From positions 192,697 to 256,696 of the forward strand of contig CAVVEL010000002.1 of assembly GCA_963747095.1 (NCBI GenBank): a stretch of 64,000 nt of DNA, in the 5' to 3' direction. Made by a program: the position numbers and the translations under genes. This document shows, piece by piece, positions 1 to 64,000 of the stretch. Positions within the stretch are counted from its first letter, which is position 1; every line of letters begins with the position of its first letter. The notes beneath the pieces are model-generated. The model had not been told where the DNA came from and made no database searches. It saw only the letters and a list, made by a program, of their open reading frames with translations. The DNA is from Terriglobia bacterium. GTDB taxonomy: Bacteria; Acidobacteriota; Terriglobia; JAJPHL01.

Positions 1-1346
1 AGTTTTCTCACCACGCCGAAGGACGCCGGCGATCGTGGACGGTATCGAAGAAGCTGGAGGCCAGGGCACATCGGATGACCTGTTCGGCGGGCCGGTTATG
101 AACCGGTCGATCGAGCGCTACTGGAACATTGAGTTTCGGCCCGAACTGCCGGAAGTCCGAAGGCGAATTCGTCGAAGAATTGCGTGCCTTGCTGGAAGAA
201 TCGGTGCGCTTGCACCTGATGGCGGACGTGCCGCTCGGCGCGTTTCTCAGCGGCGGTCATTGATTCCAGCGCCGTGGTGGCGACAATGGCGCGACTCGCT
301 GCCCGGCCCGGTAAAGACATTTTCGATAGGCTTCAGAGGACGGTTTGCGAGAGCTTCAACGAATTCGAACACGCGCGCGCAGGTGGCCGACACTTTTCGG
401 CACTGAACATCGCGAGCTGATGCTGGCACCGAATGTCCTCGAGTACATTGAGGACATCGCCTGGTATCTGGACGAGCCGTTCGGCGACTCGTCGGCAATT
501 CCCACGTACATGGTTTCAAAGCTCGCGTCAGATCACGTCAAGGTCGTGCTTTCCGGTGACGGCGGCGACGAGTTGTTCGCCGGTTACGAGAAATATCTTG
601 TGGAAGCAGCAGGAGCGGCGCCGGTTCGCTCCCCGCGCCGTTGCGGAAGCTGATCGGGCGTGGCGGCGCAGCTACATTCCGGAAGACGTGCATGGCGCCA
701 ATTTTTTGCGGCACTTGGCGCTCTCCGGCCCCGCCGGCGGTATATCGATCCGAATACCCTCTTCCGCGCATACCAGAAGAAGAACCTGTTCACGCTCGAT
801 GCGGCGCGATGCATGGCTGACTACGATCCCGCGGCCGCCAAAGCTGCGAAGGGTTCGCGGAAGGCGCGGGCGACTGGCTGAGCGCCCTTCAGGTTCAGGA
901 CCTGAAGAGCTATCTGCCGCTCGATATTCTCACCAAGGTCGATCGCATGAGCATGGCGCACTCGATTGAAGCGCGGGTGCCCCTGCTCGATCATAAGCTG
1001 GTGGAATTTGCCGCGACCATCCCGCCGGAGATGCGGCTGAAGAACGGCGTAACGAAATACATCTTGAAGCAGGCCATGCGAGGCATTCTGCCCGAGCGGA
1101 TCATCGACCGGCCCAAGCAGGGCTTCGCGATTCCCCTGGGACGATGGTTTCGCGGGAAGCTGGGAAGCTTTGTCTCCGACCTGCTGTTGTCGCCTACAAG
1201 CCGGCAGCGTGGCATTTTCAACCCCCGATACATCGAGAAGCTCGCCGCCATGCATGCGGCGCGGCCGCAATCTGATGCAGCTATGGACGCTGATCTCCTT
1301 CGAAATGTGGTGCCGAAAGTTTCTCCGGATCAGCCGCGGCTCGAAT
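1..1346 (+). pseudogene. Asparagine synthase (glutamine-hydrolysing) paralog, 5'-truncated by window edge, reading frame switches several times
   Basis: Three frames together reconstruct AsnB motifs (LEESVRLHLMADVPLGAFLSGG; YIEDIAWYLDEPFGDSSAIPTYMVSKLASDHVKVVLSGDGGDELFAGYEKY; SMAHSIEARVPLLDHKLVEFAA...KQGFAIPLGRWFRG) paralogous to the intact copy at 5687..7625; no single ORF spans them. Confidence 0.6.
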
Positions 1347-1385
1347 AGCGCATCACGAACAGGCCGCACAGCGGAGGTGGCCACT

Positions 1386-2571
1386 ATGAAACAACAGCGG
1401 CCGGATCGGCCTGCTGAAGTTGTCGCCGTTTTTCCACTTCGGCGGCACCGAGCGGCAAGTGATGAATCTGCCGCATGGGCTGACCCGGAACGATTCGAAT
1501 TGCACATGGCGCTGCAACGGAAAGTCGGCGAGCTGTTGGAAGAAGCGAACGCGATGGGTGTCCCGGTGACTGAATACCCGATCGACAGTCTCTATAACGT
1601 CCGGTCTCTGCAGGCCCGCCTGCGCCTGGCGCGCTATTTGCGCGAACACTCCATCGAGATGGTGCACAGTTACGGATTCTATTCCAATCTCTTCGCGATC
1701 CCGCGCGCGCCTGGCCCGGCGTTCCCGTGGTTGTCGCATCCATTCGCGATTGCGGAGAGACGCTGACGCCCTTACAGAAGCGCGCCCAGAAAATGTTCTG
1801 TCGCATGGCCGATTGCATCCTGGCCAACGCGGAAGGCGTGCGCCGCTGGCTCATCCGCGAGGGATATCCGGCGCGGAAAATCCAGGTGATTCGCAACGGT
1901 ATCGTTGGACCGGCGCCGGTGGCCGGCGCGCGCCGCGGCTGGCTCCGTCAGGAACTTGGGGTTTCCCCGGACGCGCGGTTGATCGCGGTTTGCTCGCGTC
2001 TGAATCGTATGAAGGGCATAGAATACTTCATCGATGCCGCCGCCGTTCTCGCACCGCTCCGGCCCGACGTTCGATTCCTGATCGTCGGCGGCAACGGTCA
2101 TCGGACGGACGGCAGCTACCAAGGCGAGTTGGAACGCTATGCGGCGAGCCGGGGGCTGGAGAAACGCGTCATCTTCACTGGATTTCGCAACGACGTCGCG
2201 CGAGATGCTTCCGGAAATCGATATTTCCGTGCTGCCGTCGCTGAGCGAAGGCTTGTCCAACTCGCTGCTCGAAGCGATGGCGGCGGGTGTGCCGGTGATT
2301 GCCACCAAGGTTGGTGGAACGCCGGAGTTGGTGGAAGACGGCGCGACGGGCCTGCTCGTTCCTCCGCGTGATTCGGTGGCGCTGGGTCAGGCCATGACCC
2401 TGTTGTTAGATAACCCGGAGACGGCGCGGCGCATCGGCGACACGGCGCGGAGCGACGTGACATCACGCTTCTCCGTTCAACAAGATGGTTCGCGATACGC
2501 AGTCCCTGTACGCCAAACTGCTCAGCGGCAGCCGTGCTCGCATGGGCCACCGAGAGGTGGCCATGTTATGA
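1386..2571 (+). CDS. Glycosyltransferase family 4 (GT1 superfamily), apparent frameshifts near ~1440, ~1740 and ~2487
   Basis: ATG 1386; GT4-like N-terminus (FGGTERQVMNL), EX7E-type C-terminal half (SEGLSNSLLEAMAAGVPVIATKVGGTPELV), typical GT4 ending (RFSVQQMVRDTQSLYAKLL) in a third frame; stop TGA 2569..2571 overlaps next start (ATGTTATGA). Confidence 0.6.
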
Positions 2572-3720
2572 AAATCGTCCTGGTTGGTCCGTACCCGCCG
2601 CCGCATGGCGGCATCTCTGTCCATCTCTACAAGGTTCGCCAGCAACTCCACAAAAGGGGGATCCATTGCCGTGTGGTCAACGTGGATCCCCGAGCCTGGG
2701 AGAGCGACCAATACATCACGGTTCGCGGCGGCATGGGGCTGTTCTTCAAACTTTTCAGTTTTGCCAGAAGAGGATGGACCTCGCACGTCCATACCAACGG
2801 ACACAACATCAAGAGTTGGCTGATTGCGCTGACCGCCGGATTAGCGGGACTGCCGGGGCCAGGAAATGCGCTCACGTTGCATTCGGGTTTAGTGCCGGAA
2901 TATCTTGCGCCGGGTAGGTTCTTTGCACGCGGCCTCGCGCGCCTCTCGTGCTTGTTCTACGCCCGGGTGATTGCGGTATCGCCAAAGATACAGGATGCGC
3001 TGATATCGGCGGGCGTCTCCGCCACTCGGATCATGGTGCTGCCGTCGTTTCTTCCCGCAAGACCTCCGGCCGATCGTTACCCATTACCCACGGCTGAAGG
3101 CCGCAGGCCGATCTTAGGAACCACGCTCTTCTTCCGTCCCGAATATGGTTTCCCGCTCCTAGTTGAAGCGGTGGATCAACTTCGCCGCCGGCATCCCGCG
3201 ATCGCTTGCCTGGTGATGGGCAGCGGCGAGCAGCAGGTTGAACGCCGAACAACTCCTGGCACAGCGCGGGTTGCGAAAGTTCATTTTCTTTCTCGGCAAT
3301 ATGGAGCACGAGAAGTGTCTGTCGGTGATCTCGCAATGCGACCTGTTTGTCCGGCCGGCATTGGCGGATGGCGACGCCAACTGTGTTCGCGAGGCCCTGG
3401 CGTTGGGAATTCCGGTGGTCGCCAGCACGGCGGGCTATCGGCCGGCCGAGGCGGTTTTATTCGAGTCGGGTAATGTGAACGATTTGGTCTTGAAGATCGA
3501 CGAAACGTTGTCGCGACCACTGGCCGTGGCGCCGTGCGGGCCGACCGCCAGCGAATGGGGAGCCGGACTTCGCCTGGATGGCGCCGGCGAATCGGGAGGC
3601 GGACTTCGCCTGGATGGCGCCGGCGCCGGCATCCAGCGCTTGATCGACATTTACGCGTCACTGCAAGAGGAAGGATCCGATGGGAATACTCAGCCGCTTA
3701 CGCCACATGCCCGCTCGTGA
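2568..3720 (+). CDS. Glycosyltransferase family 4, apparent frameshift ~3240; C-terminus carries 1.8 copies of the 36-bp dispersed repeat
   Basis: MKIVLVGPYPPPHGGISVHLYKV start with upstream GAGAGGTGG; C-terminal GT4 half (CDLFVRPALADGDANCVREALALGIPVVAS); repeat translated GAGLRLDGAGESGGGLRLDGAG. Confidence 0.65.
3565..3630. repeat. 36-bp dispersed repeat, ~1.8 tandem copies (reverse orientation relative to 21805..21920), in-frame inside GT4 CDS
   Basis: ggacttcgcctggatggcgccggcgaatcgggaggc x1 + partial; reverse complement of the unit at 21805..21920. Confidence 0.85.
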
Positions 3721-5735
3721 AATCGGATTTCGCTTGCGGGAGCTCGTTCTGCTCGAAACAGAGCGGATCCGGCACGGGCTGAGCTTCGAAGGGTCCGCGC
3801 TGGAAAGCGCGCGGCTGGAGTCCCTCGCGACACGATTCTATATTTCGTCTGAAGAGCGCAAGACGCTGCCGTCCTTCGTGCGAGCTAATTTTCCGGAGTG
3901 GGTCAGGAACGCGATCACCGAAGCCGATGCGCTCTGCGATCATCGCGTGGAGCTGCTGGGTTACGGCACCGTGGAGCTTGACGCACACATCAACTGGCAC
4001 CGCGATCCGGTAACGGGCGTCGAGTGGCCTCGCCGATTTTGGGCCGACTACGATCCCGTGCGGGATCTCGCGCACGGCGATTCGAAAACGATTCATGAGT
4101 TGAATCGCCACCAACATCTGCCGCGGCTGGGCAAGGCTTACTTTCTTACCGGCGACGAGCGCTACGCCATCGAAGCGATCGATCAGATGGAGAGTTGGAT
4201 CGACCAGAATCCGGAAGGCGTCGGCATCAACTGGCAATCGAGCCTGGAGATTGCCATCCGCGCATTGTCTTGGCTCTGGACCATCTTCTTTCTGCTGCCA
4301 TCGCCGGCGTTCACCGATGATGTCTCGCGCCGCGTGAGGCAGTCCCTGTTCGCACAACTCCGCCACGTGTATCGCTATCCGTCGGTTTACAGCAGTCCCA
4401 ATACTCACTTGATTGGCGAAGCGGCGGCGTTGTTCATTGGCGGATTGCTCCTGGACGGGACGGCGGAAACTCGCACATGGCGCGATGTAGGTGCGGACCT
4501 GCTGGTCCGCACCGTTCACGACCAAGTCCTCGACGACGGCGTGCATTGTGAGTTGAGCACCGGCTACCATTGCTATGCCGCCGACTTCTACCTGCAGGCT
4601 TTGATCCTCGCCCGCCGGAATCACTTTGAGTTTGCCCCGGTGGTCGCGCGCAAAGTCGAACACATGCTGGAGTTCGTGATGCACGTCTCCCGAGCCGACG
4701 GCTCCATTCCGCAATTGGGCGACGACGATGGCGGCAGCAGCTCTGGCCCTGAACGCCCAAGATTATCGCTGCTATTCGGACGGTCTCGCGATGGGGGCAG
4801 TGCTTTTCGGTCGCCCGGATTTCAAGTGGCAGTCGCGCGGGTTTCCGGAAGAAACGTTCTGGCTGCTGGGCCGCGACGCCTGCGCCCTCTACGCAACCCT
4901 TCCAGTTACGGAACCTCACGGCAAGAGCCAGGCCTTCCAAGCAGCCGGATATTTTGTGCATCGCACGGGATGGACGGAGCGCGACAGTCACGCCGTATTC
5001 GATCGCGGCGGCATGGGCGCGCCGACCGGCGGTCATGGCCACGCCGATGCGCTGTCGCTGGTGCTTTTTTCCGGCGGCCGCGATCTGCTGATCGATTCCG
5101 GCACTTTTGTCTACAATGGCGCGGCGGAATCGCGCGAATACTTCCGTTCCACCCGTGCCCACAACACCGTGGTGGTGGACGGCCGCGACCAATCGGAGCA
5201 GGCCGGAACATTTCAATGGAAGAGTCGCGCGACTGTGCGCGAGTTGACGCGATCGCCGATTGGCGACCAGACGTCGGCCGGTGAACACGGCGGCTACCTA
5301 CGGCTATCGTCTCCCATATCGCACAGGCGCCGAGTGTCATTCGGCGCAGACGGCGCTTGCGTGGTTGTCGATGAATTGCTGGGCACGGGAGTTCATACCT
5401 TCGATTTTCTCTGCCACTTTCCGCCAGGCGCGGACGTGCAGATTACCTCGGAATCGCCCTTGCGGTTCGAAGTGACGGTGACTTTAGATCACACGGAAGC
5501 GTTGCTGATCCTTTGCACGACGGCTCCGGGCGCAGCGGATGTGATCGAGGGCTGGATTTCGCCTCGCTACGGCCAGCGCAAACTGGCGAGTGTCCTGCGC
5601 GTGAGAGTGACGACTACCGCGCCCTTGTTCGCTTCAACGTCGATCGGGGCCTTTGCCCGGAAAATGGGCCAGAAAGGAGTGGGGCGATGTGTGGAATCTG
5701 CGGAATTGTTAAGTTCGATGTCAACGACTCGGTAG
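3680..5735 (+). CDS. Heparinase II/III-like (alginate-lyase fold) polysaccharide lyase family protein, apparent frameshift ~4730; true stop probably before 5687
   Basis: 534-aa ORF plus continuing 335-aa ORF in another frame; motifs INWHRDPVTGVEWP, NWQSSLEIAIRALSWLW, HCELSTGYHCYAADFY, GHGHADALSLVLFSGGRDLLIDSGTFVYN typical of heparinase II/III-like proteins. Confidence 0.6.
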
Positions 5736-7625
5736 ACATGGGGCTGCTGGAGGCCATGACCGATCGCATCTCGCACCGCGGTCCGGACGACTTCGGCTAT
5801 TTTCTCGACGGCCAAGCCGGCCTGGGACATCGCCGCCTCAGCATCATCGACCTGGGCGGTGGGCGGCAGCCGATCTTCAATGAAGACGGCTCCATCGTCG
5901 TCGTCTTTAACGGCGAAATCTACAACTATCAGGAAATCACCGCGGATTTGATTGCCCATGGCCACGTCTTTCGCACACATTCCGATACCGAGGTAATCGT
6001 CCACGCCTACGAGCAATACGGCGACAACTGCGTTGACCTGTTCCGCGGGATGTTCGCGTTCGCGCTGTGGGATTGCCGGCGCCATCGTCTGCTGCTGGTG
6101 CGCGATCGCCTGGGAATCAAACCCGTGTACTACTATCACGGCCGCGACTCGTTGCTGTTCGCCTCGGAAATCAAGTCGCTGCTGGAATTGCCGGAAGTCC
6201 CGCGCGAAGTGGATGAGACGGCGCTGGGCCTCTATCTTTCGCAACGTTACGTGCCGGGGCCGCGCACGATGTTCAAGAACATCTTCAAGCTGCAACCCGG
6301 TCACTTGATGGTGGTGGAATCGGGCCATGTCCGCAATCCGCAAGTACTGGGATGTACCGTACTCCGCCGGGAGCGAGGGCAAGAGCGATCCGGCGCAGTT
6401 CGAGAGTCTGCTGGAAGAAAGCGTTCGCCTGCGATTGATCGCCGAAGTGCCGCTCGGCGTCTTTCTCAGCGGCGGACTTGATTCCAGCGCGATCCTCGCG
6501 ATGATGAGCCGCATCCGCCAAGGTGGCCCGATCCAGACCTTTTGCGTCGGCTACGAATCGCCAGGCGGGGCGGACCGCGACAACGAGTTCACCTATGCGC
6601 GCGAGGTCGCGCAGGCCTTCGGGGCCGATCATCACGAGTTTACGCTCAGCGCGGATGACTTCCGCGACTTCATCCCGCAACTGGTCTGGCATCTGGACGA
6701 ACCACTGGCCGATCCGAGTTGCATACCGCTCTACTACATTTCGCGGCTGGCGCGGGAGCACATCACCGTGGTGCTGAGCGGCGAAGGCGCGGACGAGATC
6801 TTAGGTGGATACGGCATCTATTCCAAGATGCTGGCGATCGAGAAGTTGAGGCGGATTCCCGGCGCGGGTCCGATGGCCGGTCTGTTCGCGCGACGCTTTG
6901 GGGAGGGCCGCTACCACGACATCTTGCGCCTGGCCGCCCTGCCGCTGCAGCGGCGCTATCGCGGCGTATCGCGCGGATTCCGTCCCGCGTTGCAAGCGCG
7001 CCTGACGGGACAGACGGATTGGAATGGCGCCCTTGACGAGATCTACGCGCCCCTGTTTGAAACCGTCTCGAGCGCCTCGGCTCTCGATCGGATGCTCTAC
7101 GCAGACGGCAAAGTGTGGCTCCCCGACGACTTGCTTCTGAAAGCCGACAAGATGACCATGGCCAACGCCTTGGAGTTGCGCGTGCCATTCCTGGATCATA
7201 AGCTGGTGGAATTCGCGGCCCAGCTTCCCCAGGAGATGAAACTGCGCGGCGGCACCGGCAAGGTGCTCTTACGGAAGATCATGAAGGACATGCTGCCTGC
7301 TTCTGTTCTGCATCGGCCCAAGAAGGGTTTTCCCGTTCCAACCATGAGCTGGCTCCGCGGCCCGCTGAAAGAGTTCACTCGAGAGACGCTTCTGGCGTCG
7401 GAATCCGCCTGCCACAATTACTTCGATCCGCAAGTCTTGCGGGACATTGTTGACCGCCACGAGGCCCATGGCGATCGGCAGCAGGAAGTCTGGGCGCTTC
7501 TGGTCTTCGAACACTGGCATCGTGCTTTCGTTCCAGCAGCGCAGCCGCGTGAACGAATGAGCCGTTTAGCTCAGAGCAGCGAGCCGCCCGGAACTGACTC
7601 GTTGATTCGCAACACATATATTTGA
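5687..7625 (+). CDS. asnB: Asparagine synthase (glutamine-hydrolysing), AsnB family amidotransferase; apparent frameshift ~6320
   Basis: MCGICGIVKF N-terminal nucleophile start with AGGAG RBS; GATase domain (RGPDDFGYFLDG...RLSIIDL), synthetase PP-loop (VPLGVFLSGGLDSSAI), C-terminal AsnB region; two ORFs in different frames. Confidence 0.8.
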
Positions 7626-7653
7626 CGTGCTAGTGAAATGGGAGAACTCACAT

Positions 7654-9464
7654 ATGAAACACTGGTCTGAACTAGGCGCCTTGATACTGGTGGGAATTCT
7701 GATCGCCGCGACGGCAGGCGCTTCGGCGCAAACGATATCCACGATTGCCGGTAACGGGACGATCGGATTCGCCGGCGATAACGGGCTGGCGACTTCCGCG
7801 ATGTTGAATCATCCGAAAGGCATAGCCTCCGACGCGGCCGGCAATCTCTATATCGCCGACCTGGACAACTCCCGCATTCGAAAGATCGGCGTGAGCGGAA
7901 TTATCACCACGGTGGCCGGAACGGGGGTGGCCGGCTACTCCGGCGACAACGGCCCCGCCGTCGCCGCGATGCTGAATAGTCCGCAGGCAGTGGCCTTCGA
8001 CGCGGCCGGCGATCTCATCATCGCCGACACGCAGAATCGCGTCATTCGCAAAGTGGATTTGTTTGGCATCATCACGACGATCGCGGGTACACCGGGAACG
8101 GAAGGATATTCCGGAGACGGCGGTCCCGCGACACTGGCCATGCTGCACCAGCCCGTGGATCTGGCGGTGGACAACGCCGGCATCATCTACTTCGCCGATA
8201 GCAGCGGCAACCGGGTTCGCCGGATCGACACCAATGGGATCATCACCACCGTTGCCGGTAATGGAAACGGCGGCTATTCCGGCGACGGCGGTCCGTCGTC
8301 TTCCGCGCAATTGGGCACTCCGGTCAGCGTCGCTTTTGACACCGCCAATAACCTCTACATCGCGGACAGCGACAACTTCCGCATTCGCATGGTCACTCCC
8401 GGCGGAATCATCAGCACGTTCGCCGGTAACGGAACCGAGGGATTCACGGGCGACGGTGGTCCGGCGACCGCGGCGACGATCAACTATCCCTATGGCGTCC
8501 GCGTGGATTCGCAAAACCGCCTCTTTATCGCCGACACCTCGAACAATCGGATTCGCTTCGTTTCGAACGGCGTGATCTTGACGCTGGCCGGCACCGGCGT
8601 CGATGGGTTCTCGGGCGACGGCGGCTTGTCAGTCAACGCCATGCTCAGCTTCCCCTGGTCCCTGGGGCTGGATCCCTCCGGGGCGGTGCTGATCGGCGAC
8701 CGCGTGAACGAGCGCGTCCGCAGGGTTTCTTGGGCCGCTACCCTCAGCCCCCGGCCATGAACGCCAACGGCACGGTCAACGGCGCGAGCTTTGTGCCCGC
8801 TCTCAATGCCAATGGCGCGATCGCGCCAGGGAGCATCGTGGCTCTCTTCGGCTCCAATCTGGCCAGCACAACGGCGGGCGCGAAGGGCGTGCCGCTTCCC
8901 AACATCCTATCGGACGCCAGTGTCACCATGAACGGAATCGCCGTGCCGCTTTTCTACGTAGCCGGCGGCCAAATCAACGCCCAGGTTCCTTTTGAGATTC
9001 CCACGGGCAACGTATCGGTTCAAGTCAGCCGCGGATCCCAGGCGACCGTCGCACAGAATGCCATCGTGGCCGCGGTTTCACCCGGGGTCTTCACCTTGAA
9101 TGCGCAAGGAACGGGCGATGGTGCGTTTCTCCACGCCACCAACTATCAGCCGGTGAATGCCCTCAATCCGGCAGTGGCCAGTGAGACCATTCTGATCTAT
9201 TGCACCGGCTTGGGCGCGACCAATCCGAAAGTGGCCAGCGGCAGCGCGCCGCCCTCCAACCAGACGGCGGTGGCAATCGCAACCGCCACGGTGGCCATCG
9301 GCGGCAGATCGTCTTTTGTGTCGTTTGCCGGGCTGGCTCCGGGATTCGTGGGTCTCTACCAGATTAACGCGCAGATTCCGGCGGGACTGCCCGCCGGCTC
9401 GCAGCAAGTGACGGTTCAGATGAACGGGATTTCGAGCAACGTCACAACCATAACGACGCGCTAG
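7654..9464 (+). CDS. Secreted NHL-repeat beta-propeller protein fused (after apparent frameshift ~8740) to Solibacter-type C-terminal domain
   Basis: Signal peptide MKHWSELGALILVGILIAATAGASA; six NHL blades (IAGNGTIGFAGDNG...LNHPKGIA...NLYIADLDNSRIRKI); C-terminal PLFYVAGGQINAQVPFEIP...IYCTGLGA...FAGLAPGFVGLYQINAQIPAGLP module shared with three other proteins in window. Confidence 0.65.
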
Positions 9465-9479
9465 ACCAAAGGATTCGCC

Positions 9480-10046
9480 ATGAGCATATTGATCGGACTC
9501 TTCGCATTACTTCTTCAGGCGCCGGTGCCCGCGCCGGCGCCCGCTGCTCCGGGCACGGCCTTTGGTGAAGCGGAGTATCTCCTGGGACCAGAGGACGTTC
9601 TGTCGGTGTTCGTGTGGAAGCAGCCGGACTTGTCCACCACCGTGGTCATCCGTCCCGACCGCAAGATCTCCCTGCCGCTGCTCGGCGAGATCGAAGCCGC
9701 GGGCAAGACGGCCGGCCAGTTGCAAACGGAAATCGCCGCGCAACTGCGCCAGTTCGTGGTCGATCCCCACGTCAATGTGATGGTCAAGGAAATCAACAGC
9801 CCGGTCATTTCGGTGCTGGGGCAGGTTCGCAAGCCGGACCGTTATCACATCCGCCAGCGAGTCACGGCTCTGGACGCCATCGCCATGGCCGGCGGATTCA
9901 CGGAATTCGCCAAGCGCGACAAGGTCACCATCATCCGGAATAGCGGTACGGAGAAGATCCGCATACAAATCGATTTGAAGAAGGTCGTTTCCGGGCACGG
10001 CGATGTCTACTACCTGGAGCCGCTTGACACGATCTATGTGCAGTAA
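9480..10046 (+). CDS. Polysaccharide export protein, Wza/EpsE-like (Poly_export + SLBB)
   Basis: Signal peptide; YLLGPEDVLSVFVW, LPLLGEIEAAGKTAGQLQTEIAAQL, VSVLGQVRKPDRY motifs typical of Wza periplasmic domains. Confidence 0.8.
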   Translation: MSILIGLFALLLQAPVPAPAPAAPGTAFGEAEYLLGPEDVLSVFVWKQPDLSTTVVIRPDRKISLPLLGEIEAAGKTAGQLQTEIAAQLRQFVVDPHVNVMVKEINSPVISVLGQVRKPDRYHIRQRVTALDAIAMAGGFTEFAKRDKVTIIRNSGTEKIRIQIDLKKVVSGHGDVYYLEPLDTIYVQ

Positions 10047-10054
10047 GGAACGCC

Positions 10055-11368
10055 ATGCGGAATAGTCAACGTCTTACAATGGTCTTTGGCATTGTGATCC
10101 TGTGTCTTGGCGCGTCCGCGGCGCGAGGGCAGGATCGCCCGGTGAATTTCTACCTGAACTCGCCGTTGACCGTTGAAACGGGCTTCGAGTCCGGCATCCC
10201 CTACGGCAACACTCGCTGGAATGCGCCCGCTACGATTGTGACTTTGCCGATGCTTTCCTTGATGCACATGTCGCCGATTAACGACTTCACGGTCTACTAC
10301 CAGCCTGAATTCGAGATTCTGCCTTCGCTCGGCCGCTTGAACAGCTTCAATCAAAGCGCCGGCCTGCATTGGATTGCCAACATCTCCGAACGCTGGAGTT
10401 TTACCGCCAACGACGTTTTCACGGGCACCGACGACCAGGGGCAAAAATTCGATAGCACGTTTTTGCTGCCGCGCGGGGCTTACAAGGACAACGGCTTCTA
10501 CTCCAGCTTGAACTTCGACATCACCCCGACCACACGGATCAAATTCCGCTATGAAACCGCTTTTGTCGATTTTTCCGCGGTGAATCTTGCCAAGCCGCTG
10601 TACTTCAGCCGGATCGGCAACACCGGCGGCATCACGGTGGATCATCATCTTTCCGAGCGCACCAAGCTGAGCGTGAGCTACGACTATCTTCGGGCGTTCT
10701 CTCTCGATAAGTACGACACCAGCGGCAACCTGATTCTGCCGTTTGCGCCTACGCAATTTGTCACCTCCACGTTCACCTTCAACGCCACGTCATCCCTGCT
10801 GATGGAAGTGACGGGAGGGTTTGTCCACAATCCGGCGAACTCCTACCTGGTAGGCGGCCTGGTGGAGAAGCACTTGCGGCATATGACGATCGCCGGCGGC
10901 TACAGCCGTTATCTCACTTTCGTGGGAGGCGCCACGGCCGCTTCCGTGGACTTGGCCGTTCCCGTGACCGCCGCGCAACTACTGCCGCCGAACAGTATCA
11001 GCAATACGGTCAGCTTTCGGACCCAAGGCTACTTCACGGATCACTGGGGTCTCGACACCACCATCATGGCGTCCAACACCGCCGGCACCACGAGCTACAC
11101 CACGCTGCGCAGCGCGATGGGCGGGGCGCGGTTGAACTACCGCATCTCCGACCACCTCACATTGTTCGCCGACGCCGGCCTCTATCGCCAGAACGCCAAC
11201 GTGATTCTGCCGGTGCCGATTTCGCGCGGCCGCTTCTTCGCCGGCATCTCCTACACCTTTTCGCCGACGCCCGATGAAATCGCCCGCCGCAAGGAGCAAG
11301 CCCGCAGCGGCGCGCAACCACAAGCGCCGCCTGTGGCCTCCGCGAATTCCGCGAGCAGGGAGAAGTAG
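10055..11368 (+). CDS. Outer-membrane beta-barrel protein of EPS export locus (EpsL-like candidate)
   Basis: Signal peptide, alternating amphipathic beta-strands, C-terminal aromatic residue pattern; position directly after Wza-like gene and before Wzc-like gene. Confidence 0.45.
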   Translation: MRNSQRLTMVFGIVILCLGASAARGQDRPVNFYLNSPLTVETGFESGIPYGNTRWNAPATIVTLPMLSLMHMSPINDFTVYYQPEFEILPSLGRLNSFNQSAGLHWIANISERWSFTANDVFTGTDDQGQKFDSTFLLPRGAYKDNGFYSSLNFDITPTTRIKFRYETAFVDFSAVNLAKPLYFSRIGNTGGITVDHHLSERTKLSVSYDYLRAFSLDKYDTSGNLILPFAPTQFVTSTFTFNATSSLLMEVTGGFVHNPANSYLVGGLVEKHLRHMTIAGGYSRYLTFVGGATAASVDLAVPVTAAQLLPPNSISNTVSFRTQGYFTDHWGLDTTIMASNTAGTTSYTTLRSAMGGARLNYRISDHLTLFADAGLYRQNANVILPVPISRGRFFAGISYTFSPTPDEIARRKEQARSGAQPQAPPVASANSASREK

Positions 11369-11372
11369 CGCC

Positions 11373-13568
11373 ATGGCTGCCGCCATCACCGGTAAAGAAC
11401 TCACCATCCGATCGCTTCTCGATCTCGCCCGACGCCGCGCCGTGCTGATCGCGATCGTTGCCTTGCTGGTGACGGCCGCCGCTGCCTTTTACGCCTATTA
11501 TCGGCCGGTTCTCTATCGCGCCCAGGCGTTGATCGGCGTGGAATCGAACACTCGCGACGTGGTCCAAAAAACGGAAGGCACCGGCCGCGTTCAGGACCAA
11601 CTGCTGACGATTCGGGAGATTCTGTTGGGCCGCGCGGTTCTCGATCCGGTGATGGACAAGTTCCATCTCTATCCGAAGCCCTTCACCGATGTCAACGTCA
11701 ACAAAATGCGCGTCGACCTGAAGATCACCGTCGAAACCGACGATACCTTTCATCTGAGTTACGAAGGCCAGGACCGCCAGCGCGTGATGGACGTCACCAA
11801 CGCCGTCGCCGCGGGATTCGTCGGGCAACTAGCGCAAAATCGCCAACAGCAGCAGAGCGATGCCAGCGTCCTGTTGGATGCGGAATTGAATCAATTGCGC
11901 GCCTCGCTCGATCAGCAGGAAGAAAAAGTAGAGCACTACAAGCAGCGCGCGGTCAACGAGCTCCCCGATCGCCTGGACACCAACCTGCGCTTGTTGGCCG
12001 CGACTCAGGCCGAGGCGCAAACCACCTCCACATCCCAGGCCGACGACCAAGCCAAGCTATCGGCGGTGCAGGTGGAAATCGGCGAACTGGAAAAGCAAGG
12101 CGCCCTCACGCAATCCGCGCCGAAAGAAAAGACGGCTTCCGAGGTGAAACTCGACGAACTGAAGTTGCACCTCAAGAAATTGCGCGCCGAGTACACCGAC
12201 CAGTATCCCGAACTGATTAGCACGGAGCGCGAGATCAAGGATCTGGAAAAGGTCATCGCCGCCACTCCGGTGACAGCCGTTATTGCCGAACCGAGCACCG
12301 CTCGGATGCGCTATCTGCAACTGAAAGCACAGCGGGAATCGCTGCAGCAGCGGCTGAAAAGCTACACGCAGCAAGAAGACGCGATCCAGTCGAGGGTCAA
12401 CGTAATGCAGCAGCGAGTGCAGGCGACGCCCACGCATGAAAACGCGATTTCCGAACTCTCGCGCGGCTACGAAGCGACCAAGGCGCGCTATAACCTGTTG
12501 CTCGCCAAGCAGCAAGAAATGCGCCTGGCCGCCGGTCTGGAGCGCGTCAACCGCTCGATGTCGTTCAAAGTTGTGGAACCTGCTACTCTACCGCTGGGCC
12601 CTTCCACGCCACAGCGCGGACGCGTGCTCATGATGGGAGTGCTCGCCGGTTTCGCACTGGGTTTTTTGGCCGCGTTCGGGCTGGACCAGATGAACTCGAC
12701 CATTGCTACCATCGCCGAATTTCAAGCCTACACGGACCTGCCGGTGTTGGCCGCGCTCCCCAACCTGGACCTAAAGGCAAGCGGCCGTCCCATGAAAGAA
12801 AGCACGGTTCCGCTCGTGCCCATCGCAGACGGCGGCACGGCGACGCTCTTGTCCGCGGCTTCGTTACGCGCGAATCGGATCGTTGCGCTCACCGATCCGG
12901 AGTCAGTGGCCGCGGAACAATATAGATTACTCGGCATGAAAGTCCGCCGCCGATTGCAGCAATCGCGATCTTCAGGCGTGGCAGCAACGCCGGCACTGAT
13001 GGTGACCGGTTTCGTCGGCGGAGAGGGCAAGACCGTTACCGCGCTGAATCTGAGTTTGTCGCTGGCCGGCACGATCTCCGGGCGTGTCCTGCTCATCGAT
13101 AGCGATCTGCGAAAGCCGCGGGTGGGCGAATACCTCGGAATGCCGCCCTGCAGGGGCTTCAGCGACTTGCTCCGATCTCCCGACGACGAAACCGGCAACT
13201 ATCTTTGGAAGCTCAAGGACCTCTACATCATGCCGGGCGGATCGAGCTTGGCGAATCCCGTAGCCCTGCTCAGTTCCAAGAATGCCGGCGACCTCTTGCA
13301 ACGGCTGCGTGGCGAGTTCGACTTTGTCGTGATCGATACGCCGCCCGTTCTTCCCGTGGCCGACAGCCACATCCTGGCAGGATTGGTGGACGGTGTCATC
13401 TTAGTGGTACGGGCCCGCTACACGCGCCGCGAGGCGATCGCGCTGGGCCTGGAGAACTTCCAGGCGCCCAATCTGCTGGGCGCGGTGATCAACGACGTGG
13501 ATCTCAATGCTTCCGGTTACGCCTCGGCGCATCAGTATTACAGTCAGAATTACGCGGGCACGGCGTGA
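11373..13568 (+). CDS. Polysaccharide co-polymerase / BY-kinase-like chain-length determinant (Wzc/GumC/EpsG family)
   Basis: AGGGAGAAG RBS; N-terminal TM + Wzz domain, long coiled-coil, second TM, C-terminal P-loop ATPase-like domain (FVGGEGKTVTALNLSLSLA; FDFVVIDTPPVLPVADS). Confidence 0.75.
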   Translation: MAAAITGKELTIRSLLDLARRRAVLIAIVALLVTAAAAFYAYYRPVLYRAQALIGVESNTRDVVQKTEGTGRVQDQLLTIREILLGRAVLDPVMDKFHLYPKPFTDVNVNKMRVDLKITVETDDTFHLSYEGQDRQRVMDVTNAVAAGFVGQLAQNRQQQQSDASVLLDAELNQLRASLDQQEEKVEHYKQRAVNELPDRLDTNLRLLAATQAEAQTTSTSQADDQAKLSAVQVEIGELEKQGALTQSAPKEKTASEVKLDELKLHLKKLRAEYTDQYPELISTEREIKDLEKVIAATPVTAVIAEPSTARMRYLQLKAQRESLQQRLKSYTQQEDAIQSRVNVMQQRVQATPTHENAISELSRGYEATKARYNLLLAKQQEMRLAAGLERVNRSMSFKVVEPATLPLGPSTPQRGRVLMMGVLAGFALGFLAAFGLDQMNSTIATIAEFQAYTDLPVLAALPNLDLKASGRPMKESTVPLVPIADGGTATLLSAASLRANRIVALTDPESVAAEQYRLLGMKVRRRLQQSRSSGVAATPALMVTGFVGGEGKTVTALNLSLSLAGTISGRVLLIDSDLRKPRVGEYLGMPPCRGFSDLLRSPDDETGNYLWKLKDLYIMPGGSSLANPVALLSSKNAGDLLQRLRGEFDFVVIDTPPVLPVADSHILAGLVDGVILVVRARYTRREAIALGLENFQAPNLLGAVINDVDLNASGYASAHQYYSQNYAGTA

Positions 13569-13593
13569 GCAATTTCGCTACAGGAGTCTCATC

Positions 13594-13749
13594 ATGAAAA
13601 TCTTCAAGAATCTGGGAATGCTGTGTCTGGGCCTCTGGCTGATCGCCACGGGACTGATCCCGCTGTTCCATTTCAGATTTCCGCATCAAGGTTCGGGCAT
13701 GGACATTCTCGCGATTGCCGCGGGTGTCCTGCTTCTGTTCGGCCGCTAG
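13594..13749 (+). CDS. Small (51 aa) two-TM membrane protein, unknown function
   Basis: MKIFKNLGMLCLGLWLIATGLIPLF...ILAIAAGVLLLFGR; RBS-like AGGAGTC upstream; follows Wzc-like gene. Confidence 0.35.
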   Translation: MKIFKNLGMLCLGLWLIATGLIPLFHFRFPHQGSGMDILAIAAGVLLLFGR

Positions 13750-13791
13750 ACTGGCCGCTCTTCGCTGAAGGCGTAAAGAAAGGAACGATCC

Positions 13792-14466
13792 ATGGTTCGC
13801 AAGTTGAGAAAGACGGTCAAGAAGCAGGAGACGGGCGATTGGGAGGCGGTTCTCGCGGAAGTGCGGGAGGGCAAGAGCACCGGCGAATACGGCCCGAATC
13901 GCCGCGTCTTCCAACAAGGGGCGCCCGCCGACTCCGTGTTCTATGTGCGGCTCGGAAAGGTGAAACTGGTGGTCCAATCCGAGCAGGGCAAGGAAGCGAT
14001 CGTGGCGGTCTTGGGCGCCGGCGAACTGTTCGGCGAGGGTTGCCTCGGAGGACAGACCCTGCGAATCTCGAACGCGGTAGCGTTGTCGGATTGTACGCTC
14101 GTCAGGATCGAGAAGGCGCAGATGGAGAGTCTGCTGCACGAACGGCACGAAGTCACCGAGTTGTTCGTCCGGAATTTGCTCAACCGAACCGCGCGATACG
14201 AGGGCGACCTGGTGGACCAGCTCTTCAATAACAGCGAGAGGCGTCTGGCCAGGACTCTGCTTCTGCTGGCTCATTTCGGCAAGCAGAGCAAGGCCGAACG
14301 TGTGGTTCCCAGCGTAAGCCAGGAACATTTGGCGCAAATGGTTGGCGCAACCAGATCGCGGGTCAGTTTCTTCATGAACAAGTTTCGGGAACTCGGCTTT
14401 ATCGACTATGCCGGTGACACCCTGACCGTCAAAAGCGGCCTCCTGGGCATGGTGCTGCACGACTGA
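13792..14466 (+). CDS. Crp/Fnr family transcriptional regulator (cNMP-binding + HTH)
   Basis: cNMP-binding fold (RRVFQQGAPADSVFYVRLGKVKL...GAGELFGE) and C-terminal HTH (QEHLAQMVGATRSRVSFFMNKFRELGFI). Confidence 0.8.
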   Translation: MVRKLRKTVKKQETGDWEAVLAEVREGKSTGEYGPNRRVFQQGAPADSVFYVRLGKVKLVVQSEQGKEAIVAVLGAGELFGEGCLGGQTLRISNAVALSDCTLVRIEKAQMESLLHERHEVTELFVRNLLNRTARYEGDLVDQLFNNSERRLARTLLLLAHFGKQSKAERVVPSVSQEHLAQMVGATRSRVSFFMNKFRELGFIDYAGDTLTVKSGLLGMVLHD

Positions 14467-14487
14467 TGTTTCCGAATGCCGCGACGA

Positions 14488-14763
14488 CTAAGGCCTGGGA
14501 GGGGACGCCGCGGAGGTTTTGTCGAGTGCGTCCTTGATTCGTTGTTGTCCAACTCTTGTGACCCGGCGTTCTTGTATCCACCGATCAACAACGTCGCTCT
14601 TTTGGACCGAGAGAGTGCGCACCGTCTGGTCATAAACCTCCAGGAGATCCCCGTTTTCCTCGAGTCTCGTACCGATGCACCTTTCCACCGATCCACTCTT
14701 CATCACGAAGACATACCAGTCGTAAACCAAGCGTTGCTGCTGCGGTTTTGGCGCCTCTGCCAT
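14488..14763 (-). CDS. Hypothetical small protein (91 aa)
   Basis: ATG with AAGGA 10 nt upstream; no recognisable motifs; located between Crp regulator and beta-helix protein. Confidence 0.35.
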   Translation of the reverse strand: MAEAPKPQQQRLVYDWYVFVMKSGSVERCIGTRLEENGDLLEVYDQTVRTLSVQKSDVVDRWIQERRVTRVGQQRIKDALDKTSAASPPRP

Positions 14764-14896
14764 GTATTAGATGTCCTTGGGGGCCTTCCTGGGTTCGGCC
14801 GGTTGTGTTGAGCCCATTGCAAGATTGTACTACACGACAATCTTCCGCGACGACGACTTTCATTCCCGATCATTCCCGATCGGGCCCGTACCGCCT

Positions 14897-17149
14897 TCAC
14901 TGGACCGCGATGGTTACCACGTTGGACGCGCCTTGATTGAATCGTATCGAGACGGGCACCTCCGCGCCGGTCAACGAATTCGCCGGCACCTGCACGTTCA
15001 CCTGATACAGGCCGCTGAAGCCCGGAGCCAACCCTGCGAATTGGACCGGTACAACCGCGCCTCCAACAACCACGGTCGGCACGGTCAAGGTGGTAGACGG
15101 CGGATTGCTTGGCGCCGGCGAGCCGTCCGCGGGCGCATTCGTCACCGGACCCAAACCCGTACAGTAAATGGAAATGTACTCTCCACGATTGACGGGACGC
15201 GAATTTTGCCCGGCGGCTCCGGCGATCTGGCCCGTTTGCGAAATCAAAATCGCTCCCTGCCCAGTTCCTTGTTGGTTCAATGTGAAAATCCCAGGCGCGT
15301 CAACAAACAGGTTGATCGTTACTGCTGGACTCACCACACCATTCACGATGACCACCAGCGAGGCCTCGCTCAATCCCGTCAAGGCGGATGGTAACTGATA
15401 ATTGATCTGCGTCGGCGATGCATAAAACAGGGGGGCCGGCAGTCCATTGATCGTCACAACCGTTCCGTTCAGCGAGGACGGCAAGGGCAAGGACGGTGCC
15501 ACCGCCGGCGTGACCGCCAGCGCCGTGCCAAACAGTGAAACAACCGATCCCGGTGCATTGGCCGCGGCGCTGAAGCTCGCCGCGCTCACGGTGACTCCGG
15601 GTGCGGGCGCCACCCCGGCGGCGGGGCTGACGACGCTCCCGACTTGAGCCGCATTGAGAGCCGTCGCGTCGATGCCAACGTCGGTGCCGTCAGTGGCGGC
15701 GTTGTGCAGGGAGCTGCTGGGAAGCAGACCGTACGAGCCTGCGGCCGCATTTACAAAGCCCACATCGCCGGTTGTCGAGGGAAAGAAGTTTCCCGCTGGA
15801 TAGACGGACGAGTTCCCGCCGATGGCCCCATTGGCCTGGAAGACCGCGTTGGGAAAATAGTGGTTCAGCGCCGCGGTGCCTTCCCCGTAGTCGCTGCCGG
15901 AGAATCCGTAGGCGCCGTGCGCCGCCAGATTGTTCGTGAACACGAAGCCGAAGCTGGGAAGTTCGTCGGCCATCGAAATCGCGCCGTCCGGAAAGCCGGT
16001 ATTGTGATCGAACGTAACGTTCCGAGCGCCATTCAGCACCTGGAACAGACGCGCGGTGCCGCCCCATTCCATACTGACGTCTTCAAAGAGGTTGTTCCGG
16101 ATGGTGATGTTATGAAGCTGCTGACTGCTGTAGATGTCGTCGGCTCCCAGGATGTTGATCCCCGATGCCACGTGCCGAATGATGTTATTCGTGAATTGAG
16201 CATCGGAAACGACGCTCCACGGCGCCGAATCGTTCTGGTTGCGCGGCGTGAACAAGATCGCGAATCCGTCTTGCGCGTCGGCCCAATTGTTCTCGAAGAA
16301 ATTGCCGTCCACCACGATCTGGCGGGCATTCTTGAATTCCAGCAGGTTCTTCACCGACCAGTGAGTCCCTTGGTAGGAAGGATCCCCCACGCGCCAGGAA
16401 AGCGGTTTCGAAAAGTGATTCTGGCGAATGGTAATGCCGGTGGGAACCAGGTTCGGAATGGTAGGGTCCTGTCCCCCCACGAGAACGTTCTCGCCGGCGC
16501 CCTCCAAGTAATTGTTGGTGATGATGAACGGACCCGGACCGTTCCAACTGGCCAGCGCCTGAGAGTCGGCGTTCACGATTTTGAAGTCGGAGAGATAGGA
16601 ATTCTTGACCGTCACGTTGGGCACGTTCATGGCGATCCCTCGTCGTGAGCCTTGATCCGGATCGCCGTGCAGATAGCAACGGTCGAACACAAAATCAGTG
16701 GGAAGCTGGTCCAATGATGTTTCCACGCCCGTGCCGAGCTGGACCAGTTGATAGAGAGCGGCCCCCGGTGTCGGCGTGATTTCGACGCCGATAAGCTGAA
16801 AATGGCTAGAGCCTGGCGTAGTCGTGAGAATGGGGCTATTGCGGTCGCCGTTTCCGACCAACTTCGGCATGACGCTGGAATAGGACGGATCGATCCGCGC
16901 GCCGGCGGCCGGCAGATTGCTATCCGCGGCGCTGGTCCGGATGGTGATGTAGGAACTCCCTGCGTTCGCCGGCAAGGTGAACGGACCCTGATAGGTGGCG
17001 CCGGCAGCGAGTTGGATCACGTCGCCCGCTTGCGCGGCATTCAAGGCTGCTTGAAAATCGCCGTCAGCCGGCACGTTGATGGTCTTTGCTGCCAGCGTCC
17101 CGGCACAGCAGGACAGGAGTGCGAAGAAAGTCGCGAATCGGATAGTCAT
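14897..17149 (-). CDS. Secreted right-handed parallel beta-helix (pectin-lyase-fold) protein with Solibacter-type C-terminal domain
   Basis: Signal peptide MTIRFATFFALLSCCAGTLAA; beta-helix repeats (NNIIRHV, ITIRNNLFE, TFDHNTGF); C-terminal PLFYASPTQINYQLP...IYCTGLGP...FAGLAPGFSGLYQVNVQVPA. Confidence 0.7.
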   Translation of the reverse strand: MTIRFATFFALLSCCAGTLAAKTINVPADGDFQAALNAAQAGDVIQLAAGATYQGPFTLPANAGSSYITIRTSAADSNLPAAGARIDPSYSSVMPKLVGNGDRNSPILTTTPGSSHFQLIGVEITPTPGAALYQLVQLGTGVETSLDQLPTDFVFDRCYLHGDPDQGSRRGIAMNVPNVTVKNSYLSDFKIVNADSQALASWNGPGPFIITNNYLEGAGENVLVGGQDPTIPNLVPTGITIRQNHFSKPLSWRVGDPSYQGTHWSVKNLLEFKNARQIVVDGNFFENNWADAQDGFAILFTPRNQNDSAPWSVVSDAQFTNNIIRHVASGINILGADDIYSSQQLHNITIRNNLFEDVSMEWGGTARLFQVLNGARNVTFDHNTGFPDGAISMADELPSFGFVFTNNLAAHGAYGFSGSDYGEGTAALNHYFPNAVFQANGAIGGNSSVYPAGNFFPSTTGDVGFVNAAAGSYGLLPSSSLHNAATDGTDVGIDATALNAAQVGSVVSPAAGVAPAPGVTVSAASFSAAANAPGSVVSLFGTALAVTPAVAPSLPLPSSLNGTVVTINGLPAPLFYASPTQINYQLPSALTGLSEASLVVIVNGVVSPAVTINLFVDAPGIFTLNQQGTGQGAILISQTGQIAGAAGQNSRPVNRGEYISIYCTGLGPVTNAPADGSPAPSNPPSTTLTVPTVVVGGAVVPVQFAGLAPGFSGLYQVNVQVPANSLTGAEVPVSIRFNQGASNVVTIAVQ

Positions 17150-17500
17150 GGGCCTCTTGGGCGGACGTGCCGCCGTTCTCAAAGGAGTAGAGATGTTGGG
17201 AGGGAGCCGGAAAGACTCCAGACGAAACGCCCGATTGGGCGGCCGCGGCTCTGTTGCGTAATCCAGCCTATCCCAATTGGCAGCGATTGCATAGCAATCT
17301 TTATTTGTCTGAGCAATTTTGCTCACTGCGCAGAACCGTACGGAACTGACGCCGATGCACCGTTCGAGATAGCAGCGACCGTGATCAAGATCGGGCGCGC
17401 CGCCTTCCTCTTATAGCAACCACTGCCCCGCGGCGTACGTCATCGATGTCCGGCGCATTCGGTTCCCTGGCTTGAGCAATTTTGACCACGCCGATGGTCA

Positions 17501-18646
17501 ATGTGCTACACTCCTGCTACGTTTACTCGGCGCAACTTCGTCATGAGGACGGCCGCTTTGGGATGTGCCACGCTCGGCATGCCGCTCCTGAACGGCCCCC
17601 GCTTTCGGCTTCTCGCAGGTAGCCGCGCCGAGTACTCCCCTCGCACCATTGATCTGGTCAGACAGTCCATTGTGATCGACATGCTGGGATTGCTGACGCT
17701 CGATTTTCCCAAGCTCTATGGTTGGCAACGGGCCCCGACGTCCTTTTCTCAGGCGGACTTTGACAAGCTCAGAGACTCCGGCATCACGGTATTCCATCCG
17801 GCGGTCTCCTATCTCGGCCGCGCAGCCTACGACGAATCGGTGAAGGACATGCAGCGCTGGAAGAGGCTGATTGCGGCCCAGCCCGGCTATTTCACGCTCA
17901 TCGCCCGTCCGGACGATCTCGAACTAGCCAAGCGGGCCGGCAAGATCGGAATTCTGTTGGGCCAGCAGAATTCCGAACATTTTCGGACCATCGACGACGT
18001 GGACCGTTTCTACGCGCTGGGCCAACGCGTCTCACTGCTTTCCTATGGGACCAACCGCCTGGGCGGCGGCTGCAACGATCCGCACGACCCCGGTTTGTCG
18101 GCGTTCGGAGCTCAGGTCATCGCGCGCATGAACAGGGTGGGTATGGCCGTGGACGTGGCGCATTGCGGCGATCGCACTACGCTCGACGCCTTGGCTGCCT
18201 CTCGCAAGCCTGTTCTGATCACGCACTCCAACTGTCGCGCGCTGGCGCCCGCGCGGGCGCGCTGCAAGACCGATGAAGCCATTCGCGCGATGGCTGCAAC
18301 CGGCGGCGTCATGGGAATCTCTCTGATTCGGGGATTCGTCAGTCCGTCGGGACCAGCCAACGTTGAATCGGTGCTGAAGCACATGGACCGGGTCGCCCGC
18401 CTGGTGGGCGTGGAACATGTTGGTCTAGGAAGCGACGTTGATCTGGACGGACGCTCCCATCTCCCCGGCACCATGCTGCGGCAAGAGCACATTCTGGGCA
18501 ACACCGATCTGGATGGACTCAACTATCCGAAGAAGGTGTTCGATCTCACCGAGGGCCTTGTGCGACGCGGCTACAGCGATCGCGACATTGCGCTGATCCT
18601 AGGTGGTAATTTCCAAAGGGCCCTGGATGCCATTTGGGCGTCGTAA
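17501..18646 (+). CDS. Membrane dipeptidase, peptidase family M19, with Tat signal
   Basis: TRRNFVMRTAALG twin-arginine motif; M19 motifs (VFHPAVSY, VDVAHCGD, ITHSNCRAL, HVGLGSDVDLDG). Confidence 0.8.
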   Translation: MCYTPATFTRRNFVMRTAALGCATLGMPLLNGPRFRLLAGSRAEYSPRTIDLVRQSIVIDMLGLLTLDFPKLYGWQRAPTSFSQADFDKLRDSGITVFHPAVSYLGRAAYDESVKDMQRWKRLIAAQPGYFTLIARPDDLELAKRAGKIGILLGQQNSEHFRTIDDVDRFYALGQRVSLLSYGTNRLGGGCNDPHDPGLSAFGAQVIARMNRVGMAVDVAHCGDRTTLDALAASRKPVLITHSNCRALAPARARCKTDEAIRAMAATGGVMGISLIRGFVSPSGPANVESVLKHMDRVARLVGVEHVGLGSDVDLDGRSHLPGTMLRQEHILGNTDLDGLNYPKKVFDLTEGLVRRGYSDRDIALILGGNFQRALDAIWAS

Positions 18647-18674
18647 TTTGCGTGGCGCCAGGAGTTCAGGACAA

Positions 18675-18689
18675 GGCGCACTCTGCGCC
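18675..18689 (+). terminator. GC hairpin GGCGCA-ctct-TGCGCC immediately after dipeptidase stop (no U-tract)
   Basis: Perfect 6-bp inverted repeat 29 nt after stop codon. Confidence 0.2.
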
Positions 18690-18861
18690 GGAGCAGAACA
18701 AAAGAACGCCAATTACGCTGAAAGATGGGAAAGTTTCCGCTGTTGGGATCGGCGTCCCCAATCGTTGCCGAAACAAGTGCTGCCGTTGAACCATGGCAGG
18801 TTGAACCATGGCAGGGACCGGCCGCTTCGGCGGCTTAGCCGTGCAGTGTGGTGCGGGACGG

Positions 18862-19047
18862 TCAACGGACAGTGGACGCGACCGCGAAGTGTTTGCCGTT
18901 GCGCGCAAGGATCCGGCGAGGCGGCGCTTGCTGATGAAACGGCGCGCCGGAAAGCCGCTTCCAGCCCGCCGCGTCACGAACCTCCTGGTCAAACAGATCG
19001 CGATCCCAATCGCGGTAGAAACTAAGCATCTCTTGTGTTGAAGGCAT
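18862..19047 (-). CDS. Hypothetical small protein (61 aa)
   Basis: ATG preceded by AAGGA at -5; no motif recognised. Confidence 0.25.
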   Translation of the reverse strand: MPSTQEMLSFYRDWDRDLFDQEVRDAAGWKRLSGAPFHQQAPPRRILARNGKHFAVASTVR

Positions 19048-19293
19048 GTTTTTCCTTGAGAACAGCCGCGCACCTATGAATATCCCGACTCGCCGTGGCG
19101 TGTCTGTTCCCTTCTGCTCAGAGTTCTGAGCTTGCTTGTCAGTGAATCAGGCGCCGCGAGCCGGGCTGGCATGACCGCTGCGAGCACGCCGTAGAAAACT
19201 CAGGTCTATTGTGCTCATATCTCTGAGCTTTCGATACCTGCCACTGAGCGTTCGGGGATAGATGCTTTCGGATCAACACACTAGAGTTGATCC

Positions 19294-20352
19294 ATGGCGC
19301 ATCTACTGATCTGGTCATCGTTGGCGTTCCTGCTCTACGTCCACTTTGGCTATCCCTTGCTTTTGGACCTTTGGCGCCGCGTGGCGGGGCGTCCCGTGAA
19401 GAAGGGATTCTGGGAACCGACGGTCAGTATCCTGATCGCGGTGCATAACGAGAGAGACACCATCGAAGCGAAGCTCTTGAACTGCCTGCAACTGGACTAT
19501 CCGGCCGAAAAACTCCAGATCGTGGTGGCCCTTGACGCGCCGACCGATGGTACGGACGCGATCGTCTCCGGATTCGACAGCCCGATGGTTTCCTCCGTAA
19601 AGCTGGAACAGCACAAAGGGAAAGCCGGCGCCTTGAACCATGCCGTGGTGGTTGCGCGCGGCGAAATCCTGGTGTTCGCGGACGCCCGCCAATCGTTCGA
19701 CCGCAGCGCGTTGCGCGAACTGGTCGCGAATTTCCACGATCCCGAAGTCGGCTGCGCTTCCGGCGAACTAATCCTGCTCGACGACGACGGCCACGAAGCC
19801 AGCGACGGCATGGGGATCTATTGGCGGTACGAGAAATGGATGCGCGCGCAGGAATCGCAAATCCATTCCATGCTGGGCGCCACCGGCGCGATCTACGCCA
19901 TCCGCCGCGAACTGTACAAGCCGATGCCGCCGGATACGATTCTGGACGACATGGCCGTTCCCATGAACATCGTGTTGGGCGGCAAGCGGGCGGTGTTCGA
20001 CGGTGCGGCCCACGCTTACGACCGCGTTTCCACAAGTGCGGAGATTGAATACGGACGCAAGGTCCGCACCCTGATGGGGAACTTCCAACTGCTGGCTCGC
20101 ATGCCGGCGCTGCTCTCGCCCTTCCACAATCCGGTGTGGCTGCAATTCATGTCGCACAAAGTGGCCCGGCTCCTGGTTCCCTATGCTCTGGTGATTTTGT
20201 TTGTGGCCAACATGTTCGCTCATGGAGCGTACCTGTGGCTGTTCGTGGCGCAATGCGCCTGGTATTTCCTGGCCGGCGTGGGATCGCTTCTATCCCGCTC
20301 CAGCCCCGTGCGAGAAGTTGCCGCAATGTCAGCGAAAAGCGAAGGATCGTAA
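19294..20352 (+). CDS. Glycosyltransferase family 2, membrane-associated (GT-A fold, DXD)
   Basis: VSILIAVHNERDTIEAKLLN...VVALDAPTDGT...GKAGALNHAVVVARGEILVFADAR; C-terminal TM helices. Confidence 0.8.
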   Translation: MAHLLIWSSLAFLLYVHFGYPLLLDLWRRVAGRPVKKGFWEPTVSILIAVHNERDTIEAKLLNCLQLDYPAEKLQIVVALDAPTDGTDAIVSGFDSPMVSSVKLEQHKGKAGALNHAVVVARGEILVFADARQSFDRSALRELVANFHDPEVGCASGELILLDDDGHEASDGMGIYWRYEKWMRAQESQIHSMLGATGAIYAIRRELYKPMPPDTILDDMAVPMNIVLGGKRAVFDGAAHAYDRVSTSAEIEYGRKVRTLMGNFQLLARMPALLSPFHNPVWLQFMSHKVARLLVPYALVILFVANMFAHGAYLWLFVAQCAWYFLAGVGSLLSRSSPVREVAAMSAKSEGS

Positions 20353-20353
20353 C

Positions 20354-20506
20354 ATGAGAAAAGCTCTACTGATTCCGTACACGTTCAATCTGCTGAATTT
20401 GGCCTCTGTCGCCGCGCTCTATCACTTCGTCCGGCGGACCGCCGCCAGCGACATCTGGATTGAGCGCGCCGTCGTGAGTCTCGACAAAGCGCTTCCCGTT
20501 CGATAG
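20354..20506 (+). CDS. Hypothetical small protein (50 aa)
   Basis: ATG 2 nt after GT2 stop with AAGGA upstream; weak. Confidence 0.2.
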   Translation: MRKALLIPYTFNLLNLASVAALYHFVRRTAASDIWIERAVVSLDKALPVR

Positions 20507-20509
20507 CAG

Positions 20510-21713
20510 ATGACGCCCGCAGCAGCCATCTCGCGCGAGCGTCCGATCTTGTCCGACAAGGTCGAGCTGCCCCTGCGCGTCCAAGCGATCTCCGATTTCG
20601 ATGCATTTCTGAACCTCCAGCCGGCGTGGGACCGGTTGGTCGAAGAAAGCAAGATCGGCCATCCGTTTCTTACCCACGACTGGATCCGCAGTTGGTGGGA
20701 GTCTTTTGGCGCCGGGCGCGCGTTGACCATCGTGATGGTAAGCCGCGGCGGTGAACTGATCGGGATTGCGCCGCTCATGATCTCCCGAACCAAGATCTAC
20801 GGCATTCCCATCCGCGAGCTGGGATCCATCTCTAACGATCACACCCCGCGATTCGATTTCATCATTTCGGGAGAACCGGCATTGGTTATTGGCGCGATTT
20901 GGCGGCATCTTTGGGAGAGGCGGCGAGAGTGGGATGTGATGAAGCTGTGCCAGCTTGAGTCTGGCTCGGCGACGATCGAACAGCTAAGCCGCCTTGCGGG
21001 TGACTGTCGGCTGGAGATTTGGCCGTCTACCGATTCACCGTATCTCTCCGTGAGGGGCGGCTTCGAAGATCACTTGGCGAAACTACCTCGCGGTCTGCGC
21101 GCGAATCTCCGGCGGCGGATGAAACGGCTGGAAGAAATTGGTCCGGTGGAGTTCGAGCAAGTTTCCAGTGAAGAGACGATCGATGACGCCCTGGCCGACG
21201 CCTTCCGCATGGAGACTCGGTACTTGGAAGGGCGAGGCCGGCACGGCGATCGCGTGCCACCAGGAGTTGACTCGGTTCTACGCTGCGATCGCGCATCGCG
21301 CGGCGCAGCAAGGGACACTGTACTTTACCTTCCTGCGTCTCGACGGACAACGCATCGCCTTCGATTTATCGCTGATCTACGACCACAAGCTGTTCAAACT
21401 CAAGCCCGGCTACTTGCAGCGATACCATGCCTGTTCGCCGGGCCAGGAGTTGACCACCATGACCATTCGCGACGCTTTTGCGCGCGGGCTATCGGAGGTG
21501 GACTTTCTGGGATCGGCGGACGAATGGAAGTTGGCTTGGACCAAGACCGTCCGCCAACAGTGTTGGACTTACGTCTTCAAGAAGGATTTGTTGGGATCTT
21601 TGCTGCACTTCGCGAAATTCCGCTTGGCGCCATACGTTCGCAGAACGATTCACGCGAACGTCCGTAGCAAAGTTCGCATCACCATCCGCAAAACACCGGA
21701 GGCGCGCGCGTGA
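20510..21713 (+). CDS. FemAB-related / BioF2-CelD-like GNAT acyltransferase (EPS-locus associated), apparent frameshift ~21200
   Basis: N-terminal half in 385-aa ORF and C-terminal half (FYAAIAHRAAQQGTLYFTFLRLDGQRIAFDLSLIYDHKLFKLKPGY...EVDFLGSADEWKLAWT) in another frame, characteristic of Acetyltransf_6/FemAB-like proteins found in PEP-CTERM/EPS loci. Confidence 0.6.
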
Positions 21714-23005
21714 GGCCAAGCATGTACATTCCACCATGGCCGGGTCCGAGCGCTTCGCAGCTTTCCCTTCACGCCCAGGAGTCGTTGCCCTATCCCCTGG
21801 AGAGCGCCGGCGCCATCCAGGCGAAGTCCGCCTCCCGATTCGCCGGCGCCATCCAGGCGAAGTCCGCCTCCCGATTCGCCGGCGCCATCCAGGCGAAGTC
21901 CGCCTCCCGATTCGCCGGCCGGAAGTTCTTCTACGTCGCGCGCAACGGCATCTATCACTTGTTCCGCGCCCTGGGACTGAAGAGCAGCGAAAACGTGCTG
22001 GTTCCCGATTATCACAGCGGCAACGAAACCAGCGCCATCCGCGCCGCGGGAACATCGATCTGTTTCTACCCGATCCGCCGCGATCTGCAACCGGATCGCC
22101 AAGCCATCGCGCGGCTCTGCACGCCGCAAACGCGCGCGCTCTACGTGATCCACTTCATCGGCTGGCCGCAGCCGATGGGCTGGATCACCGAGTTCTGCCG
22201 CCAGCGCGGACTGTTGCTGATTGAAGATTGCGCACTCAGCTTCTTGAGCGAAGTCAACGGCCGGCCGCTGGGATCGTTCGGCGATTACGCCGTGCATTGC
22301 TTGTACAAAACCTTGCCCGTACCGAATGGCGCCGTTCTGACGGAGAATGGCCCGCCGCTCCGGGAATTGGAAATGCTCAAAACCGTGCCGCCCGGCTTGA
22401 CCTCTGTCCTGGGCCGCTCCGCGGAATTGATTCTGGAATCGTTCCGCAGCCGCTTTCCAGTGTTGGGCGCCCAACTCGCGTCGATGAAATCGTCGGCCGG
22501 TCGCGCGTTGACGGCCGCATCCGTGGAGCGGGAACGCGTCGGTAATATCGGCTTCGACATCGGCAAAGTGGATACGGAAATGTCGCGCGGCTGCCACTGG
22601 CTCCTGGCGCGCTTCCACTACGAACTGATCCGCGAGCGCCGGCGAGCGAACTTCCTGTACCTCGAAGCACTCTTGAGAGGCAAGATGAGCATGCTTCCGC
22701 TGGAGTTAAGCGCCGGCATCTGTCCGCTCTTTCTGCCGATTCTGACGGGGAACAAATCGCTGGTCGCGGAGAAGCTACGGCGGTGCGGAATCGGCGTGGT
22801 CGAGTTTTGGAATGAAGGCGACCCGGCAGCTTGTGGTGCCGCTTCAGAGGACGCTCAATTCCTGCGCAAACACGTGCTGGAGTTGCCGATTCATCAAGGC
22901 GTGACGCCCGCGCAATTAGATTCCATTGCACGCGAAGTCATCGACCATGCGCGGCCTGTCGCCATCGCGATGGAGGAGAGAGCTTCATGCTGCGCAATCT
23001 CGTAA
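21710..23005 (+). CDS. DegT/DnrJ/EryC1/StrS-family PLP-dependent aminotransferase with three in-frame copies of the 36-bp repeat near N-terminus
   Basis: ARNGIYHLFRALGLKSSENVLVPDYHSGNETSAIRAAG...IHFIGWPQPM...YAVHCLYKTLPVPNGAVL (candidate PLP-lysine); repeat encodes AIQAKSASRFAG x3. Confidence 0.7.
   Translation: MRPSMYIPPWPGPSASQLSLHAQESLPYPLESAGAIQAKSASRFAGAIQAKSASRFAGAIQAKSASRFAGRKFFYVARNGIYHLFRALGLKSSENVLVPDYHSGNETSAIRAAGTSICFYPIRRDLQPDRQAIARLCTPQTRALYVIHFIGWPQPMGWITEFCRQRGLLLIEDCALSFLSEVNGRPLGSFGDYAVHCLYKTLPVPNGAVLTENGPPLRELEMLKTVPPGLTSVLGRSAELILESFRSRFPVLGAQLASMKSSAGRALTAASVERERVGNIGFDIGKVDTEMSRGCHWLLARFHYELIRERRRANFLYLEALLRGKMSMLPLELSAGICPLFLPILTGNKSLVAEKLRRCGIGVVEFWNEGDPAACGAASEDAQFLRKHVLELPIHQGVTPAQLDSIAREVIDHARPVAIAMEERASCCAIS
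21805..21920. repeat. 36-bp dispersed repeat, 3.2 perfect tandem copies
   Basis: cgccggcgccatccaggcgaagtccgcctcccgatt x3 + cgccggcc. Confidence 0.9.
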
Positions 23006-23982
23006 AGACGGGTCTGGCGTGGGGATTGGATCGAACCGGCATTCGCCGTAAGCGCTCGCCGTTTATTGTCGGTTATCACCGAACCGTCGAGGAGTTTCCG
23101 TCCGATCCCAAGGCCGGGATTCCGTCGCTGTGCGTCAGCGTCAAGATGCTGGAACGGCAACTGGATTGGATCGGCCAGCGCTTTCGTTTCGTGGCCCTTG
23201 ACGAAATCAGAGCCGAAATCGGCGGTGAAATCGCTGCCGAAAGAAGGGACCCCGTGGCCGCCGTCACCTTCGACGATGGCTACGAAGATTTTTACCGGCT
23301 TGCTTTTCCGCTTCTCAAGAGGAAAGGAATCCCCGCCGCGGTCTTTGTAGTGACCGACCTGGTTGGCACTTCGGAACTGCAAATTCACGACCGGCTCTAT
23401 CTATTGCTGGCGCGATCCATGCCGTGCCACGCCGCGCAGGCTAGCTTGGAGTCCATCTTGTCTACCCGGCCGCAGTCGGAAGTGTTGCGTTGGATCCTCG
23501 AACTGGAGGCCAGCGTGACCATCGATCTGGACATTCAGAAACAACACCGTTCCTTGAATTGGGACCAGATCGCAGAACTGCACAGGGCCGGGATCACCAT
23601 CGGATCTCACACGCGAACGCACGCCGTCCTGCCGAGCGAGGGATTCAGCAAGGTGGCGGAGGAACTGCGCGGCTCGCGGCAAATTCTGGAGGAAAGGTTG
23701 GGCGAGCCGGTCCGCCATTTCGCCTATCCGTGCGGCCAGTTCAACGCCACGACCATCGCGGCCGTAGAGCAAGCCGGCTATCAATTCGCTTACACAATTT
23801 GCGACCATCGCGCCAAACAGTCGCCTGCGCTGACCATTCCACGGAAACTGCTTTGGGAAAATTCCTGCCTGAGCGCCCTGGGATCGTTCAGTTCATCGAT
23901 CATGACCGGCCACGCCAACGGAACGTTTGATCTGTTCGCCGGATGCAAGTTGAATCACGGAGGCGTCTTATGTTGGTCCTGA
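22987..23982 (+). CDS. Polysaccharide deacetylase (NodB homology domain)
   Basis: VTFDDGYEDFYRLAFPLLKRKGIPAAVFVVT...GSHTRTHAVL...FAYPCGQFN. Confidence 0.75.
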   Translation: MLRNLVKTGLAWGLDRTGIRRKRSPFIVGYHRTVEEFPSDPKAGIPSLCVSVKMLERQLDWIGQRFRFVALDEIRAEIGGEIAAERRDPVAAVTFDDGYEDFYRLAFPLLKRKGIPAAVFVVTDLVGTSELQIHDRLYLLLARSMPCHAAQASLESILSTRPQSEVLRWILELEASVTIDLDIQKQHRSLNWDQIAELHRAGITIGSHTRTHAVLPSEGFSKVAEELRGSRQILEERLGEPVRHFAYPCGQFNATTIAAVEQAGYQFAYTICDHRAKQSPALTIPRKLLWENSCLSALGSFSSSIMTGHANGTFDLFAGCKLNHGGVLCWS

Positions 23983-25091
23983 ACGTGGTTGGCGCGCGTC
24001 CCAACTTCATGAAGATTGCACCGGTGGTGGAAGCGCTCCGTCAAGCCGGCGTGCCGCAATACCTGGTTCACACGGGTCAGCACTACGACGAGAAAATGTC
24101 CCGGTTGTTTTTCGAGGAACTGGGCATTCCCGTGCCGGATGTAAATCTGGAAGTTGGTTCCGGCAGCCAGGCGATGCAGACGGCGGAAGTGATGCGCCGC
24201 TTCGAGCCGGTACTGCTGTCAACGAAGCCGGATATCGTGGTGGTCGTGGGAGACGTAAATTCGACCTTGGCATGCGCTCTGGTGGCGTCGAAGCTGGGCA
24301 TTCCCGTGGCGCACATCGAAGCCGGGCTGCGCAGCTTCGATCGTTCGATGCCGGAGGAAATCAATCGCGTGTTGACGGATTGCATCTCCGATCTGCTGTT
24401 CGTCAGTGAGCCGAGCGGTATGACTAACTTGAGTCATGAGGGCGTAGCCAAGGAGAAAGTACACTCTGTCGGCAACGTGATGATCGACACGTTGTTACGG
24501 CACCGGGCGGCGGCCGAGAACAGCGATATCCACGCACGTCTTGGATTGAAAGCCGCGGAGCGCTACGCCTTGGTCACGTTGCACCGTCCGTCGAACGTGG
24601 ACAATCCTGAAAAGCTGCGCGGTTTGTTCGGCGCGCTGGCGACTGTGTCGCGCGATCTCACCGTGGTGTTTCCGATGCATCCGCGTACCAGAAAGAATGC
24701 TGTGGAAGCAGGTTTGGAACGGGAGTTCCAATGCCTGACGACCACCGATCCATTGGGATATCTGGATTTTCTGCATCTGATGAGCCGCGCTGCGGTGGTG
24801 ATCACCGATTCCGGTGGCATTCAGGAAGAAACTACGGTGCTCGGCGTGCCGTGCCTGACGGTTCGCGAAAACACCGAACGCCCAGTGACGATCAGCGAAG
24901 GGACGAACACCCTGATCGGAACGAATCCCGAGGCGATGCTCCGTGCGGTAAGCCAAGTCTTGCGCGGCCCGCGGCGCGCCGGAAGGACGCCGGCCCTTTG
25001 GGACGGCCAGGCGGCCCAGCGGATTGTCGCGATTCTGGTGGAGACGTTGTCTCACTCGAGATCTACCACGCCGGCCGTGGCGACGGCATGA
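23969..25091 (+). CDS. wecB: UDP-N-acetylglucosamine 2-epimerase (non-hydrolysing)
   Basis: [11 protein letters not shown]...[11 protein letters not shown]...[19 protein letters not shown]...[10 protein letters not shown]. Confidence 0.85.
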
Positions 25092-25963
25092 AGGTGAAGA
25101 TCAACGCCAAGGAGTTTCGAGTTGAGCCGGGAAAGAAGGTCCACCTTCGCGATTGGCCGACCAAGGTCAGGCCGTTCCATAAATCGAAGAAGCGGTACCA
25201 GGAGCTCCTGGAGGAACACGTTGCGAGATTGAGTTCGCTCCAACAGCTTCACTACGCCTCGAATCGCTATGCCTTGCTGGTGGTTTTCCAGGCTCTCGAC
25301 GCCGCCGGTAAAGATGGCGCAATTCGCCACGTCATGTCGGGCGTCAACCCGCAAGGCTGCCAGGTGTCCGGCTTCAAGCAACCGACACCCGAGGAATTGG
25401 AGCACGATTTTCTCTGGCGCACCACGCGGCGGCTTCCCGAGCGCGGGCAGATCGGCATCTTCAATCGTTCCTACTACGAGGAAGTGCTGGTGGTTCGAGT
25501 GCATCCGGAGATTCTCCGCGGCGAGGGACTCTCGGAAGAGTTGCGCGACGAAAAGACCGTCTGGGAGAAGCGCTATCGCTCGATCGTCGATCTGGAAGAA
25601 CATCTCCATCGGAACGGAACGCGAATCGTCAAAGTGTTCCTTCACCTTTCGAGGAATGAACAGCGCAAGCGGCTCCTCGCACGTATCGACGATCCGGAGA
25701 AGAACTGGAAATTCAGCCTGGCGGACATTCACGAGAGAAAATACTGGAAGCAGTACCGCAAGGCTTATGAAGCCTGTCTCAGCGCGACCAGCACCCATCA
25801 CGCCCCCTGGTACGTGGTTCCCGCCGACGACAAGGAAAACGCGCGGTTAATTGTTTCGCAAATTGTCCTGGATACGCTCAAGGGTCTGAGGATGGAGTAT
25901 CCCAAGACCACTCCCAAACGCCGCCGGGAATTAAGAGCTATTCGCAAACTGCTGGAGAAGTAG
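25088..25963 (+). CDS. ppk2: Polyphosphate kinase 2 family (PPK2; polyphosphate:nucleotide phosphotransferase)
   Basis: [22 protein letters not shown] (Walker A-like), [23 protein letters not shown], lid region; ATG overlaps wecB stop. Confidence 0.85.
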
Positions 25964-25974
25964 CGTCCTCGCGA

Positions 25975-26012
25975 TTTCGCGCGCGTACCCCGTCCCACCA
26001 ATGTTGGAGGCT
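25975..26012. repeat. 35-bp direct repeat copy A (gcgcgtacCccgtcccaccaatgttggaggct)
   Basis: Near-identical to 27841..27875 (one mismatch); brackets Fic segment. Confidence 0.8.
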
Positions 26013-26551
26013 ATCTGCGGATTTCGACGCTCCCACAGACTCGCGAAAACGTTAGTGAACTTGTGAAGTGGAGTTCTTAAGGGTCCTTGGCCGCTTTCAC
26101 CGAAGCGGCTCCGTTCCTTCATTCAAGATCGCCAAGTAGGCATCGTAGACGAAGAGCCGGTGACGCTGCCGCCCGGTTATCTCCCGGAGCATGCCCAACT
26201 GGCGCATGTGCTCCAACGATTTCGCCACGGTCGGCGCGGAGATACCGATGCTCCTGGCCGAGGCGGGGATGGAGATGATCGGGTTTCGTTGCATGTGTTC
26301 GAAGACCCGCAGCACGGAGGCCGCCGGACGGCCCAAGGCCTGGATCTTGCGATGGTGGTCCTCGAAAACCGCGAGGATTCGGCGGGCAGCGGTGGCGGCT
26401 TGTTCGGCGGTATCCCGGACGCCGGTCAGGAAGAATTCCAGCCAAGTCTCCCACTCGCCCGTTGTTCGCACCCTGTCCAGCAATTCGTTGTAGGCGGGCC
26501 GATGCTGCTTGAAGTAGAGGCTCAAGTAGAGGATGGGTTCCCGCAGCACGC

Positions 26552-26594
26552 CGCCGGCGCCATCCAGGCGAAGTTCGCCTCCCGATTCGCCGGC
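26552..26594. repeat. 36-bp dispersed repeat, 1.2 copies (one mismatch), in-frame inside Fic core
   Basis: cgccggcgccatccaggcgaagtTcgcctcccgattcgccggcac. Confidence 0.85.
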
Positions 26595-26935
26595 ACACAG
26601 CAAGAATGTGATGAGTAACCGGCCCAGGCGGCCATTGCCGTCGAGGAACGGATGGATCGTCTCAAACTGGACGTGGGCCAGCCCGGCCTTGATGAGCAAC
26701 GGGAGGTCGGCCCGCTCGTTGTGCAGAAACAGTTCCAGGGCGCTCATGCATTCGGGGACCAGTTCGGGGGGCGGCGGCACGAAGGCCGCGGTCCCCGGGC
26801 GGGTTCCGCCGATCCAGTTCTGGGTTTTCCGGAACTCGCCGGGCTGTTTGTCGCTGCCCCGGCCCTTCGACAGGAGAACTTCGTGAATCTCCCGGATGGG
26901 CCGCAAGGAGAGCGGGAAGCCCTCGCGGAGCCGTT

Positions 26936-27042
26936 CCAGTCCATGATTCAGCGCCGCAACGTAATTCGAGCATTTAACCGCCTTTTTCCTCTGGTGTTAG
27001 TTCCCGAGTTCCAGTCCATGATTCAGCGCCGCAACGTAATTC
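26936..27042. repeat. 33-bp direct duplication (ccagtccatgattcagcgccgcaacgtaattcg) flanking 41-bp unique insert inside Fic
   Basis: Copies at 26936..26968 and 27010..27042; 74-bp period shifts frame. Confidence 0.8.
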
Positions 27043-27790
27043 GGGACCTCCTGCACGTCAATCAGCGGTACACCCGGCGCTTCGCCGTTTTCAAACAGAA
27101 GCAGGTCGGATAGCAAAGACTGTGTCCCCTCGATCTGGGACGACAGCACCGCCTCCTTGCGAACGTAGGCGTAGATGAAAAGGGACAGGTTCGGCAGTGC
27201 GGAGGCCAAGCCATCAAGCCGTCCGAGGGACTGGTTGGCCTGATCGAGCTGCCGCTGGAGCATCTCCAGGCGCACCGGGGGATCGGGCGGGAGGGGTGGT
27301 GGCACGAACGCCTTGACGGTCTCCGCGCCGTAAGCTTTGACGATGTAGCGGCCCAGTCGTCGCTGGTCCCCTGGCAAAGGCATTAGGTCCTTTCGTTAGG
27401 GTTGGCCTTACGAAAGGATATACCATTTTTGTTTCGTTAGCGATGGCTAGGAAGCAACGGGAACCTTCCTTGCAACCTTCGGTGCTGCCATCAGCCCCTA
27501 ACAGGCCCTTTTTTTGGCCGATTTCGAGACAGTCAGAACACCAGTTGGGTAACAGAACCAGTAGGTTAGCCCCCGAAAGCGTCCCATTTATTTCGAGGGC
27601 GGGGTGTGCGCCGGCGAGCGCTTTATTGCCGTAAGTGTATTTGCATCAATAGGATAACATCCCAGTCTTGACCTTGTATATGGGGTTGGATATGCCATGG
27701 GGTAGGATATGCCACGAGGAGGACCTGCACGACCCCCACGACGGGCCGTCTCCGCTGCTGGGGCCCGGAAAAGGTTCCGGCAGATACACC

Positions 27791-30700
27791 AACTCTCGCT
27801 CATGTGGATCGGATCGCCCCGGCATCTCTGTGATTTCCCGCGCGTACTCCGTCCCACCAATGTTGGAGGCTGTCGAAGTATAGATAAACCACCGGCGTCG
27901 TGTATAAGCGTCAGCAATTGGCTCACGATCAGCCCGCCGATGATCGTGATTCCCAGCGGACGGCGAAGCTCGGATCCTGTGCCGGTTCCCAGCGCCAGCG
28001 GCAAGGCGCCCAGCAGCGCGGCCATGGTGGTCATCAGGATCGGGCGGAAGCGCAACAGGCATGCTTCGACAATGGAGTCGTGGGAGTTCTTGCCTTCGTT
28101 CCGCTCGGCGGCCAGAGCGAAGTCGATCATCATGATGGCGTTCTTTTTCACGATGCCGATCAGCAGAATGATGCCGATGATGGCGATGATGCTGAGGTCG
28201 GTGTGGGTGAGCAGAAGCGCCAGCAGCGCGCCGACGCTCGCCGCGGGAAGGCTGGAAATGATGGTGATGGGATGGATATAGCTCTCATACAGCATCGCCA
28301 GGATGAGGTAGACCGTCACCAGCGCCGCCGCAATCAGGAGCGGCTCGCTGGCCAGCGAGTCCTGGTAGGCTTGCGCGGTGCCGGCGAATTCGGTCTGGAT
28401 GGTGGGCGGAAGCCCGATCTTCGCCGCCGCCGCGGTCGTGGCATTCACGGCATCGCCCAGCGCGACGCCGGGCTTCAGGTTGAAGGAAATCGTCACCGCC
28501 GGAAACAGACCCTGGTGGGTCACCGTCAGCGGCGCGGTAGTGGAGGCGAATTTGGCGAAGGCGCTCAAGGGAACCTGTTGTCCGCTCGGCGAGTTCACAT
28601 AGATCTGCTGCAGAAACAGCGGATTCTGCCAGAACTCCGGCGCCGCCTCCATCACCACGTGATACTGATTCAGCGAGGTGTACATGGTGGATACCTGGCG
28701 CTGGCCGAAGGCGTCGTAGAGCGTGTTGTCGATCAGTTGCGGCGTGATGCCGAAGCGCGCGGCGGTCGCGCGATCGTACTGAATCATGGCCTGCAAGCCG
28801 CGGTTCTGCTGATCGCTGCTCACGTCGGCAATGATCGGAATGGTCTTGAACTGTTCGAGCATCTTGGGCGCAAACTGATTGAGATCGTCCAGATTGTCGC
28901 CCTGCATGGTGAATTGATATTGGGCGTTGCTCTGCCGGCCGCCGACGCGCAGATCCTGCGCGGCTTGCAGGTACAGGGTGGCGCCGGGCACCTTGGCCAA
29001 CTTCGGCCGCAGCCGCGCGATGATCAGGTCGGCCGAGATTTTCCGCTCGCTCGAGCGGCTTGAGCGAGATGAACAGACGCGCCGTGTTGTACGTGCTGCC
29101 GCCCGTAAATCCGTTCACGGTGTCAACGGCCGGGTCGGCGGCGACGATATTGATCATCGGCAGCATGATCTTGTCCATGGCTTGAAACGAGGTGTCCTGG
29201 TCGGCGTGAATCGATCCCTGAATCCGTCCGTTATCCTGTTGCGGGAAAAATCCCTTGGGCACGCGAATGAACAGGTAAACGTTCAGCCCGATCGTGGCCA
29301 GCAGGACCAGCAGCGTAATCGCGCGAAAACGGAGCGCGACGGACAGCGTCCTGCCGTACAGATTCACCACCCAGTCGAAGGCCCGCTCGCTGGTGCGGTA
29401 CATCCAGCCATGGGATCCGTGCTCCTTTCAAGAGATGAGCGCACATCATGGGAGTCGCGGTGAGCGAAACCACCATGGAAACCGCGATGGCGACGGAGAG
29501 CGTCACGGCGAATTCGCGAAACAGGCGGCCCACGATGCCTCCCATCAGAAGCAGGGGAATGAACACCGCAATCAGCGAAACGCTGATGGTCAACACGGTA
29601 GAGCCGATTTCCTGCGCGCCCTTCAGCGCGGCCTCGAAGGGATGCATGCCCTGTTCCAGATAGCGCGTGATGTTCTCGATCACCACAATCGCGTCGTCCA
29701 CCACAAAGCCGGTGGAGATGGTCAGCGCCATCAGCGAAAGATTGTCCAGGCTGTAGCCCAGCAGATACATCACGCCGAAGGTTCCCACCAGCGACACGGG
29801 GACGGCGACGCTGGGAATGAAGGTGGTCCGCGCGTTTCTCAGGAAAACGAAAACCACCAGAATCACCAGCATCACCGAGATGATCAGGGTCCTCTCCGTG
29901 TCGCTGCACGGACGCGCGGATGGTGACCGTTTGATCCATGGCCACCTTCACATCGATCGAATGCGGAATGGAGGATTGAATCTGCGGAAGGACCGCCCGG
30001 ATGCGATCCACCGTATCGATGATGTTCGCGCCGGGTTGGCGGAAGATGATGACCAGAACGGATGGCTTGCCGTTCGCGTAGCCCGAATTGCGAAGGTCTT
30101 CCACGGAATCCTGCGCCTGGCCGACATCGGAGATGCGCACGGCCGATCCGTTGCGGTAGGCAACCACCAACGGCTCATAATCGCTGGCCTTGAAGATTTG
30201 ATCGTTGGCGCCCACTTCCCACATGCGAAGGCCGTCCGAAAAATGTCCCTTGGGCGTATTGGCATTGGCGCCGCTCAAGCACGGTCCGGACCTGCTCCAG
30301 GCCGATGCCATACTTGTTCAGAGCCGTCGGATTCAGCTCGATCCGAACGCCCGGAAGCGAGCTTCCTCCCACGGTCACCTGTCCCACGCCGCTCACCTGG
30401 GCCAGCTTCTGCGCCATGATCGTCGAGGCGGCGTCGTACATCTGGCCCCTGGTGAGGACGGCCGAGGTGAGGGCCAGCATGAAGATGGGCGAGTCGGCCG
30501 GATTCACTTTCCGGTACGAAGGATTGTTGGGAAGATTGGATGGGCAGATAGCCGCGGGCGGCGTTGATGGCGGCTTGCACGTCGCGCGCGGCGGCGTCGA
30601 TGTCGCGGTCCAGATCGAATTGCAGCGTGATGCTGGTGGATCCGAGGGCGCTCGACGAGGTCATCTCGGTGACCGCCGCGATGCGCCCGAATTGCCGCTC

Positions 30701-30902
30701 CAGCGGCGTCGCCACGGAGGAGGCCATGGTCTCGGGACTCGCCCCCGGCAAACCGGCGCTCACGGAGATGGTCGGAAAGTCCACCTCGCGGCAGCGGCGA
30801 CACCGGGAGCAGCCGGTAGGCCGCGGCGCCGGCCAAGGTAATCGCGACCACCAGGAGCGTGGTGGCGACGGGCTTGCGGATGAAGGGCTCCGAAATATTC
30901 AT
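27791..30902 (-). pseudogene. RND efflux transporter (HAE1/AcrB-MdtC-like), at least six frame switches
   Basis: Fragments in ORFs 30504..30902 ([25 protein letters not shown]), 30275..30784, 29364..30311, 29231..29875 (TM region ...[20 protein letters not shown]), 28285..29403, 27588..29000 (...IGLPPTIQTEFAGTAQAY...[14 protein letters not shown]...[17 protein letters not shown]); C-terminal tail after LYFDSLQ is atypical. Confidence 0.7.
27841..27875. repeat. 35-bp direct repeat copy B (gcgcgtacTccgtcccaccaatgttggaggct)
   Basis: Matches 25979..26012; lies over the aberrant 3' end of RND gene 1. Confidence 0.8.
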
Positions 30903-33900
30903 CGCTTACCCTGCCGGAACCGGTTCGGCGCCGGCAGGGACTTGCTGGTCTCGGGCTGCCGCGAGAATCGCGTCGCCAGCCGGTCGAACCAGATGTAGAT
31001 CACCGGCGTGGTGTACAGCGTCAACAGTTGGCTGATGAGCAGTCCGCCGATAATCGTAATTCCCAAAGGCCGGCGCAACTCCGAGCCGCTGCCGGAACCG
31101 AGGGCCAGCGGCACCGCGCCCAGCAGCGCCGCCATGGTGGTCATCATGATCGGACGGAAGCGCAGCAGGCAGGCCTGATAGATGGCGTCTTCCGGCTTCA
31201 TGCCCTCCTTGCGCTCCGCCGCGAGGGCGAAATCGATCATCATGATGGCGTTCTTTTTCACGATGCCGATCAGCAGGACGATGCCGATCAGCGCGATCAC
31301 GCTGAAATCGTTGCTGGCAAAGGATGAGAGCGAGCAGGGCGCCGACGCCCGCCGAAGGCAGCGCGGACAGGATCGTCAACGGATGAATGTAGCTTTCATA
31401 GAGGATGCCCAGGACGAGATAGACCGTGATCAGCGCCGCGGCAATCAGCACCGGCTCGTTGGCCAACGACGCCTGGAAGGCCTGGGCCGTGCCCTGATAG
31501 GCGGCCTGGATGCTGGGCGGCATGCCCATTTCGTCTTTCACTTTGTTCACGGCCTTGACGGCGTCGCCCAGGGATGCGTTCGGAGCCAGGTTGAAAGAGA
31601 GCGTCACCACGGGAAACTGGCCCTGGTGGTTCACGGTGATGGGAACGGTGGTCGTCTCCACGTGAGAGAAGGTGCTGAGCGGGATCTGGCCGCCGTTCGG
31701 AAACGCCGACGGAGGATTGAATCGAAGGAGCGATGGATCGCCGGAAGCCGAGCGTCGCGCCGGCCTGGATAAACAAATCGCTCAGGCTCGGAAGGATTCT
31801 TGTCGAACCCGGGCTTCACTTCCAGGACCACGTGATATTGGTTCAACTGCGTAAACATGGTCGACACTTCCCGCTGGCCGTAAGCGTCATATAGCGTTTG
31901 GTCGATCGCCGAGGTGGTGATTCCCAGGCGCGAGGCGGTGTTGCGATCGAACACCAGCTTCGCCCGCAGACCGAGGGTTTGCTGATCGCTGGCCACGTCG
32001 CTCAATTGCGGCAGCTTCTGCAGCTTGGCGAGCATCTGCGGCGCGAAGGTATTCAACTCGTCCACGTTGGGATCTTCCAGCGTGTACTGGAATTGCGTGC
32101 GGCTCACCCGGTCTTCCACCGAAAGATCCTGCACCGGCTGCATGAACAGCGTGATGCCCGGCACCTTCGCCAGTTCCGGCTGCAAGCGGCGAATGACGTC
32201 GCTGGCGCTGATCTTGCGCGCGGCGAGCGGTTTCAGGTTGATCAGAATGCGTCCGCTATTCAAGGTGGTATTGGTCCCGTCGATTCCGATGAAGGAGGAC
32301 AGATTATCGACGGCCGGATCCTGCAGAATGATCTTGGTCAACTGCTGCTGCTGTCTGGACATTTCCGGGAAGGACACCGACTGGGCCGCTTCGGAGACTC
32401 CCTGGATGACGCCGGTATCTTGAATGGGGAAGAATCCCTTGGGAATTACGAAGAACAGGAAGATGGTCAAGGCCGAGAGTCGCGGCCGCGACCAGCAGCG
32501 TCGCGAGCTGCCAGCCCAGCACCCACCTGCAGCGTCCTGCCATAGAAGGCGATGACCGCATTGAAGGCGTCGCTCCGAGGCGCGATAGAAGCGTCCCTGG
32601 CTCGCCTCGGGCGTGTGCTTCAACAGTTTGGAGCACATCATCGGAGTCAGCGTGAGCGAAACCACGGCCGAAGCCAGGATGGTCACGCTCAGCGTAACGG
32701 CAAATTCACGAAACAGGCGGCCCACGATATCGCCCATGAACAACAAAGGGATGAGAACGGCAATCAGGGAGACGGTCAGCGAGACGATGGTAAAGCCGAT
32801 TTGCGCGGAGCCTTTGAGCGCGGCTTCCAGCGGGGCGTCGCCCGCTTCGATGTAGCGGCGTGATGTTCTCGATCATGACGATGGCATCGTCCACCACGAA
32901 GCCGGTTGAAATCGTCAGGGCCATCAGCGTCAGGTTGTTCAAGCTGTAGCCGAGCAGATACATCACTCCGAACGTGGCGACCAGCGACAGCGGAACGGCG
33001 ATACCGGGAATGATGGTCGCGGCAATGTTGCGCAGGAAGAGGAACATGACCATCACCACCAGCGCCACCGTAAGCATCAGCTCGAACTGCACGTCGCTCA
33101 CGGAGGCCCGGATGGTGGTGGTCCGATCGGTCAGGATGCTGACGTGGATGGAGGCGGGCAGCGACGACGTGAGTTGCGGCAGCAGTTGCTTGATTCCGAT
33201 CGACCACCGAGATGATGTTCGCGCCGGGCTGCCGCTGAATATTCAAGATGACCGCGGGAGTCTGGTTCATCCAGGCGGCCTGCCGGATGTTCTCGGTGTC
33301 GTCGAGGATCGTGGCAACGTCGGTCAATTTGACGGGCGCGCCGTTCTTGTACGCGATGATGAGCGGCGCGTAATCGCTGCTGGAGAGCAACTGGTCGTTG
33401 GCTCCAATCTGGTAGCGCCTGATGCGCTCCGTCGAAGTTCCCTTTGGCCTGATTGACGTTGGCGGCGACGATGGCGGTGCGCAGATCCTCCAGATTGAGG
33501 CCGTAAGAGGCCATCGCCGTGGGATTCGCCTGAATCCGCACCGCCGGCTTCTGTCCGCCGCTGATGCTGACCAGGCCGACGCCCGGCAACTGCGACATCT
33601 TCGGCGCCAGCCGCGTGTCGGCGAGATCCTCCACCTTCGACAGCGGAAGCTCCGTCGAAGTCAGGGCCAGCGTCAGGATCGGCGTGTCGGCTGGATTGGT
33701 CTTGCTGTAGATCGGAGGAGCCGGCAGGTCCGCCGGAAGGTACGTGCCCGAGGCATTGATGGATTGCTGCACTTCCTGTTCGGCCACATCGATACTCAGG
33801 CTGAGGTTGAATTGCAGGGTGATCACCGAGCTCCCGTCGGAACTGGTGGAGGTCATCTGCTGGAGTCCGGGCACCTGCCCGAACTGGCGTTCGAGCGGCG

Positions 33901-34093
33901 CGGTCACCGAAGACGCCATCACGTCCGGGCTGGCGCCGGGATAGAACGTAGTGACTTGAATGATGGGATAATCCACCTCCGGCAACGCCGAAACCGGTAG
34001 CTGCGTGTATCCCACCGCGCCTGCCAGCAGGATGCCCACCATCAGCATCGTGGTGGCCACCGGCCGGAGAATGAAGATCCGGGACGGGTTCAT
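30899..34093 (-). pseudogene. RND efflux transporter (HAE1/AcrB-MdtB-like), at least five frame switches
   Basis: N-term ORF 33131..34093 ([29 protein letters not shown]...[33 protein letters not shown]), middle ORFs 32706..33101, 31631..32746, C-term ORF 30899..31300 (...[23 protein letters not shown]...[30 protein letters not shown]); ATGA overlap with downstream RND. Confidence 0.7.
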
Positions 34094-34163
34094 CTAGTTT
34101 CCCTTCGGCCATGCTGCCGTTGTCGAAAAGCTCCGGTTATGGTTAGGAGCCGTAACATCTTAC

Positions 34164-35684
34164 TTACTGGGTAATTGCGACGCATTCCATCCTCCGCCCA
34201 ATGCTTCGATCAGCAGCACGCTCGCCGTCAGGCGGCGGGTCAACAGGGTTACTGCTGGTTACGTCGGCGCTGAGCAGAGTTGCCTGTGCGGTGATGACCG
34301 TAAGATAATCCACCGTTCCCGAGCGGTACTGCGCCGTAGAGATGTCGAGAGCGCGCTGGGCGGCTTGAACGGTTTGCTGCACTTTGTCCGCCTCTGCCGC
34401 CAGAATGCGTAACGCGGCCAGATTGTCTTCCACCTGCTGCATCGCCGTCAGCACCGTCTCCCGATAAGCGGCCACGGTGGCGTCATAGGCGGCCTGCTGT
34501 TCCGCCACCACTCCGCGGCGGCGGCCGGCATCGAAAAGCGTTTCCGCCAGTTGCGGCCCAACCGACCAAAAGCGGCTGGGCCAGGTGAACCATTTTGCCA
34601 GGCTGGAACTTTCCAGCCCCGCGCTCCCCGTCAAGCTCAGGGTGGGATAGAAGGCCGCCATGGCGATTCCAATCTGCTCGTTGGCCGCGGCCACTTGCCG
34701 CTCCGCGCTGGCGATGTCCGGCCTTCGTTCCAGCAGTTCCGACAGGAACTCCCAGCGGTACCGGCGGGCGGAGAAGCGTTCAAGGCGACCGCCGGAATGG
34801 TGAGTTCCGCGGGCGCTTTGCCGATCAGGATGGCGATGGCATGTTCAAACGCCGCGCGCTGTACGCCCAGAGTCCATCAATTGCGACTGTACAGCGTACA
34901 GTTGCGACTCCGCCTGGGCAACGTCGAGGTCCGACGCGATGCCGGCGGCGAAGCGGTTCTGTGTCAGCGTGAGATATTCCTTATAGGACGCCTCGGTGCG
35001 CGTGAGTAACTCCGCTTCTCCGTCGTTGCCGTGAAGCCCGAAGTAGTCCTGCGCGAGTTCGGCCTGGTAGAGCAAGCGGGCATTTCCCACGTTGGCCGCC
35101 AGAGACTGGGCAGTCGCGGCACTGGCGGTCACACCGCGGCGGATGTTTCCCCAGAGATCCGGCTCCCACGAAACGTTGAACGGCAAACTGAAAGTTGTGT
35201 GGGTCGCCCGATGCTCCGGAACTGCTGCCAGCGGCGCTTCCGCTGTCCCGAGCCTCTGGCGTTGGTGATCGCCGGAGTCGTGGTCGCCGTCGGGAACAAC
35301 GCGGCATCGTGCCACGCTAACCGCCGCCTTGGCTTGCCGGTACTGCGCCTCTGCTTGCAGTACATTCTGGTTCGAAACGCTGACCTGTTCCTCCAGCGCG
35401 TTCAAGGCCGGATCGTTGTACAAGCTCCCACCATCGGCCTTTCGAGTAAGCGTCGCCGGGCTGCGATTGCTTCCACCCGGCCGCTTCCGCTTCCTTGAGG
35501 TTCCCGGGCGGCTGTTCTTTAAATGCCGGCGGAACGGCAGCCGAGGGCCGTTTGTAATTGGCCCGACTGTGCATCCCAACATGCATCCCAACATGCATCC
35601 CAACATGCAGGCGGTCGAAACCAGCAGCAAGGGAAGCAGTGACGCGACTCGCGCTTTTACCGGAAAGTTGGGAGACGAGTTCAT
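34164..35684 (-). CDS. Outer-membrane efflux lipoprotein (OprM/NodT/TolC family), apparent frameshifts ~34850 and ~34740
   Basis: Lipoprotein signal with CMLG x3 repeat, DLWGNIRRGV, NRFAAGIASDLDVAQAESQ, ELLERRPDIASAERQVAAANEQIGIAMAAFYPTLSL motifs spread over three frames. Confidence 0.7.
35572..35610. repeat. 12-bp tandem repeat catcccaacatg x3.2 inside lipoprotein signal/lipobox region of OMF gene
   Basis: Encodes (on minus strand) CMLG-CMLG-CMLG-C. Confidence 0.85.
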
Positions 35685-35700
35685 CTAGTTTCTCTTTGGG

Positions 35701-35781
35701 CCCGTGCCACCCTTTGAACCCGTGCCACCCTTTGAACCCGTGCCGCCTTTTGAGCCTGTGCCACCCTTTAGCCGTGCCGCC
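35701..35781. repeat. 18-bp tandem repeat (cccgtgccaccctttgaa) x4.5, intergenic between MFP stop and OMF start
   Basis: Minus-strand reading gives repeated ttcAAAGGGTGGcacggg units (Shine-Dalgarno-like) ending 17 nt before OMF ATG. Confidence 0.85.
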
Positions 35782-35789
35782 CGCAGCCG

Positions 35790-37103
35790 AGGTCTGGGCG
35801 TTGACCTTAGTGCCCTTCCTGCAGTTTGTCGACGCCGGTCATGACCACGACTTCTCCCGGCATCAGCCCCGAAGTGACTTCAGAGTCATCGCCTTCCGTA
35901 GTGCCGATGGTAATCGGTCGCACGGTCACCGTTGAATCCGGCTTCACGACGTACACATAGGTCGCTTGACGAGTTGCGTTGTATCGCGGCCGTTTGGCAC
36001 CAGGGTTACTCCGTGCTTTTCCTGTACCAGCAATCGCGCGTTTACGAACTGATTGGGAAACAGCGTACCTTTCGCGTTGTCGAATGTCGCTCTCAGCTTG
36101 AGCGTGCCGGTGGTCGGATCGATCTGATTATCGAGGGTGGTCAACGAGCCTTGCGCCAGCTTGGTCTTGGCGTCGCGGTCGTAAGCATCCACTTCGAGCG
36201 TCTGCCCGGCGGCCATCTTCTTGAGCACCACCTGAAGCTGATCTTCGGCGATAGTAAAGATCGCGCTGATCGGATCCATCTGTGTGATCACCACCAATCC
36301 GTTGGTGTCGGCCGACTTGAACGATATTCCCGGGGTCCACCAGCCGCAACCCGATGCGCCCCGTGACCGGAGCCGCGATCTTGCAGTAGGCCAGATTGAC
36401 CTGGGCGCTTTCGATTTGACCCTGATCGAGTTTCACGATTCCCTCGTCCTGATGCACGGTTGCCTGTTGGGTGGCAAGCTGTTGCTCCGGGACGGCTTTC
36501 TGCGGAACCAACTGTTGATAGCGGGCCAGGTCGATGCGCGCGTTTTCCAGGGCGGCCTGGTCCTTCATGCAGTTGCCCTTGGGCCTGGGTCAATGCCGCC
36601 TGATAGGGCCCGTCGTCAATTTCCGCTAACAGATCGCCCTTTTGAACGGTGTCGCCTTCCCGATAGCGAACGCTCATCAATTGCCCGTCGACCCGGGTTC
36701 TAACCGTAACGGTAGCGAGGGGCGTAACGGCGCCCAGGCCCGAATAATAGACGCCGATATCCCCCTTGCGGGATTTCGCCGCCACCACGGGTATGGGCGG
36801 CGGACCTTTTGCTGCGGCTTTCGCTGCGGCGGCTTTCTCACCGCTGATTGTTGGCCACAGAAAATACAAACCGATACCCAGCAACACAAGAACCAGCAGC
36901 ACCCACAGCCAGAAGTGGCCGGAACGCTTGGTCTTCTTGGGCTCATGAGCCTCGGGATGTTCTGTTGGGGTCGGGCTAGCAGGTGCGGATGCGGATGGGC
37001 CTGCTACTGGCTCGTACGCTTCGGGATGTTTTGTTGGGGACGGCCCGGGCGGTGCGGCATGAGCTTCAGGATGTTCTGTCGGCGTCCTGTAGTCGTCGGG
37101 CAT
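35790..37103 (-). CDS. RND-associated membrane fusion protein (HlyD/AcrA/MdtA family), apparent frameshifts ~36560 and ~36290; N-terminal PTEHPEAH repeats
   Basis: MPDDYRTPTEHPEAH..., TM helix FWLWVLLVLVLLGIGLYFLW, PVTGRIGLRLVDPGNIV, GTLKLRATFDNAKGTLFPNQFVNARLLV, end ...VTVRPITIGTTEGDDSEVTSGLMPGEVVVMTGVDKLQEGH*. Confidence 0.65.
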
Positions 37104-37308
37104 TGTGGTTTGTGACGCAGTGCAGCGACGGCCACGCCCTGAAAGCCAGATGACGGGCCGCAAAGCAGGAGCGAAAGCTCCCTGGAGAACATTTCGTTTC
37201 GACGAACCAGTTGCCTTGCCTCGCTGCACCTAGAGCACGGGATGGACCAATTGTTCTCATTGATACTGCCGGAGTTAGCAGAACTGCAAGTGCAGGTGAG
37301 AGTGCAAA

Positions 37309-37322
37309 AACTGCGCACGCAG
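37309..37322. promoter_or_regulatory. Perfect palindrome TGCAAA-ga-TTTGCA upstream of P-type ATPase (candidate operator)
   Basis: Embedded in a cluster of GTGCAAA motifs 37270..37325; related GAGTGCAAAC motif at ~39925 downstream of the same gene. Confidence 0.25.
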
Positions 37323-37433
37323 TGCAAAGATTTGCATTCGGGCCGAGGTTTCGTCGCTCTCGTGAGATCGACCTCTCCCCGCCGTAATGCTGGTTTCCGG
37401 CCGTTTGATCTGGTGGCGCAGCACGTGCAGGGG

Positions 37434-39797
37434 ATGGGAGCAGAGAGGTTGATTCTGTCGCCGTTACCTTCCAAGGACGCTCCGCCCTCGACCGGCCTCA
37501 CGAGCGATGAAGCCCGCCGCCGGCTTGAGAAGTTCGGTCCAAACGCAATGCCCGACACGCCGCTGCATCCGTTGCGCAGGGCGCTGACCAAGTTCTGGGC
37601 GCCGGTTCCATGGATGCTCGAGGCCGCGATCGTGCTCGAGATTGTCCTCGGCAAGTACGTCGAGGCCGCGATCATCGCGCTTCTCTGGCCTTCAACGCCG
37701 CTCTCGGGTTTCTTCCAGGAAGGGCGCGCTCAGGCGACTCTGGCCGCGCTGAAGTCGCGGCTCGCGCTGAACGCGTCGGTCCGCCGCGACAATGCTTGGG
37801 CGACCGTGCCCGCTGCCGGACTCGTGCCCGGCGATATTGTGAAGCTGTCGCTCGGCGCCGTGGTTGCCGCCGACGTGCGCCTGACCGAAGGCGGGATCCT
37901 GCTCGACCAGTCCATGCTCACCGGCGAATCCGTCCCGATCGAAGCGGGCCCGGGCTTCGAAACTTATGCGGGAGCGCTGGTGCGGCGCGGCGAAGCGGTT
38001 GCGGAGGTCACGGCGACCGGAGCGCGCACAAAGTTTGGACGCACCGCGGAACTGGTTCGCACCGCGCACGTCGAAAGTTCCCAGCAGAAGGCCGTTCTGC
38101 GCGTGGTGCGCAATCTCGCCATGTTCAATGGCGTCATCATCGTGATGCTGGTGGGGTATGCCTACGCTCTCAAGATGCCGCTGGAGTGAGATCATTCCCC
38201 TGGTGCTCACGGCGGTTCTGGCGTCGATCCCGGTAGCGCTGCCGGCTACCTTTACCCTTGCGGCGGCGCTCGGCGCGCGGGCTCTGGCGCATCTGGGCGT
38301 CCTTCCCACGCGGCTCTCCGCCGTGGATGAAGCGGCAAGCATCGACGTGCTGTGCGCGGATAAGACAGGCACGCTGACGCGCAACGAACTGAAGGTGACC
38401 GCCGTCCACCCCATGCCCGGCTTTGACGAATCGCACGTTCTGGGATTGGCCGCCCTGGCCAGTTCGGATGGCGGGCAGGATCCCGTGGACGCGGCCATCC
38501 GCTCCGCCGCCTCGCAAGGCCGCGGCCTCCGATCTGCCGAAACTGAGCAAATTTGTGCCTTTCGATTCCGCCACGAAGATGTCCGAGGCGACGGCCGTGG
38601 ATCCGGGCGGCGCCACGGTGCGTGTCGTGAAGGGAGCCTTTGCCGCAGTCATCGGCCTCGACGCAAGCATCGCCCGATGCGTCCACGACAGCGAGCCAAC
38701 TGGAGGCGCAGGGATTCCGGGTGCTGGCCGTCGCGGTGGGTCCGCCGAGCGGCGATGAAGCTCGCGGGAATCATCGCTCTCAGCGATCCGCCTCGAACGG
38801 ATTCGGCGGCGCTCATTACGGAGTTGCGCGCGTTGGGCGTCCGCACCGTCATGGTGACGGGCGATGCCCCGGCGACGGCCGCGATCGTGGCTCGACGCGG
38901 TAGGTCTCGATGGAGCGGTCTGTCCACCCGGGCCCATCCCCGACGGCGTACGCCCCGAGGATTTCGCGGTCTTCGCCGGCGTCCTCCCGGAAGGAAAGTA
39001 CAACCTCGTCAAGGCGTTCCAGAAGAGCGGCCACACTGTCGGCATGTGCGGCGACGGCGCCAACGACGCGCCGGCGCTGCGCCAGGCGCAGATGGGAATC
39101 GCGGTGTCAACCGCCACCGATGTTGCCAAGTCGGCGGCCGGCATCGTGCTGACCAAGCCAGGGCTCGGCGGCATCGTCGCTTCGGTAAAAGAAGGCCGCG
39201 TGACGTTCCAGCGCATCCTGACTTATACGCTAAACTCGGTGACCAAGAAAATCGTGCAGGTGCTCTTCCTGGCGGTGGGTCTGGTCATGACCGGACACGC
39301 GATCCTGACTCCCATGTTGATGGTCATCATCATGCTCACCGGCGACCTCCTCGGCATGTCCTTGACGACGGACAACGTGCGGCCGTCCCCGATGCCCAAT
39401 GCCTGGCGAATCGGCGAATTGACGATCGCGGGTGTCTTCATGGGAATCTCCGAGCTGGTCTTTTGCACCGCCGTCCTGGCCATCGCCAAATTCCGCCTGG
39501 GTCTTGGAATCGAAGCGCTAAGAACTCTGGCCTTCGTGGCCATCGTGTTCGGCAATCAAGCAACGACCTATACGAATCGTGAACGCCAGCGCCTGGGGTC
39601 TCGCTCGTCCAAGCCGGTGGCTCGTCGGGTCGTCTGTGGTTGATGTGCTGATCGCCTCAACGCTGGCGACTTGCGGAATCGCCATGACTCCTCTGCCGAT
39701 ATTCGTGGTGGGAGGAATACTCGTGGCGGCAGCGCTTTTCGCATTCATCTTGGACTTTGCCAAAGTCCCCGTGTTCAATCGTCTCAGGATTGGCTAG
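37434..39797 (+). CDS. P-type ATPase, type III (plasma-membrane H+/Mg2+-ATPase-like), apparent frameshifts ~38170, ~38890, ~39600
   Basis: GLTSDEARRRLEKFGPN, TGESVPIEAG, ICADKTGTLTRNEL, MVTGDAPATAAIVAR, MCGDGANDAPALRQAQMGIAV, C-terminal TM segments spread over four ORFs. Confidence 0.7.
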
Positions 39798-39981
39798 ACG
39801 AAGGGCGGCGACCGGCAGATTTCGTATTATTCTGAGTGTTGCTCTGGCACCGCCCTTCCACACCGCCCTTCCGCCCTTGACTTTTTTAGACAGCCGGTTT
39901 CCGCCGCAAACAAATCACCGCGAGTTGCGTGCGAGTGCAAACGCTGAACTTGCGAAACAGGTTTTGACGTGAAACCTGACA

Positions 39982-40766
39982 GTGTTTTCGCTGATGGCCA
40001 TCCGCGAAGAAATTTCCCGGTCGCTGAGTGCGGAGACAATCAGGTCCAACAGTTCGCTTTCGCGTCGCGTCAGCGCAGGTGACAAAACCCCGTCCGGTCG
40101 GTGCCGCATAGCCGCTCAGCATATTTCCATCTGGCATTCCAGTCAGATTCAAGGAACCGTCGTTGCCGGCAAGACCGGCAGCGCTTTGAGCGGAGCCACC
40201 GTCACGGCCTACCGGATCAGCCCCTCGCCAACCGTGCGCAACTCGGCCACCGCCGCGAAGGACGGCACCTTCACCATGCGCGGGCTGGCCGCGGGCCATT
40301 ACGGCCTCTGCGTGGTCAACAACAGCGGAACGCTGCTCAACTCCTGCGAATGGCTGAGTACCCAAACGACCGTTGATGTGGCAACGGCAAGACAGCCGGG
40401 CCGGTGACGGTCAAAGCGTTGCTGGCCTCCACCGTGCAGGTGCAAGTAAACGACGCCGGCAGCTTCCTCAGCCAAGGACCGTCGGCGGTCCCGCCACATG
40501 TTCTGGTCGGAGTGTGGGATGGGCACGGTGGTTTCCACCCGGCCCTGGAAGTCCAGAAGACCTCGTCCGGGATCACTTTCCAAGCCAGCATCCCCTACGA
40601 CACGCCGCTCCGGCTCCAGGTTCAAAGCAAGCACGTGGTCCTCCAAGACAGCAACCAGCAGTTGCTGCCCGCTAGCGGTTCCAGCGCGATCTTTTCGAGC
40701 GACTCCAGCAAGAGTCCGGCACAACAGCCGGTGTTCGCGTACACCGCGATTGGCAGGAATCCATGA
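39982..40766 (+). CDS. Hypothetical protein with carboxypeptidase-regulatory-like (Cna-B type) beta-sandwich, apparent frameshift ~40400; start uncertain
   Basis: QGTVVAGKTGSALSGATVTAYRISPSPTVRNSATAAKDGTFTMRGLAAGHYGLCV resembles CarboxypepD_reg domains common in Acidobacteria. Confidence 0.3.
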
Positions 40767-43700
40767 CCCGAGCGTCCTCGCGGCAAAAATGGCTTTTCGT
40801 CGTTGCCACGTTTCTGACGGCGTTCTGTTCCGGCCAAACGTTTAGTGTTTCTCCGACGTCTTTGCACTACTACGGCGGGGGCGGCAACTACCAAAGCATC
40901 TCCATCACGGTCTCCGCGTCGGCAACTTGGACGGTCTCGGCGCCGCCGGCTTGGATCACGCTGAGTCCCAGTTCCGGCACGGGATCGGGCAGCATCTCGC
41001 TGGTGGTAGCTGCGAATACGCCGAGTGCGTCCAGGTCCGCCACTCTCAATGTGTCCTCCGGCAGTACGTCCATCCCCGTGACGATTAGCGAGGATGCTCT
41101 GGCTTCAGGCCCGCCATCGGTTGGGCTGGTGAATACACCCTCCGGTGGCAGTTTCCCGCTGCACTCCACGCAACAACTGCTGAAATTTCGATTCGACAGT
41201 CCCAACGGCCCCGACTACCTGGCCTGGACGGCGATCGTGATCAACGATTACTTGAACTGGGACGACGGCTGCGTCGCGGCGTTCTTGCCGGTATATGACG
41301 CGTTCTACCTGCTGAACGGCGAGACTTGGACCCCCTACACACTGGGGTCGTCGGGCCAGGCCGTCAGCACGCATTGCACGATTGACTTGGGTTCCAGTGG
41401 CCCCGTGGGAAACGGAGCGGGAACTGGTTATGAGTTGGACCTGAATGTTACTCTCCGGCCCTCGGCCGTGGGACAACAGTTCATCTGGTCCGACTCGATT
41501 GATGTTGCCAATGGTACAACCGGCTGGACCAACCTGGCCAACTGGACCGCCTACGATTGGATCACCAACCCCGTTGCTCCCACCGTGACGGTACCATCGC
41601 TGCCGGCGATTGCCACGCAGACCGTCCACGCCACCGTGACGGACGGAAACGGCTACGTGCATATCGATGCGATCACGGGACAAGTGGTACGGCCAGGCAC
41701 GAGTGGCAGCGGTTGCTACTTCAGCATCGATCCGCGCACCAAGACGCTAACGCTGATCGCCGTTCCATCCGGCAGCACGATTGGTTCGGGAACGCTGGGC
41801 AGCAGCGGTGTCCTGGCGGCCAGCGGGCTGTGTTCGCTGGATTTAAGCTCCTCGCATCTTCACGCCAATCCCGATTGGACGCAACCGGACCCCGACCCCA
41901 ACGCGGCGGTGTATCCCAACTGGTATGTGGATCTGGCATGGACGGCGCCAGCCGCCCTTTCTTGGCCGCTGGGCATTACGGTTGTGGCCTACGACATTGA
42001 AACATCGCTGAACAATTATGCCGTGGCGACCTGGGGCGGGCCGACGATCAGCCAGAGTCCGGCTTCGCTCAGCTTCAACGCCACCGTGGGTGGCGCCAAT
42101 CCGGTGCCCCAGACGATCGCGGTCACCAATCCCGGCGCGGGATCGTTGGCCTGGACTGCGGCGGCGAGCACCGGTGCCGGCAATTGGTTGTCCGTTTCAC
42201 CGGCGTCGGGCACGAACGCTGGCACGTTGACCGTAACCATCAACACCGGCGGTCTCGCCGCGGGCTCTTATACGGGGGCCATCACCATTTCATCCTCGGC
42301 GGCGGTCAACTCGCCGCAGACGGTGCCGGTGAGTTTGACGATGTCGAATCCCGTGCCGACGGTGACTTCCGTGAGCCGGGTTCGGTCTCGGCCGGTTCGG
42401 CTGCCTTCACTCTGACGGTGAACGGCACGGGCTTTGTACCCACCAGCAATGTGCTATGGAACGGGTCGAACAGGACGTCGGCTTATGTGGGCCTCAACCC
42501 AGGTGACAGCAGCGATTGCGGCGGCGGACGTGGCGGCAGCAGGTTCAGGCAACGTGACGGTAACCAATCCTGCGCCGGGTGGTGGAACGTCGAGCGGCGC
42601 GAGTTTCGCGATCAATAATCCCTCGCCGACAGTGACTTCGCTGTCTCCCACGTCTACGACCGCCGGATCGGCGGCCTTTACGCTGACCGTCACCGGGAGT
42701 TCGTTCATCTCCAGTTCCCAAGTGCAATGGAACGGAAGCAATCGCACGACGACTTACGTGAGCGCCACGCAGTTGACGGCGGCGATCACGGCGGCGGATG
42801 TGGCCTCGGCCGCCTTGATTCCGGTGACCGTGGTGAACCCCTCGCCAGGCGGCGGGATGTCAACCGCGGCCTCGTTCGCCATCAACAATCCGGTGCCCAC
42901 CTTGGCTGGGATGTCCCCCGCCTCTGCGAATGCCGGGGCGGTAGGTTTCACACTGACCCTAACTGGCGGCGGATTCAACTCCGAGTCGCAGGCCCAGTGG
43001 AATGGCAACAATCGTCCGACCACGTACACCGGCTCGCAATTGCTGGTGGTGATTTCAGCAGCCGATATTGCGTCGGGCGCCTGGGTTCCGGTGACCGTGG
43101 TGAACCCCGGACCGGGCGGCGGAGCATCGAGTACCCGCGACCTTTTTGGTCTACAATCCTGTGCCGACCTTGGGCGCGATTTCACCCTCCTCGACCAATG
43201 CCGGCTCAGCTGGCTTCAACCTCGCGGTGACTGGAAGCAATTTTGTTCCCGGCAGCATCGTGCAGTGGAATGGATCGGCGCGGACGACAGCCTACGTGAG
43301 CTCCACTCAGGTTAATGCGGCGATTACGGCAGCGGATGTCGCTACCGCTGGCACCGAAGCCGTTACAGTGATCAATTCAGGGCCCGGTGGCGGCACATCG
43401 AGCTCCACAACGTTGACGGTCAACAATTTCGCACCAACAATGGGCTCCGTCTCACCAACCAGTACGAGCGCCGGCTCAGCCTCTTTCACCCTGACGTTGA
43501 CGGGAACCGGCTTTGTGACGGGTAGTACGGTGCAGTGGAACGGATCGAACCGCACGACGACATATGTGAGTTCAACCCAACTCACGGCAGCGATCAACGC
43601 AGCGGACGTAGCCTCTGCGGGCACCGTGTCAGTGGCCGTGGTGAATCCGTCGCCAGGCGGCGGAACGTCAGCTCCGGCGACGTTTGCTATCAACAATCCC

Positions 43701-46700
43701 GCACCAGCCATTAGCACAATTGCGCCTGCGTCAACCACGGCTGGTTCGACAGCCTTCACGCTGACGTTGACGGGAACCGGCTTTGTGACGGGTAGCACAG
43801 TGCAGTGGAATGGATCGAACCGAGCCACGACTTATGTGAGCTCGACCCAGCTCACGGCGGCGATCACTGCGGCGGACGTAGCCTCTGTGGGCACCGTGCC
43901 AGTGGCCGTGGTGAATTCTTCGCCGGGCGGAGGACCATCGACTCCCACAACGTTCACAGTCAACAGTCCCGTGCCTTCCGTGACTGCGCTCGCCCCCAGT
44001 TCTACTACGGCTGGTTCGACAGCCTTCACCCTGACGTTGACGGGAACCGGCTTTGTGACGGGTAGTACGGTGCAGTGGAACGGATCAAACCACACCACGA
44101 CATATGTGAGTTCAACCCAACTCACGGCAGCGATCAACGCGGCGGACGTAGCCTCTGCAGGCACCGTGCCGGTGGCCGTGGTGAATCCGTCGCCGGGCGG
44201 CGGAACATCAGCTCCGGCGACGTTTGCCATCAATAATCCCGCACCAGCCATTAGCACAATTGCGCCTGCGTCAACCACGGCTGGTTCGACAGCCTTCACC
44301 CTGACGTTGACGGGAACCGGCTTTGTGACGGGTAGTACGGTGCCGTGGAATGGATCGAACCGCACCACGACATATGTTAGTTCGACCCAACTCACGGCAG
44401 CGATCAACGCGACGGACGTAGCCTCGGCCGCTACAGCCTCCGTGACGGTTATGAATTCCACACCCGGGGGCGGGACGTCAACTCAGGTGACGTTCACGAT
44501 TAACAACCCTGTGCCGGCTATTGCCTCGCTGAGCCCAACATCTGCCACGCCGGGTGCAGCCGCCTTTACCCTCACGGTGAACGGGACGAACTTCGTGCCG
44601 AGCAGTGTGGTGAGATGGAATGGTAGCAACCGCACTACGACCTTTGTAAGCTCGACCCAGCTCACGGCAGCGATCACGGCTGCCGACGTTGCGACTGCCA
44701 CTACGGCCTCCGTGACAGTTATGAACGTCGCCCCGGGCGGCGGGGCCTCGGGCGGTTCGTCGTTCACGATCTTGAATCCGGTTCCCGCACTCGCCGGGGT
44801 ATCCCCGTCATCGGCGGCGGCTGGGTCGACTGGCATGACTCTGACCATAACTGGTAGCGGGTTCAATTCCAGTTCAGTGGTGCAGTGGAATGGCAGCCCT
44901 CGCCCGACCAATTTATCTGTCTCCCAGTTAGTGGCGTTGATCTCCGCGTCCGATCTGAGTACGCAGGGCTACGCGTCGGTGGCTGTGTTTAATCCGGCAC
45001 CGGGCGGCGGCACGTCTCCGAGCTACTCGTTCCAGATTACCAGTGCGAATCCTTTGCCTGGGATATCTTCCATCTCTCCGAACACGGCTCCGCCGGGATC
45101 GTCCGCTTTCACCCTGACGGTTACCGGCATTGGGTTCATCTCCGGCTCGCAAGTCCTGTGGAATGGCAGCCCGGTCACTACAAACTTCATCAACTCCTCG
45201 ACAAGCTTGACGGCAAGTATCAACGCCAGCCTTGTCGCCAATGCCGGCATTGCCAACGTATCGGTTTCGAATCCCACGCCGGGCGGCGGAACCTCCAGTA
45301 GCCTCACGTTCAACATTAGCACCCCCAATCCCGCGCCAGCGGTGACCTCGCTTTCTCCGGCTTCTATTGCGGCGGGTTCCGCCGCCTTTACCCTGGCAGT
45401 GAACGGAAGCGGGTTCAACTCCAATTCGCAGGTGCTGTGGAATGGCGTCAGCAGTCTCTCCATCAACGAAGGCAACAGCAGTTCAACCCAGTTGCAGGCC
45501 ACGGTTCCGGCCGCGAATGTCGGCGCGGGCGGCACGGCGTCGGTGACGGTGTTCAATCCCACACCGGGGGGTGGTACATCAACCGCTCTGACGTTCACAT
45601 TCAATAATCCTACGCCGGTAATGAGCGCGATTTCACCGTCCACGACCACCACTGGTTCCGCGTTCACCCTGACGGTGAACGGAACAGCCTTCGTTACGAA
45701 CAGTACCGTGCTGTGGCAAGGATCGCCGCAGCCGACGACATATGTGAGCGGGACACAGTTGACGGCTGCGATCCCCGCGTCACTGGTGGGGCTCCACAGG
45801 TGCAGCCGCGATTACGGTCACGAACCCGGCGCCAGGCGGCGGAACCTCGGCTCCGCCACCGTCAACATCAATAATCCTGCACCCACGTTGGTTACCATCT
45901 CGCCGGCTTCCGCACTGCCGGGATCGGCTTCCTTCTCTCTAACGGTGAACGGAAGCGCTTTCACCACGAACAGCGCGGTGCAGTGGAATGGCTCGAGCCG
46001 CCCGACGTCGTACGTCAGCGCCACGCAATTGACGGCATCAATCGCGGCGTCGGACATAGCCTCGGCCGGCACGGTCCTTGTGACCGTGTTCAATCCCACA
46101 CCGGGAGGTGGTACTTCGGCCAGCCAAACGTTCACGATCGCCAGTGTGAATCCTACACCGGTGATCGGCAGCATCTCGCCGGTTTCCGCCACGGCCGGAG
46201 CGACTGCTTTGACGCTGACAGTGACTGGCAGCGGGTTCATCTCCACTTCACAGGTGATGTGGAATAATTCCAGTCTCACTATCACCTCCACCAGCCCGAC
46301 CCAGTTGCAGGCGACCATCCCGGTTGGCGATCTCGCTGCCGCCGGCAGTGCTACGGTGTCAGTGGTGAATCCCACACCTGGTGGAGGCACCTCGGGATCG
46401 GCGACCTTCAACATTAGCGCTCCTGTGGTCCTCAGCAGCATATTGCCCACCTCTGCCGTGGCGGGGTTGACCGGCATTAGCTTGGTAGTGAACGGCAGCG
46501 GGTTTACCTCCTCTACGCAGGTACAGTGGAACGACAGCGACCGCACGATCACCTCCTTCACCGCCACTCAGTTGCAAGTACAGATCACAACAGCGGATCT
46601 GGCCACGGTAGGCACGGCCCGCGTATCGGTCACGGGCGTATCGAACAGCATGGCGTTCATGATCGGCAGTTCCGTGCCAACGCCCTCGAGAGAGTACATC

Positions 46701-47192
46701 CGGCTTGGCAGCAGGGTCGTCGCCATTGAATCTGCGGTGTCCAGTTCAGCTCCCCCAGCATCGGTCGGGCCTGAATTGGTCCCTTCCCAGAACTTGACTG
46801 CTGGCCGTAGCATTGCCCCGCCCAAACTGCGGGTGCCTTCCAAGCCGATCTCCGACCGCCCCAGCGTCCTCAGGATCCATTTCGACGATCCCAAGGGTCT
46901 CTTGAAAGCCAATGAGCACGCAGCCGGAACGAAGCTAAGGCTGGACGCAAGAACCACCGATGGAAAAGCGCTTGTGACTACGCGGGTGCTCAACAGGTCT
47001 ACGGCAGGCCTCGACTACATCATTGTCGTGCCTGTAGATGAAGCCGTGAACTTGCAAGTCCTGAATCCCCGATTCAGCTTCACGGACGCCAAGGGCAAGC
47101 TTGTGAAGGACGGACTGATCACAATTCCGGCGGCGCATCGCCCAGAGGGCGCGAACGGCCGCGTCGTTCTCACGGTGGTGGAAACAAACTGA
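40763..47192 (+). CDS. Giant cell-surface protein with ~27 tandem IPT/TIG-like ~93-aa repeats (apparent frameshifts ~42370 and ~43140)
   Basis: Signal peptide MTRASSRQKWLFVVATFLTAFCSG; repeat consensus [87 protein letters not shown]; units 43440..44420 >95% identical at DNA level. Confidence 0.7.
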
Positions 47193-47265
47193 CCGGTAGC
47201 GGTATGCACGAACGAAGGTAGGTGCCTGTGAGGTTGGATTTGGGATTACGAAAGGGTAAAAGTCT

Positions 47266-47670
47266 ATGGGTCGCCGCAACTTTTTGATCGCGTCACTACT
47301 CATGACGAATCTGGCATGGTTTTCGGGGTCCGCTTTGGCCCAGAATGTCCATGCTCCGCAAACGTCACCAATCAAAGCAGGCGACAAGGTGCCGGTTATC
47401 GTGGTGACTCTGCGGCCACATGGGTTTGAGCCTGAAAAACTCACGCTCAGCCAGAACACCGTCATTATTCACATCGTAAATCGGGCCGGCGGGGTCGGCG
47501 ATCCGAATCTGAAGATCAAGCGGCAGAGCGACAACGCTCAAGTCTACGCTGACAAGGCATCTCAGAATGGAAATGATACGTGGCGCATCCTGGTATTCGA
47601 GAAAGGTAAGTTTACGATGACCTTATCGAATCACTCCACTGCCGCACTCGCCATCGAGGTGACACAGTGA
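47266..47670 (+). CDS. Small secreted protein (134 aa), unknown function, immediately upstream of RHS gene
   Basis: Signal peptide MGRRNFLIASLLMTNLAWFSGSALA; stop overlaps RHS start. Confidence 0.45.
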   Translation: MGRRNFLIASLLMTNLAWFSGSALAQNVHAPQTSPIKAGDKVPVIVVTLRPHGFEPEKLTLSQNTVIIHIVNRAGGVGDPNLKIKRQSDNAQVYADKASQNGNDTWRILVFEKGKFTMTLSNHSTAALAIEVTQ

Positions 47671-50600
47671 AGCAACGTTCGAGAATGGAGATCGGGTTAG
47701 CGCTAACCCTGTGTTGGCTTTCCATCTGCGTGGGAGCGAGCGCGCAAAGCAACAACACGCTCTTGACTTCGACCACGGGGTTTACGCCGCCGAAGATGAC
47801 GCCAGGGTCGCCGGACTCGTCCTACGAGCTGAGCGGATTCGACACGATCAACCCGATGAACGGAAAGCTCAATTTCCGCCTCGTTCTTCGTACGCTCGAA
47901 GGACGGGATGGCATGAAGCTGCCCATCGTGTTGCCCCTTCAGCGGAACTGGCAGGGGCAGACCCTATCCATTCCCCACGACTGCACGATCACGGGCTACA
48001 ACCCAGACGGAAGCCCCATAATCGTATGCCAGTGGCAGCTAGTCTATTTCGCAATTGACGCTTGGTGGTATAACGCCGATCTCCCGTACTCGCCGGGCTA
48101 CGTCGGATTGAGGGGGGCGGGACTGGGTACAATGTCTACCCCGGATTACACGACCCTGAATTACCAGAACACCAACACGCAGATACTGCGGTAACGCCTG
48201 ACGGAACAGAATACGATTTGCGGGACGCGCCGACCAGAGGCGCGCGAGAGGGGTACGTCTCCACTGGCTACAACCGAGGAAGCACGTTTGTTTCCGTGGA
48301 TGGGAATGCTGCGACGTTCATTTCGCATACCGGCGACACGGCCCAAACGCTCGTCCCGATCAATGACGCAATATCGAATGCCGGTCCGTTAGGCGCAACC
48401 GGAACCTTACTCACCAAGGACGGCACTCGCTATCTGGTGGCAGGGGGGCTGATCAGCAAGATCACGGATCACAACGGCAATTACTTCACTTTCACTTATG
48501 ACGCTAACAGCCGGCCCGTTACGATCGTCGACTCGCTGGGCCGGACTGTGTCGATCTCTTACGGTAATGCAAACGATTCTACTTTCGGCGATGCCACCTG
48601 GAAAGTGGACATCATCACATATACTGGGACTGGCGGCAACAGCCGCTCCATCAAAGTCTATACGGCCCCGCTGGATAAGCGTTTGCTCAGCGGTACCACT
48701 TCCAGCCGAACCGCGCTGTTTTCCAGTCTCACCTGTAACAACCCGGTAGACCATTGCGACTACAGCTCCTACGATCCGCAGGTGTACGCAAAAGTCGTGT
48801 ACCCGAACGGAGATGCCTTCGATTTTCTCTATAATGCGTATGGCGAGGTTGCCCAGGTAACTCTGCCCACTGGCGGCGTCTATCAATATGACTGGAATCT
48901 CTGTCCGAACGACGTGAGCGGTTGTGGAAGCCTTTGGGGCAGCATACCTTACCAGATCTACATCGACCGCCACGTGAACGAGAAAAGGATTTACGCTTCC
49001 GCGGCCGCGGTGACCGCCGGGACGCCCCTCGGAAAAATCGACTGGAGCACGGGGCTGCAACACCGAACACCAACCGATCCTACGGACTGTTGAGGACCAC
49101 TGATGGCACCGGTAACGTGCTTCGATGCACCCGACACTATTATTTGCAAAATGGCGATCTCCCGCAATGTGATCCAACGAGCTATCCGAGTTGGCAGGCA
49201 AACAAGGAAGACCGCACCGAGGTCTGCGCGAGCGATGGCACAACCCTTCTACAGACCATCCAGCACACCTGGGCGCAGCGCCCGGTCGCGTCAGGCGAGA
49301 CCTTCACAGACGACCCTCAGAATGCCAGCACTCGGCTGCACGATCCCCGAATTACACAGACCGACACAGGTTGGCTGAAGCTGCCATTCAGCACCCAATC
49401 TTACGACGTGTCGCGACAGATGTTCACTTACGATCAGTACAACAACGCCCTGACCACCCAGGAGTACGACAGTGGCGTAGGCGCTCCCGGCAGCCTGCTT
49501 CGAACAGTCACGCGGACGTTTCTTACGCAGTCCCTGGACACGTTGAAGGCATATGACGCCGCGCCATCCAGTGCGCTGGCAGTTAAAGATGCCATCCATA
49601 TCCGGAACGCCGTTACGTCCGAGACGGTGACCGGAGCGTCGTTGACGCTCACCTTTTACGATGGAACCACGGAATCACAAAACTCGCCGGTCGCGGCGAG
49701 TGGAAACAGTGGTGCGTCCGGCCACGATGACACCAACTTCGGAACGGCACGATTGTACCGGGGAAATCTTACCAAATCACGAAAGCTGGTGTCCGGAACT
49801 GCTTATGTAAACGAAAGCCGGACTTATGACGTCAATGGAGGCGTGCTGACAGTGACGGACGGCAATTCGAAAGCGACCAGCTATTCCTATTCCGACAGCG
49901 GAACCACAACCGGGTCGAACACCTACGCCTTTTTGACGACGGTCACCTACCCCGCCGTGTCGGGCGGCACCGCGATGACCGAAAGCTACACGTGGGACTA
50001 TTATCTAGGGAAGCCGCTGAGTCACACAGATGCCAATAGCGCGACGACTTCTTTCAGTTACGAGAATTCCGCGACATTGCTCGACCGGCTCTCGGAGATC
50101 ACGGCTCCAGGTGACGGCGCTACCACGAACTACGTCTATTGCGATTCAGGGACGGCCGGCACCGATTGCCCGTCGGACAGCTCGCTGGCGGCGCAGCGGC
50201 CCTCGGTACTGACTAAGCACGACCGGGATACTCCAAAGGACGGAATCCTACAAACTAGGACCCTCTACGACAGCCTGGGCCGCGTGAGCGGGACTTTACA
50301 GAGCGCTCCCGGCGGGCCGATTTACGTGTCCAAGAGTTACGATGCCTTGGGACAAGTAGTGAGCGCGACCAATCCGGTCTACGGAACGACGGCTGGCTCG
50401 GCGACCACCTACAGCTACGACACGTTGGGGCGGGCAACCGCAGTGACCACGGCGGATTCGGCCACAACCAGCACCAGCTATAACGGGCTGACCACGACCG
50501 TGACAGACCCGGCCGCAGCGGCGCGCACGATGGTGAACGACGGTCTTGGGCGGATGACTTCGGTCCTGGATGGGTCGGGAGTCACAACGTATTATCAGTA

Positions 50601-52854
50601 TGATGTGCTGGACAATCTCCTTGGTGTCTGCCAGGGCGCGGCTTTCGGTACGAACGGTAACTGTCCCAGTACCGCGCAGGGGCGCACCTTCACCTACGAT
50701 GGTTTGCGCCGGCTGCAAACAGCGTCGAATCCGGAGACGGGCAATGCGGCTAAAGGCGACACGAGCTATACCTATGACGGGAACGGGAATCTCTTGACGC
50801 GGACCATGGCGGCGGCGTCCACGACCGGGAGTTCCTCGACCGTCACAATATCTTACGACGCCTTGAATCGGCCCTATTTGAAGGGCTATTCGGGACTGCG
50901 CAAGGCGCCGAACGTGACTCTTTGTTACGATGGGAACATATACGGTGGCAGCGACGGCGTCTGCACGACCGGCACCGCGACCAACGCGAACATGCGGGTG
51001 ACGGAAGTGCGGAACTCGGAGTCCTCGACCGCTTACACAGCCTACGACGCGCGAGGGCGCGTGACGGGTTATCAGCAGACACCCGTCGGAGGCCCTCCCT
51101 ACGCTTTCACTGGATTCACGTATAATCTAGCTGGAGGTTTGACTTCAATCACGTACCCTTACTCGGGCCGGACAGTAGCGCAAACGTTTGATTCGGCGGG
51201 GCGGGTGTCGGCGATCACGGGATATGCTTCGTCCATCACTTATGAGGCCCACGGCGGGCTGACGACCATGACCCTCATGACCCTCGGAAACTCGCTGCTT
51301 GAGAACTGGTCGTACAATTCGGCGCGGATGCAGCCAGAGGTAATTCAGCTGGGCACGGCGTCGAGTTCCGCGTCAGTTGTGAAGTTGGAAACCGCCTACT
51401 GCGACTCTGGATTCCAGGTGCCCTGCGGAACCAACAACGGCAACGTCAAGATGGACCGGATCACGGCGGATTCGGGAGTGTGGGCGCGGCGTTACAAATA
51501 CGATCTGGCGAACCGGCTGACCCAGGCGGGTGAATATGCGGATCCCACGGGCGGGCTGCCGCCGGCTCCGACCAGTGCGGTGTGTCAGGATTCAACGAGT
51601 GTTTGGTGCGAAGCGTATGGTTACAACGACAATTACGGCAACCGTTTGATTACGGCCCGTACCGGGTTGAGCGCGCCTCTGAATGAGCCGCAGGCGTTTG
51701 ATCCGGCAACGAACCGTGTCACGGGAACCTACTGGCAGTACGACGAAGCCGGCAACGTGACGCAAGATGGTGCGCAGATGGGTGCGTCCTACGACGGTGA
51801 GAACCGGTTGGTCAACGCTGCGGGCACTTCCTATGGATACGATGGCGACGGAAAGCGGGTCCGACGGACTTCGGGCGGGCAGGTCACAACATTTGTGCAT
51901 GGTCCCGACGGGCAGTTGGCGGCGGAGTATGGGGGCCCGACGCCGCTGGTCACAGGCCGTCTCTATGTCACCGTGGACCAGTTGGGGTCAACAAGGGTGG
52001 TGACGAACAGCAGCGGCACGCCGGTGGAGCGCATGGATTATCTCCCGTCCGGCGAGCAAATATTGGTGTCACAGGGAAGCCTGCGCAGCACCGTGGGGGA
52101 CGGGTATGGGGCGACCTCCGACGTCAAGGCGAGATTTACCGGCAAAGAACGAGACGCGGAAACAGGGCTGGATTATTTCGGGGCTAGGTACCTCTCGTCG
52201 GCGCAGGGACGGTGGATGAGTCCGGATTGGAGCGCGGCGCCGCAAGCTGTGCCTTACGCCGATCTCAGCGATCCGCAGACGCTGAACCTGTATGGCTACG
52301 TGCGGAATAACCCGCTTGGAAGGGCTGACGCCGATGGACACTGCTTCTGGGATGCCTGCATTGGTGAAGGCTATGTCGCTTATGTGGTGATCGGTGGAAC
52401 TGTGGCAACCGCAGCATACCTGATGACACCACAGGGTAAGGAGACGTTGCGTGCTGCCATTGTAGGAACCGGCGCGCTGATTACGAAAGCAGTTGGCGCG
52501 ATCGCTAATACTGTCAACGAGTCCACTGAGGAGACCGTTCCTCCTCCGAATACATCTCCGCGACCGAGCACAGAACAGATTCGTAAGGACTGGGAGAAGT
52601 TGCATGGAAAGCCGTGGCCCGTTGATCCCGCTACTGGCAAACCTAAGGAAGCCGACCATGATGTAGCGCGAGCAGATGGCGGTGTGGATGCGCCGACTAA
52701 CATTACGCCTCGGCCTCGCGTTAACCACATTCAGAGACACAAAGACAATGGTGATTTTTCCCGATGGGCACGGCGTCGCGGGAAGAAGCCTGAGACGCCA
52801 CCACAGCCACCGCCACCACCCCCACCGCCGCCGAAGCCGCCGGAGTCACAATGA
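47667..52854 (+). CDS. RHS/YD-repeat polymorphic toxin with C-terminal HNH-type (His-Me finger) nuclease domain and poly-proline tail; apparent frameshifts ~48190 and ~49090
   Basis: Signal peptide; many YD repeats (YSYDTLGR, YTYDGNGNLL, YKYDLANRL, YGYDGDGKRV); RHS core end GARYLSSAQGRWMSPDWSAAPQAVPYADLSDPQTLNLYGYVRNNPLGRADADGHC; toxin tail EADHDVARADGGVDAPTNITPRPRVNHIQRH; PPQPPPPPPPPPKPP. Confidence 0.8.
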
Positions 52855-53360
52855 CAGTGAGGCCCGAAATGGATGCTGAACTAGAAGCCCAAGTACGCCC
52901 CTTTGTTCCGGGTACTGAAGAGGAGGGTTGCGACGCTCTCCTAACCAAGTCGAACGAGTTCCTTGATGCTTTTCGGTGGGCCAGGCGAACAGGCAAGGTA
53001 TGGGTCGGTGACTGTGTTCCCGGAGTATGGGGTTTGTTTCTTGTAGAGCTCGATCCCCCAACGCCTGAGATCGATCAGTGTGTCTGGACCATTGTTGGAG
53101 ACTTGCCGCCTGCTTACATTAGTACCGTCTACGCCAAGTCGCCAAGAGCGGCTCTTGACGGGTACATTGGAGAAATGGAAGCTTGGGTTGACGCAGTCGA
53201 AAATGGAAAGCCGATGGATGACCTGATACCGGTGAATAGCGCTCCGACTCCTGCAAACGCGAAGGCGCTCAAGAGTCGGCTCGCGTTCCTCGAACGCGAG
53301 ATCCTGCCATACTTACCGGGCAAGGATCTTGCGAAAGACAGGGACGGAAGAACTGAGTAG
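52851..53360 (+). CDS. Candidate cognate immunity protein (169 aa) for the RHS C-terminal toxin
   Basis: ATG overlaps RHS stop (ATGA); acidic small protein; classic toxin-immunity arrangement. Confidence 0.5.
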   Translation: MTVRPEMDAELEAQVRPFVPGTEEEGCDALLTKSNEFLDAFRWARRTGKVWVGDCVPGVWGLFLVELDPPTPEIDQCVWTIVGDLPPAYISTVYAKSPRAALDGYIGEMEAWVDAVENGKPMDDLIPVNSAPTPANAKALKSRLAFLEREILPYLPGKDLAKDRDGRTE

Positions 53361-54054
53361 CCACTGATCCCAGCGCTCCCAGCTTGGTGTTTGGGAACCG
53401 CGGGGACAGCCGTGCGCCGGGATAAACCGGCATGTTGTAGAGGATGAAAGAGCCTTACAGGAAAGGAGCAGCGACTCCATCCTGACCTCGAGTCTTGCGT
53501 GGACACCGTCGCGAGGCGGTTGGCGAAGCGTAGACAGAGGCATTGATGGGCTGGGTGATTGAGCTTCGAAAACCTAACATTCGGGTGCCGACCCCTTGGC
53601 TGTGGCGGGAAGGCAACACTGGCGGCAGCGAAAATCGCGAGCGAAAGCCGGACCCGGCGTAGCCAGAGAACCCAGCACGTTGAGAAACAGCATGCACGAG
53701 AACCGGGAGACTTCAGCGGTGTCCCGCCGTATAGGGGACCGGTCCGGGAAGGCAATTTGCCGCACGCCGGACATGAACGCCGTTGAGGGGTCGGACCGCG
53801 CTGTAGTACCTATGAAGCTGCCGAACAAAGAGGGCCTGCGCCTCGGCGGAGGTGGTGGAGGGAAGAGCGCGGGCCAAGGAGAACGTTGCGGAACTCTACA
53901 CGAGCCCGACACAGAGCGAGGAAGTCCGTGTCCCAGGGGTTACGCGGCGTGCGCGAAGTGAAATTCGCTTCGACGCCATCATCCAAGGTAAGAGCCGTAT
54001 GCGGTAGTGCCGCTCGTACGGATCTGTGCGGGGGGCGGTCAGCAATGGCCGTCC

Positions 54055-54798
54055 CTACCGCGACTGATCTGCGTAGTCTCTTTTGTCGGGCGGTTTTGCA
54101 AAACAACGACAATTGGTTTTCTGGCGGAGAGTCGTCTGACTCTTGGTCGCTTTGTTCGGGGCGATTCCACTGGCGGCCGAACTTGGCGGACATCTCACTG
54201 AGAAAGTTTCGCCGCCAAACGGACGGCCCGCATAGGTGCAAGCGCGCAGCGCGACGTCGGAGTCCGGCTCAGGTTGCTGGCGATGAAGGATTCCACGCCA
54301 TTCTGCGGGCGCTTCGGCGCGCCACCATTCCATATCCAGCAGGCCGCTAGGATCTTCCCCCGCCAGGTGCGGCGTCGCGCTCGACCAGGGATAGTCCTCC
54401 GCGACAGACACGATGCCCGCACGCACGGGGTTGCGCTCCACATAGGCGAGAGCGGTCCACAGGTGGCTGGCCTCCAATACGCACGCGAAAAAGCGGTTCT
54501 GCCAGAAGTGGCCGGTACGGCCCGCGCACACGTTGTAGTATTGCGCATACCTTCCGTGCACGCGCCGCAGCAGGATGCTCAGAGAATCCTCGCGTTCTAG
54601 AACGGCGATCAAGTGAACATGGTTGGTCATCAGACACCATCCCAGCAGACGCGTCTCGGTTTCCACGAGATTCTGCTGGAGGAGCCGCAGGTAGGTGCGA
54701 CGGTCGCCATCGTCGGAGAGAGTCTCGCGGCGATCCACACCACGTTGCGTGATGTGGCAGGCGACTCCCGGAAGCACACACCGACTCCGCCGTGGCAT
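54055..54798 (-). mobile_element. REP-associated tyrosine transposase (RAYT; IS200/IS605 Y1 transposase-like), intact copy
   Basis: MPRRSRCVLPGVACHITQRGVDRRETL...WCLMTNHVHLIAV (HuH motif)...ERNPVRAGIV...DYPWSSA (catalytic Tyr region); flanked by 22-bp perfect inverted REP-like repeats. Confidence 0.75.
54064..54085. repeat. REP-like element, left arm of inverted pair flanking RAYT (ctgatctgcgtagtctcttttg)
   Basis: Perfect 22-bp inverted repeat with 54850..54871. Confidence 0.8.
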
Positions 54799-54844
54799 AT
54801 GTGCTAGGATAATCCGAAATGCATGATGCATTTTCAAAAAGACG

Positions 54845-55417
54845 ATGCGCAAAAGAGACTACGCAGATCAGGCTGTCCCCGCAGTTCGCCGACTCCTAAG
54901 AACGGGGCGTGTGAGAGGATACGTCGGGCACCATATCAACAGCGTGAATGGTTCACAGGAGCTCGCGGGAGAGCCGAACAACATTAGGTTTGTGCAAGGC
55001 CAGACGGAGAATCTGGAGCTGCATGGAGGCGACTTCCGGAATCCTACGAAAGGAGAACTCATAGGCCGCTCCGAGATGATGAATAACTCCCTTGCCGTGT
55101 TAAGCATCATTCAATTGGTCGGCGCAGAGGTTGTCAAGGTTGCGGAGACGAATATCACAGGTGTTTATGAAGGATGGAGTTTCAGGAATTGGATGCCCAA
55201 CCCAGACGCTCTGTTCCTCGAAGACCCGGCCAAGGCGGCAGTCACGCTGGACGGCTTTGGTATTACCGTATTTGGACCGAAGGGAGCTAGCGCGGACTAC
55301 ACCATCCGCGGGGGGAACTACTACCAAACGGGATCCGACAAGCCCGTCGATCCAAGCGCGTTCAAGGGAGCTGAGTTCACAGTCAAACCGGGCTGCATAC
55401 CTGACAGGTGTTCTTGA
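54845..55417 (+). CDS. Hypothetical protein between RAYT copies (start uncertain)
   Basis: 190-aa ORF; no recognisable motif. Confidence 0.3.
   Translation: MRKRDYADQAVPAVRRLLRTGRVRGYVGHHINSVNGSQELAGEPNNIRFVQGQTENLELHGGDFRNPTKGELIGRSEMMNNSLAVLSIIQLVGAEVVKVAETNITGVYEGWSFRNWMPNPDALFLEDPAKAAVTLDGFGITVFGPKGASADYTIRGGNYYQTGSDKPVDPSAFKGAEFTVKPGCIPDRCS
54850..54878. repeat. REP-like element, right arm (caaaagagactacgcagatcaggctgtcc)
   Basis: Reverse complement of GGACAGCCTGATCTGCGTAGTC family. Confidence 0.8.
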
Positions 55418-55445
55418 GTCACTGCCCCTCACGGAAGGTTGATGG

Positions 55446-56046
55446 ATGACGGTCGATCTATTGGCGGAACTGACGGGTTTCGAGAGAGCAAGTGATCGTG
55501 AGAACGAAGTCGCCTTTTTCCGAACCCACGTTCCGTGGGTCGGCTCTGCAGCCTACCTGCATATCATTTTCAAACAGGCGCCGGAAGCGGCTCTTGTGGA
55601 CAGCGCGACGAAGATTGAAAATGCCATCTGGGCTTGTCAACTTCTTGGCAAGACAGAACGGTGCTCATCTGTTTTCAGGTGCCTTGCATTTGTTTGGTGT
55701 TGTCCGAAGAGGGCAACTCATGAATCGCGGGGACCCCGATTTGTTGCCGCCGTTTAACATAGAATGGGAAAACTCCGCAAGGAAATCGTTCGACAAAGAT
55801 CGTTTTCTGGCGATCGGCGGCTACGGTTTCGACGGCTCAACCACGTGCATTGAGCGACGGAGTGGCCGCGTGACTCTTTTTGTGCCCAGCACGGATCGTC
55901 CCGCCATGTCGTGGCCTGACCTAGAGAGTTGGCTCCGTGGTGAGATTGCCCGGCTATCGGCTCTTTTCGACTCGCGAGGCAAGAGATTGGTCGATGAATC
56001 GGCGACCGTTCCCAAACCAAGTTTGGGAAATGCGGGGACAGCCTGA
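55446..56046 (+). CDS. Hypothetical protein, apparent frameshift ~55700
   Basis: Two ORFs in different frames (MTVDLLAELTGFERASDRENEVAFF... and ...FLAIGGYGFDGSTTCIERRSGRVTLFV...). Confidence 0.25.
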
Positions 56047-56067
56047 TCTGCGTAGTCACTTTTCTCA
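56046..56067. repeat. REP-like element GGACAGCCTGATCTGCGTAGTC at 3' end of truncated RAYT copy
   Basis: Same 22-mer as 56986..57007. Confidence 0.8.
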
Positions 56068-56420
56068 AAACAATGACAGTTGCTTTTCTGGCGCAGAGTC
56101 GTCAGGCTTCTGCTCGGCTTGGTCGGGGCGACTCCACTGGCGACCGAACTTGGCGGACATCTCACTGAGAAAGTTTTCGCCGCCAAACGGACGGCCAGCA
56201 TAGGTGCAAGCGCGCAGCGCGACGTGGGAGTCCGGCTCAGGTTGCTGGCGATGAAGGATTCCACGCCATTCTGGTGGCGCTTCGGCGCGCCACCATTCCG
56301 TATCCAGCAGGCCGCTGGGATCTTCCCCCGCCAGGTGCGGCGTCGCGCTCGACCACGGATAGTCCTCCAGGACAGCGATTCCAGCGCGCACAGGGTTGCG
56401 CTCCACATACACGAGAGCGG
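56065..56420 (-). pseudogene. RAYT second copy, 5'-truncated (C-terminal half only)
   Basis: YVERNPVRAGIAVLEDYPWSSATPHLAGEDPSGLLDTEWWRAEAPPEWRGILHRQQPEPD ~90% identical to 54055..54420; homology stops at ~56420. Confidence 0.65.
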
Positions 56421-56432
56421 TCCGGAGAATGG

Positions 56433-56504
56433 GGTCGGCCTGGAGTTGACGATTTCTTTCTGAGCAACTGTCGAAAAAAACAATCCGTCAAGTCCAGGCC
56501 GACC
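56433..56504. repeat. Long hairpin: 19-bp inverted repeat (GGTCGGCCTGGAGTTGACG / CGTCAAGTCCAGGCCGACC, 1 mismatch) with 34-nt loop, at truncation point of RAYT copy 2
   Basis: Followed by ccattgcc(c/a)t x3 tandem. Confidence 0.75.
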
Positions 56505-56985
56505 CCAAGCCCACCCCATTGCCCTCCATTGCCATCCATTGCCCTGAAAGGGCGACCTAAATGCCGACTCACCTCCGAGGTGGCCGCCAGCCTCTTAGGC
56601 CGCCCCTTCAGGGCTTTCCTTGCGGCTGACTTCTGACCCTGGGCGTTGCCCAGGGCTGATATAGCGCGGGCCGTTGGCCCTGAAAACCCGTTCGGTAGGA
56701 TGCCTTTTCATCATCTCAGTGGCCGACTCGCGGACAGATCGGTTTCATCGTCAGGGAGTCGGCTGCCACCAGTTCCCAAAGGCGCGTAATGGTACGAAAC
56801 CAGGCGGTCACAAACCTAGCTAGCGTGCAAAACCGGGTGTGGTCAATTCCAGAAAAATGAATCCGGCCTTGGCGCTGGATATTGCCAACAAGTGGGCATC
56901 GCTTCAGTGGCTTAGAAATCCAGTGGGGGACTGGATATTCACTGGATATTCATTGCGGGCAGAGCGCGCTGGCCGGGAGGGGCCA

Positions 56986-57126
56986 GGACAGCCTGATCTG
57001 CGTAGTCATTTTTGGCGCGCAGTGTTTTTTCGGCAACGGCAGTCTGATGTTCCGACAGGCGTTCCGCGGTCGGAGAAAGGCTCGCGGTAGTCGATGAAAA
57101 AAAAACACGACGCAGATCAGGCTGCC
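56986..57126. repeat. REP doublet (BIME-like): GGACAGCCTGATCTGCGTAGTC at 56986..57007 and its inverted copy at 57109..57126, ~100 bp apart
   Basis: Inverted orientation, A/T-rich spacer with poly-A. Confidence 0.75.
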
Positions 57127-57493
57127 CTCCCCCGCCCTCGGTCCATTGCTGGCCGCCGCCAAATCCGCCACGCCACCCGCTGCGTCCGGCTGGGCCGCCG
57201 GAAAACTCCGGCGAGGCGAGTCGCCGCATTCAGTCATGGGGGAACTGCGGGGACCTCCATGATAAGTAAAGTCAAGGGGGCAGACGGAGTTGCCCCACCG
57301 ACGTGCTCGGAGAGCCGCCTTCGGTCTATGTAGCACGGTTGCAAAGTCGCGCGAGTGCCTCACGGCAGCGGTTCCCGCGGTTCGCGGAACCAGGCATCCA
57401 TGTGCGGGCACGGCTGTTTTCTGTGGAGCCAGTGCGAAAACACCGTCACCGAAGATTGGGGAGACGCGGGGTCATCCTGAAGCCACGACTTAT

Positions 57494-57718
57494 ACGAATC
57501 GGGAGCGCCAACATCTGGGATCCTCGCGTCCCAGCCCATGGCTCGTCGGATCGTCGGTGGTTGATGTGCTGATCGCCTGCGCGCTAGCGACTTGCGGAAT
57601 TGCCATAACTTCTCTCCCGGTCCTGTTGGTGGGAGGAACACTTGCAGCGGCCGTGGTCTTCGCAGTCCTGTTGGATTTTGTCAAAGTTCCCGTGTTCAAT
57701 CGCCTCAAGATGGCATAG
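57494..57718 (+). pseudogene. Duplicated 3' fragment (last ~75 codons) of a type-III P-type ATPase gene
   Basis: ATTYTNRERQHLGSSRPSPWLVGSSVVDVLIACALATCGIAITSLPVLLVGGTLAAAVVFAVLLDFVKVPVFNRLKMA ~80% nt identity to 39560..39797. Confidence 0.6.
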
Positions 57719-57915
57719 CGGGGGCTTGGTTAGGATGACCCCTTTTCCCAAGATGCTCAGAATGCAGGTTGCATCCGAGATCGGCATAGAGTCTTGTGCA
57801 GAAGTTGCAGATGGAGTGCGCTACCTGCGAGTACCTGCGAGTGGCCCTCCATCTGCTGAGTTAAGAGCGGAAGATGTCGCCGGAAGATGTCAGGCGGCAC
57901 GCAAAGGAGAAGGAT

Positions 57916-58062
57916 ATGCTGTTTGCCATCGTGGCTATTTTCTTGATCCTGTGGCTTCTTGGTTTCACGCTGCACGTGGCGGGAAGCCTCATCCACTTGC
58001 TGCTGGTCATCGCCGTCGCAGTTTTTATTGTCGGCTTGTTGAGGCGTTCGAGCACAAACTGA
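57916..58062 (+). CDS. Small membrane protein (48 aa), lmo0937-like family
   Basis: MLFAIVAIFLILWLLGFTLHVAGSLIHLLLVIAVAVFIVGLL; AAAGGAGAAGG RBS. Confidence 0.45.
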   Translation: MLFAIVAIFLILWLLGFTLHVAGSLIHLLLVIAVAVFIVGLLRRSSTN

Positions 58063-58072
58063 GGAGCAACCT

Positions 58073-58261
58073 ATGTCATTCGCCATCTACATCGTTGGAT
58101 TCATCATTCTGATTGGTGGTCTGGTGTACGCCGCAGTCATTTTGCATTTAGCCACCCATTGGATCGTTGTGGGTACGGTCGTCTTGCTGGGGGCTCGCGG
58201 TTGTAAAGGGCGTGTCGGCCACCAGGCAGAGAGATCCGTCATAAGGGCTTTGCACGATTGA
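58073..58261 (+). CDS. Small membrane protein (62 aa), two TM helices
   Basis: MSFAIYIVGFIILIGGLVYAAVILHLATHWIVVGTVVLLG; GAGGAG RBS. Confidence 0.35.
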   Translation: MSFAIYIVGFIILIGGLVYAAVILHLATHWIVVGTVVLLGARGCKGRVGHQAERSVIRALHD

Positions 58262-58389
58262 GTCCCCTTAACCACGAAAGTCACAAAACACACGAAAAGA
58301 ACAATTCCGTTTTCGTGGGCTTCGTGTTTTTCGTGGTTATGTGGTTTCCCTGGCCAGCGGCAGGCAAGGGTGCCGGCCCCACTCGCGCG

Positions 58390-60342
58390 TTATTGCACCA
58401 CGATCGTCACCGTATTCGAAGACACTCCGTTACTCGTGAGGACAATAGGAACGGCGTTGCCCGCCGGCACGCCGGCCGGGATCTGCACGTTCACCTGATA
58501 GAGTCCGGCAAATCCCGGCGCAAGGCCGGAGAAAGTGACGGGTGCGGCGATGTTGCCCACCGACACTTGCGGAAGGATCGCCGTGTTGAGCGGTGGATTC
58601 GGCGCGGGGCTGCCTTCGACAATCGCGCCGGTTATGCCGCCCAGTCCGGTGCAGTAGATCAGGATGAACCCACCCTCTTGCGCCGGCGTGCTCGAACTGA
58701 CCACCTGGTAGTCTGTGCTTCGCAGGATCAGTCCCGGGCCGGAGCCGGTCTGATTTGCCGTGAAGATTCCGGGAGCAGCAGCGGCGACGGTCACTGTTTG
58801 GGTCGCGGCCGTCGAGCCGGAGTTGGTCACTTGCATCGTGGCGCTTCCGGGCTTCAATCCGTAGGGAATCTGCGCGTTGATCTGCGTGGGCGAGACGTAA
58901 AACAGGGGTGCGGGAATCCCGTTGAAGGAAACCACCGCGTTCTGCAATGTCGCGCTGAGAGGCGCGGTCGGGGCGGCCTGCGTGCCGCTGGCCAGAGCGC
59001 TGCCGAAAATCGAAATGATCGCGCCCGGCGCGACGGTCGATTGGTAGCTGGCGCCATTAACCACGGTGGCGCTGCCCGGCACGACGGTTGCCGCTGGCGC
59101 CGTGATCGCGATCATGTATTCGTCGCCGTACTGCTGCGGCGCTCCGTCAAGCAACTGCAAGCCGAAGTTGCTGGCGTAAGCCAGGCGCGTGCCGTCGCGG
59201 CTGGCGCTCAGCTTGGGCATGTAGTTGTAGCTATTCAGGGGGCGGCTGCGGTGTTGCACCAGGCGGCGAATCTCGGAGCCGTCCATCTTGATCTGCAACA
59301 ACTCATCCATGTACGGGAGCCAGCCTGTGGGCGGGACCACATCGTTCCCCGGGTCAGTGTAGGTCTCCACGAAGACCCAAGTATTGTCGGCCGCGGTAAT
59401 GTGAACGGCGAAGCTCCAGTCGAGTGAGATCAGGCACGTTTGCACGCCATCGGCCATGTGGACTTTCACGATCGCGTTCTGTCCGCATGCCGGCAGCGGA
59501 TCGGCGGAGTTGGTCCAGATGAAGACTTCGTCACCGTTGCTGTCGCGGCTCATCTTCGAATGGCCGTCGGCGTGAGTCAATTGGCGTTTGAAGTTCCCGT
59601 GCAGATCGTATAACTCCACGCCCTGGAATCGGGCCGTGCCGGGCGTGAGCCAGGAAATCACCGCTTCATTGTCAGGTGAGATGAATACGTTGTTCCATCC
59701 AGGCGTACGGTTCCGCGCGACCACCGTCTTAGTATCGGTGCTGATCTGGTAGATGAACAACTCCCCCATACCGGACAGAGTGTCGCCAATCAGGATGAAG
59801 TGGTCGCCGTCGTAGGAGATATCCGTCTTCCCCTTGCCCGCGATGGCTGAGTACTCGCTGAACGTGTGGATCACAGTCGTGACGCCGGTGGCCACGTTGT
59901 ACGTCTTGAGCTGATTCCCTCCGGCCATATGATAGTACAGCGTGTTGTTGTCCACGCGCGACCAGCGCGGTTCGCTGGATGCGCTGATCTCCAGGGGCAG
60001 GTTGCCGACGAACGCGCCCGAGCCGCTGTAAAGTCCGAAGTAAGTGTTGTGAAGCAGGATCAAGCGTGAGTTGTCGGTGGTGAACGGATTGGCGGTGGAG
60101 TACTCGTTCTCGATCCATTGGAGCATTCCGCCGTTGGACGCATCCGGTGTGTGCTGGGCATCGGACAGTCGCGTAATAGTGGTTCCAAAGGCCGGATCCA
60201 CATACGTCAACTGACTGGCTGGCGGCTGCATCACGCCGTAGTTCGCGGGCAGGTGAACGCTGGTGTCGTTCTGCGCGGATATCTGAGTCGTTACGAGGGT
60301 TAAGAGACACACGACGATCAGACCGGAAAAGCTCGCTCGCAT
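58390..60342 (-). CDS. Secreted beta-propeller-like protein with Solibacter-type C-terminal domain
   Basis: ATG with GGAG at -9; signal peptide MRASFSGLIVVCLLTLVTTQISA; C-terminal PLFYVSPTQINAQIPYGLKPG...IYCTGLGG...FSGLAPGFAGLYQVNVQIPAGVP. Confidence 0.65.
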   Translation of the reverse strand: MRASFSGLIVVCLLTLVTTQISAQNDTSVHLPANYGVMQPPASQLTYVDPAFGTTITRLSDAQHTPDASNGGMLQWIENEYSTANPFTTDNSRLILLHNTYFGLYSGSGAFVGNLPLEISASSEPRWSRVDNNTLYYHMAGGNQLKTYNVATGVTTVIHTFSEYSAIAGKGKTDISYDGDHFILIGDTLSGMGELFIYQISTDTKTVVARNRTPGWNNVFISPDNEAVISWLTPGTARFQGVELYDLHGNFKRQLTHADGHSKMSRDSNGDEVFIWTNSADPLPACGQNAIVKVHMADGVQTCLISLDWSFAVHITAADNTWVFVETYTDPGNDVVPPTGWLPYMDELLQIKMDGSEIRRLVQHRSRPLNSYNYMPKLSASRDGTRLAYASNFGLQLLDGAPQQYGDEYMIAITAPAATVVPGSATVVNGASYQSTVAPGAIISIFGSALASGTQAAPTAPLSATLQNAVVSFNGIPAPLFYVSPTQINAQIPYGLKPGSATMQVTNSGSTAATQTVTVAAAAPGIFTANQTGSGPGLILRSTDYQVVSSSTPAQEGGFILIYCTGLGGITGAIVEGSPAPNPPLNTAILPQVSVGNIAAPVTFSGLAPGFAGLYQVNVQIPAGVPAGNAVPIVLTSNGVSSNTVTIVVQ

Positions 60343-60447
60343 GGACACACTCCAGAGGGCCAAGATTCAGTCTTCGTGAGACTCAGCTCGCAGGAGGCGG
60401 GACCTAACGGGGCACGAATAAGCCAACTATATCCCAAGTGAGCAGTT

Positions 60448-60467
60448 TTGAACATTACATTGTTCAA
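60448..60467. promoter_or_regulatory. AT-rich perfect palindrome TTGAACA-ttacat-TGTTCAA in divergent promoter region
   Basis: Only strongly AT-rich, symmetric site between divergent genes 58390..60342(-) and 60649..62241(+). Confidence 0.3.
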
Positions 60468-60648
60468 ATGAGTACTATTGACTGCGCGCTTTGAGTCGTT
60501 AGGGTGAGTACTGTGAACCACTCGTCTGGGTACTTGAAGACTCTCAGGTGATTAGTTTCGCTCTATCTCATTCAGAACACACGGCTGTCTCCAAGCGGAC
60601 AGACAGTTTGCCCACGCGCTTGCTAATCTGAATTGGGGGCAATCCACC

Positions 60649-62241
60649 TTGAATCTAAGCCTTCTGTTAGCAAGCATCGTTCTGATGGTTTCGGCCAGCG
60701 CAACCCAGACCGTTACCACCATCCAATACAACGATCCCAGCATCGTTTACACCGGCACTTGGTTCACGAACAACAGTCCTTCCAACCTCGGCGGCAGCTC
60801 CACGACCACCAACTACATCAACTCGCAAGCCGTGCTGAGCTTCACCGGCGCCGGCATCACCTGGTTCGGCGTGCTCGATCCGGGCAACGGCGAGGCTTGG
60901 GTTTATCTCGATGGCGTGATGAGCATTGTGGATTGCTACGGCGCCATCACGCAGTATCAGCAACCGTTGTTCACCGCCAGCGGGCTCGCGGCGGGTCCGC
61001 ACACGCTCTCCATCCAAGTGCCGCACATCCGCAAAAACATCAACGCCAGCGGCTCGTGGATCTATATCAACGATTTTCAAATCGTGAATGGCGCGCCCAT
61101 CATAGGAGGCGTCACCGCCAGTCCGGGCCTGGTGCAGCAGACCGACCCCTCGATCCTGTACACAGGAATTTGGGATACCAACGCCGCGGCCTATCTGAGC
61201 GGCGGAACGTCCGCGCTAGCCACGAATGCCAACTCGGCCGTCAGCATTCGCTTCGCCGGAACCGGCGTGACGTGGCTTGCCTATCGCGACCAGTGGTCGG
61301 GCATCGCCACGGTATCGGTGGACGGCGCGCTGGTGGCCACCGTGGACACCTATGCCTCTCCCGCTGTAGCCCAGTATCCGATGTACAGCATCGCTGGATT
61401 GGCGATGGGTACGCACATCTTGAGCATCGGCGTCACCGACACGCACTCCGCGGCTTCGGCCGATTCCTGGGTGTGGGTGGATGCCTTCAACGTGGCGGGT
61501 CCGACGGGCGTGGCGCCGACGATCTCCGCCGGCGGCGTAGTCAGCGCGGCGAGTTTCAGTGCGGCGCCCAACAATCAGATTGCGCCGGGCGAAATCATCA
61601 GCGTGTTCGGTAGCAATTTTCTGGCGACGGGAACCGCCGTGGCGGGAAGTCTTCCCTTACCCACGCAGCTCGGCTCGAGCGGCGCGTCAGTGACGGCGTG
61701 CGGGCGGAACATTCCGCTGTTCTCGCTCTTCCCTGGGCAGATCAACGCGCAGGTCCCGTGGGAATGTCCGGCCACGGGATTGTCGCCATTCACCGTCACG
61801 GCCAATGGACAAACCAGTGCATCGCAATCGCTCACGATGGTGGCGGCGTCGCCGGGAATCTTCTGGCTGAGTTCAGCCGGCACGGCCGGAGCGATTCTCC
61901 ATGGGAACAACACGTTGGTGAGTCCTGCAAGTCCGGCGCGAGGCGGCGAGACCGTGGTTGTTTATTGCACGGGCCTGGGCGCGACCATTCCGTCGTTCGC
62001 GACAGGCAGCGCAGCGGTTGGCTCCAACACCACTGCGAATCCGGTAACGGCATTGATCGGCGGAAAGGCCGCGATCGTGACGTATAGCGGCATGACCGAT
62101 GGTTTGGTTGGTCTGTATCAGGTGAACGTGGTGATTCCGGCAGGACTCACCGGCAGTCAAGTGATCGTGATTACGGCGAACGGATCAACGGGAAGTCCGG
62201 CGGCGAGCCAATCCGGAGTTACGCTTTCGCTGCTTCCTTGA
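60649..62241 (+). CDS. Secreted protein with two ~130-aa carbohydrate-binding-module-like repeats and Solibacter-type C-terminal domain
   Basis: Signal peptide; internal duplication (PSIVYTGTWFTN...GITWFGVLD...VYLDGV / PSILYTGIWDTN...GVTWLAYRD...VSVDGA); C-terminal IPLFSLFPGQINAQVPWE...VYCTGLGA...YSGMTDGLVGLYQVNVVIPAGL. Confidence 0.65.
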   Translation: MNLSLLLASIVLMVSASATQTVTTIQYNDPSIVYTGTWFTNNSPSNLGGSSTTTNYINSQAVLSFTGAGITWFGVLDPGNGEAWVYLDGVMSIVDCYGAITQYQQPLFTASGLAAGPHTLSIQVPHIRKNINASGSWIYINDFQIVNGAPIIGGVTASPGLVQQTDPSILYTGIWDTNAAAYLSGGTSALATNANSAVSIRFAGTGVTWLAYRDQWSGIATVSVDGALVATVDTYASPAVAQYPMYSIAGLAMGTHILSIGVTDTHSAASADSWVWVDAFNVAGPTGVAPTISAGGVVSAASFSAAPNNQIAPGEIISVFGSNFLATGTAVAGSLPLPTQLGSSGASVTACGRNIPLFSLFPGQINAQVPWECPATGLSPFTVTANGQTSASQSLTMVAASPGIFWLSSAGTAGAILHGNNTLVSPASPARGGETVVVYCTGLGATIPSFATGSAAVGSNTTANPVTALIGGKAAIVTYSGMTDGLVGLYQVNVVIPAGLTGSQVIVITANGSTGSPAASQSGVTLSLLP

Positions 62242-62575
62242 TGGTCTCGCGAACCAATGAACCAATGAAGGATGGGGCCGACCCCGTTTCCCAGCAGGCC
62301 AGTGGTATCTGTAGGAGGGTCCGCCGGAGAACGATGGCTGCCAAGGTGACCAGAGCCCAAGCGCCATAGAAGCCGCGTCTTTCAAGGGGCTTCTTCTCCA
62401 GGCTGGCCTTCCAATGCAGCGAATCGCAGCTCCCGTAGGCGGCCGGACCGGCTAGTACCGGCACGGCTACAAACCCGTCCCGACAATGCCCGCCGCAAAC
62501 AGGACGAGCACCGGACGAGTTGCGCCGGACGCCGCTTGGGCCTGACGGCCTGACGAACATGCTAAAATAGAGCTA

Positions 62576-64000
62576 TTGAAACAACTACCGGACGTTTCCG
62601 GACAAGTATTACTTGTCGATGACGACAAGCGGCAGCTTGTGGTCCTGCAGGCCATTCTGGCCGAGCGCGATATCGAAACTCGCGTCGCCGGGGACGGCCG
62701 CGAAGCGCTGGACAGACTCAGCACCTTTACTCCCGATGTCATCGTCACCGACCTGGTGATGCCGGGCATGGACGGCTTTGAACTGCTCCAACTATTGAAG
62801 GACCGCGGCGATACGACGCCGGCGATCGTGCTGACCGGCTATGGCAGCATGGACAAAGCGCTACGCGTAGTCCATGACTTGAGCGCCTTCTGGTTTCTGG
62901 AAAAACCCGTGGAGCCGCACGCCTTCGAAATCCTCATCGACCGGGCCATTCTTCACACGCGAGCCTTGCGCGAAACCGAAGAAATGAAGCAGACGTTGAC
63001 GCTTCACGGAGTCCTCGGGGACCTGGTGGGAAAATCCGCGGCGATGCAGGAAGTGTACGCGGTCATCCGGCAAGCCGCGCCCACATCGGCGACCGTGCTC
63101 ATCTGTGGAGAGAGTGGCACCGGCAAGGAACTGGTCGCCCGAGAGATTCACAAGCTCAGCCCGCGAAGGAACGGCCCGTTCGTGGCCGTCAATGCCGCCG
63201 CGTTACCCGAAACTTTGATCGAAAGCGAGTTGTTCGGTCACGAGAAAGGCGCGTTTACGGGCGCGACCGAGCGCCGCGCGGGATGCTTCGAGCGGGCCCA
63301 CGGCGGGACGCTGCTGCTGGACGAAGTCGGCGATATGGCGCCGGCAATGCAGGCCAAGCTGTTGCGCGTACTGGAAGACTCCAAGGTGCAAAGATTGGGC
63401 GGCAAGGGAGACATTGGGGTCAACGTGCGCATGCTGGCCGCGACCAACCAGTCACCGGGAGCCAATCTGCGCGAAGATCTCTACTATCGTTTGAATGTCT
63501 TCCAAATCGTACTGGCGCCCCTGCGGGAACACAAGGAAGACATCCCGCTGATCGCCGACGTCATGATTCAGGCGCTCAACAAGAAGCACGGGATCCGCGT
63601 GAGCAACCTCGATCCCGAAGTGCTGCGTCTGTTCAACACCTACCATTGGCCGGGGAACGCCCGGGAGTTGCGCAACGTGATTGAGCGGGCCGCGATTGTG
63701 GCGGCGGTAGGAGCGATTCGTGTGAATCACCTGCCCTCTCCATTTTTCTTTGCGCAGTCCGCAGCCGGGGACGCCACATCGGCGCCGGGCGATGGCGGAA
63801 TTGTCATGCATCCCGGGCATCGCATGAGCGAGTCGGATGAAGCCTTCATCAAGGCCACGCTCGAGCACGCCGGAAACAATCGCAAGCGGGCCGCGGAAAT
63901 GCTTGGCATCAGCCTGCGAACGCTTCAGACGCGCCTCAACGAGTTCCGCAAGAAGGCCAAATCGGCGCAGTCTTCCTCTAGCGGCGAGATCAAGCCGGAT
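62576..64000 (+). CDS. Sigma-54-dependent response regulator (NtrC family), 3'-partial at window edge; TTG start inferred
   Basis: Receiver domain (LLVDDD...DVIVTDLVMPGMDG...VLTGYG), AAA+ sigma54-interaction domain (GESGTGKELVAREIH, GAFTGA, ESELFGHEKGAFTGA, GWPGNARELRNV), C-terminal Fis-type HTH (RKRAAEMLGISLRTLQ). Confidence 0.85.
   Translation, partial: MKQLPDVSGQVLLVDDDKRQLVVLQAILAERDIETRVAGDGREALDRLSTFTPDVIVTDLVMPGMDGFELLQLLKDRGDTTPAIVLTGYGSMDKALRVVHDLSAFWFLEKPVEPHAFEILIDRAILHTRALRETEEMKQTLTLHGVLGDLVGKSAAMQEVYAVIRQAAPTSATVLICGESGTGKELVAREIHKLSPRRNGPFVAVNAAALPETLIESELFGHEKGAFTGATERRAGCFERAHGGTLLLDEVGDMAPAMQAKLLRVLEDSKVQRLGGKGDIGVNVRMLAATNQSPGANLREDLYYRLNVFQIVLAPLREHKEDIPLIADVMIQALNKKHGIRVSNLDPEVLRLFNTYHWPGNARELRNVIERAAIVAAVGAIRVNHLPSPFFFAQSAAGDATSAPGDGGIVMHPGHRMSESDEAFIKATLEHAGNNRKRAAEMLGISLRTLQTRLNEFRKKAKSAQSSSSGEIKPD

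Follow-up and report, generated by a model that had tools for sequence, protein, structure and literature searches.

A 36-nt repeat that occurs at three places in a 64,000-nucleotide stretch of Terriglobia DNA (the window) is probably a dispersed, non-autonomous mobile DNA repeat of REP/RPE-like kind, belonging to a Bryobacterales-type acidobacterial lineage. Its copies are dispersed, are present or absent in a lineage-specific manner, and arose through independent insertions with a net gain of 36n bp and no target-site duplication. They also show a target preference, array behaviour, and a filter on both their position and their reading frame.

Repeat units in the window

Six full 36-nt units were recovered from the window by a pattern search that tolerated up to three mismatches (Table 1), confirming the three places named by the first-pass annotation. 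The same search of 100 dinucleotide-preserving shuffles of the window found no match to the unit, and the chance expectation for the three sites is zero. When the window was searched to 11 mismatches, the unit was absent beyond the known sites.

TRF reported a period of 36 with 3.2 copies and 100% matches at 21805-21919, in agreement with the tandem count first given for the DegT array, and 2.2 copies of the same period at 3546-3625. For the GT4 array the reverse orientation originally described holds, but its extent (3565-3630, about 1.8 copies) needed correction to that in Table 1 and to 2.2 copies; the roughly 1.2 copies placed in the Fic gene correspond to one unit and its terminal heptamer. 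Each site is closed by such an extra CGCCGGC (degenerate in GT4), which leaves GCCGGC on both sides of the array.

Table 1. Repeat copies, host genes and a separate Fic insertion, in window coordinates.
Feature	Position	Strand	Description
DegT array	21805..21919	+	Three perfect 36-nt units and terminal CGCCGGC; in-frame (AGAIQAKSASRF)x3 near DegT N-terminus
DegT units (three)	21805-21912	+	0 mismatches each
GT4 array	3547..3625	-	Two units and degenerate terminal CGCTGGC; GAGLRLDGAGESGGGLRLDGAG in C-terminal linker
GT4 unit	3590-3625	-	0 mismatches
GT4 unit	3554-3589	-	2 mismatches
Fic copy	26552..26594	+	Single unit, T variant at position 24, and terminal CGCCGGC; translated on the minus strand as GESGGELRLDGA, between Fic-motif helix and PILYLS segment
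Fic unit	26552-26587	+	1 mismatch
Host gene 1	21722..23005	+	DegT/DnrJ/EryC1-type aminotransferase, apparently intact; start placed at conserved MYIPPWP
Host gene 2	2568..3720	+	GT4 glycosyltransferase, frameshift near 3235
Host gene 3	26097..27383	-	SoFic-type Fic_N + Fic + HTH protein, interrupted by in-frame TAA
Second Fic insertion	26933..27041	-	Separate event, outside the repeat family

The element consists of a 28-nt core, CCATCCAGGCGAAGTNCGCCTCCCGATT, between two copies of the 8-nt palindrome CGCCGGCG. The unit with both of its ends forms a 44-nt imperfect palindrome with hairpin stems of 8, 3 and 5 bp, and the DNA fold of this segment (dG -15.6 kcal/mol, z -3.5) was equalled by none of 200 shuffles; the GCCGGC bounds and the hairpin initially proposed are thus real. 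Each position of the core is 97-100% conserved, the last loop nucleotide excepted. All six frames of the tandem unit were checked and are free of stop codons, as had been observed, but the significance attached to this property did not survive: it is shared by 26% of shuffles of the unit and by 17% of random 36-mers from the window, and its reading as a special adaptation was rejected.

The three hosts do come from unrelated families, with the domains DegT_DnrJ_EryC1, Glycos_transf_1 and Fic, but they are not all the intact coding sequences first supposed, since two of the three (GT4 and Fic) are broken elsewhere in this assembly. The frameshift splits the GT4 gene into ORFs 2139-3473 and 3238-3720, and the in-frame TAA of the Fic gene comes from a second, unrelated 75-bp insertion. 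Apparent frameshifts also affect heparinase, acetyltransferase and AcrB genes of this region. In that insertion a 37-nt unique insert (26971-27007) lies between the copies of a direct target duplication (34 bp exact, 38 bp with one mismatch). The 37-nt insert was also considered as a phage-derived spacer, and a search of viral contigs and phages gave no match.

Insertion into host genes

The blocks in Fic (36 bp) and DegT (108 bp) are lineage-specific insertions, given that orthologues 85-94% identical lack them. All nine Fic orthologues in that range of identity are without exactly the 12 residues GESGGELRLDGA, and the DNA of two of them has a clean gap of 36 bp. Compared with the solved structure of SoFic (3EQX), the block is again inserted sequence. 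Ten DegT orthologues lack the 36 N-terminal residues, no more and no fewer; the window array is absent from orthologues P0153-P0183 and from contig L073, with a DNA gap of 108 bp. This relative (L073/P0153) carries an independent 72-bp, two-copy insertion at a different DegT position, and insertion must therefore have occurred repeatedly. In relatives of the GT4 protein, whose identity reaches 52% at most, the place of the array is taken by no more than a short variable linker.

In an AF2 model of DegT the insert has a pLDDT of 43-59, against more than 85 over most of the remaining protein, and is predicted to be disordered. Of the two outcomes that the first-pass annotation named as refuting, blocks shared by orthologues were thus not observed. 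A further filled and empty pair, L079/L083, differs by a net gain of 36 bp, and in a larger intergenic hairpin the element has been inserted into either arm, at GCCGGC.

Occurrence beyond the window

A scan of genome contigs yielded one true copy, in a Terriglobia MAG (L001), and soil and peat metagenomes yielded 81 loci, about 74 of them genuine. Seven metagenome matches are not the element (L011, L018, L020, L032, L006, L015 and L030), the first four being MoxR ATPase genes with 24 nt in common with the unit. There are 86 non-identical sites, which together hold 106 copies. The named orthologues belong to Bryobacteraceae/Bryobacterales, in addition to the Terriglobia affiliation of L001. A 33-nt variant keeps the termini and has a different centre.

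Among database proteins, 31 from unrelated Pfam families carry 1-4 copies; between them they use each of the six frames, and so contain six peptides unrelated to one another; many of these copies sit within enzyme domains. The metagenome contigs are 1-9 kb long and may be chimeric at the repeat, as in L053, where an apparent frame-breaking insertion proved to be a chimeric contig with a PFOR gene joined to a TPR gene at the repeat. The unit was absent from IMG/VR, and a viral origin was rejected; no Rfam family matches the unit or the larger hairpin.

Position and reading frame

Of the 86 sites, 61 (71%) lie in predicted ORFs with the frame kept, 23 are intergenic and two overlap gene ends, with genes on the short contigs called by a crude in-house program based on codon usage. 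The second outcome named as refuting, copies mostly intergenic or out of frame, was therefore not observed either. Sites deep inside a coding sequence make up just 24% of element sites, compared with 49% of unoccupied GCCGGC sites (p = 2.7e-4), so that gene interiors are depleted of copies two- to three-fold and gene ends and intergenic DNA are enriched. There is no preference for coding sequence. The RPE-like reading of the first-pass annotation therefore holds for behaviour, that is for in-frame insertion, but not for a preferential colonisation of coding sequence, with gene interiors depleted and about a quarter of copies intergenic.

An orientation bias is present in each frame class, with ESGGGLRLDGAG favoured 22 to 9 and PAPSRRSPPPDS 20 to 7, and the copies have no overall strand bias. 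Avoidance of Arg-rich frames by selection was also considered, but most of the pattern follows from the frame that GCCGGC occupies within genes (213/125/50). The orientation bias within frame classes is the sole remaining frame-related signal of selection.

Junctions and arrays

The junction logo has a graded GCCGGC on both sides, and conservation falls off gradually outward with no step, upstream positions 3-8 being fixed by the search pattern itself. Some 20-30% of downstream junctions differ from GCCGGC. Across 75 sites, deviations at the upstream junction vary independently of those at the downstream one, so that there is no target-site duplication; on these 75 sites neither such a duplication nor insertion into a longer palindrome already in place did better than shuffled expectation.

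The targets that could be resolved are merely GCCGGC-like, namely CGACGGC in L073 and TCCCTG/TGCCGG in L083/L079. The upstream palindrome in L073 is perfect, and the downstream junction retains the A of the target. In two filled and empty pairs the junctions are nearer to the palindrome in the filled allele than in the empty one. Several placements of the element boundaries fit the five resolved pairs.

All 17 arrays are head-to-tail, and there is a single head-to-head pair, in L084. Sizes range over 1-3 or more units that abut directly at a period of 36, and the internal junction and variant bases are common to the units within one array. Copy number differs even between near-identical proteins (P0004 versus P0017, P0021 versus P0025).

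Mechanism of insertion

Every event brings a gain of exactly 36 bp at a site resembling GCCGGC, with the element in one orientation or the other and no target-site duplication. In the simplest form, a 36-nt GGCG-core-CGCC would be set into the centre of GCC^GGC, which would regenerate GCCGGC at both ends. Local tandem duplication (slippage) then lets single copies grow and shrink into head-to-tail arrays. An insertion within a gene adds a 12-residue block without destroying the gene, because 36 bp is 12 codons and no frame contains a stop. Selection then retains copies where the block is tolerated, at protein termini and in linkers and loops, and also retains the frames that encode Gly/Ser/Pro-rich peptides. 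We infer that the most likely agent would be a hairpin- and ssDNA-recognising HUH Y1 transposase of the RAYT/TIRYT type, acting in trans. An Acidobacteria-specific clade of TIR-associated Y1 transposases has been described (PMC3733652).

Neither a transposase nor any further candidate enzyme was seen beside any copy, the metagenome contigs being only 1-9 kb long, and this would also suit a process with no dedicated enzyme. The donor's two CGCCGGCG palindromes would then pair with a solitary CGCCGGCG-like site and the 28-nt core between them would be copied, through replication template switching or a microhomology-mediated, gene-conversion-like event, with slippage afterwards giving the arrays. 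Such copying is possible, though we do not consider it probable. It is consistent with the lack of target-site duplication, with the gradual outward decay of palindrome similarity on both sides, with targets that need only resemble GCCGGC, with filled alleles that have better palindromes than empty ones, and with a net gain of exactly one period every time; indeed, short-homology copying accounts for the gradual decay and the improved filled junctions no less well than precise transposition does. However, ectopic copying would hardly be efficient with homology as short as 8 bp, and template switching should give inserts of variable length rather than 36n alone. Conservation of the whole core across many genomes, one loop base aside, resembles protein recognition, and the two improved-junction cases use orthologues 80-94% identical, in which ordinary divergence can explain the difference (p about 0.04 for L079/L083).

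A more far-reaching reading, which we regard as unlikely, is that the element represents a previously unrecognised minimal type of mobile element: a codon-phased 36-nt hairpin, open in all frames, whose 8-nt palindrome pairs with GCCGGC-like sites without target-site duplication and possibly without a dedicated transposase. It would act in free-living soil bacteria as a natural 'linker-insertion mutagen' that adds disordered blocks of 12 residues.

Retention for a function at the DNA or RNA level is decidedly improbable, whether the repeat served to bind a protein, to signal uptake or recombination, to end transcription or stabilise mRNA through its hairpin, or to allow, through inverted copies, a programmed inversion of the 18-kb EPS segment that separates GT4 from DegT. 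High conservation with the sole variable position in the hairpin loop would be in keeping with such a function, as would the enrichment at gene ends and in intergenic DNA and the 79-81-nt inverted arms (3546-3626 and 21804-21884), which are 96% complementary. But presence and absence differ between close relatives, orthologous sites are without conserved copies, and many copies lie within enzyme domains; uptake-signal-type motifs, moreover, originate by substitution and not by 36-bp insertion. As to inversion, the sequence flanking DegT is collinear between the window and L073, a contig without the window array, and there is no sign that the segment has been inverted.

Still more improbable is excision of the 36-bp fragment by a host GCCGGC-specific endonuclease (NgoMIV/NaeI type) and its reinsertion by ligase, singly or as concatemers, even though the unit length is exactly the GCCGGC-to-GCCGGC distance, inserts occur in both orientations and in tandem, and most junctions are GCCGGC. 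The non-GCCGGC downstream junctions and the resolved targets in L073 and L079/L083 speak against it, as do arrays that are nearly always head-to-tail where palindromic sticky ends predict random orientation, and GCCGGC occurs in this DNA at close to its expected frequency (observed/expected 0.91). A 12-residue protein module selected for function in its carriers, as the tandem in-frame arrays of variable copy number, like those of surface-protein repeats, might suggest, is effectively refuted by the use of one DNA in six frames to give six unrelated peptides in unrelated enzymes, and further by the intergenic quarter of copies, the close orthologues without inserts and the predicted disorder of the DegT insert.

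With an element just 12 codons long, the range of selfish palindromic DNA within genes is extended from the reduced intracellular genomes of Rickettsia (RPEs) and a small number of species rich in REPs to Acidobacteria that live free in soil and peat. The element is a tractable system, being small and sharp in its consensus, with GCCGGC as a recognisable target and many filled and empty allele pairs. It could reveal by what means repeats of such small size are mobilised and how far proteins accommodate random insertions of 12 residues, since every copy that survives marks a permissive protein site. The repeat also breaks or chimerises short-read assemblies (many copies are at contig ends, and L053 is chimeric) and inflates ORFs at gene starts. 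In-frame copy-number polymorphisms could be used for strain typing.

Relation to known systems

The unit differs from a CRISPR array, in which unique spacers separate the repeats, in that its copies abut at a period of 36. Tandem copy number varies at a locus as in an in-frame VNTR produced by slippage only, but about 80 unrelated loci carry the unit, which occurs in either orientation and in six frames. Like a MITE it has terminal inverted repeats, with CGCCGGCG at both ends imperfectly extended to GGCGCCATC / GATTCGCC; unlike a MITE (about 70-300 bp) it is 36 nt long and lacks a target-site duplication of fixed length. Transposition of IS200/IS605 elements proceeds without target duplication, depends on hairpins, uses a short specific target and can move non-autonomous derivatives in trans. 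These elements are a mechanistic analogue only, the acidobacterial element being ten to fifty times smaller, with no TnpA gene seen and with a palindromic target present on either side of the insert.

The small dispersed repeats (SDRs) of heterocystous cyanobacteria are reportedly about 21-27 nt long, far below MITE size, and are said to look mobile, to make no target duplication, to be nested in other repeats and to occur occasionally in genes. The acidobacterial element resembles them in all of these behaviours, but belongs to another phylum, has another sequence and uses a palindromic hexamer as target; to our knowledge SDRs have not been described as codon-phased units free of stops in six frames. 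PARCELs share with it tandem in-frame coding repeats, dyad-symmetric DNA, a copy number that varies, and a spread both within genomes and from one genome to another. They are, however, a 25-residue protein motif that forms dedicated, mostly membrane-targeted ORFs of unknown function, whereas the acidobacterial unit is a DNA element found in any frame, in ordinary enzymes and in intergenic DNA.

Closer parallels are found among REPs. Intragenic GTAG-/CGTC-tagged REPs are imperfect palindromes of 20-40 bp present in many copies (Di Nocera et al. 2013; PMC3733652), often close to one of the protein termini, with dimers that encode 20-30 aa, and REPs are thought to be mobilised in trans by Y1 HUH transposases, RAYT/TIRYT (PMC3733652). 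The acidobacterial unit is likewise an imperfect palindrome that forms a stem-loop, with some copies within genes. It nevertheless contains no GTAG, CTAC, CGTC or GACG (the criterion of PMC3733652), and its arrays are direct, head-to-tail and without spacer, unlike the inverted dimers of REP/REPIN; those are also predominantly extragenic, in contrast to the 71% of acidobacterial sites in predicted ORFs. Neither the unit nor any of its six peptides, nor the larger hairpin, was matched in full-text literature searches, as the first-pass annotation had anticipated, but the phenomenon is less unusual than it implied, intragenic REP-type repeats being already documented in several phyla (PMC3733652).

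RPEs are 100-150 bp long (PMC1779305) and, as RPE-1 to RPE-10, are interspersed between genes and in frame within genes in obligate intracellular Rickettsiales (PMC1779305, PMC3733652). The acidobacterial repeat is similarly a multi-copy palindrome, both intergenic and in frame within genes, that has proliferated in a lineage-specific manner in host proteins otherwise conserved, with inserts outside the folded core. It differs in its unit of 36 nt (44 with ends), its head-to-tail arrays of 12-codon period, its GCCGGC target and its free-living soil and peat hosts. The element is thus RPE-like in behaviour only and, set apart by size and host, is not a member of the RPE family.

Lineage-specific insertions

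The first-pass annotation described a 36-nt unit at three sites, and CGCCGGCGCCATCCAGGCGAAGTCCGCCTCCCGATT is indeed present at the positions given in the table, with no match to it in 100 dinucleotide-preserving shuffles and no additional copy in the window when up to 11 mismatches are allowed. Comparison of filled and empty alleles shows that insertions of exactly 36n bp have occurred repeatedly and lineage by lineage, this being the net gain in five of five comparisons (Fic, the DegT N-terminal site, a C-terminal site on metagenome contig L073, contigs L079/L083, and hairpin arms). In nine Fic orthologues of 85–94 per cent identity, among them named MAG proteins of Bryobacteraceae and Bryobacterales, precisely GESGGELRLDGA is absent, and two of the nine show a clean 36-bp gap at the DNA level, at TGT-GCGGGCGGCGTG and TGC-GCCGCCGGCGTG. 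Exactly 36 N-terminal residues are missing from ten DegT orthologues (64–86 per cent identical), and the 12-residue blocks are insertions, as the annotation had supposed. In GT4 relatives (at most 52 per cent identical) a short variable linker stands in place of the window's 24 extra residues.

A fragment, P0028, has an array at the same DegT site, every copy with T at unit position 24, and the DegT encoded on contig L073 (P0153) is empty there and carries an independent two-copy insertion near the C-terminus, where the window DegT is empty. When Fic is compared with the solved structure of SoFic, its block falls between the helix of the Fic motif and that of PILYLS. AlphaFold2 modelling of DegT (mean pLDDT 84.7) gives the insert 43–59 and most other residues above 85.

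Features of the window and copies of a larger hairpin on contigs outside it (L numbers)
Feature	Position	Strand	Detail	Source
Three perfect tandem units	21805–21912		DegT; then CGCCGGC to 21919	
Two units, one with 2 mismatches	3554–3625	minus	GT4	
One unit, 1 mismatch	26552–26587		Fic; then CGCCGGC to 26594	
DegT_DnrJ_EryC1	21710/21722–23005			Pfam
Glycos_transf_1	3238–3720			Pfam
Fic	26097–26906			Pfam
Fic_N	26997–27383		own ORF apart from Fic	Pfam
Second Fic insertion, 75 bp	26933–27041	minus	lineage-specific; without counterpart in orthologues	
GT	about 2200		apparent frameshift/truncation	
Heparinase II/III	about 4720		apparent frameshift; N and C domains on overlapping ORFs	
Acetyltransferase	about 21150–21250		apparent frameshift/truncation	
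Asparagine synthase			fragments, within apparently damaged gene regions	
AcrB			remnant, profile positions 645–1010	
Group II intron	53447–54064		D1–D4 53447–53672; domain V/VI 53990–54064	Rfam
Larger hairpin	L008 520–604			
Larger hairpin	L049 2585–2674			
Larger hairpin	L055 829–955			
Larger hairpin	L058 367–460			
Larger hairpin	L071 1199–1245			

Distribution beyond the window

When 185,579 species genomes were scanned for exact 21-mers, three of the hits were chance matches and one was a true copy, which lies at a membrane-protein N-terminus, in a third reading frame, in a Terriglobia MAG (L001). The same type of scan gave 81 loci in metagenome contigs, of which seven were rejected as the element, and with the window included there are 86 non-identical sites holding 106 copies (69 single units, 14 doublets, and 3 triplets), many of the sites lying at contig ends. 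Decayed copies were almost absent from a profile search, and viral contigs held no unit copy.

Four of the rejected loci are MoxR-type AAA ATPase genes (L011, L018, L020, L032) with 24 nt identical to the unit's 5' half (GCCGGCGCCATCCAGGCGAAGTTC), encoding AGAIQAKF. The bacteria of these contigs are unrelated, and the match is probably chance amplified by orthology, although it could be a clue to the unit's origin. Contig L053 (1380–1900) is chimeric or rearranged at the very position of a two-copy array, joining an upstream PFOR N-terminal domain to an unrelated downstream TPR protein in a different frame, which shows that the unit misleads short-read assembly or mediates recombination. Several ENA metagenome contigs still end in Illumina adapter sequence (AGATCGGAAGAGC...), which directly follows a unit copy in L024 (about 1860–1925) and at the end of L042.

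A protein search with a synthetic concatenation of all six unit translations found 31 proteins with one to four copies, and all six frames are represented; five unit peptides occur in database proteins, whereas L001 has the one ORF with the sixth, IGRRTSPGWRRR. The carriers belong to unrelated families (among them NMO, NrtR-like protein, MsrA, Memo, PFOR, GMP synthase, SIS, PrmC, YdjC, PilZ, trypsin-like proteases, and a phosphatase), a Pfam domain is split by the block in some carriers, and copy number varies between near-identical proteins (P0004 versus P0017, P0021 versus P0025).

Relation to coding sequence

The tandem unit has no stop codon in any of six frames, as first described, but this hardly distinguishes it: the property is shared by 26 per cent of unit shuffles and 17 per cent of random window 36-mers (the window is 60 per cent G+C), and is therefore a precondition for intragenic survival rather than a mark of adaptation. 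By a crude codon-usage gene finder, 61 of the 86 sites lie in predicted ORFs, against a predicted coding fraction of 86 per cent for the same DNA. In a calibrated flank test, both flanks were coding in one open frame at 15 of 62 element sites (24 per cent) versus 167 of 339 unoccupied GCCGGC sites (49 per cent; Fisher p = 2.7e-4) and 47 per cent of random positions, while a single coding flank was enriched at element sites (52 versus 35 per cent). Genes thus tolerate the element, preferentially towards their ends, and it does not seek them; of the suggested RPE-like colonisation of coding sequence, the RPE-like behaviour stands but gene-seeking does not.

The copies retained show a bias in position and in the peptide they encode. 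The six frames are used unequally (ESGGGLRLDGAG 22, PAPSRRSPPPDS 20, AGAIQAKSASRF 9, NREADFAWMAPA 7, and two Arg-rich frames 2 and 1), a pattern that largely tracks the frame of GCCGGC in genes (213/125/50). GCCGGC itself is neither over- nor under-represented in this DNA (observed/expected 0.91). One orientation is favoured within each frame class while strands balance overall (31 versus 30), which points to a filter on the encoded peptide.

Anatomy, junctions and mechanism

The hairpin noted at first pass is borne out by the 44-mer, the unit with both ends included, which folds imperfectly with stems of 8 + 3 + 5 bp (dG −15.6 kcal/mol, z −3.5). Its 28-nt core is conserved at 97–100 per cent per position except at unit position 24, the last loop base (T 56, C 33, G 10, and A 7 copies). 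After ...GATT the flank reads C93 G95 C86 C88 G78 G79 C69 (per cent) and is random beyond, the upstream flank being its mirror.

Insertion occurs at GCCGGC-like sites in either orientation and without a TSD. Targets range from perfect GCCGGC down to the merely similar CGACGGC and TCCCTG, and at 75 sites upstream and downstream junction deviations are independent under both a direct (TSD) and an inverted (pre-existing palindrome) model, so that there is no target duplication, and insertion into a pre-existing palindrome is unsupported. Most economically, a 36-nt GGCG-core-CGCC would be set at a GCC^GGC-like centre and would recreate GCCGGC at both ends, other cyclic permutations fitting the pairs equally. 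Since copies of one array share the same internal junction and variant bases and lie head-to-tail, arrays grow by local duplication.

The putative agent favoured here is a Y1 HUH transposase that recognises hairpins and ssDNA and acts in trans. Enzymes of this class insert without a TSD, recognise hairpins, and have short, specific targets, and a TIRYT clade specific to Acidobacteria has been described (PMC3733652). The main rival is copying without an enzyme, by short homology of the terminal palindrome to a lone site that resembles it, and the graded junction conservation and two 'improved junction' cases favour this rival. Spread by restriction and ligation fails on targets other than GCCGGC and on head-to-tail arrays, and six-frame usage excludes a function at the protein level.

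In contig L084 (939–1012) a variant of 33 nt, identical in its termini but not in its centre (CCGGCGCCATC-TAGCGCTCGCGCCTT-CGATTCGCCGG), lies head-to-head with a canonical copy, one ORF reading through both (…AGAIQAKSASRFAGESKARALDGAG…), which suggests a wider family defined by the element ends. The window's GT4 (3546–3626) and DegT (21804–21884) arrays form 81-nt inverted arms, 96 per cent complementary and 18 kb apart, that flank a polysaccharide gene cluster. Inversion between them could occur; the DegT flank bears no sign of it and is collinear with a relative without the array.

Host genes and neighbouring repeats

Two of the three host genes are broken in this assembly. GT4, which starts with the ATG at 2568, shifts frame near 3235, as confirmed against its relative P0273, and in Fic an in-frame TAA, located in a second, unrelated insertion, separates Fic_N from Fic. 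That insertion comprises 37 nt of unique sequence (26971–27007) between direct copies of the target, which agree over 34 bp exactly and over 38 bp with one mismatch. With an insert the size of a spacer and a duplication the size of a repeat, it resembles ectopic CRISPR spacer integration; the 37 nt had no match among viral contigs and phages. Neighbouring genes are apparently split as well (asparagine synthase, a second GT, heparinase II/III, acetyltransferase, and AcrB), so that, with GT4 counted, at least six genes seem frameshifted or truncated (window 420–5735, 20510–21713, 27588–29000). This may reflect an indel-prone assembly or true decay of the genes in this region.

A larger dispersed repeat takes the form of an intergenic hairpin that is long and near-perfect (AGTGGCGCGGGCATCCTTGCCGGCG - loop - CGCCGGCAAGGATGCCCGCGCCACT; dG −47 kcal/mol), with a perfect 33-bp stem in L049 and nothing resembling it in Rfam or a literature search. 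Several intergenic unit copies lie within it at GCCGGC of either arm, its inner GCCGGC sites being landing sites for the unit. Another palindromic family, of about 85 nt, is common to contigs L034, L043, L009, L077, and L063 and matches in both orientations. A further dispersed palindromic motif (AAAAGAGACTACGCAGATCAGGCTGTCC) comes right after the group II intron and again at 54850, 56020, 56980, and 57100; in the same region (54064–57133) 200-bp duplicates, 96 per cent identical, lie at 54207 and 56175. At 42386–46560 about 15 tandem 270-bp (90-aa) repeats lie within a single ORF of very large size, whose product is presumably a surface protein built of repeats, with Ig-like domains.

Comparison with known systems

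A full-text literature search for the unit, its six peptides, and the larger hairpin returned nothing. The phenomenon is not categorically new; its interest is that of a very small, codon-phased mobile repeat of free-living Acidobacteria and a tractable model system. In behaviour the unit matches Rickettsia RPEs and the intragenic REPs of Di Nocera et al. (PMC1779305, PMC3733652), yet it is a member of neither. RPEs are 100–150 bp (PMC1779305) whereas the unit is 36 nt, and the REP superfamilies differ from it in their GTAG or CGTC tags, mostly extragenic location, and inverted dimers (PMC3733652). From MITEs it is set apart by a size far below theirs and by insertion without a TSD.

Follow-up and report, generated by a model that had tools for sequence, protein, structure and literature searches.

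In the window, by which we mean the whole 64,000-nucleotide stretch of DNA analysed here, a Fic gene lies between two direct repeats of 43 bases. One copy is the former 3' end of an RND efflux-pump gene and the other its present one, and the repeat is not a dedicated attachment sequence. The best reading of this arrangement, to which we give about an even chance of being right, is a homology-anchored displacement that left an orphaned RND tail behind. Gene transfer has left an ordinary scar here, at a variable site in the genome of a soil acidobacterium. The locus illustrates that direct repeats on either side of a cassette may be nothing more than the former and present 3' ends of a conserved gene, and that such orphaned ends help to reconstruct how genes were replaced at hot spots. 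The features concerned are listed in Table 1.

Table 1. Features of the window discussed in the text, in order of position
Feature	Position	Strand	Remarks
PPK2 (polyphosphate kinase 2)	25088..25963	+	Pfam PF03976, E 2.7e-69; its stop codon, at 25961-25963, forms the left anchor of the variable block
Orphaned 3' end of an RND1-type pump gene	25964..26015	-	Aligns to the RND tails of L089/L090, L081 and L082
Left inner flank of the inserted DNA	26016..26096		26016-26073 without relative; 26074-26096 conserved Fic 3' flank
Fic gene, predicted SoFic-type class II AMP-transferase, pseudogene	26097..27383	-	Pfam, PADLOC
36-nt in-frame insert in Fic	26552..26587		Adds 12 residues, GESGGELRLDGA, just past the Fic active-site helix
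75-nt insertion in Fic	26969-27043 (within 26933..27043)		39 new bases plus a 36-nt duplicate
Conserved Fic upstream region	27384..27446	-	Short palindrome and direct repeats; conserved with L083-L088
Unique spacer brought with the insert	27447..27799		17-nt tandem repeat 27680-27713; hairpin 27765-27780
RND1 (MdtC-like RND permease)	27800..30902	-	Pfam ACR_tran 5.6e-114; broken into several frames
Right repeat copy	27832..27874	-	RND1's own C-terminal codons D-S-L-Q-H-W-W-D-G-V-R-A-G-N
Rest of the efflux block	30899..37229	-	RND2 30899-34093; outer-membrane factor 34164-35684; membrane-fusion protein ~35.7-37.2 kb
P-type ATPase gene	37434..39800	+	Pfam; three frameshifts
Orphaned second ATPase 3' end	57480..57720	+	81% identical to 39606-39797 (alignment)

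The flanking repeats are C-terminal codons of an RND pump gene

The two copies (25973-26015 and 27832-27874) have the same orientation, are spaced 1859 bp apart and agree at 40 of 43 positions. They share a perfect stretch of 23 nt (25990-26012 = 27849-27871), within which lies the near-palindrome CCACCAA-TG-TTGGAGG. The initial annotation had reported near-identical repeats in the same orientation, and these are real: its 32-mer occurs exactly twice (25981-26012 and 27840-27871), against an expectation of 0 in 100 shuffles. Its view of the repeat as a dedicated att motif did not hold, since the repeat is conserved coding sequence for the C-terminal peptide DSLQHWWDGVRA of an MdtC-type RND pump, and pairs of unrelated orthologues reach 39-41 identities across the same 43-base core. 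In the 12 bases beyond the core, such pairs retain 6-7 identities, the same steep drop as between the window copies; the drop is thus no mark of a crossover boundary. The two differences that fall within the 12 conserved codons are both synonymous, as expected if both copies diverged as parts of working genes.

The right copy belongs to RND1, an RND permease (HAE1, MdtB/MdtC-like) with an ACR_tran domain and a tail common to many of the 120 orthologues listed; its orthologues are 91-92% identical. The tail after ...LYFD had been described as aberrant. It is normal: dozens of orthologues terminate in ...VVYLYFDSLQHWWDGVRA..., and the full tail of the window gene, FDSLQHWWDGVRAGNHRDAGAIRST before the stop codon at 27800-27802, matches orthologue tails in content and length. 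One of these, P0002, has ...WWDGARTGKRGEAGAIGSK, and the extreme ends have the same length (HRDAGAIRST in the window, RGEAGAIGSK in P0002). Judged by its sequence, the right-copy tail is a genuine orthologue-type tail through its stop codon, so that the incoming DNA would have brought RND coding sequence beyond a core site. The RND1 frame is disrupted by +1 insertions near 27905, 29048 and 29418, with a +1 frameshift 13 codons ahead of the repeat; on the assumption of a correct assembly, the pump genes are pseudogenes.

The left copy lies in a reading frame that, on the minus strand, encodes 18 residues and then runs antisense into PPK2. Its homology to RND tails extends to the PPK2 stop codon (25963/25964-26015, ~53 nt): the alignment to the tails of L089 and L090 covers 25963-26015, and the 18 residues resemble the terminal ...RKREDAEAVSST of L089. 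By this alignment, the left copy is a genuine RND tail, orphaned against the PPK2 stop codon. The proposal that the insertion replaced the 3' end of the RND gene is borne out, with the present end probably derived from the incoming DNA and the old end orphaned beside PPK2.

A relative carries a single copy at a variable site

The PPK2 gene matches P0241 at 100% identity and its homologues from Bryobacteraceae at 82-88%. A relative in which PPK2 abuts the RND gene without Fic had been predicted, and we found one, joined through one 43-mer. The relative is a metagenomic contig (L171) whose one copy lines up with PPK2 on its left side and with RND1 on its right side. The window and L171 therefore really do differ by the insertion or deletion of the Fic segment, which the repeat delimits. 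In the alignment, L171 has the identical junction of PPK2 stop codon, 9 nt and RND tail; this junction is therefore older than the Fic event. The RND1 of L171 is a frameshifted relic of ~230 nt, abutted by another efflux operon and only marginally closest to the window RND1 (86.6% versus 85.6%). At the two informative positions of the repeat (7 and 41), it has the left-copy base on the left and the right-copy base on the right.

Fic is just the last gene in a larger block. Five related contigs were compared at the PPK2-ATPase site. In three of them (L169, L170 and L253), the sequence matching 37477-39812 of the window follows immediately past PPK2, and the efflux operon and Fic block is absent; the stretch from 25964 to ~37430 is thus an 11.5-kb variable block. 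In the fourth (L252), a BrnT/CopG-type toxin-antitoxin pair and a Schlafen-like gene occupy this place, and L171 has a different efflux operon at the PPK2 site. The site is a replacement hot spot. It resembles the chromosomal accessory or defence hot spots found between core genes in being empty or in holding toxin-antitoxin and Schlafen-like genes or differing efflux operons; its turnover rates and boundaries, drawn from five contigs, are not sharply defined. The efflux block of the window also has Pfam matches to OEP and Biotin_lipoyl_2, and RND1 and RND2 are similar in sequence.

A displacement would account for the two tails

We propose that PPK2 was immediately followed by an efflux block in a common ancestor of the window and the L171 lineage, and that the tail of RND1 then ended on the PPK2 stop codon. 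DNA of a related bacterium would later have recombined into RND1. This foreign piece would have brought RND1 sequence up to the end of a complete tail with its stop codon, the next ~350 bp downstream and the SoFic-type Fic gene. One incoming end may have been anchored by homology within the RND gene, and the other would have been joined illegitimately at codon D of ...YLYFD/SLQ... (26015/26016). Such a process would be homology-facilitated illegitimate recombination, a kind of displacement that has been put forward to explain orphan tips in Rhs, CDI and T6SS loci. It would leave on the minus strand the RND1 body, the new tail, Fic, the orphaned old tail and PPK2. No dedicated att site or integrase would be needed, and Fic would since have been inactivated by the 75-nt and 36-nt insertions. 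The sequences themselves show the structure, the single-copy relative, the normal RND tail, the missing block in other relatives and the parallel ATPase case; which way the event ran, when its steps took place and which enzymes recombined the DNA are what we infer. The window does have the order of a displacement, namely gene body, new 3' end, cargo and orphaned old end, both ends being genuine and diverged. The displacement model and this type of recombination have been described (PMC5361080, PMC3240628).

The same architecture recurs at the P-type ATPase gene, where a new 3' end and 17.7 kb of cargo are followed by an orphan 3' end, 17.7 kb downstream of the gene's own end and 81% identical over 192 nt. 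Copies this divergent cannot be an att core, and their recurrence fits homology-anchored replacement better than site-specific integration. The orphan tips of Rhs, CDI and T6SS loci likewise show this order, a conserved upstream anchor, no dedicated recombinase and recurrence in one region, matched here by the orphaned ATPase 3' end and by an RHS locus of the window that has a separate Tox-GHH toxin ORF. Unlike them, the window has an RND efflux pump and no polymorphic toxin at this place, a displaced tip of just 53 nt without a cognate immunity gene, and a single defence-type gene as cargo.

Several points count against a displacement. Homology-facilitated illegitimate recombination is rare in experiments (PMC5361080), and a donor arrangement, with Fic downstream of RND1, was not found among 83 RND-tail loci. 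L171 may be a deletion derivative, and its hybrid bases, at two sites only, behave as those of an attB. Furthermore, the two window copies agree with each other (40/43) better than either does with the 44 tails of orthologues compared (36/43 at most), which would also fit a crossover inside the core.

Integrative elements and other explanations

We considered the possibility that the segment is a decayed or trans-mobilised integrative element, the 3' end of RND1 being the attachment site and the 43-mers attL and attR. Its attP would carry a replacement RND tail, so that the pump gene stays intact, and the integrase would have been lost or would lie elsewhere, as in a cis-mobilisable element (concept reviewed in PMC5704250). 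We regard this as rather unlikely. As in integrative elements that target 3' ends and their cis-mobilisable derivatives (PMC5704250), there are flanking direct repeats, a gene end rebuilt from insert-borne sequence and a relative, L171, with a single-copy site; the perfect 23-nt stretch with its near-palindrome, the hybrid pattern of L171 and a core identity above that of any orthologue tail point the same way. Unlike them, the segment measures 1.86 kb, has one gene and lacks an integrase, its core is ordinary conserved coding sequence with 3 mismatches in 43, and a second instance was not found. The Fic family of the window does travel on mobile elements: an integrase and a primase lie beside Fic in L084, serine recombinases in L088, in IMG/VR proviral stretches the gene often lies near the end of the retrieved stretch, and it also occurs on plasmids. 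Yet none of the 86 Fic loci examined (6 close, 80 from IMG/VR) has RND-tail sequence alongside, and none of the 83 RND-tail loci has a Fic gene, an integrase homologue or a second tail copy. The segment had been said to contain no integrase, and indeed no integrase or recombinase was present in 25964-27874 or among the ~47 ORFs scanned across the 64-kb window; tblastn with three recombinases linked to Fic elsewhere (including those of L084 and L088) found no homologue either. Nor can the parallel ATPase duplication, at 81%, be an att pair. Of the site-specific insertion initially suggested, the insertion/deletion bounded by the repeat and the single-copy relative stand, and the dedicated att motif does not.

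It is improbable that the 1.86-kb segment is itself a minimal integrase-less cassette, made of a single SoFic defence gene and a spare pump tail that keeps the host gene alive, that uses the conserved RND C-terminal coding sequence as att and is moved in trans by a recombinase encoded elsewhere. An integron gene cassette was rejected, as the flanking repeats are direct coding sequence, no attC-type or other inverted repeat was found at the insert ends, and there was no integrase among the scanned ORFs.

The Fic arrangement could also be the older one, L171 being derived from it by a 1.86-kb deletion between repeats that arose in an earlier local duplication or rearrangement. A deletion between 43-bp direct repeats would equally leave a single-copy site, and L171 is visibly rearranged, with its RND1 relic next to the other efflux operon. 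This leaves unexplained why genuine RND tails of two different kinds lie on either side of Fic, so that an insertion or displacement event is still required, and the Fic homologues examined elsewhere never adjoin RND genes. We assign the deletion a low probability.

An assembly artefact, in which an error-prone metagenome-assembled genome has a chimeric join of strain variants at 26015/26016, is very improbable. Many single-base frameshifts do occur in RND1, RND2, the outer-membrane factor and the ATPase, and the three examined in RND1 are all +1, outside homopolymers and unique to the window. An overlap of 43 bp, however, is much too small to confuse an assembler of long reads, the junction of PPK2 stop codon, 9 nt and tail is found independently in L171, from another sample, and both tails are distinct, coherent coding sequences.

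A transposon-like insertion with a 43-bp target-site duplication made on insertion would fit the exact bounding of the insert by direct repeats, but it has next to no probability and is excluded as a new duplication, since the right copy continues through 27802-27831 as a genuine RND tail with its stop codon at the orthologous position, and hence was not duplicated from resident DNA; moreover, the insert lacks terminal inverted repeats, and the segment encodes no transposase. No transposable element is known to make duplications as long as 43 bp.

The Fic gene resembles SoFic and is interrupted

As initially stated, the interval between the repeats holds the Fic gene alone, and no recombinase. 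On the minus strand, the reading frame is split into 26997-27383 (Fic_N) and 26097-26906 (Fic), with Pfam E values of 2.6e-27 and 1.3e-19, respectively; a match to HTH_13 in the C-terminal region is weak (20.2 bits, under the Pfam cut-off of 26.1 bits). The repaired protein has 403 aa versus 391-392 aa for its homologues and matches the PADLOC SoFic model with an E value of 5.7e-114 (profile positions 5-359 of 361). Its closest relative, P0121, matches the PDB SoFic chains 3eqx and 3zcn (~1e-33). As marks of SoFic and class II we took an inhibitory S/TxxxE(G/N) motif in Fic_N, HxFx(D/E)GNGRxxR in the Fic domain and alignment over nearly the whole SoFic model. The repaired protein has the inhibitory S-x-x-x-E-G (SSQIEG) in Fic_N and the catalytic HPFLDGNGRLGR, and it is thus predicted to be a SoFic-type class II protein. 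It resembles Shewanella SoFic (PDB 3eqx/3zcn; PADLOC PDLC03963) in the near full-length match, both motifs and the weak C-terminal helix-turn-helix match; unlike SoFic, the window copy has an in-frame stop codon and 12 extra residues beside the active-site helix. A role in single-gene anti-phage defence is annotated for the family and putative for the window gene.

If the assembly is taken as correct, the Fic frame is not intact. The 39 new bases of the 75-nt insertion (26969-27007) contain an in-frame TAA on the coding strand, and 27008-27043 is a perfect second copy of the 36 nt at 26933-26968; in all six homologous Fic loci, this 36-mer is single and the 39-mer absent. The other insert, of 36 nt, is bordered by a duplicated GCCGGCG and is missing from the aligned Fic genes of L083, L084 and L088. 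With Fic inactivated by these two insertions, the cassette has no present function. A SoFic-type defence gene would thus have reached an accessory hot spot in the genome of an uncultured member of the Bryobacteraceae and later been inactivated there. For annotation, the RND tail is normal and the Fic gene is a pseudogene.

On the left, homology to the closest Fic locus (L083) begins at 26074, and 26016-26073 has no further matches among the loci compared, IMG/VR Fic loci included. The upstream region, 27384-27446, is probably the promoter/operator of Fic; it is weakly conserved with the IMG/VR Fic loci. The spacer that follows has no relative among the loci compared, which included the RND-tail loci and the IMG/VR Fic loci. 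Its hairpin, CCGGAA-CCUU-UUCCGG, lies just after the RND1 stop codon, and the fold is not unusually stable (z = -0.36).

Two features of the Fic gene may merit more attention than the main finding. One is the repeat-insert-repeat form of the 75-nt insertion. The other is that the unit of the 36-nt insert, which also occurs at 3554-3625 and 21805-21912, is a stop-free interspersed repeat inside genes.

Coding content of the repeat

The 32-mer reported in the initial annotation occurs exactly twice in the window (25981–26012 and 27840–27871; 0 occurrences expected from shuffles), and, as described there, in direct orientation. Ungapped extension lengthened the repeat to 43 nt, with copies lying 1859 bp apart in the same orientation and identical at 40 of 43 positions. 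Identity is perfect over a 23-nt stretch within the 43-mer, which includes a near-palindrome. The gene content was also as described: a minus-strand Fic gene is the only gene between the copies, PPK2 (the polyphosphate kinase 2 gene) flanks them on the left, and the 3' end of RND1, the first of a tandem pair of RND permease genes, flanks them on the right.

Features of the repeat region and of other elements discussed in the text
Feature	Position	Strand	Remark
PPK2	25088–25963	+	left flank of repeat pair
Left repeat copy	25973–26015		
Fic piece	26097–26906	-	weak HTH match below Pfam cut-off
75-nt insertion in Fic	26933–27043		span includes both 36-nt copies
Fic_N piece	26997–27383	-	
17-nt tandem repeat	27680–27713		
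Small hairpin	27765–27780		after RND tail
Right repeat copy	27832–27874	-	reads D-S-L-Q-H-W-W-D-G-V-R-A-G-N
P-type ATPase 3' end, own	39606–39797		
P-type ATPase 3' end, orphan	57527–57718		homology to L169 over 57480–57720
36-nt unit	3554–3625	-	2 copies
36-nt unit	21805–21912		3 perfect tandem copies
36-nt unit	26552–26587		1 copy, in Fic
Palindromic motif	54850–54894		
Palindromic motif	56020–56063		
Palindromic motif	56980–57013		
Palindromic motif	57100–57133		

Beyond the right copy, on the side of the insert, the sequence goes on as a genuine RND tail, ending in H-R-D-A-G-A-I-R-S-T and a stop codon (27800–27802) at the orthologous position. This tail had initially been called aberrant, an impression that did not survive comparison with orthologues. 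A search with the C-terminus of RND1 listed 120 of them (75–92% identical, mostly labelled Bryobacteraceae or unlabelled metagenomic), with C-termini such as ...VVYLYFDSLQHWWDGVRARKPE..., ...FDSLQHWWDGARTGKRGEAGAIGSK and ...FDSLQHWWDRVRTGNRREVEAIGSR, among others. Many of them share the tail, and that of RND1 is normal for the orthologous group, including its length and the A-G-A-I-x-S motif. The earlier impression probably stemmed from a +1 frameshift near 27905, 13 codons upstream of the repeat, which makes the longest ORF continue in the wrong frame.

The translation of the left copy (18 protein letters) is likewise a genuine RND tail. It is homologous to RND tails at four related loci (L089, L090, L081 and L082) from 26015 to the PPK2 stop at ~25963, and no RND sequence is present upstream of its D codon. 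The left copy is an orphaned 53-nt 3' end of an RND gene.

Since a genuine RND tail continues from the right copy into the insert, the incoming DNA must have carried its own RND 3' end, and this tail homology rules out a newly made target-site duplication. The proposal that the RND 3' end had been replaced is supported by the insert-borne tail, with its stop, next to the right copy and by the orphaned old tail next to PPK2. The sharp drop in identity beyond the core (40/43 in the core, then 5/12 over the next twelve bases) could have marked a crossover. This was ruled out, as unrelated orthologue pairs drop alike, from 39–41/43 to 6–7/12; the edge of the repeat is therefore a constraint boundary rather than a crossover boundary.

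A relative with a single copy of the repeat

The organism was assigned to the Bryobacteraceae (Acidobacteriota) from how the top matches of its PPK2, RND and Fic sequences are labelled. Its PPK2 is 100% identical to a database protein (P0241), and the informative relatives were five contigs with PPK2 at 85–88% protein identity. The junction downstream of PPK2 is empty in three of them (L169, L170 and L253), where the next gene after PPK2 is that of a P-type ATPase, corresponding to 37477–39812 of the window. Positions 25964 to ~37430 therefore form a variable 11.5-kb block, which comprises the orphan tail, Fic, RND1, its neighbour RND2, an outer-membrane factor and a membrane-fusion protein. 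L252 has a BrnT/CopG-type toxin-antitoxin pair and a Schlafen-like gene at the same position. L171 shares with the window both the 9 nt after PPK2 and the RND tail that comes next; this tail runs uninterrupted into a ~230-nt frameshifted relic of RND1, beyond which lies an unrelated outer-membrane-factor/RND operon, unlike the efflux operon of the window. Judged from these five contigs, the PPK2–ATPase junction is a variable hot spot in Bryobacteraceae.

The 43-mer is single-copy in L171 (alignment A1), where it is collinear both with the left copy and PPK2 and with the right copy and the body of RND1. The configuration predicted in the initial annotation, with one copy and no Fic segment, is thus present in this relative, and its collinearity with both outer flanks supports an insertion bounded by the repeat. 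The presence or absence of the 1859-bp Fic segment is a genuine insertion/deletion difference between the two sequences. To see whether the RND1 body is resident or donor-derived, it was compared with the relic, to which it is 86.6% identical, only marginally above the 85.6% of the next best match. Among 80 PPK2 loci listed from species-representative genomes (at most 82% identical), none had an adjacent RND or Fic gene. Downstream genes were not conserved in the neighbourhoods of RND1 orthologues, and neither Fic nor PPK2 was among those genes.

Homology of the insert to the closest Fic locus (L083, 88–91% nt identity) is limited to 26074–27446. No relative of the other 58 nt and 353 nt was found among related RND and Fic loci, among IMG/VR Fic loci or in further searches, and when plasmids were searched with the entire segment, the sole matches were distant and within Fic coding sequence. 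The 353-nt spacer gave no Rfam match and no unusual fold, and an RNA element in it was rejected on these grounds. The 17-nt tandem repeat was set aside as a candidate for integrase arm sites. It is more likely a Fic operator, because it has the sequence GGATAT(A/G)CCA in common with the conserved Fic upstream region.

Displacement or site-specific integration

A comparable arrangement exists 10 kb away, where two copies of the P-type ATPase 3' end bracket a 17.7-kb block, the orphan copy lying downstream of the gene's own end. The block holds giant Ig-like (BACON/TIG) proteins, an RHS locus, a group II intron and an IS200-like gene; no integrase was found in it. This order of new end, cargo and old end is the same as in the RND–Fic case. 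The two ATPase ends are 81% identical and therefore far too divergent for an att pair.

We favour a homology-anchored displacement in a replacement hot spot, a reading to which we give about an even chance. The incoming DNA would have recombined with the gene through homology on one side and been joined illegitimately on the other, a mechanism put forward for orphan Rhs, CDI and T6SS tips (PMC5361080, PMC3240628). Our preference rests on the fact that this one generic mechanism would explain the RND–Fic and ATPase cases, the L171 relic and the behaviour of the hot spot. The RND–Fic arrangement would then be a new example of an already known kind of event.

That the segment is a decayed or trans-mobilised integrative element, inserted by an att-type event, seems rather unlikely to us. 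Direct repeats bounding the insert, a single-copy relative and a target gene whose end is rebuilt out of insert-borne sequence are all features of such elements, yet no recombinase was found among ~47 ORFs scanned in the window, and no homologue was found for the recombinases at two related Fic loci (L084 and L088). The copies match each other at 40/43 positions, vs at most 36/43 for the closest of 44 orthologue tails; however, the core is ordinary conserved coding sequence, for which unrelated orthologue pairs reach similar values and show the same sharp edge. The near-palindrome also suits an att site, as do the only two variable sites in L171, the left of which agrees with the left copy and the right with the right copy. 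No second instance was found at 83 RND-tail loci or at 86 Fic loci (including IMG/VR), none of the latter having RND-tail sequence beside Fic. The most telling point against an att-type event is the recurrence of the architecture at the ATPase gene with such divergent copies. The cassette originally proposed thus stands as an insertion bounded by the repeat, while its site-specificity is, on balance, less likely than displacement.

The Fic gene and its insertions

The repaired Fic protein (403 aa; homologues, 391–392 aa) matches the PADLOC SoFic model over profile positions 5–359 of 361 (5.7e-114), and P0121, at 91% identity the nearest relative, hits solved SoFic structures at ~1e-33. Both the inhibitory motif of class II, SSQIEG, and a catalytic motif, HPFLDGNGRLGR, occur in the repaired protein. 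Fic homologues occupy varied mobile or defence contexts: the one in L084 adjoins a tyrosine integrase and a primase, that in L088 serine recombinases, ParB and DISARM-like genes, and those in IMG/VR are often close to the end of the retrieved proviral stretches, others being on plasmids.

If the assembly is right, the Fic gene of the window is dead. A 75-nt insertion consists of 39 new bases (26969–27007; ~46% G+C, with an in-frame TAA on the coding strand) and a perfect duplication of 36 target bases; in six of six homologous Fic loci the 36-mer occurs once and the insert is absent. Such a 36 + 39 + 36 pattern is the expected trace of off-target Cas1–Cas2 spacer integration (Nivala et al. 2018, as cited in bioRxiv 10.1101/148544). 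The 39 bases were rejected as a phage-derived spacer after an IMG/VR search without match, and as a sequencing adapter, there being no significant match to adapter sequences. Another insert in Fic, a single copy of the 36-nt unit described next, lengthens the protein by 12 residues beside the active-site helix.

A 36-nt unit, CGCCGGCGCCATCCAGGCGAAGTCCGCCTCCCGATT, stop-free in all six frames, is found in Fic, in a DegT-like ORF and in a glycosyltransferase gene, there apparently in the C-terminal region, in both orientations and in one to three tandem copies. In Fic it is a clear insertion with duplicated GCCGGCG on its flanks. Neither 2.2 Mb of related loci nor IMG/VR contains it, and it resembles an interspersed minisatellite (MIRU-like) tolerated in frame. 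Nothing equivalent is known to have been described for Acidobacteria. The DegT-like aminotransferase gene, which holds the three tandem units, lies within a 2.5-kb stretch (20505–22974) missing from L169 (6567–6679), a contig with synteny elsewhere; this is a further insertion/deletion difference, in a polysaccharide gene cluster.

Frameshifts and other elements

Many single-base frameshifts affect RND1, RND2, the outer-membrane factor and the ATPase (27800–39800), and the 1310-aa and 1348-aa ORFs elsewhere in the window are intact. The three examined in the 3' half of RND1 are +1 insertions, outside homopolymers and unique to the window. The frameshifts may be assembly errors in this metagenome-assembled genome, possibly in a low-coverage accessory region, or real decay of an accessory block. 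They leave the repeat and the junctions unaffected, and the left junction was found independently in L171.

The group II intron (53447–54064) matches Rfam D1–D4 (152.6 bits) and D5–D6 (41 bits) only ~320 nt apart and appears to be ORF-less or degenerate. An IS200/Y1-type transposase ORF (54055–54852), with copies of a palindromic motif of ~30–44 nt (AAAAGAGACTACGCAGATCAGGCTGTCCCCGC...) around it, is reminiscent of a REP-associated tyrosine transposase and the REP sequences that accompany it; part of the region recurs at 56061–56375. The stretch 48218–55417 is a polymorphic-toxin locus, with an RHS-repeat protein (48922–52854, 1310 aa) followed by a separate Tox-GHH nuclease toxin ORF (54845–55417), possibly an orphan tip. 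The 1348-aa ORF (42386–46560) consists of ~15 tandem 270-nt (90-aa) Ig/TIG-like repeats with 60–98% identity.
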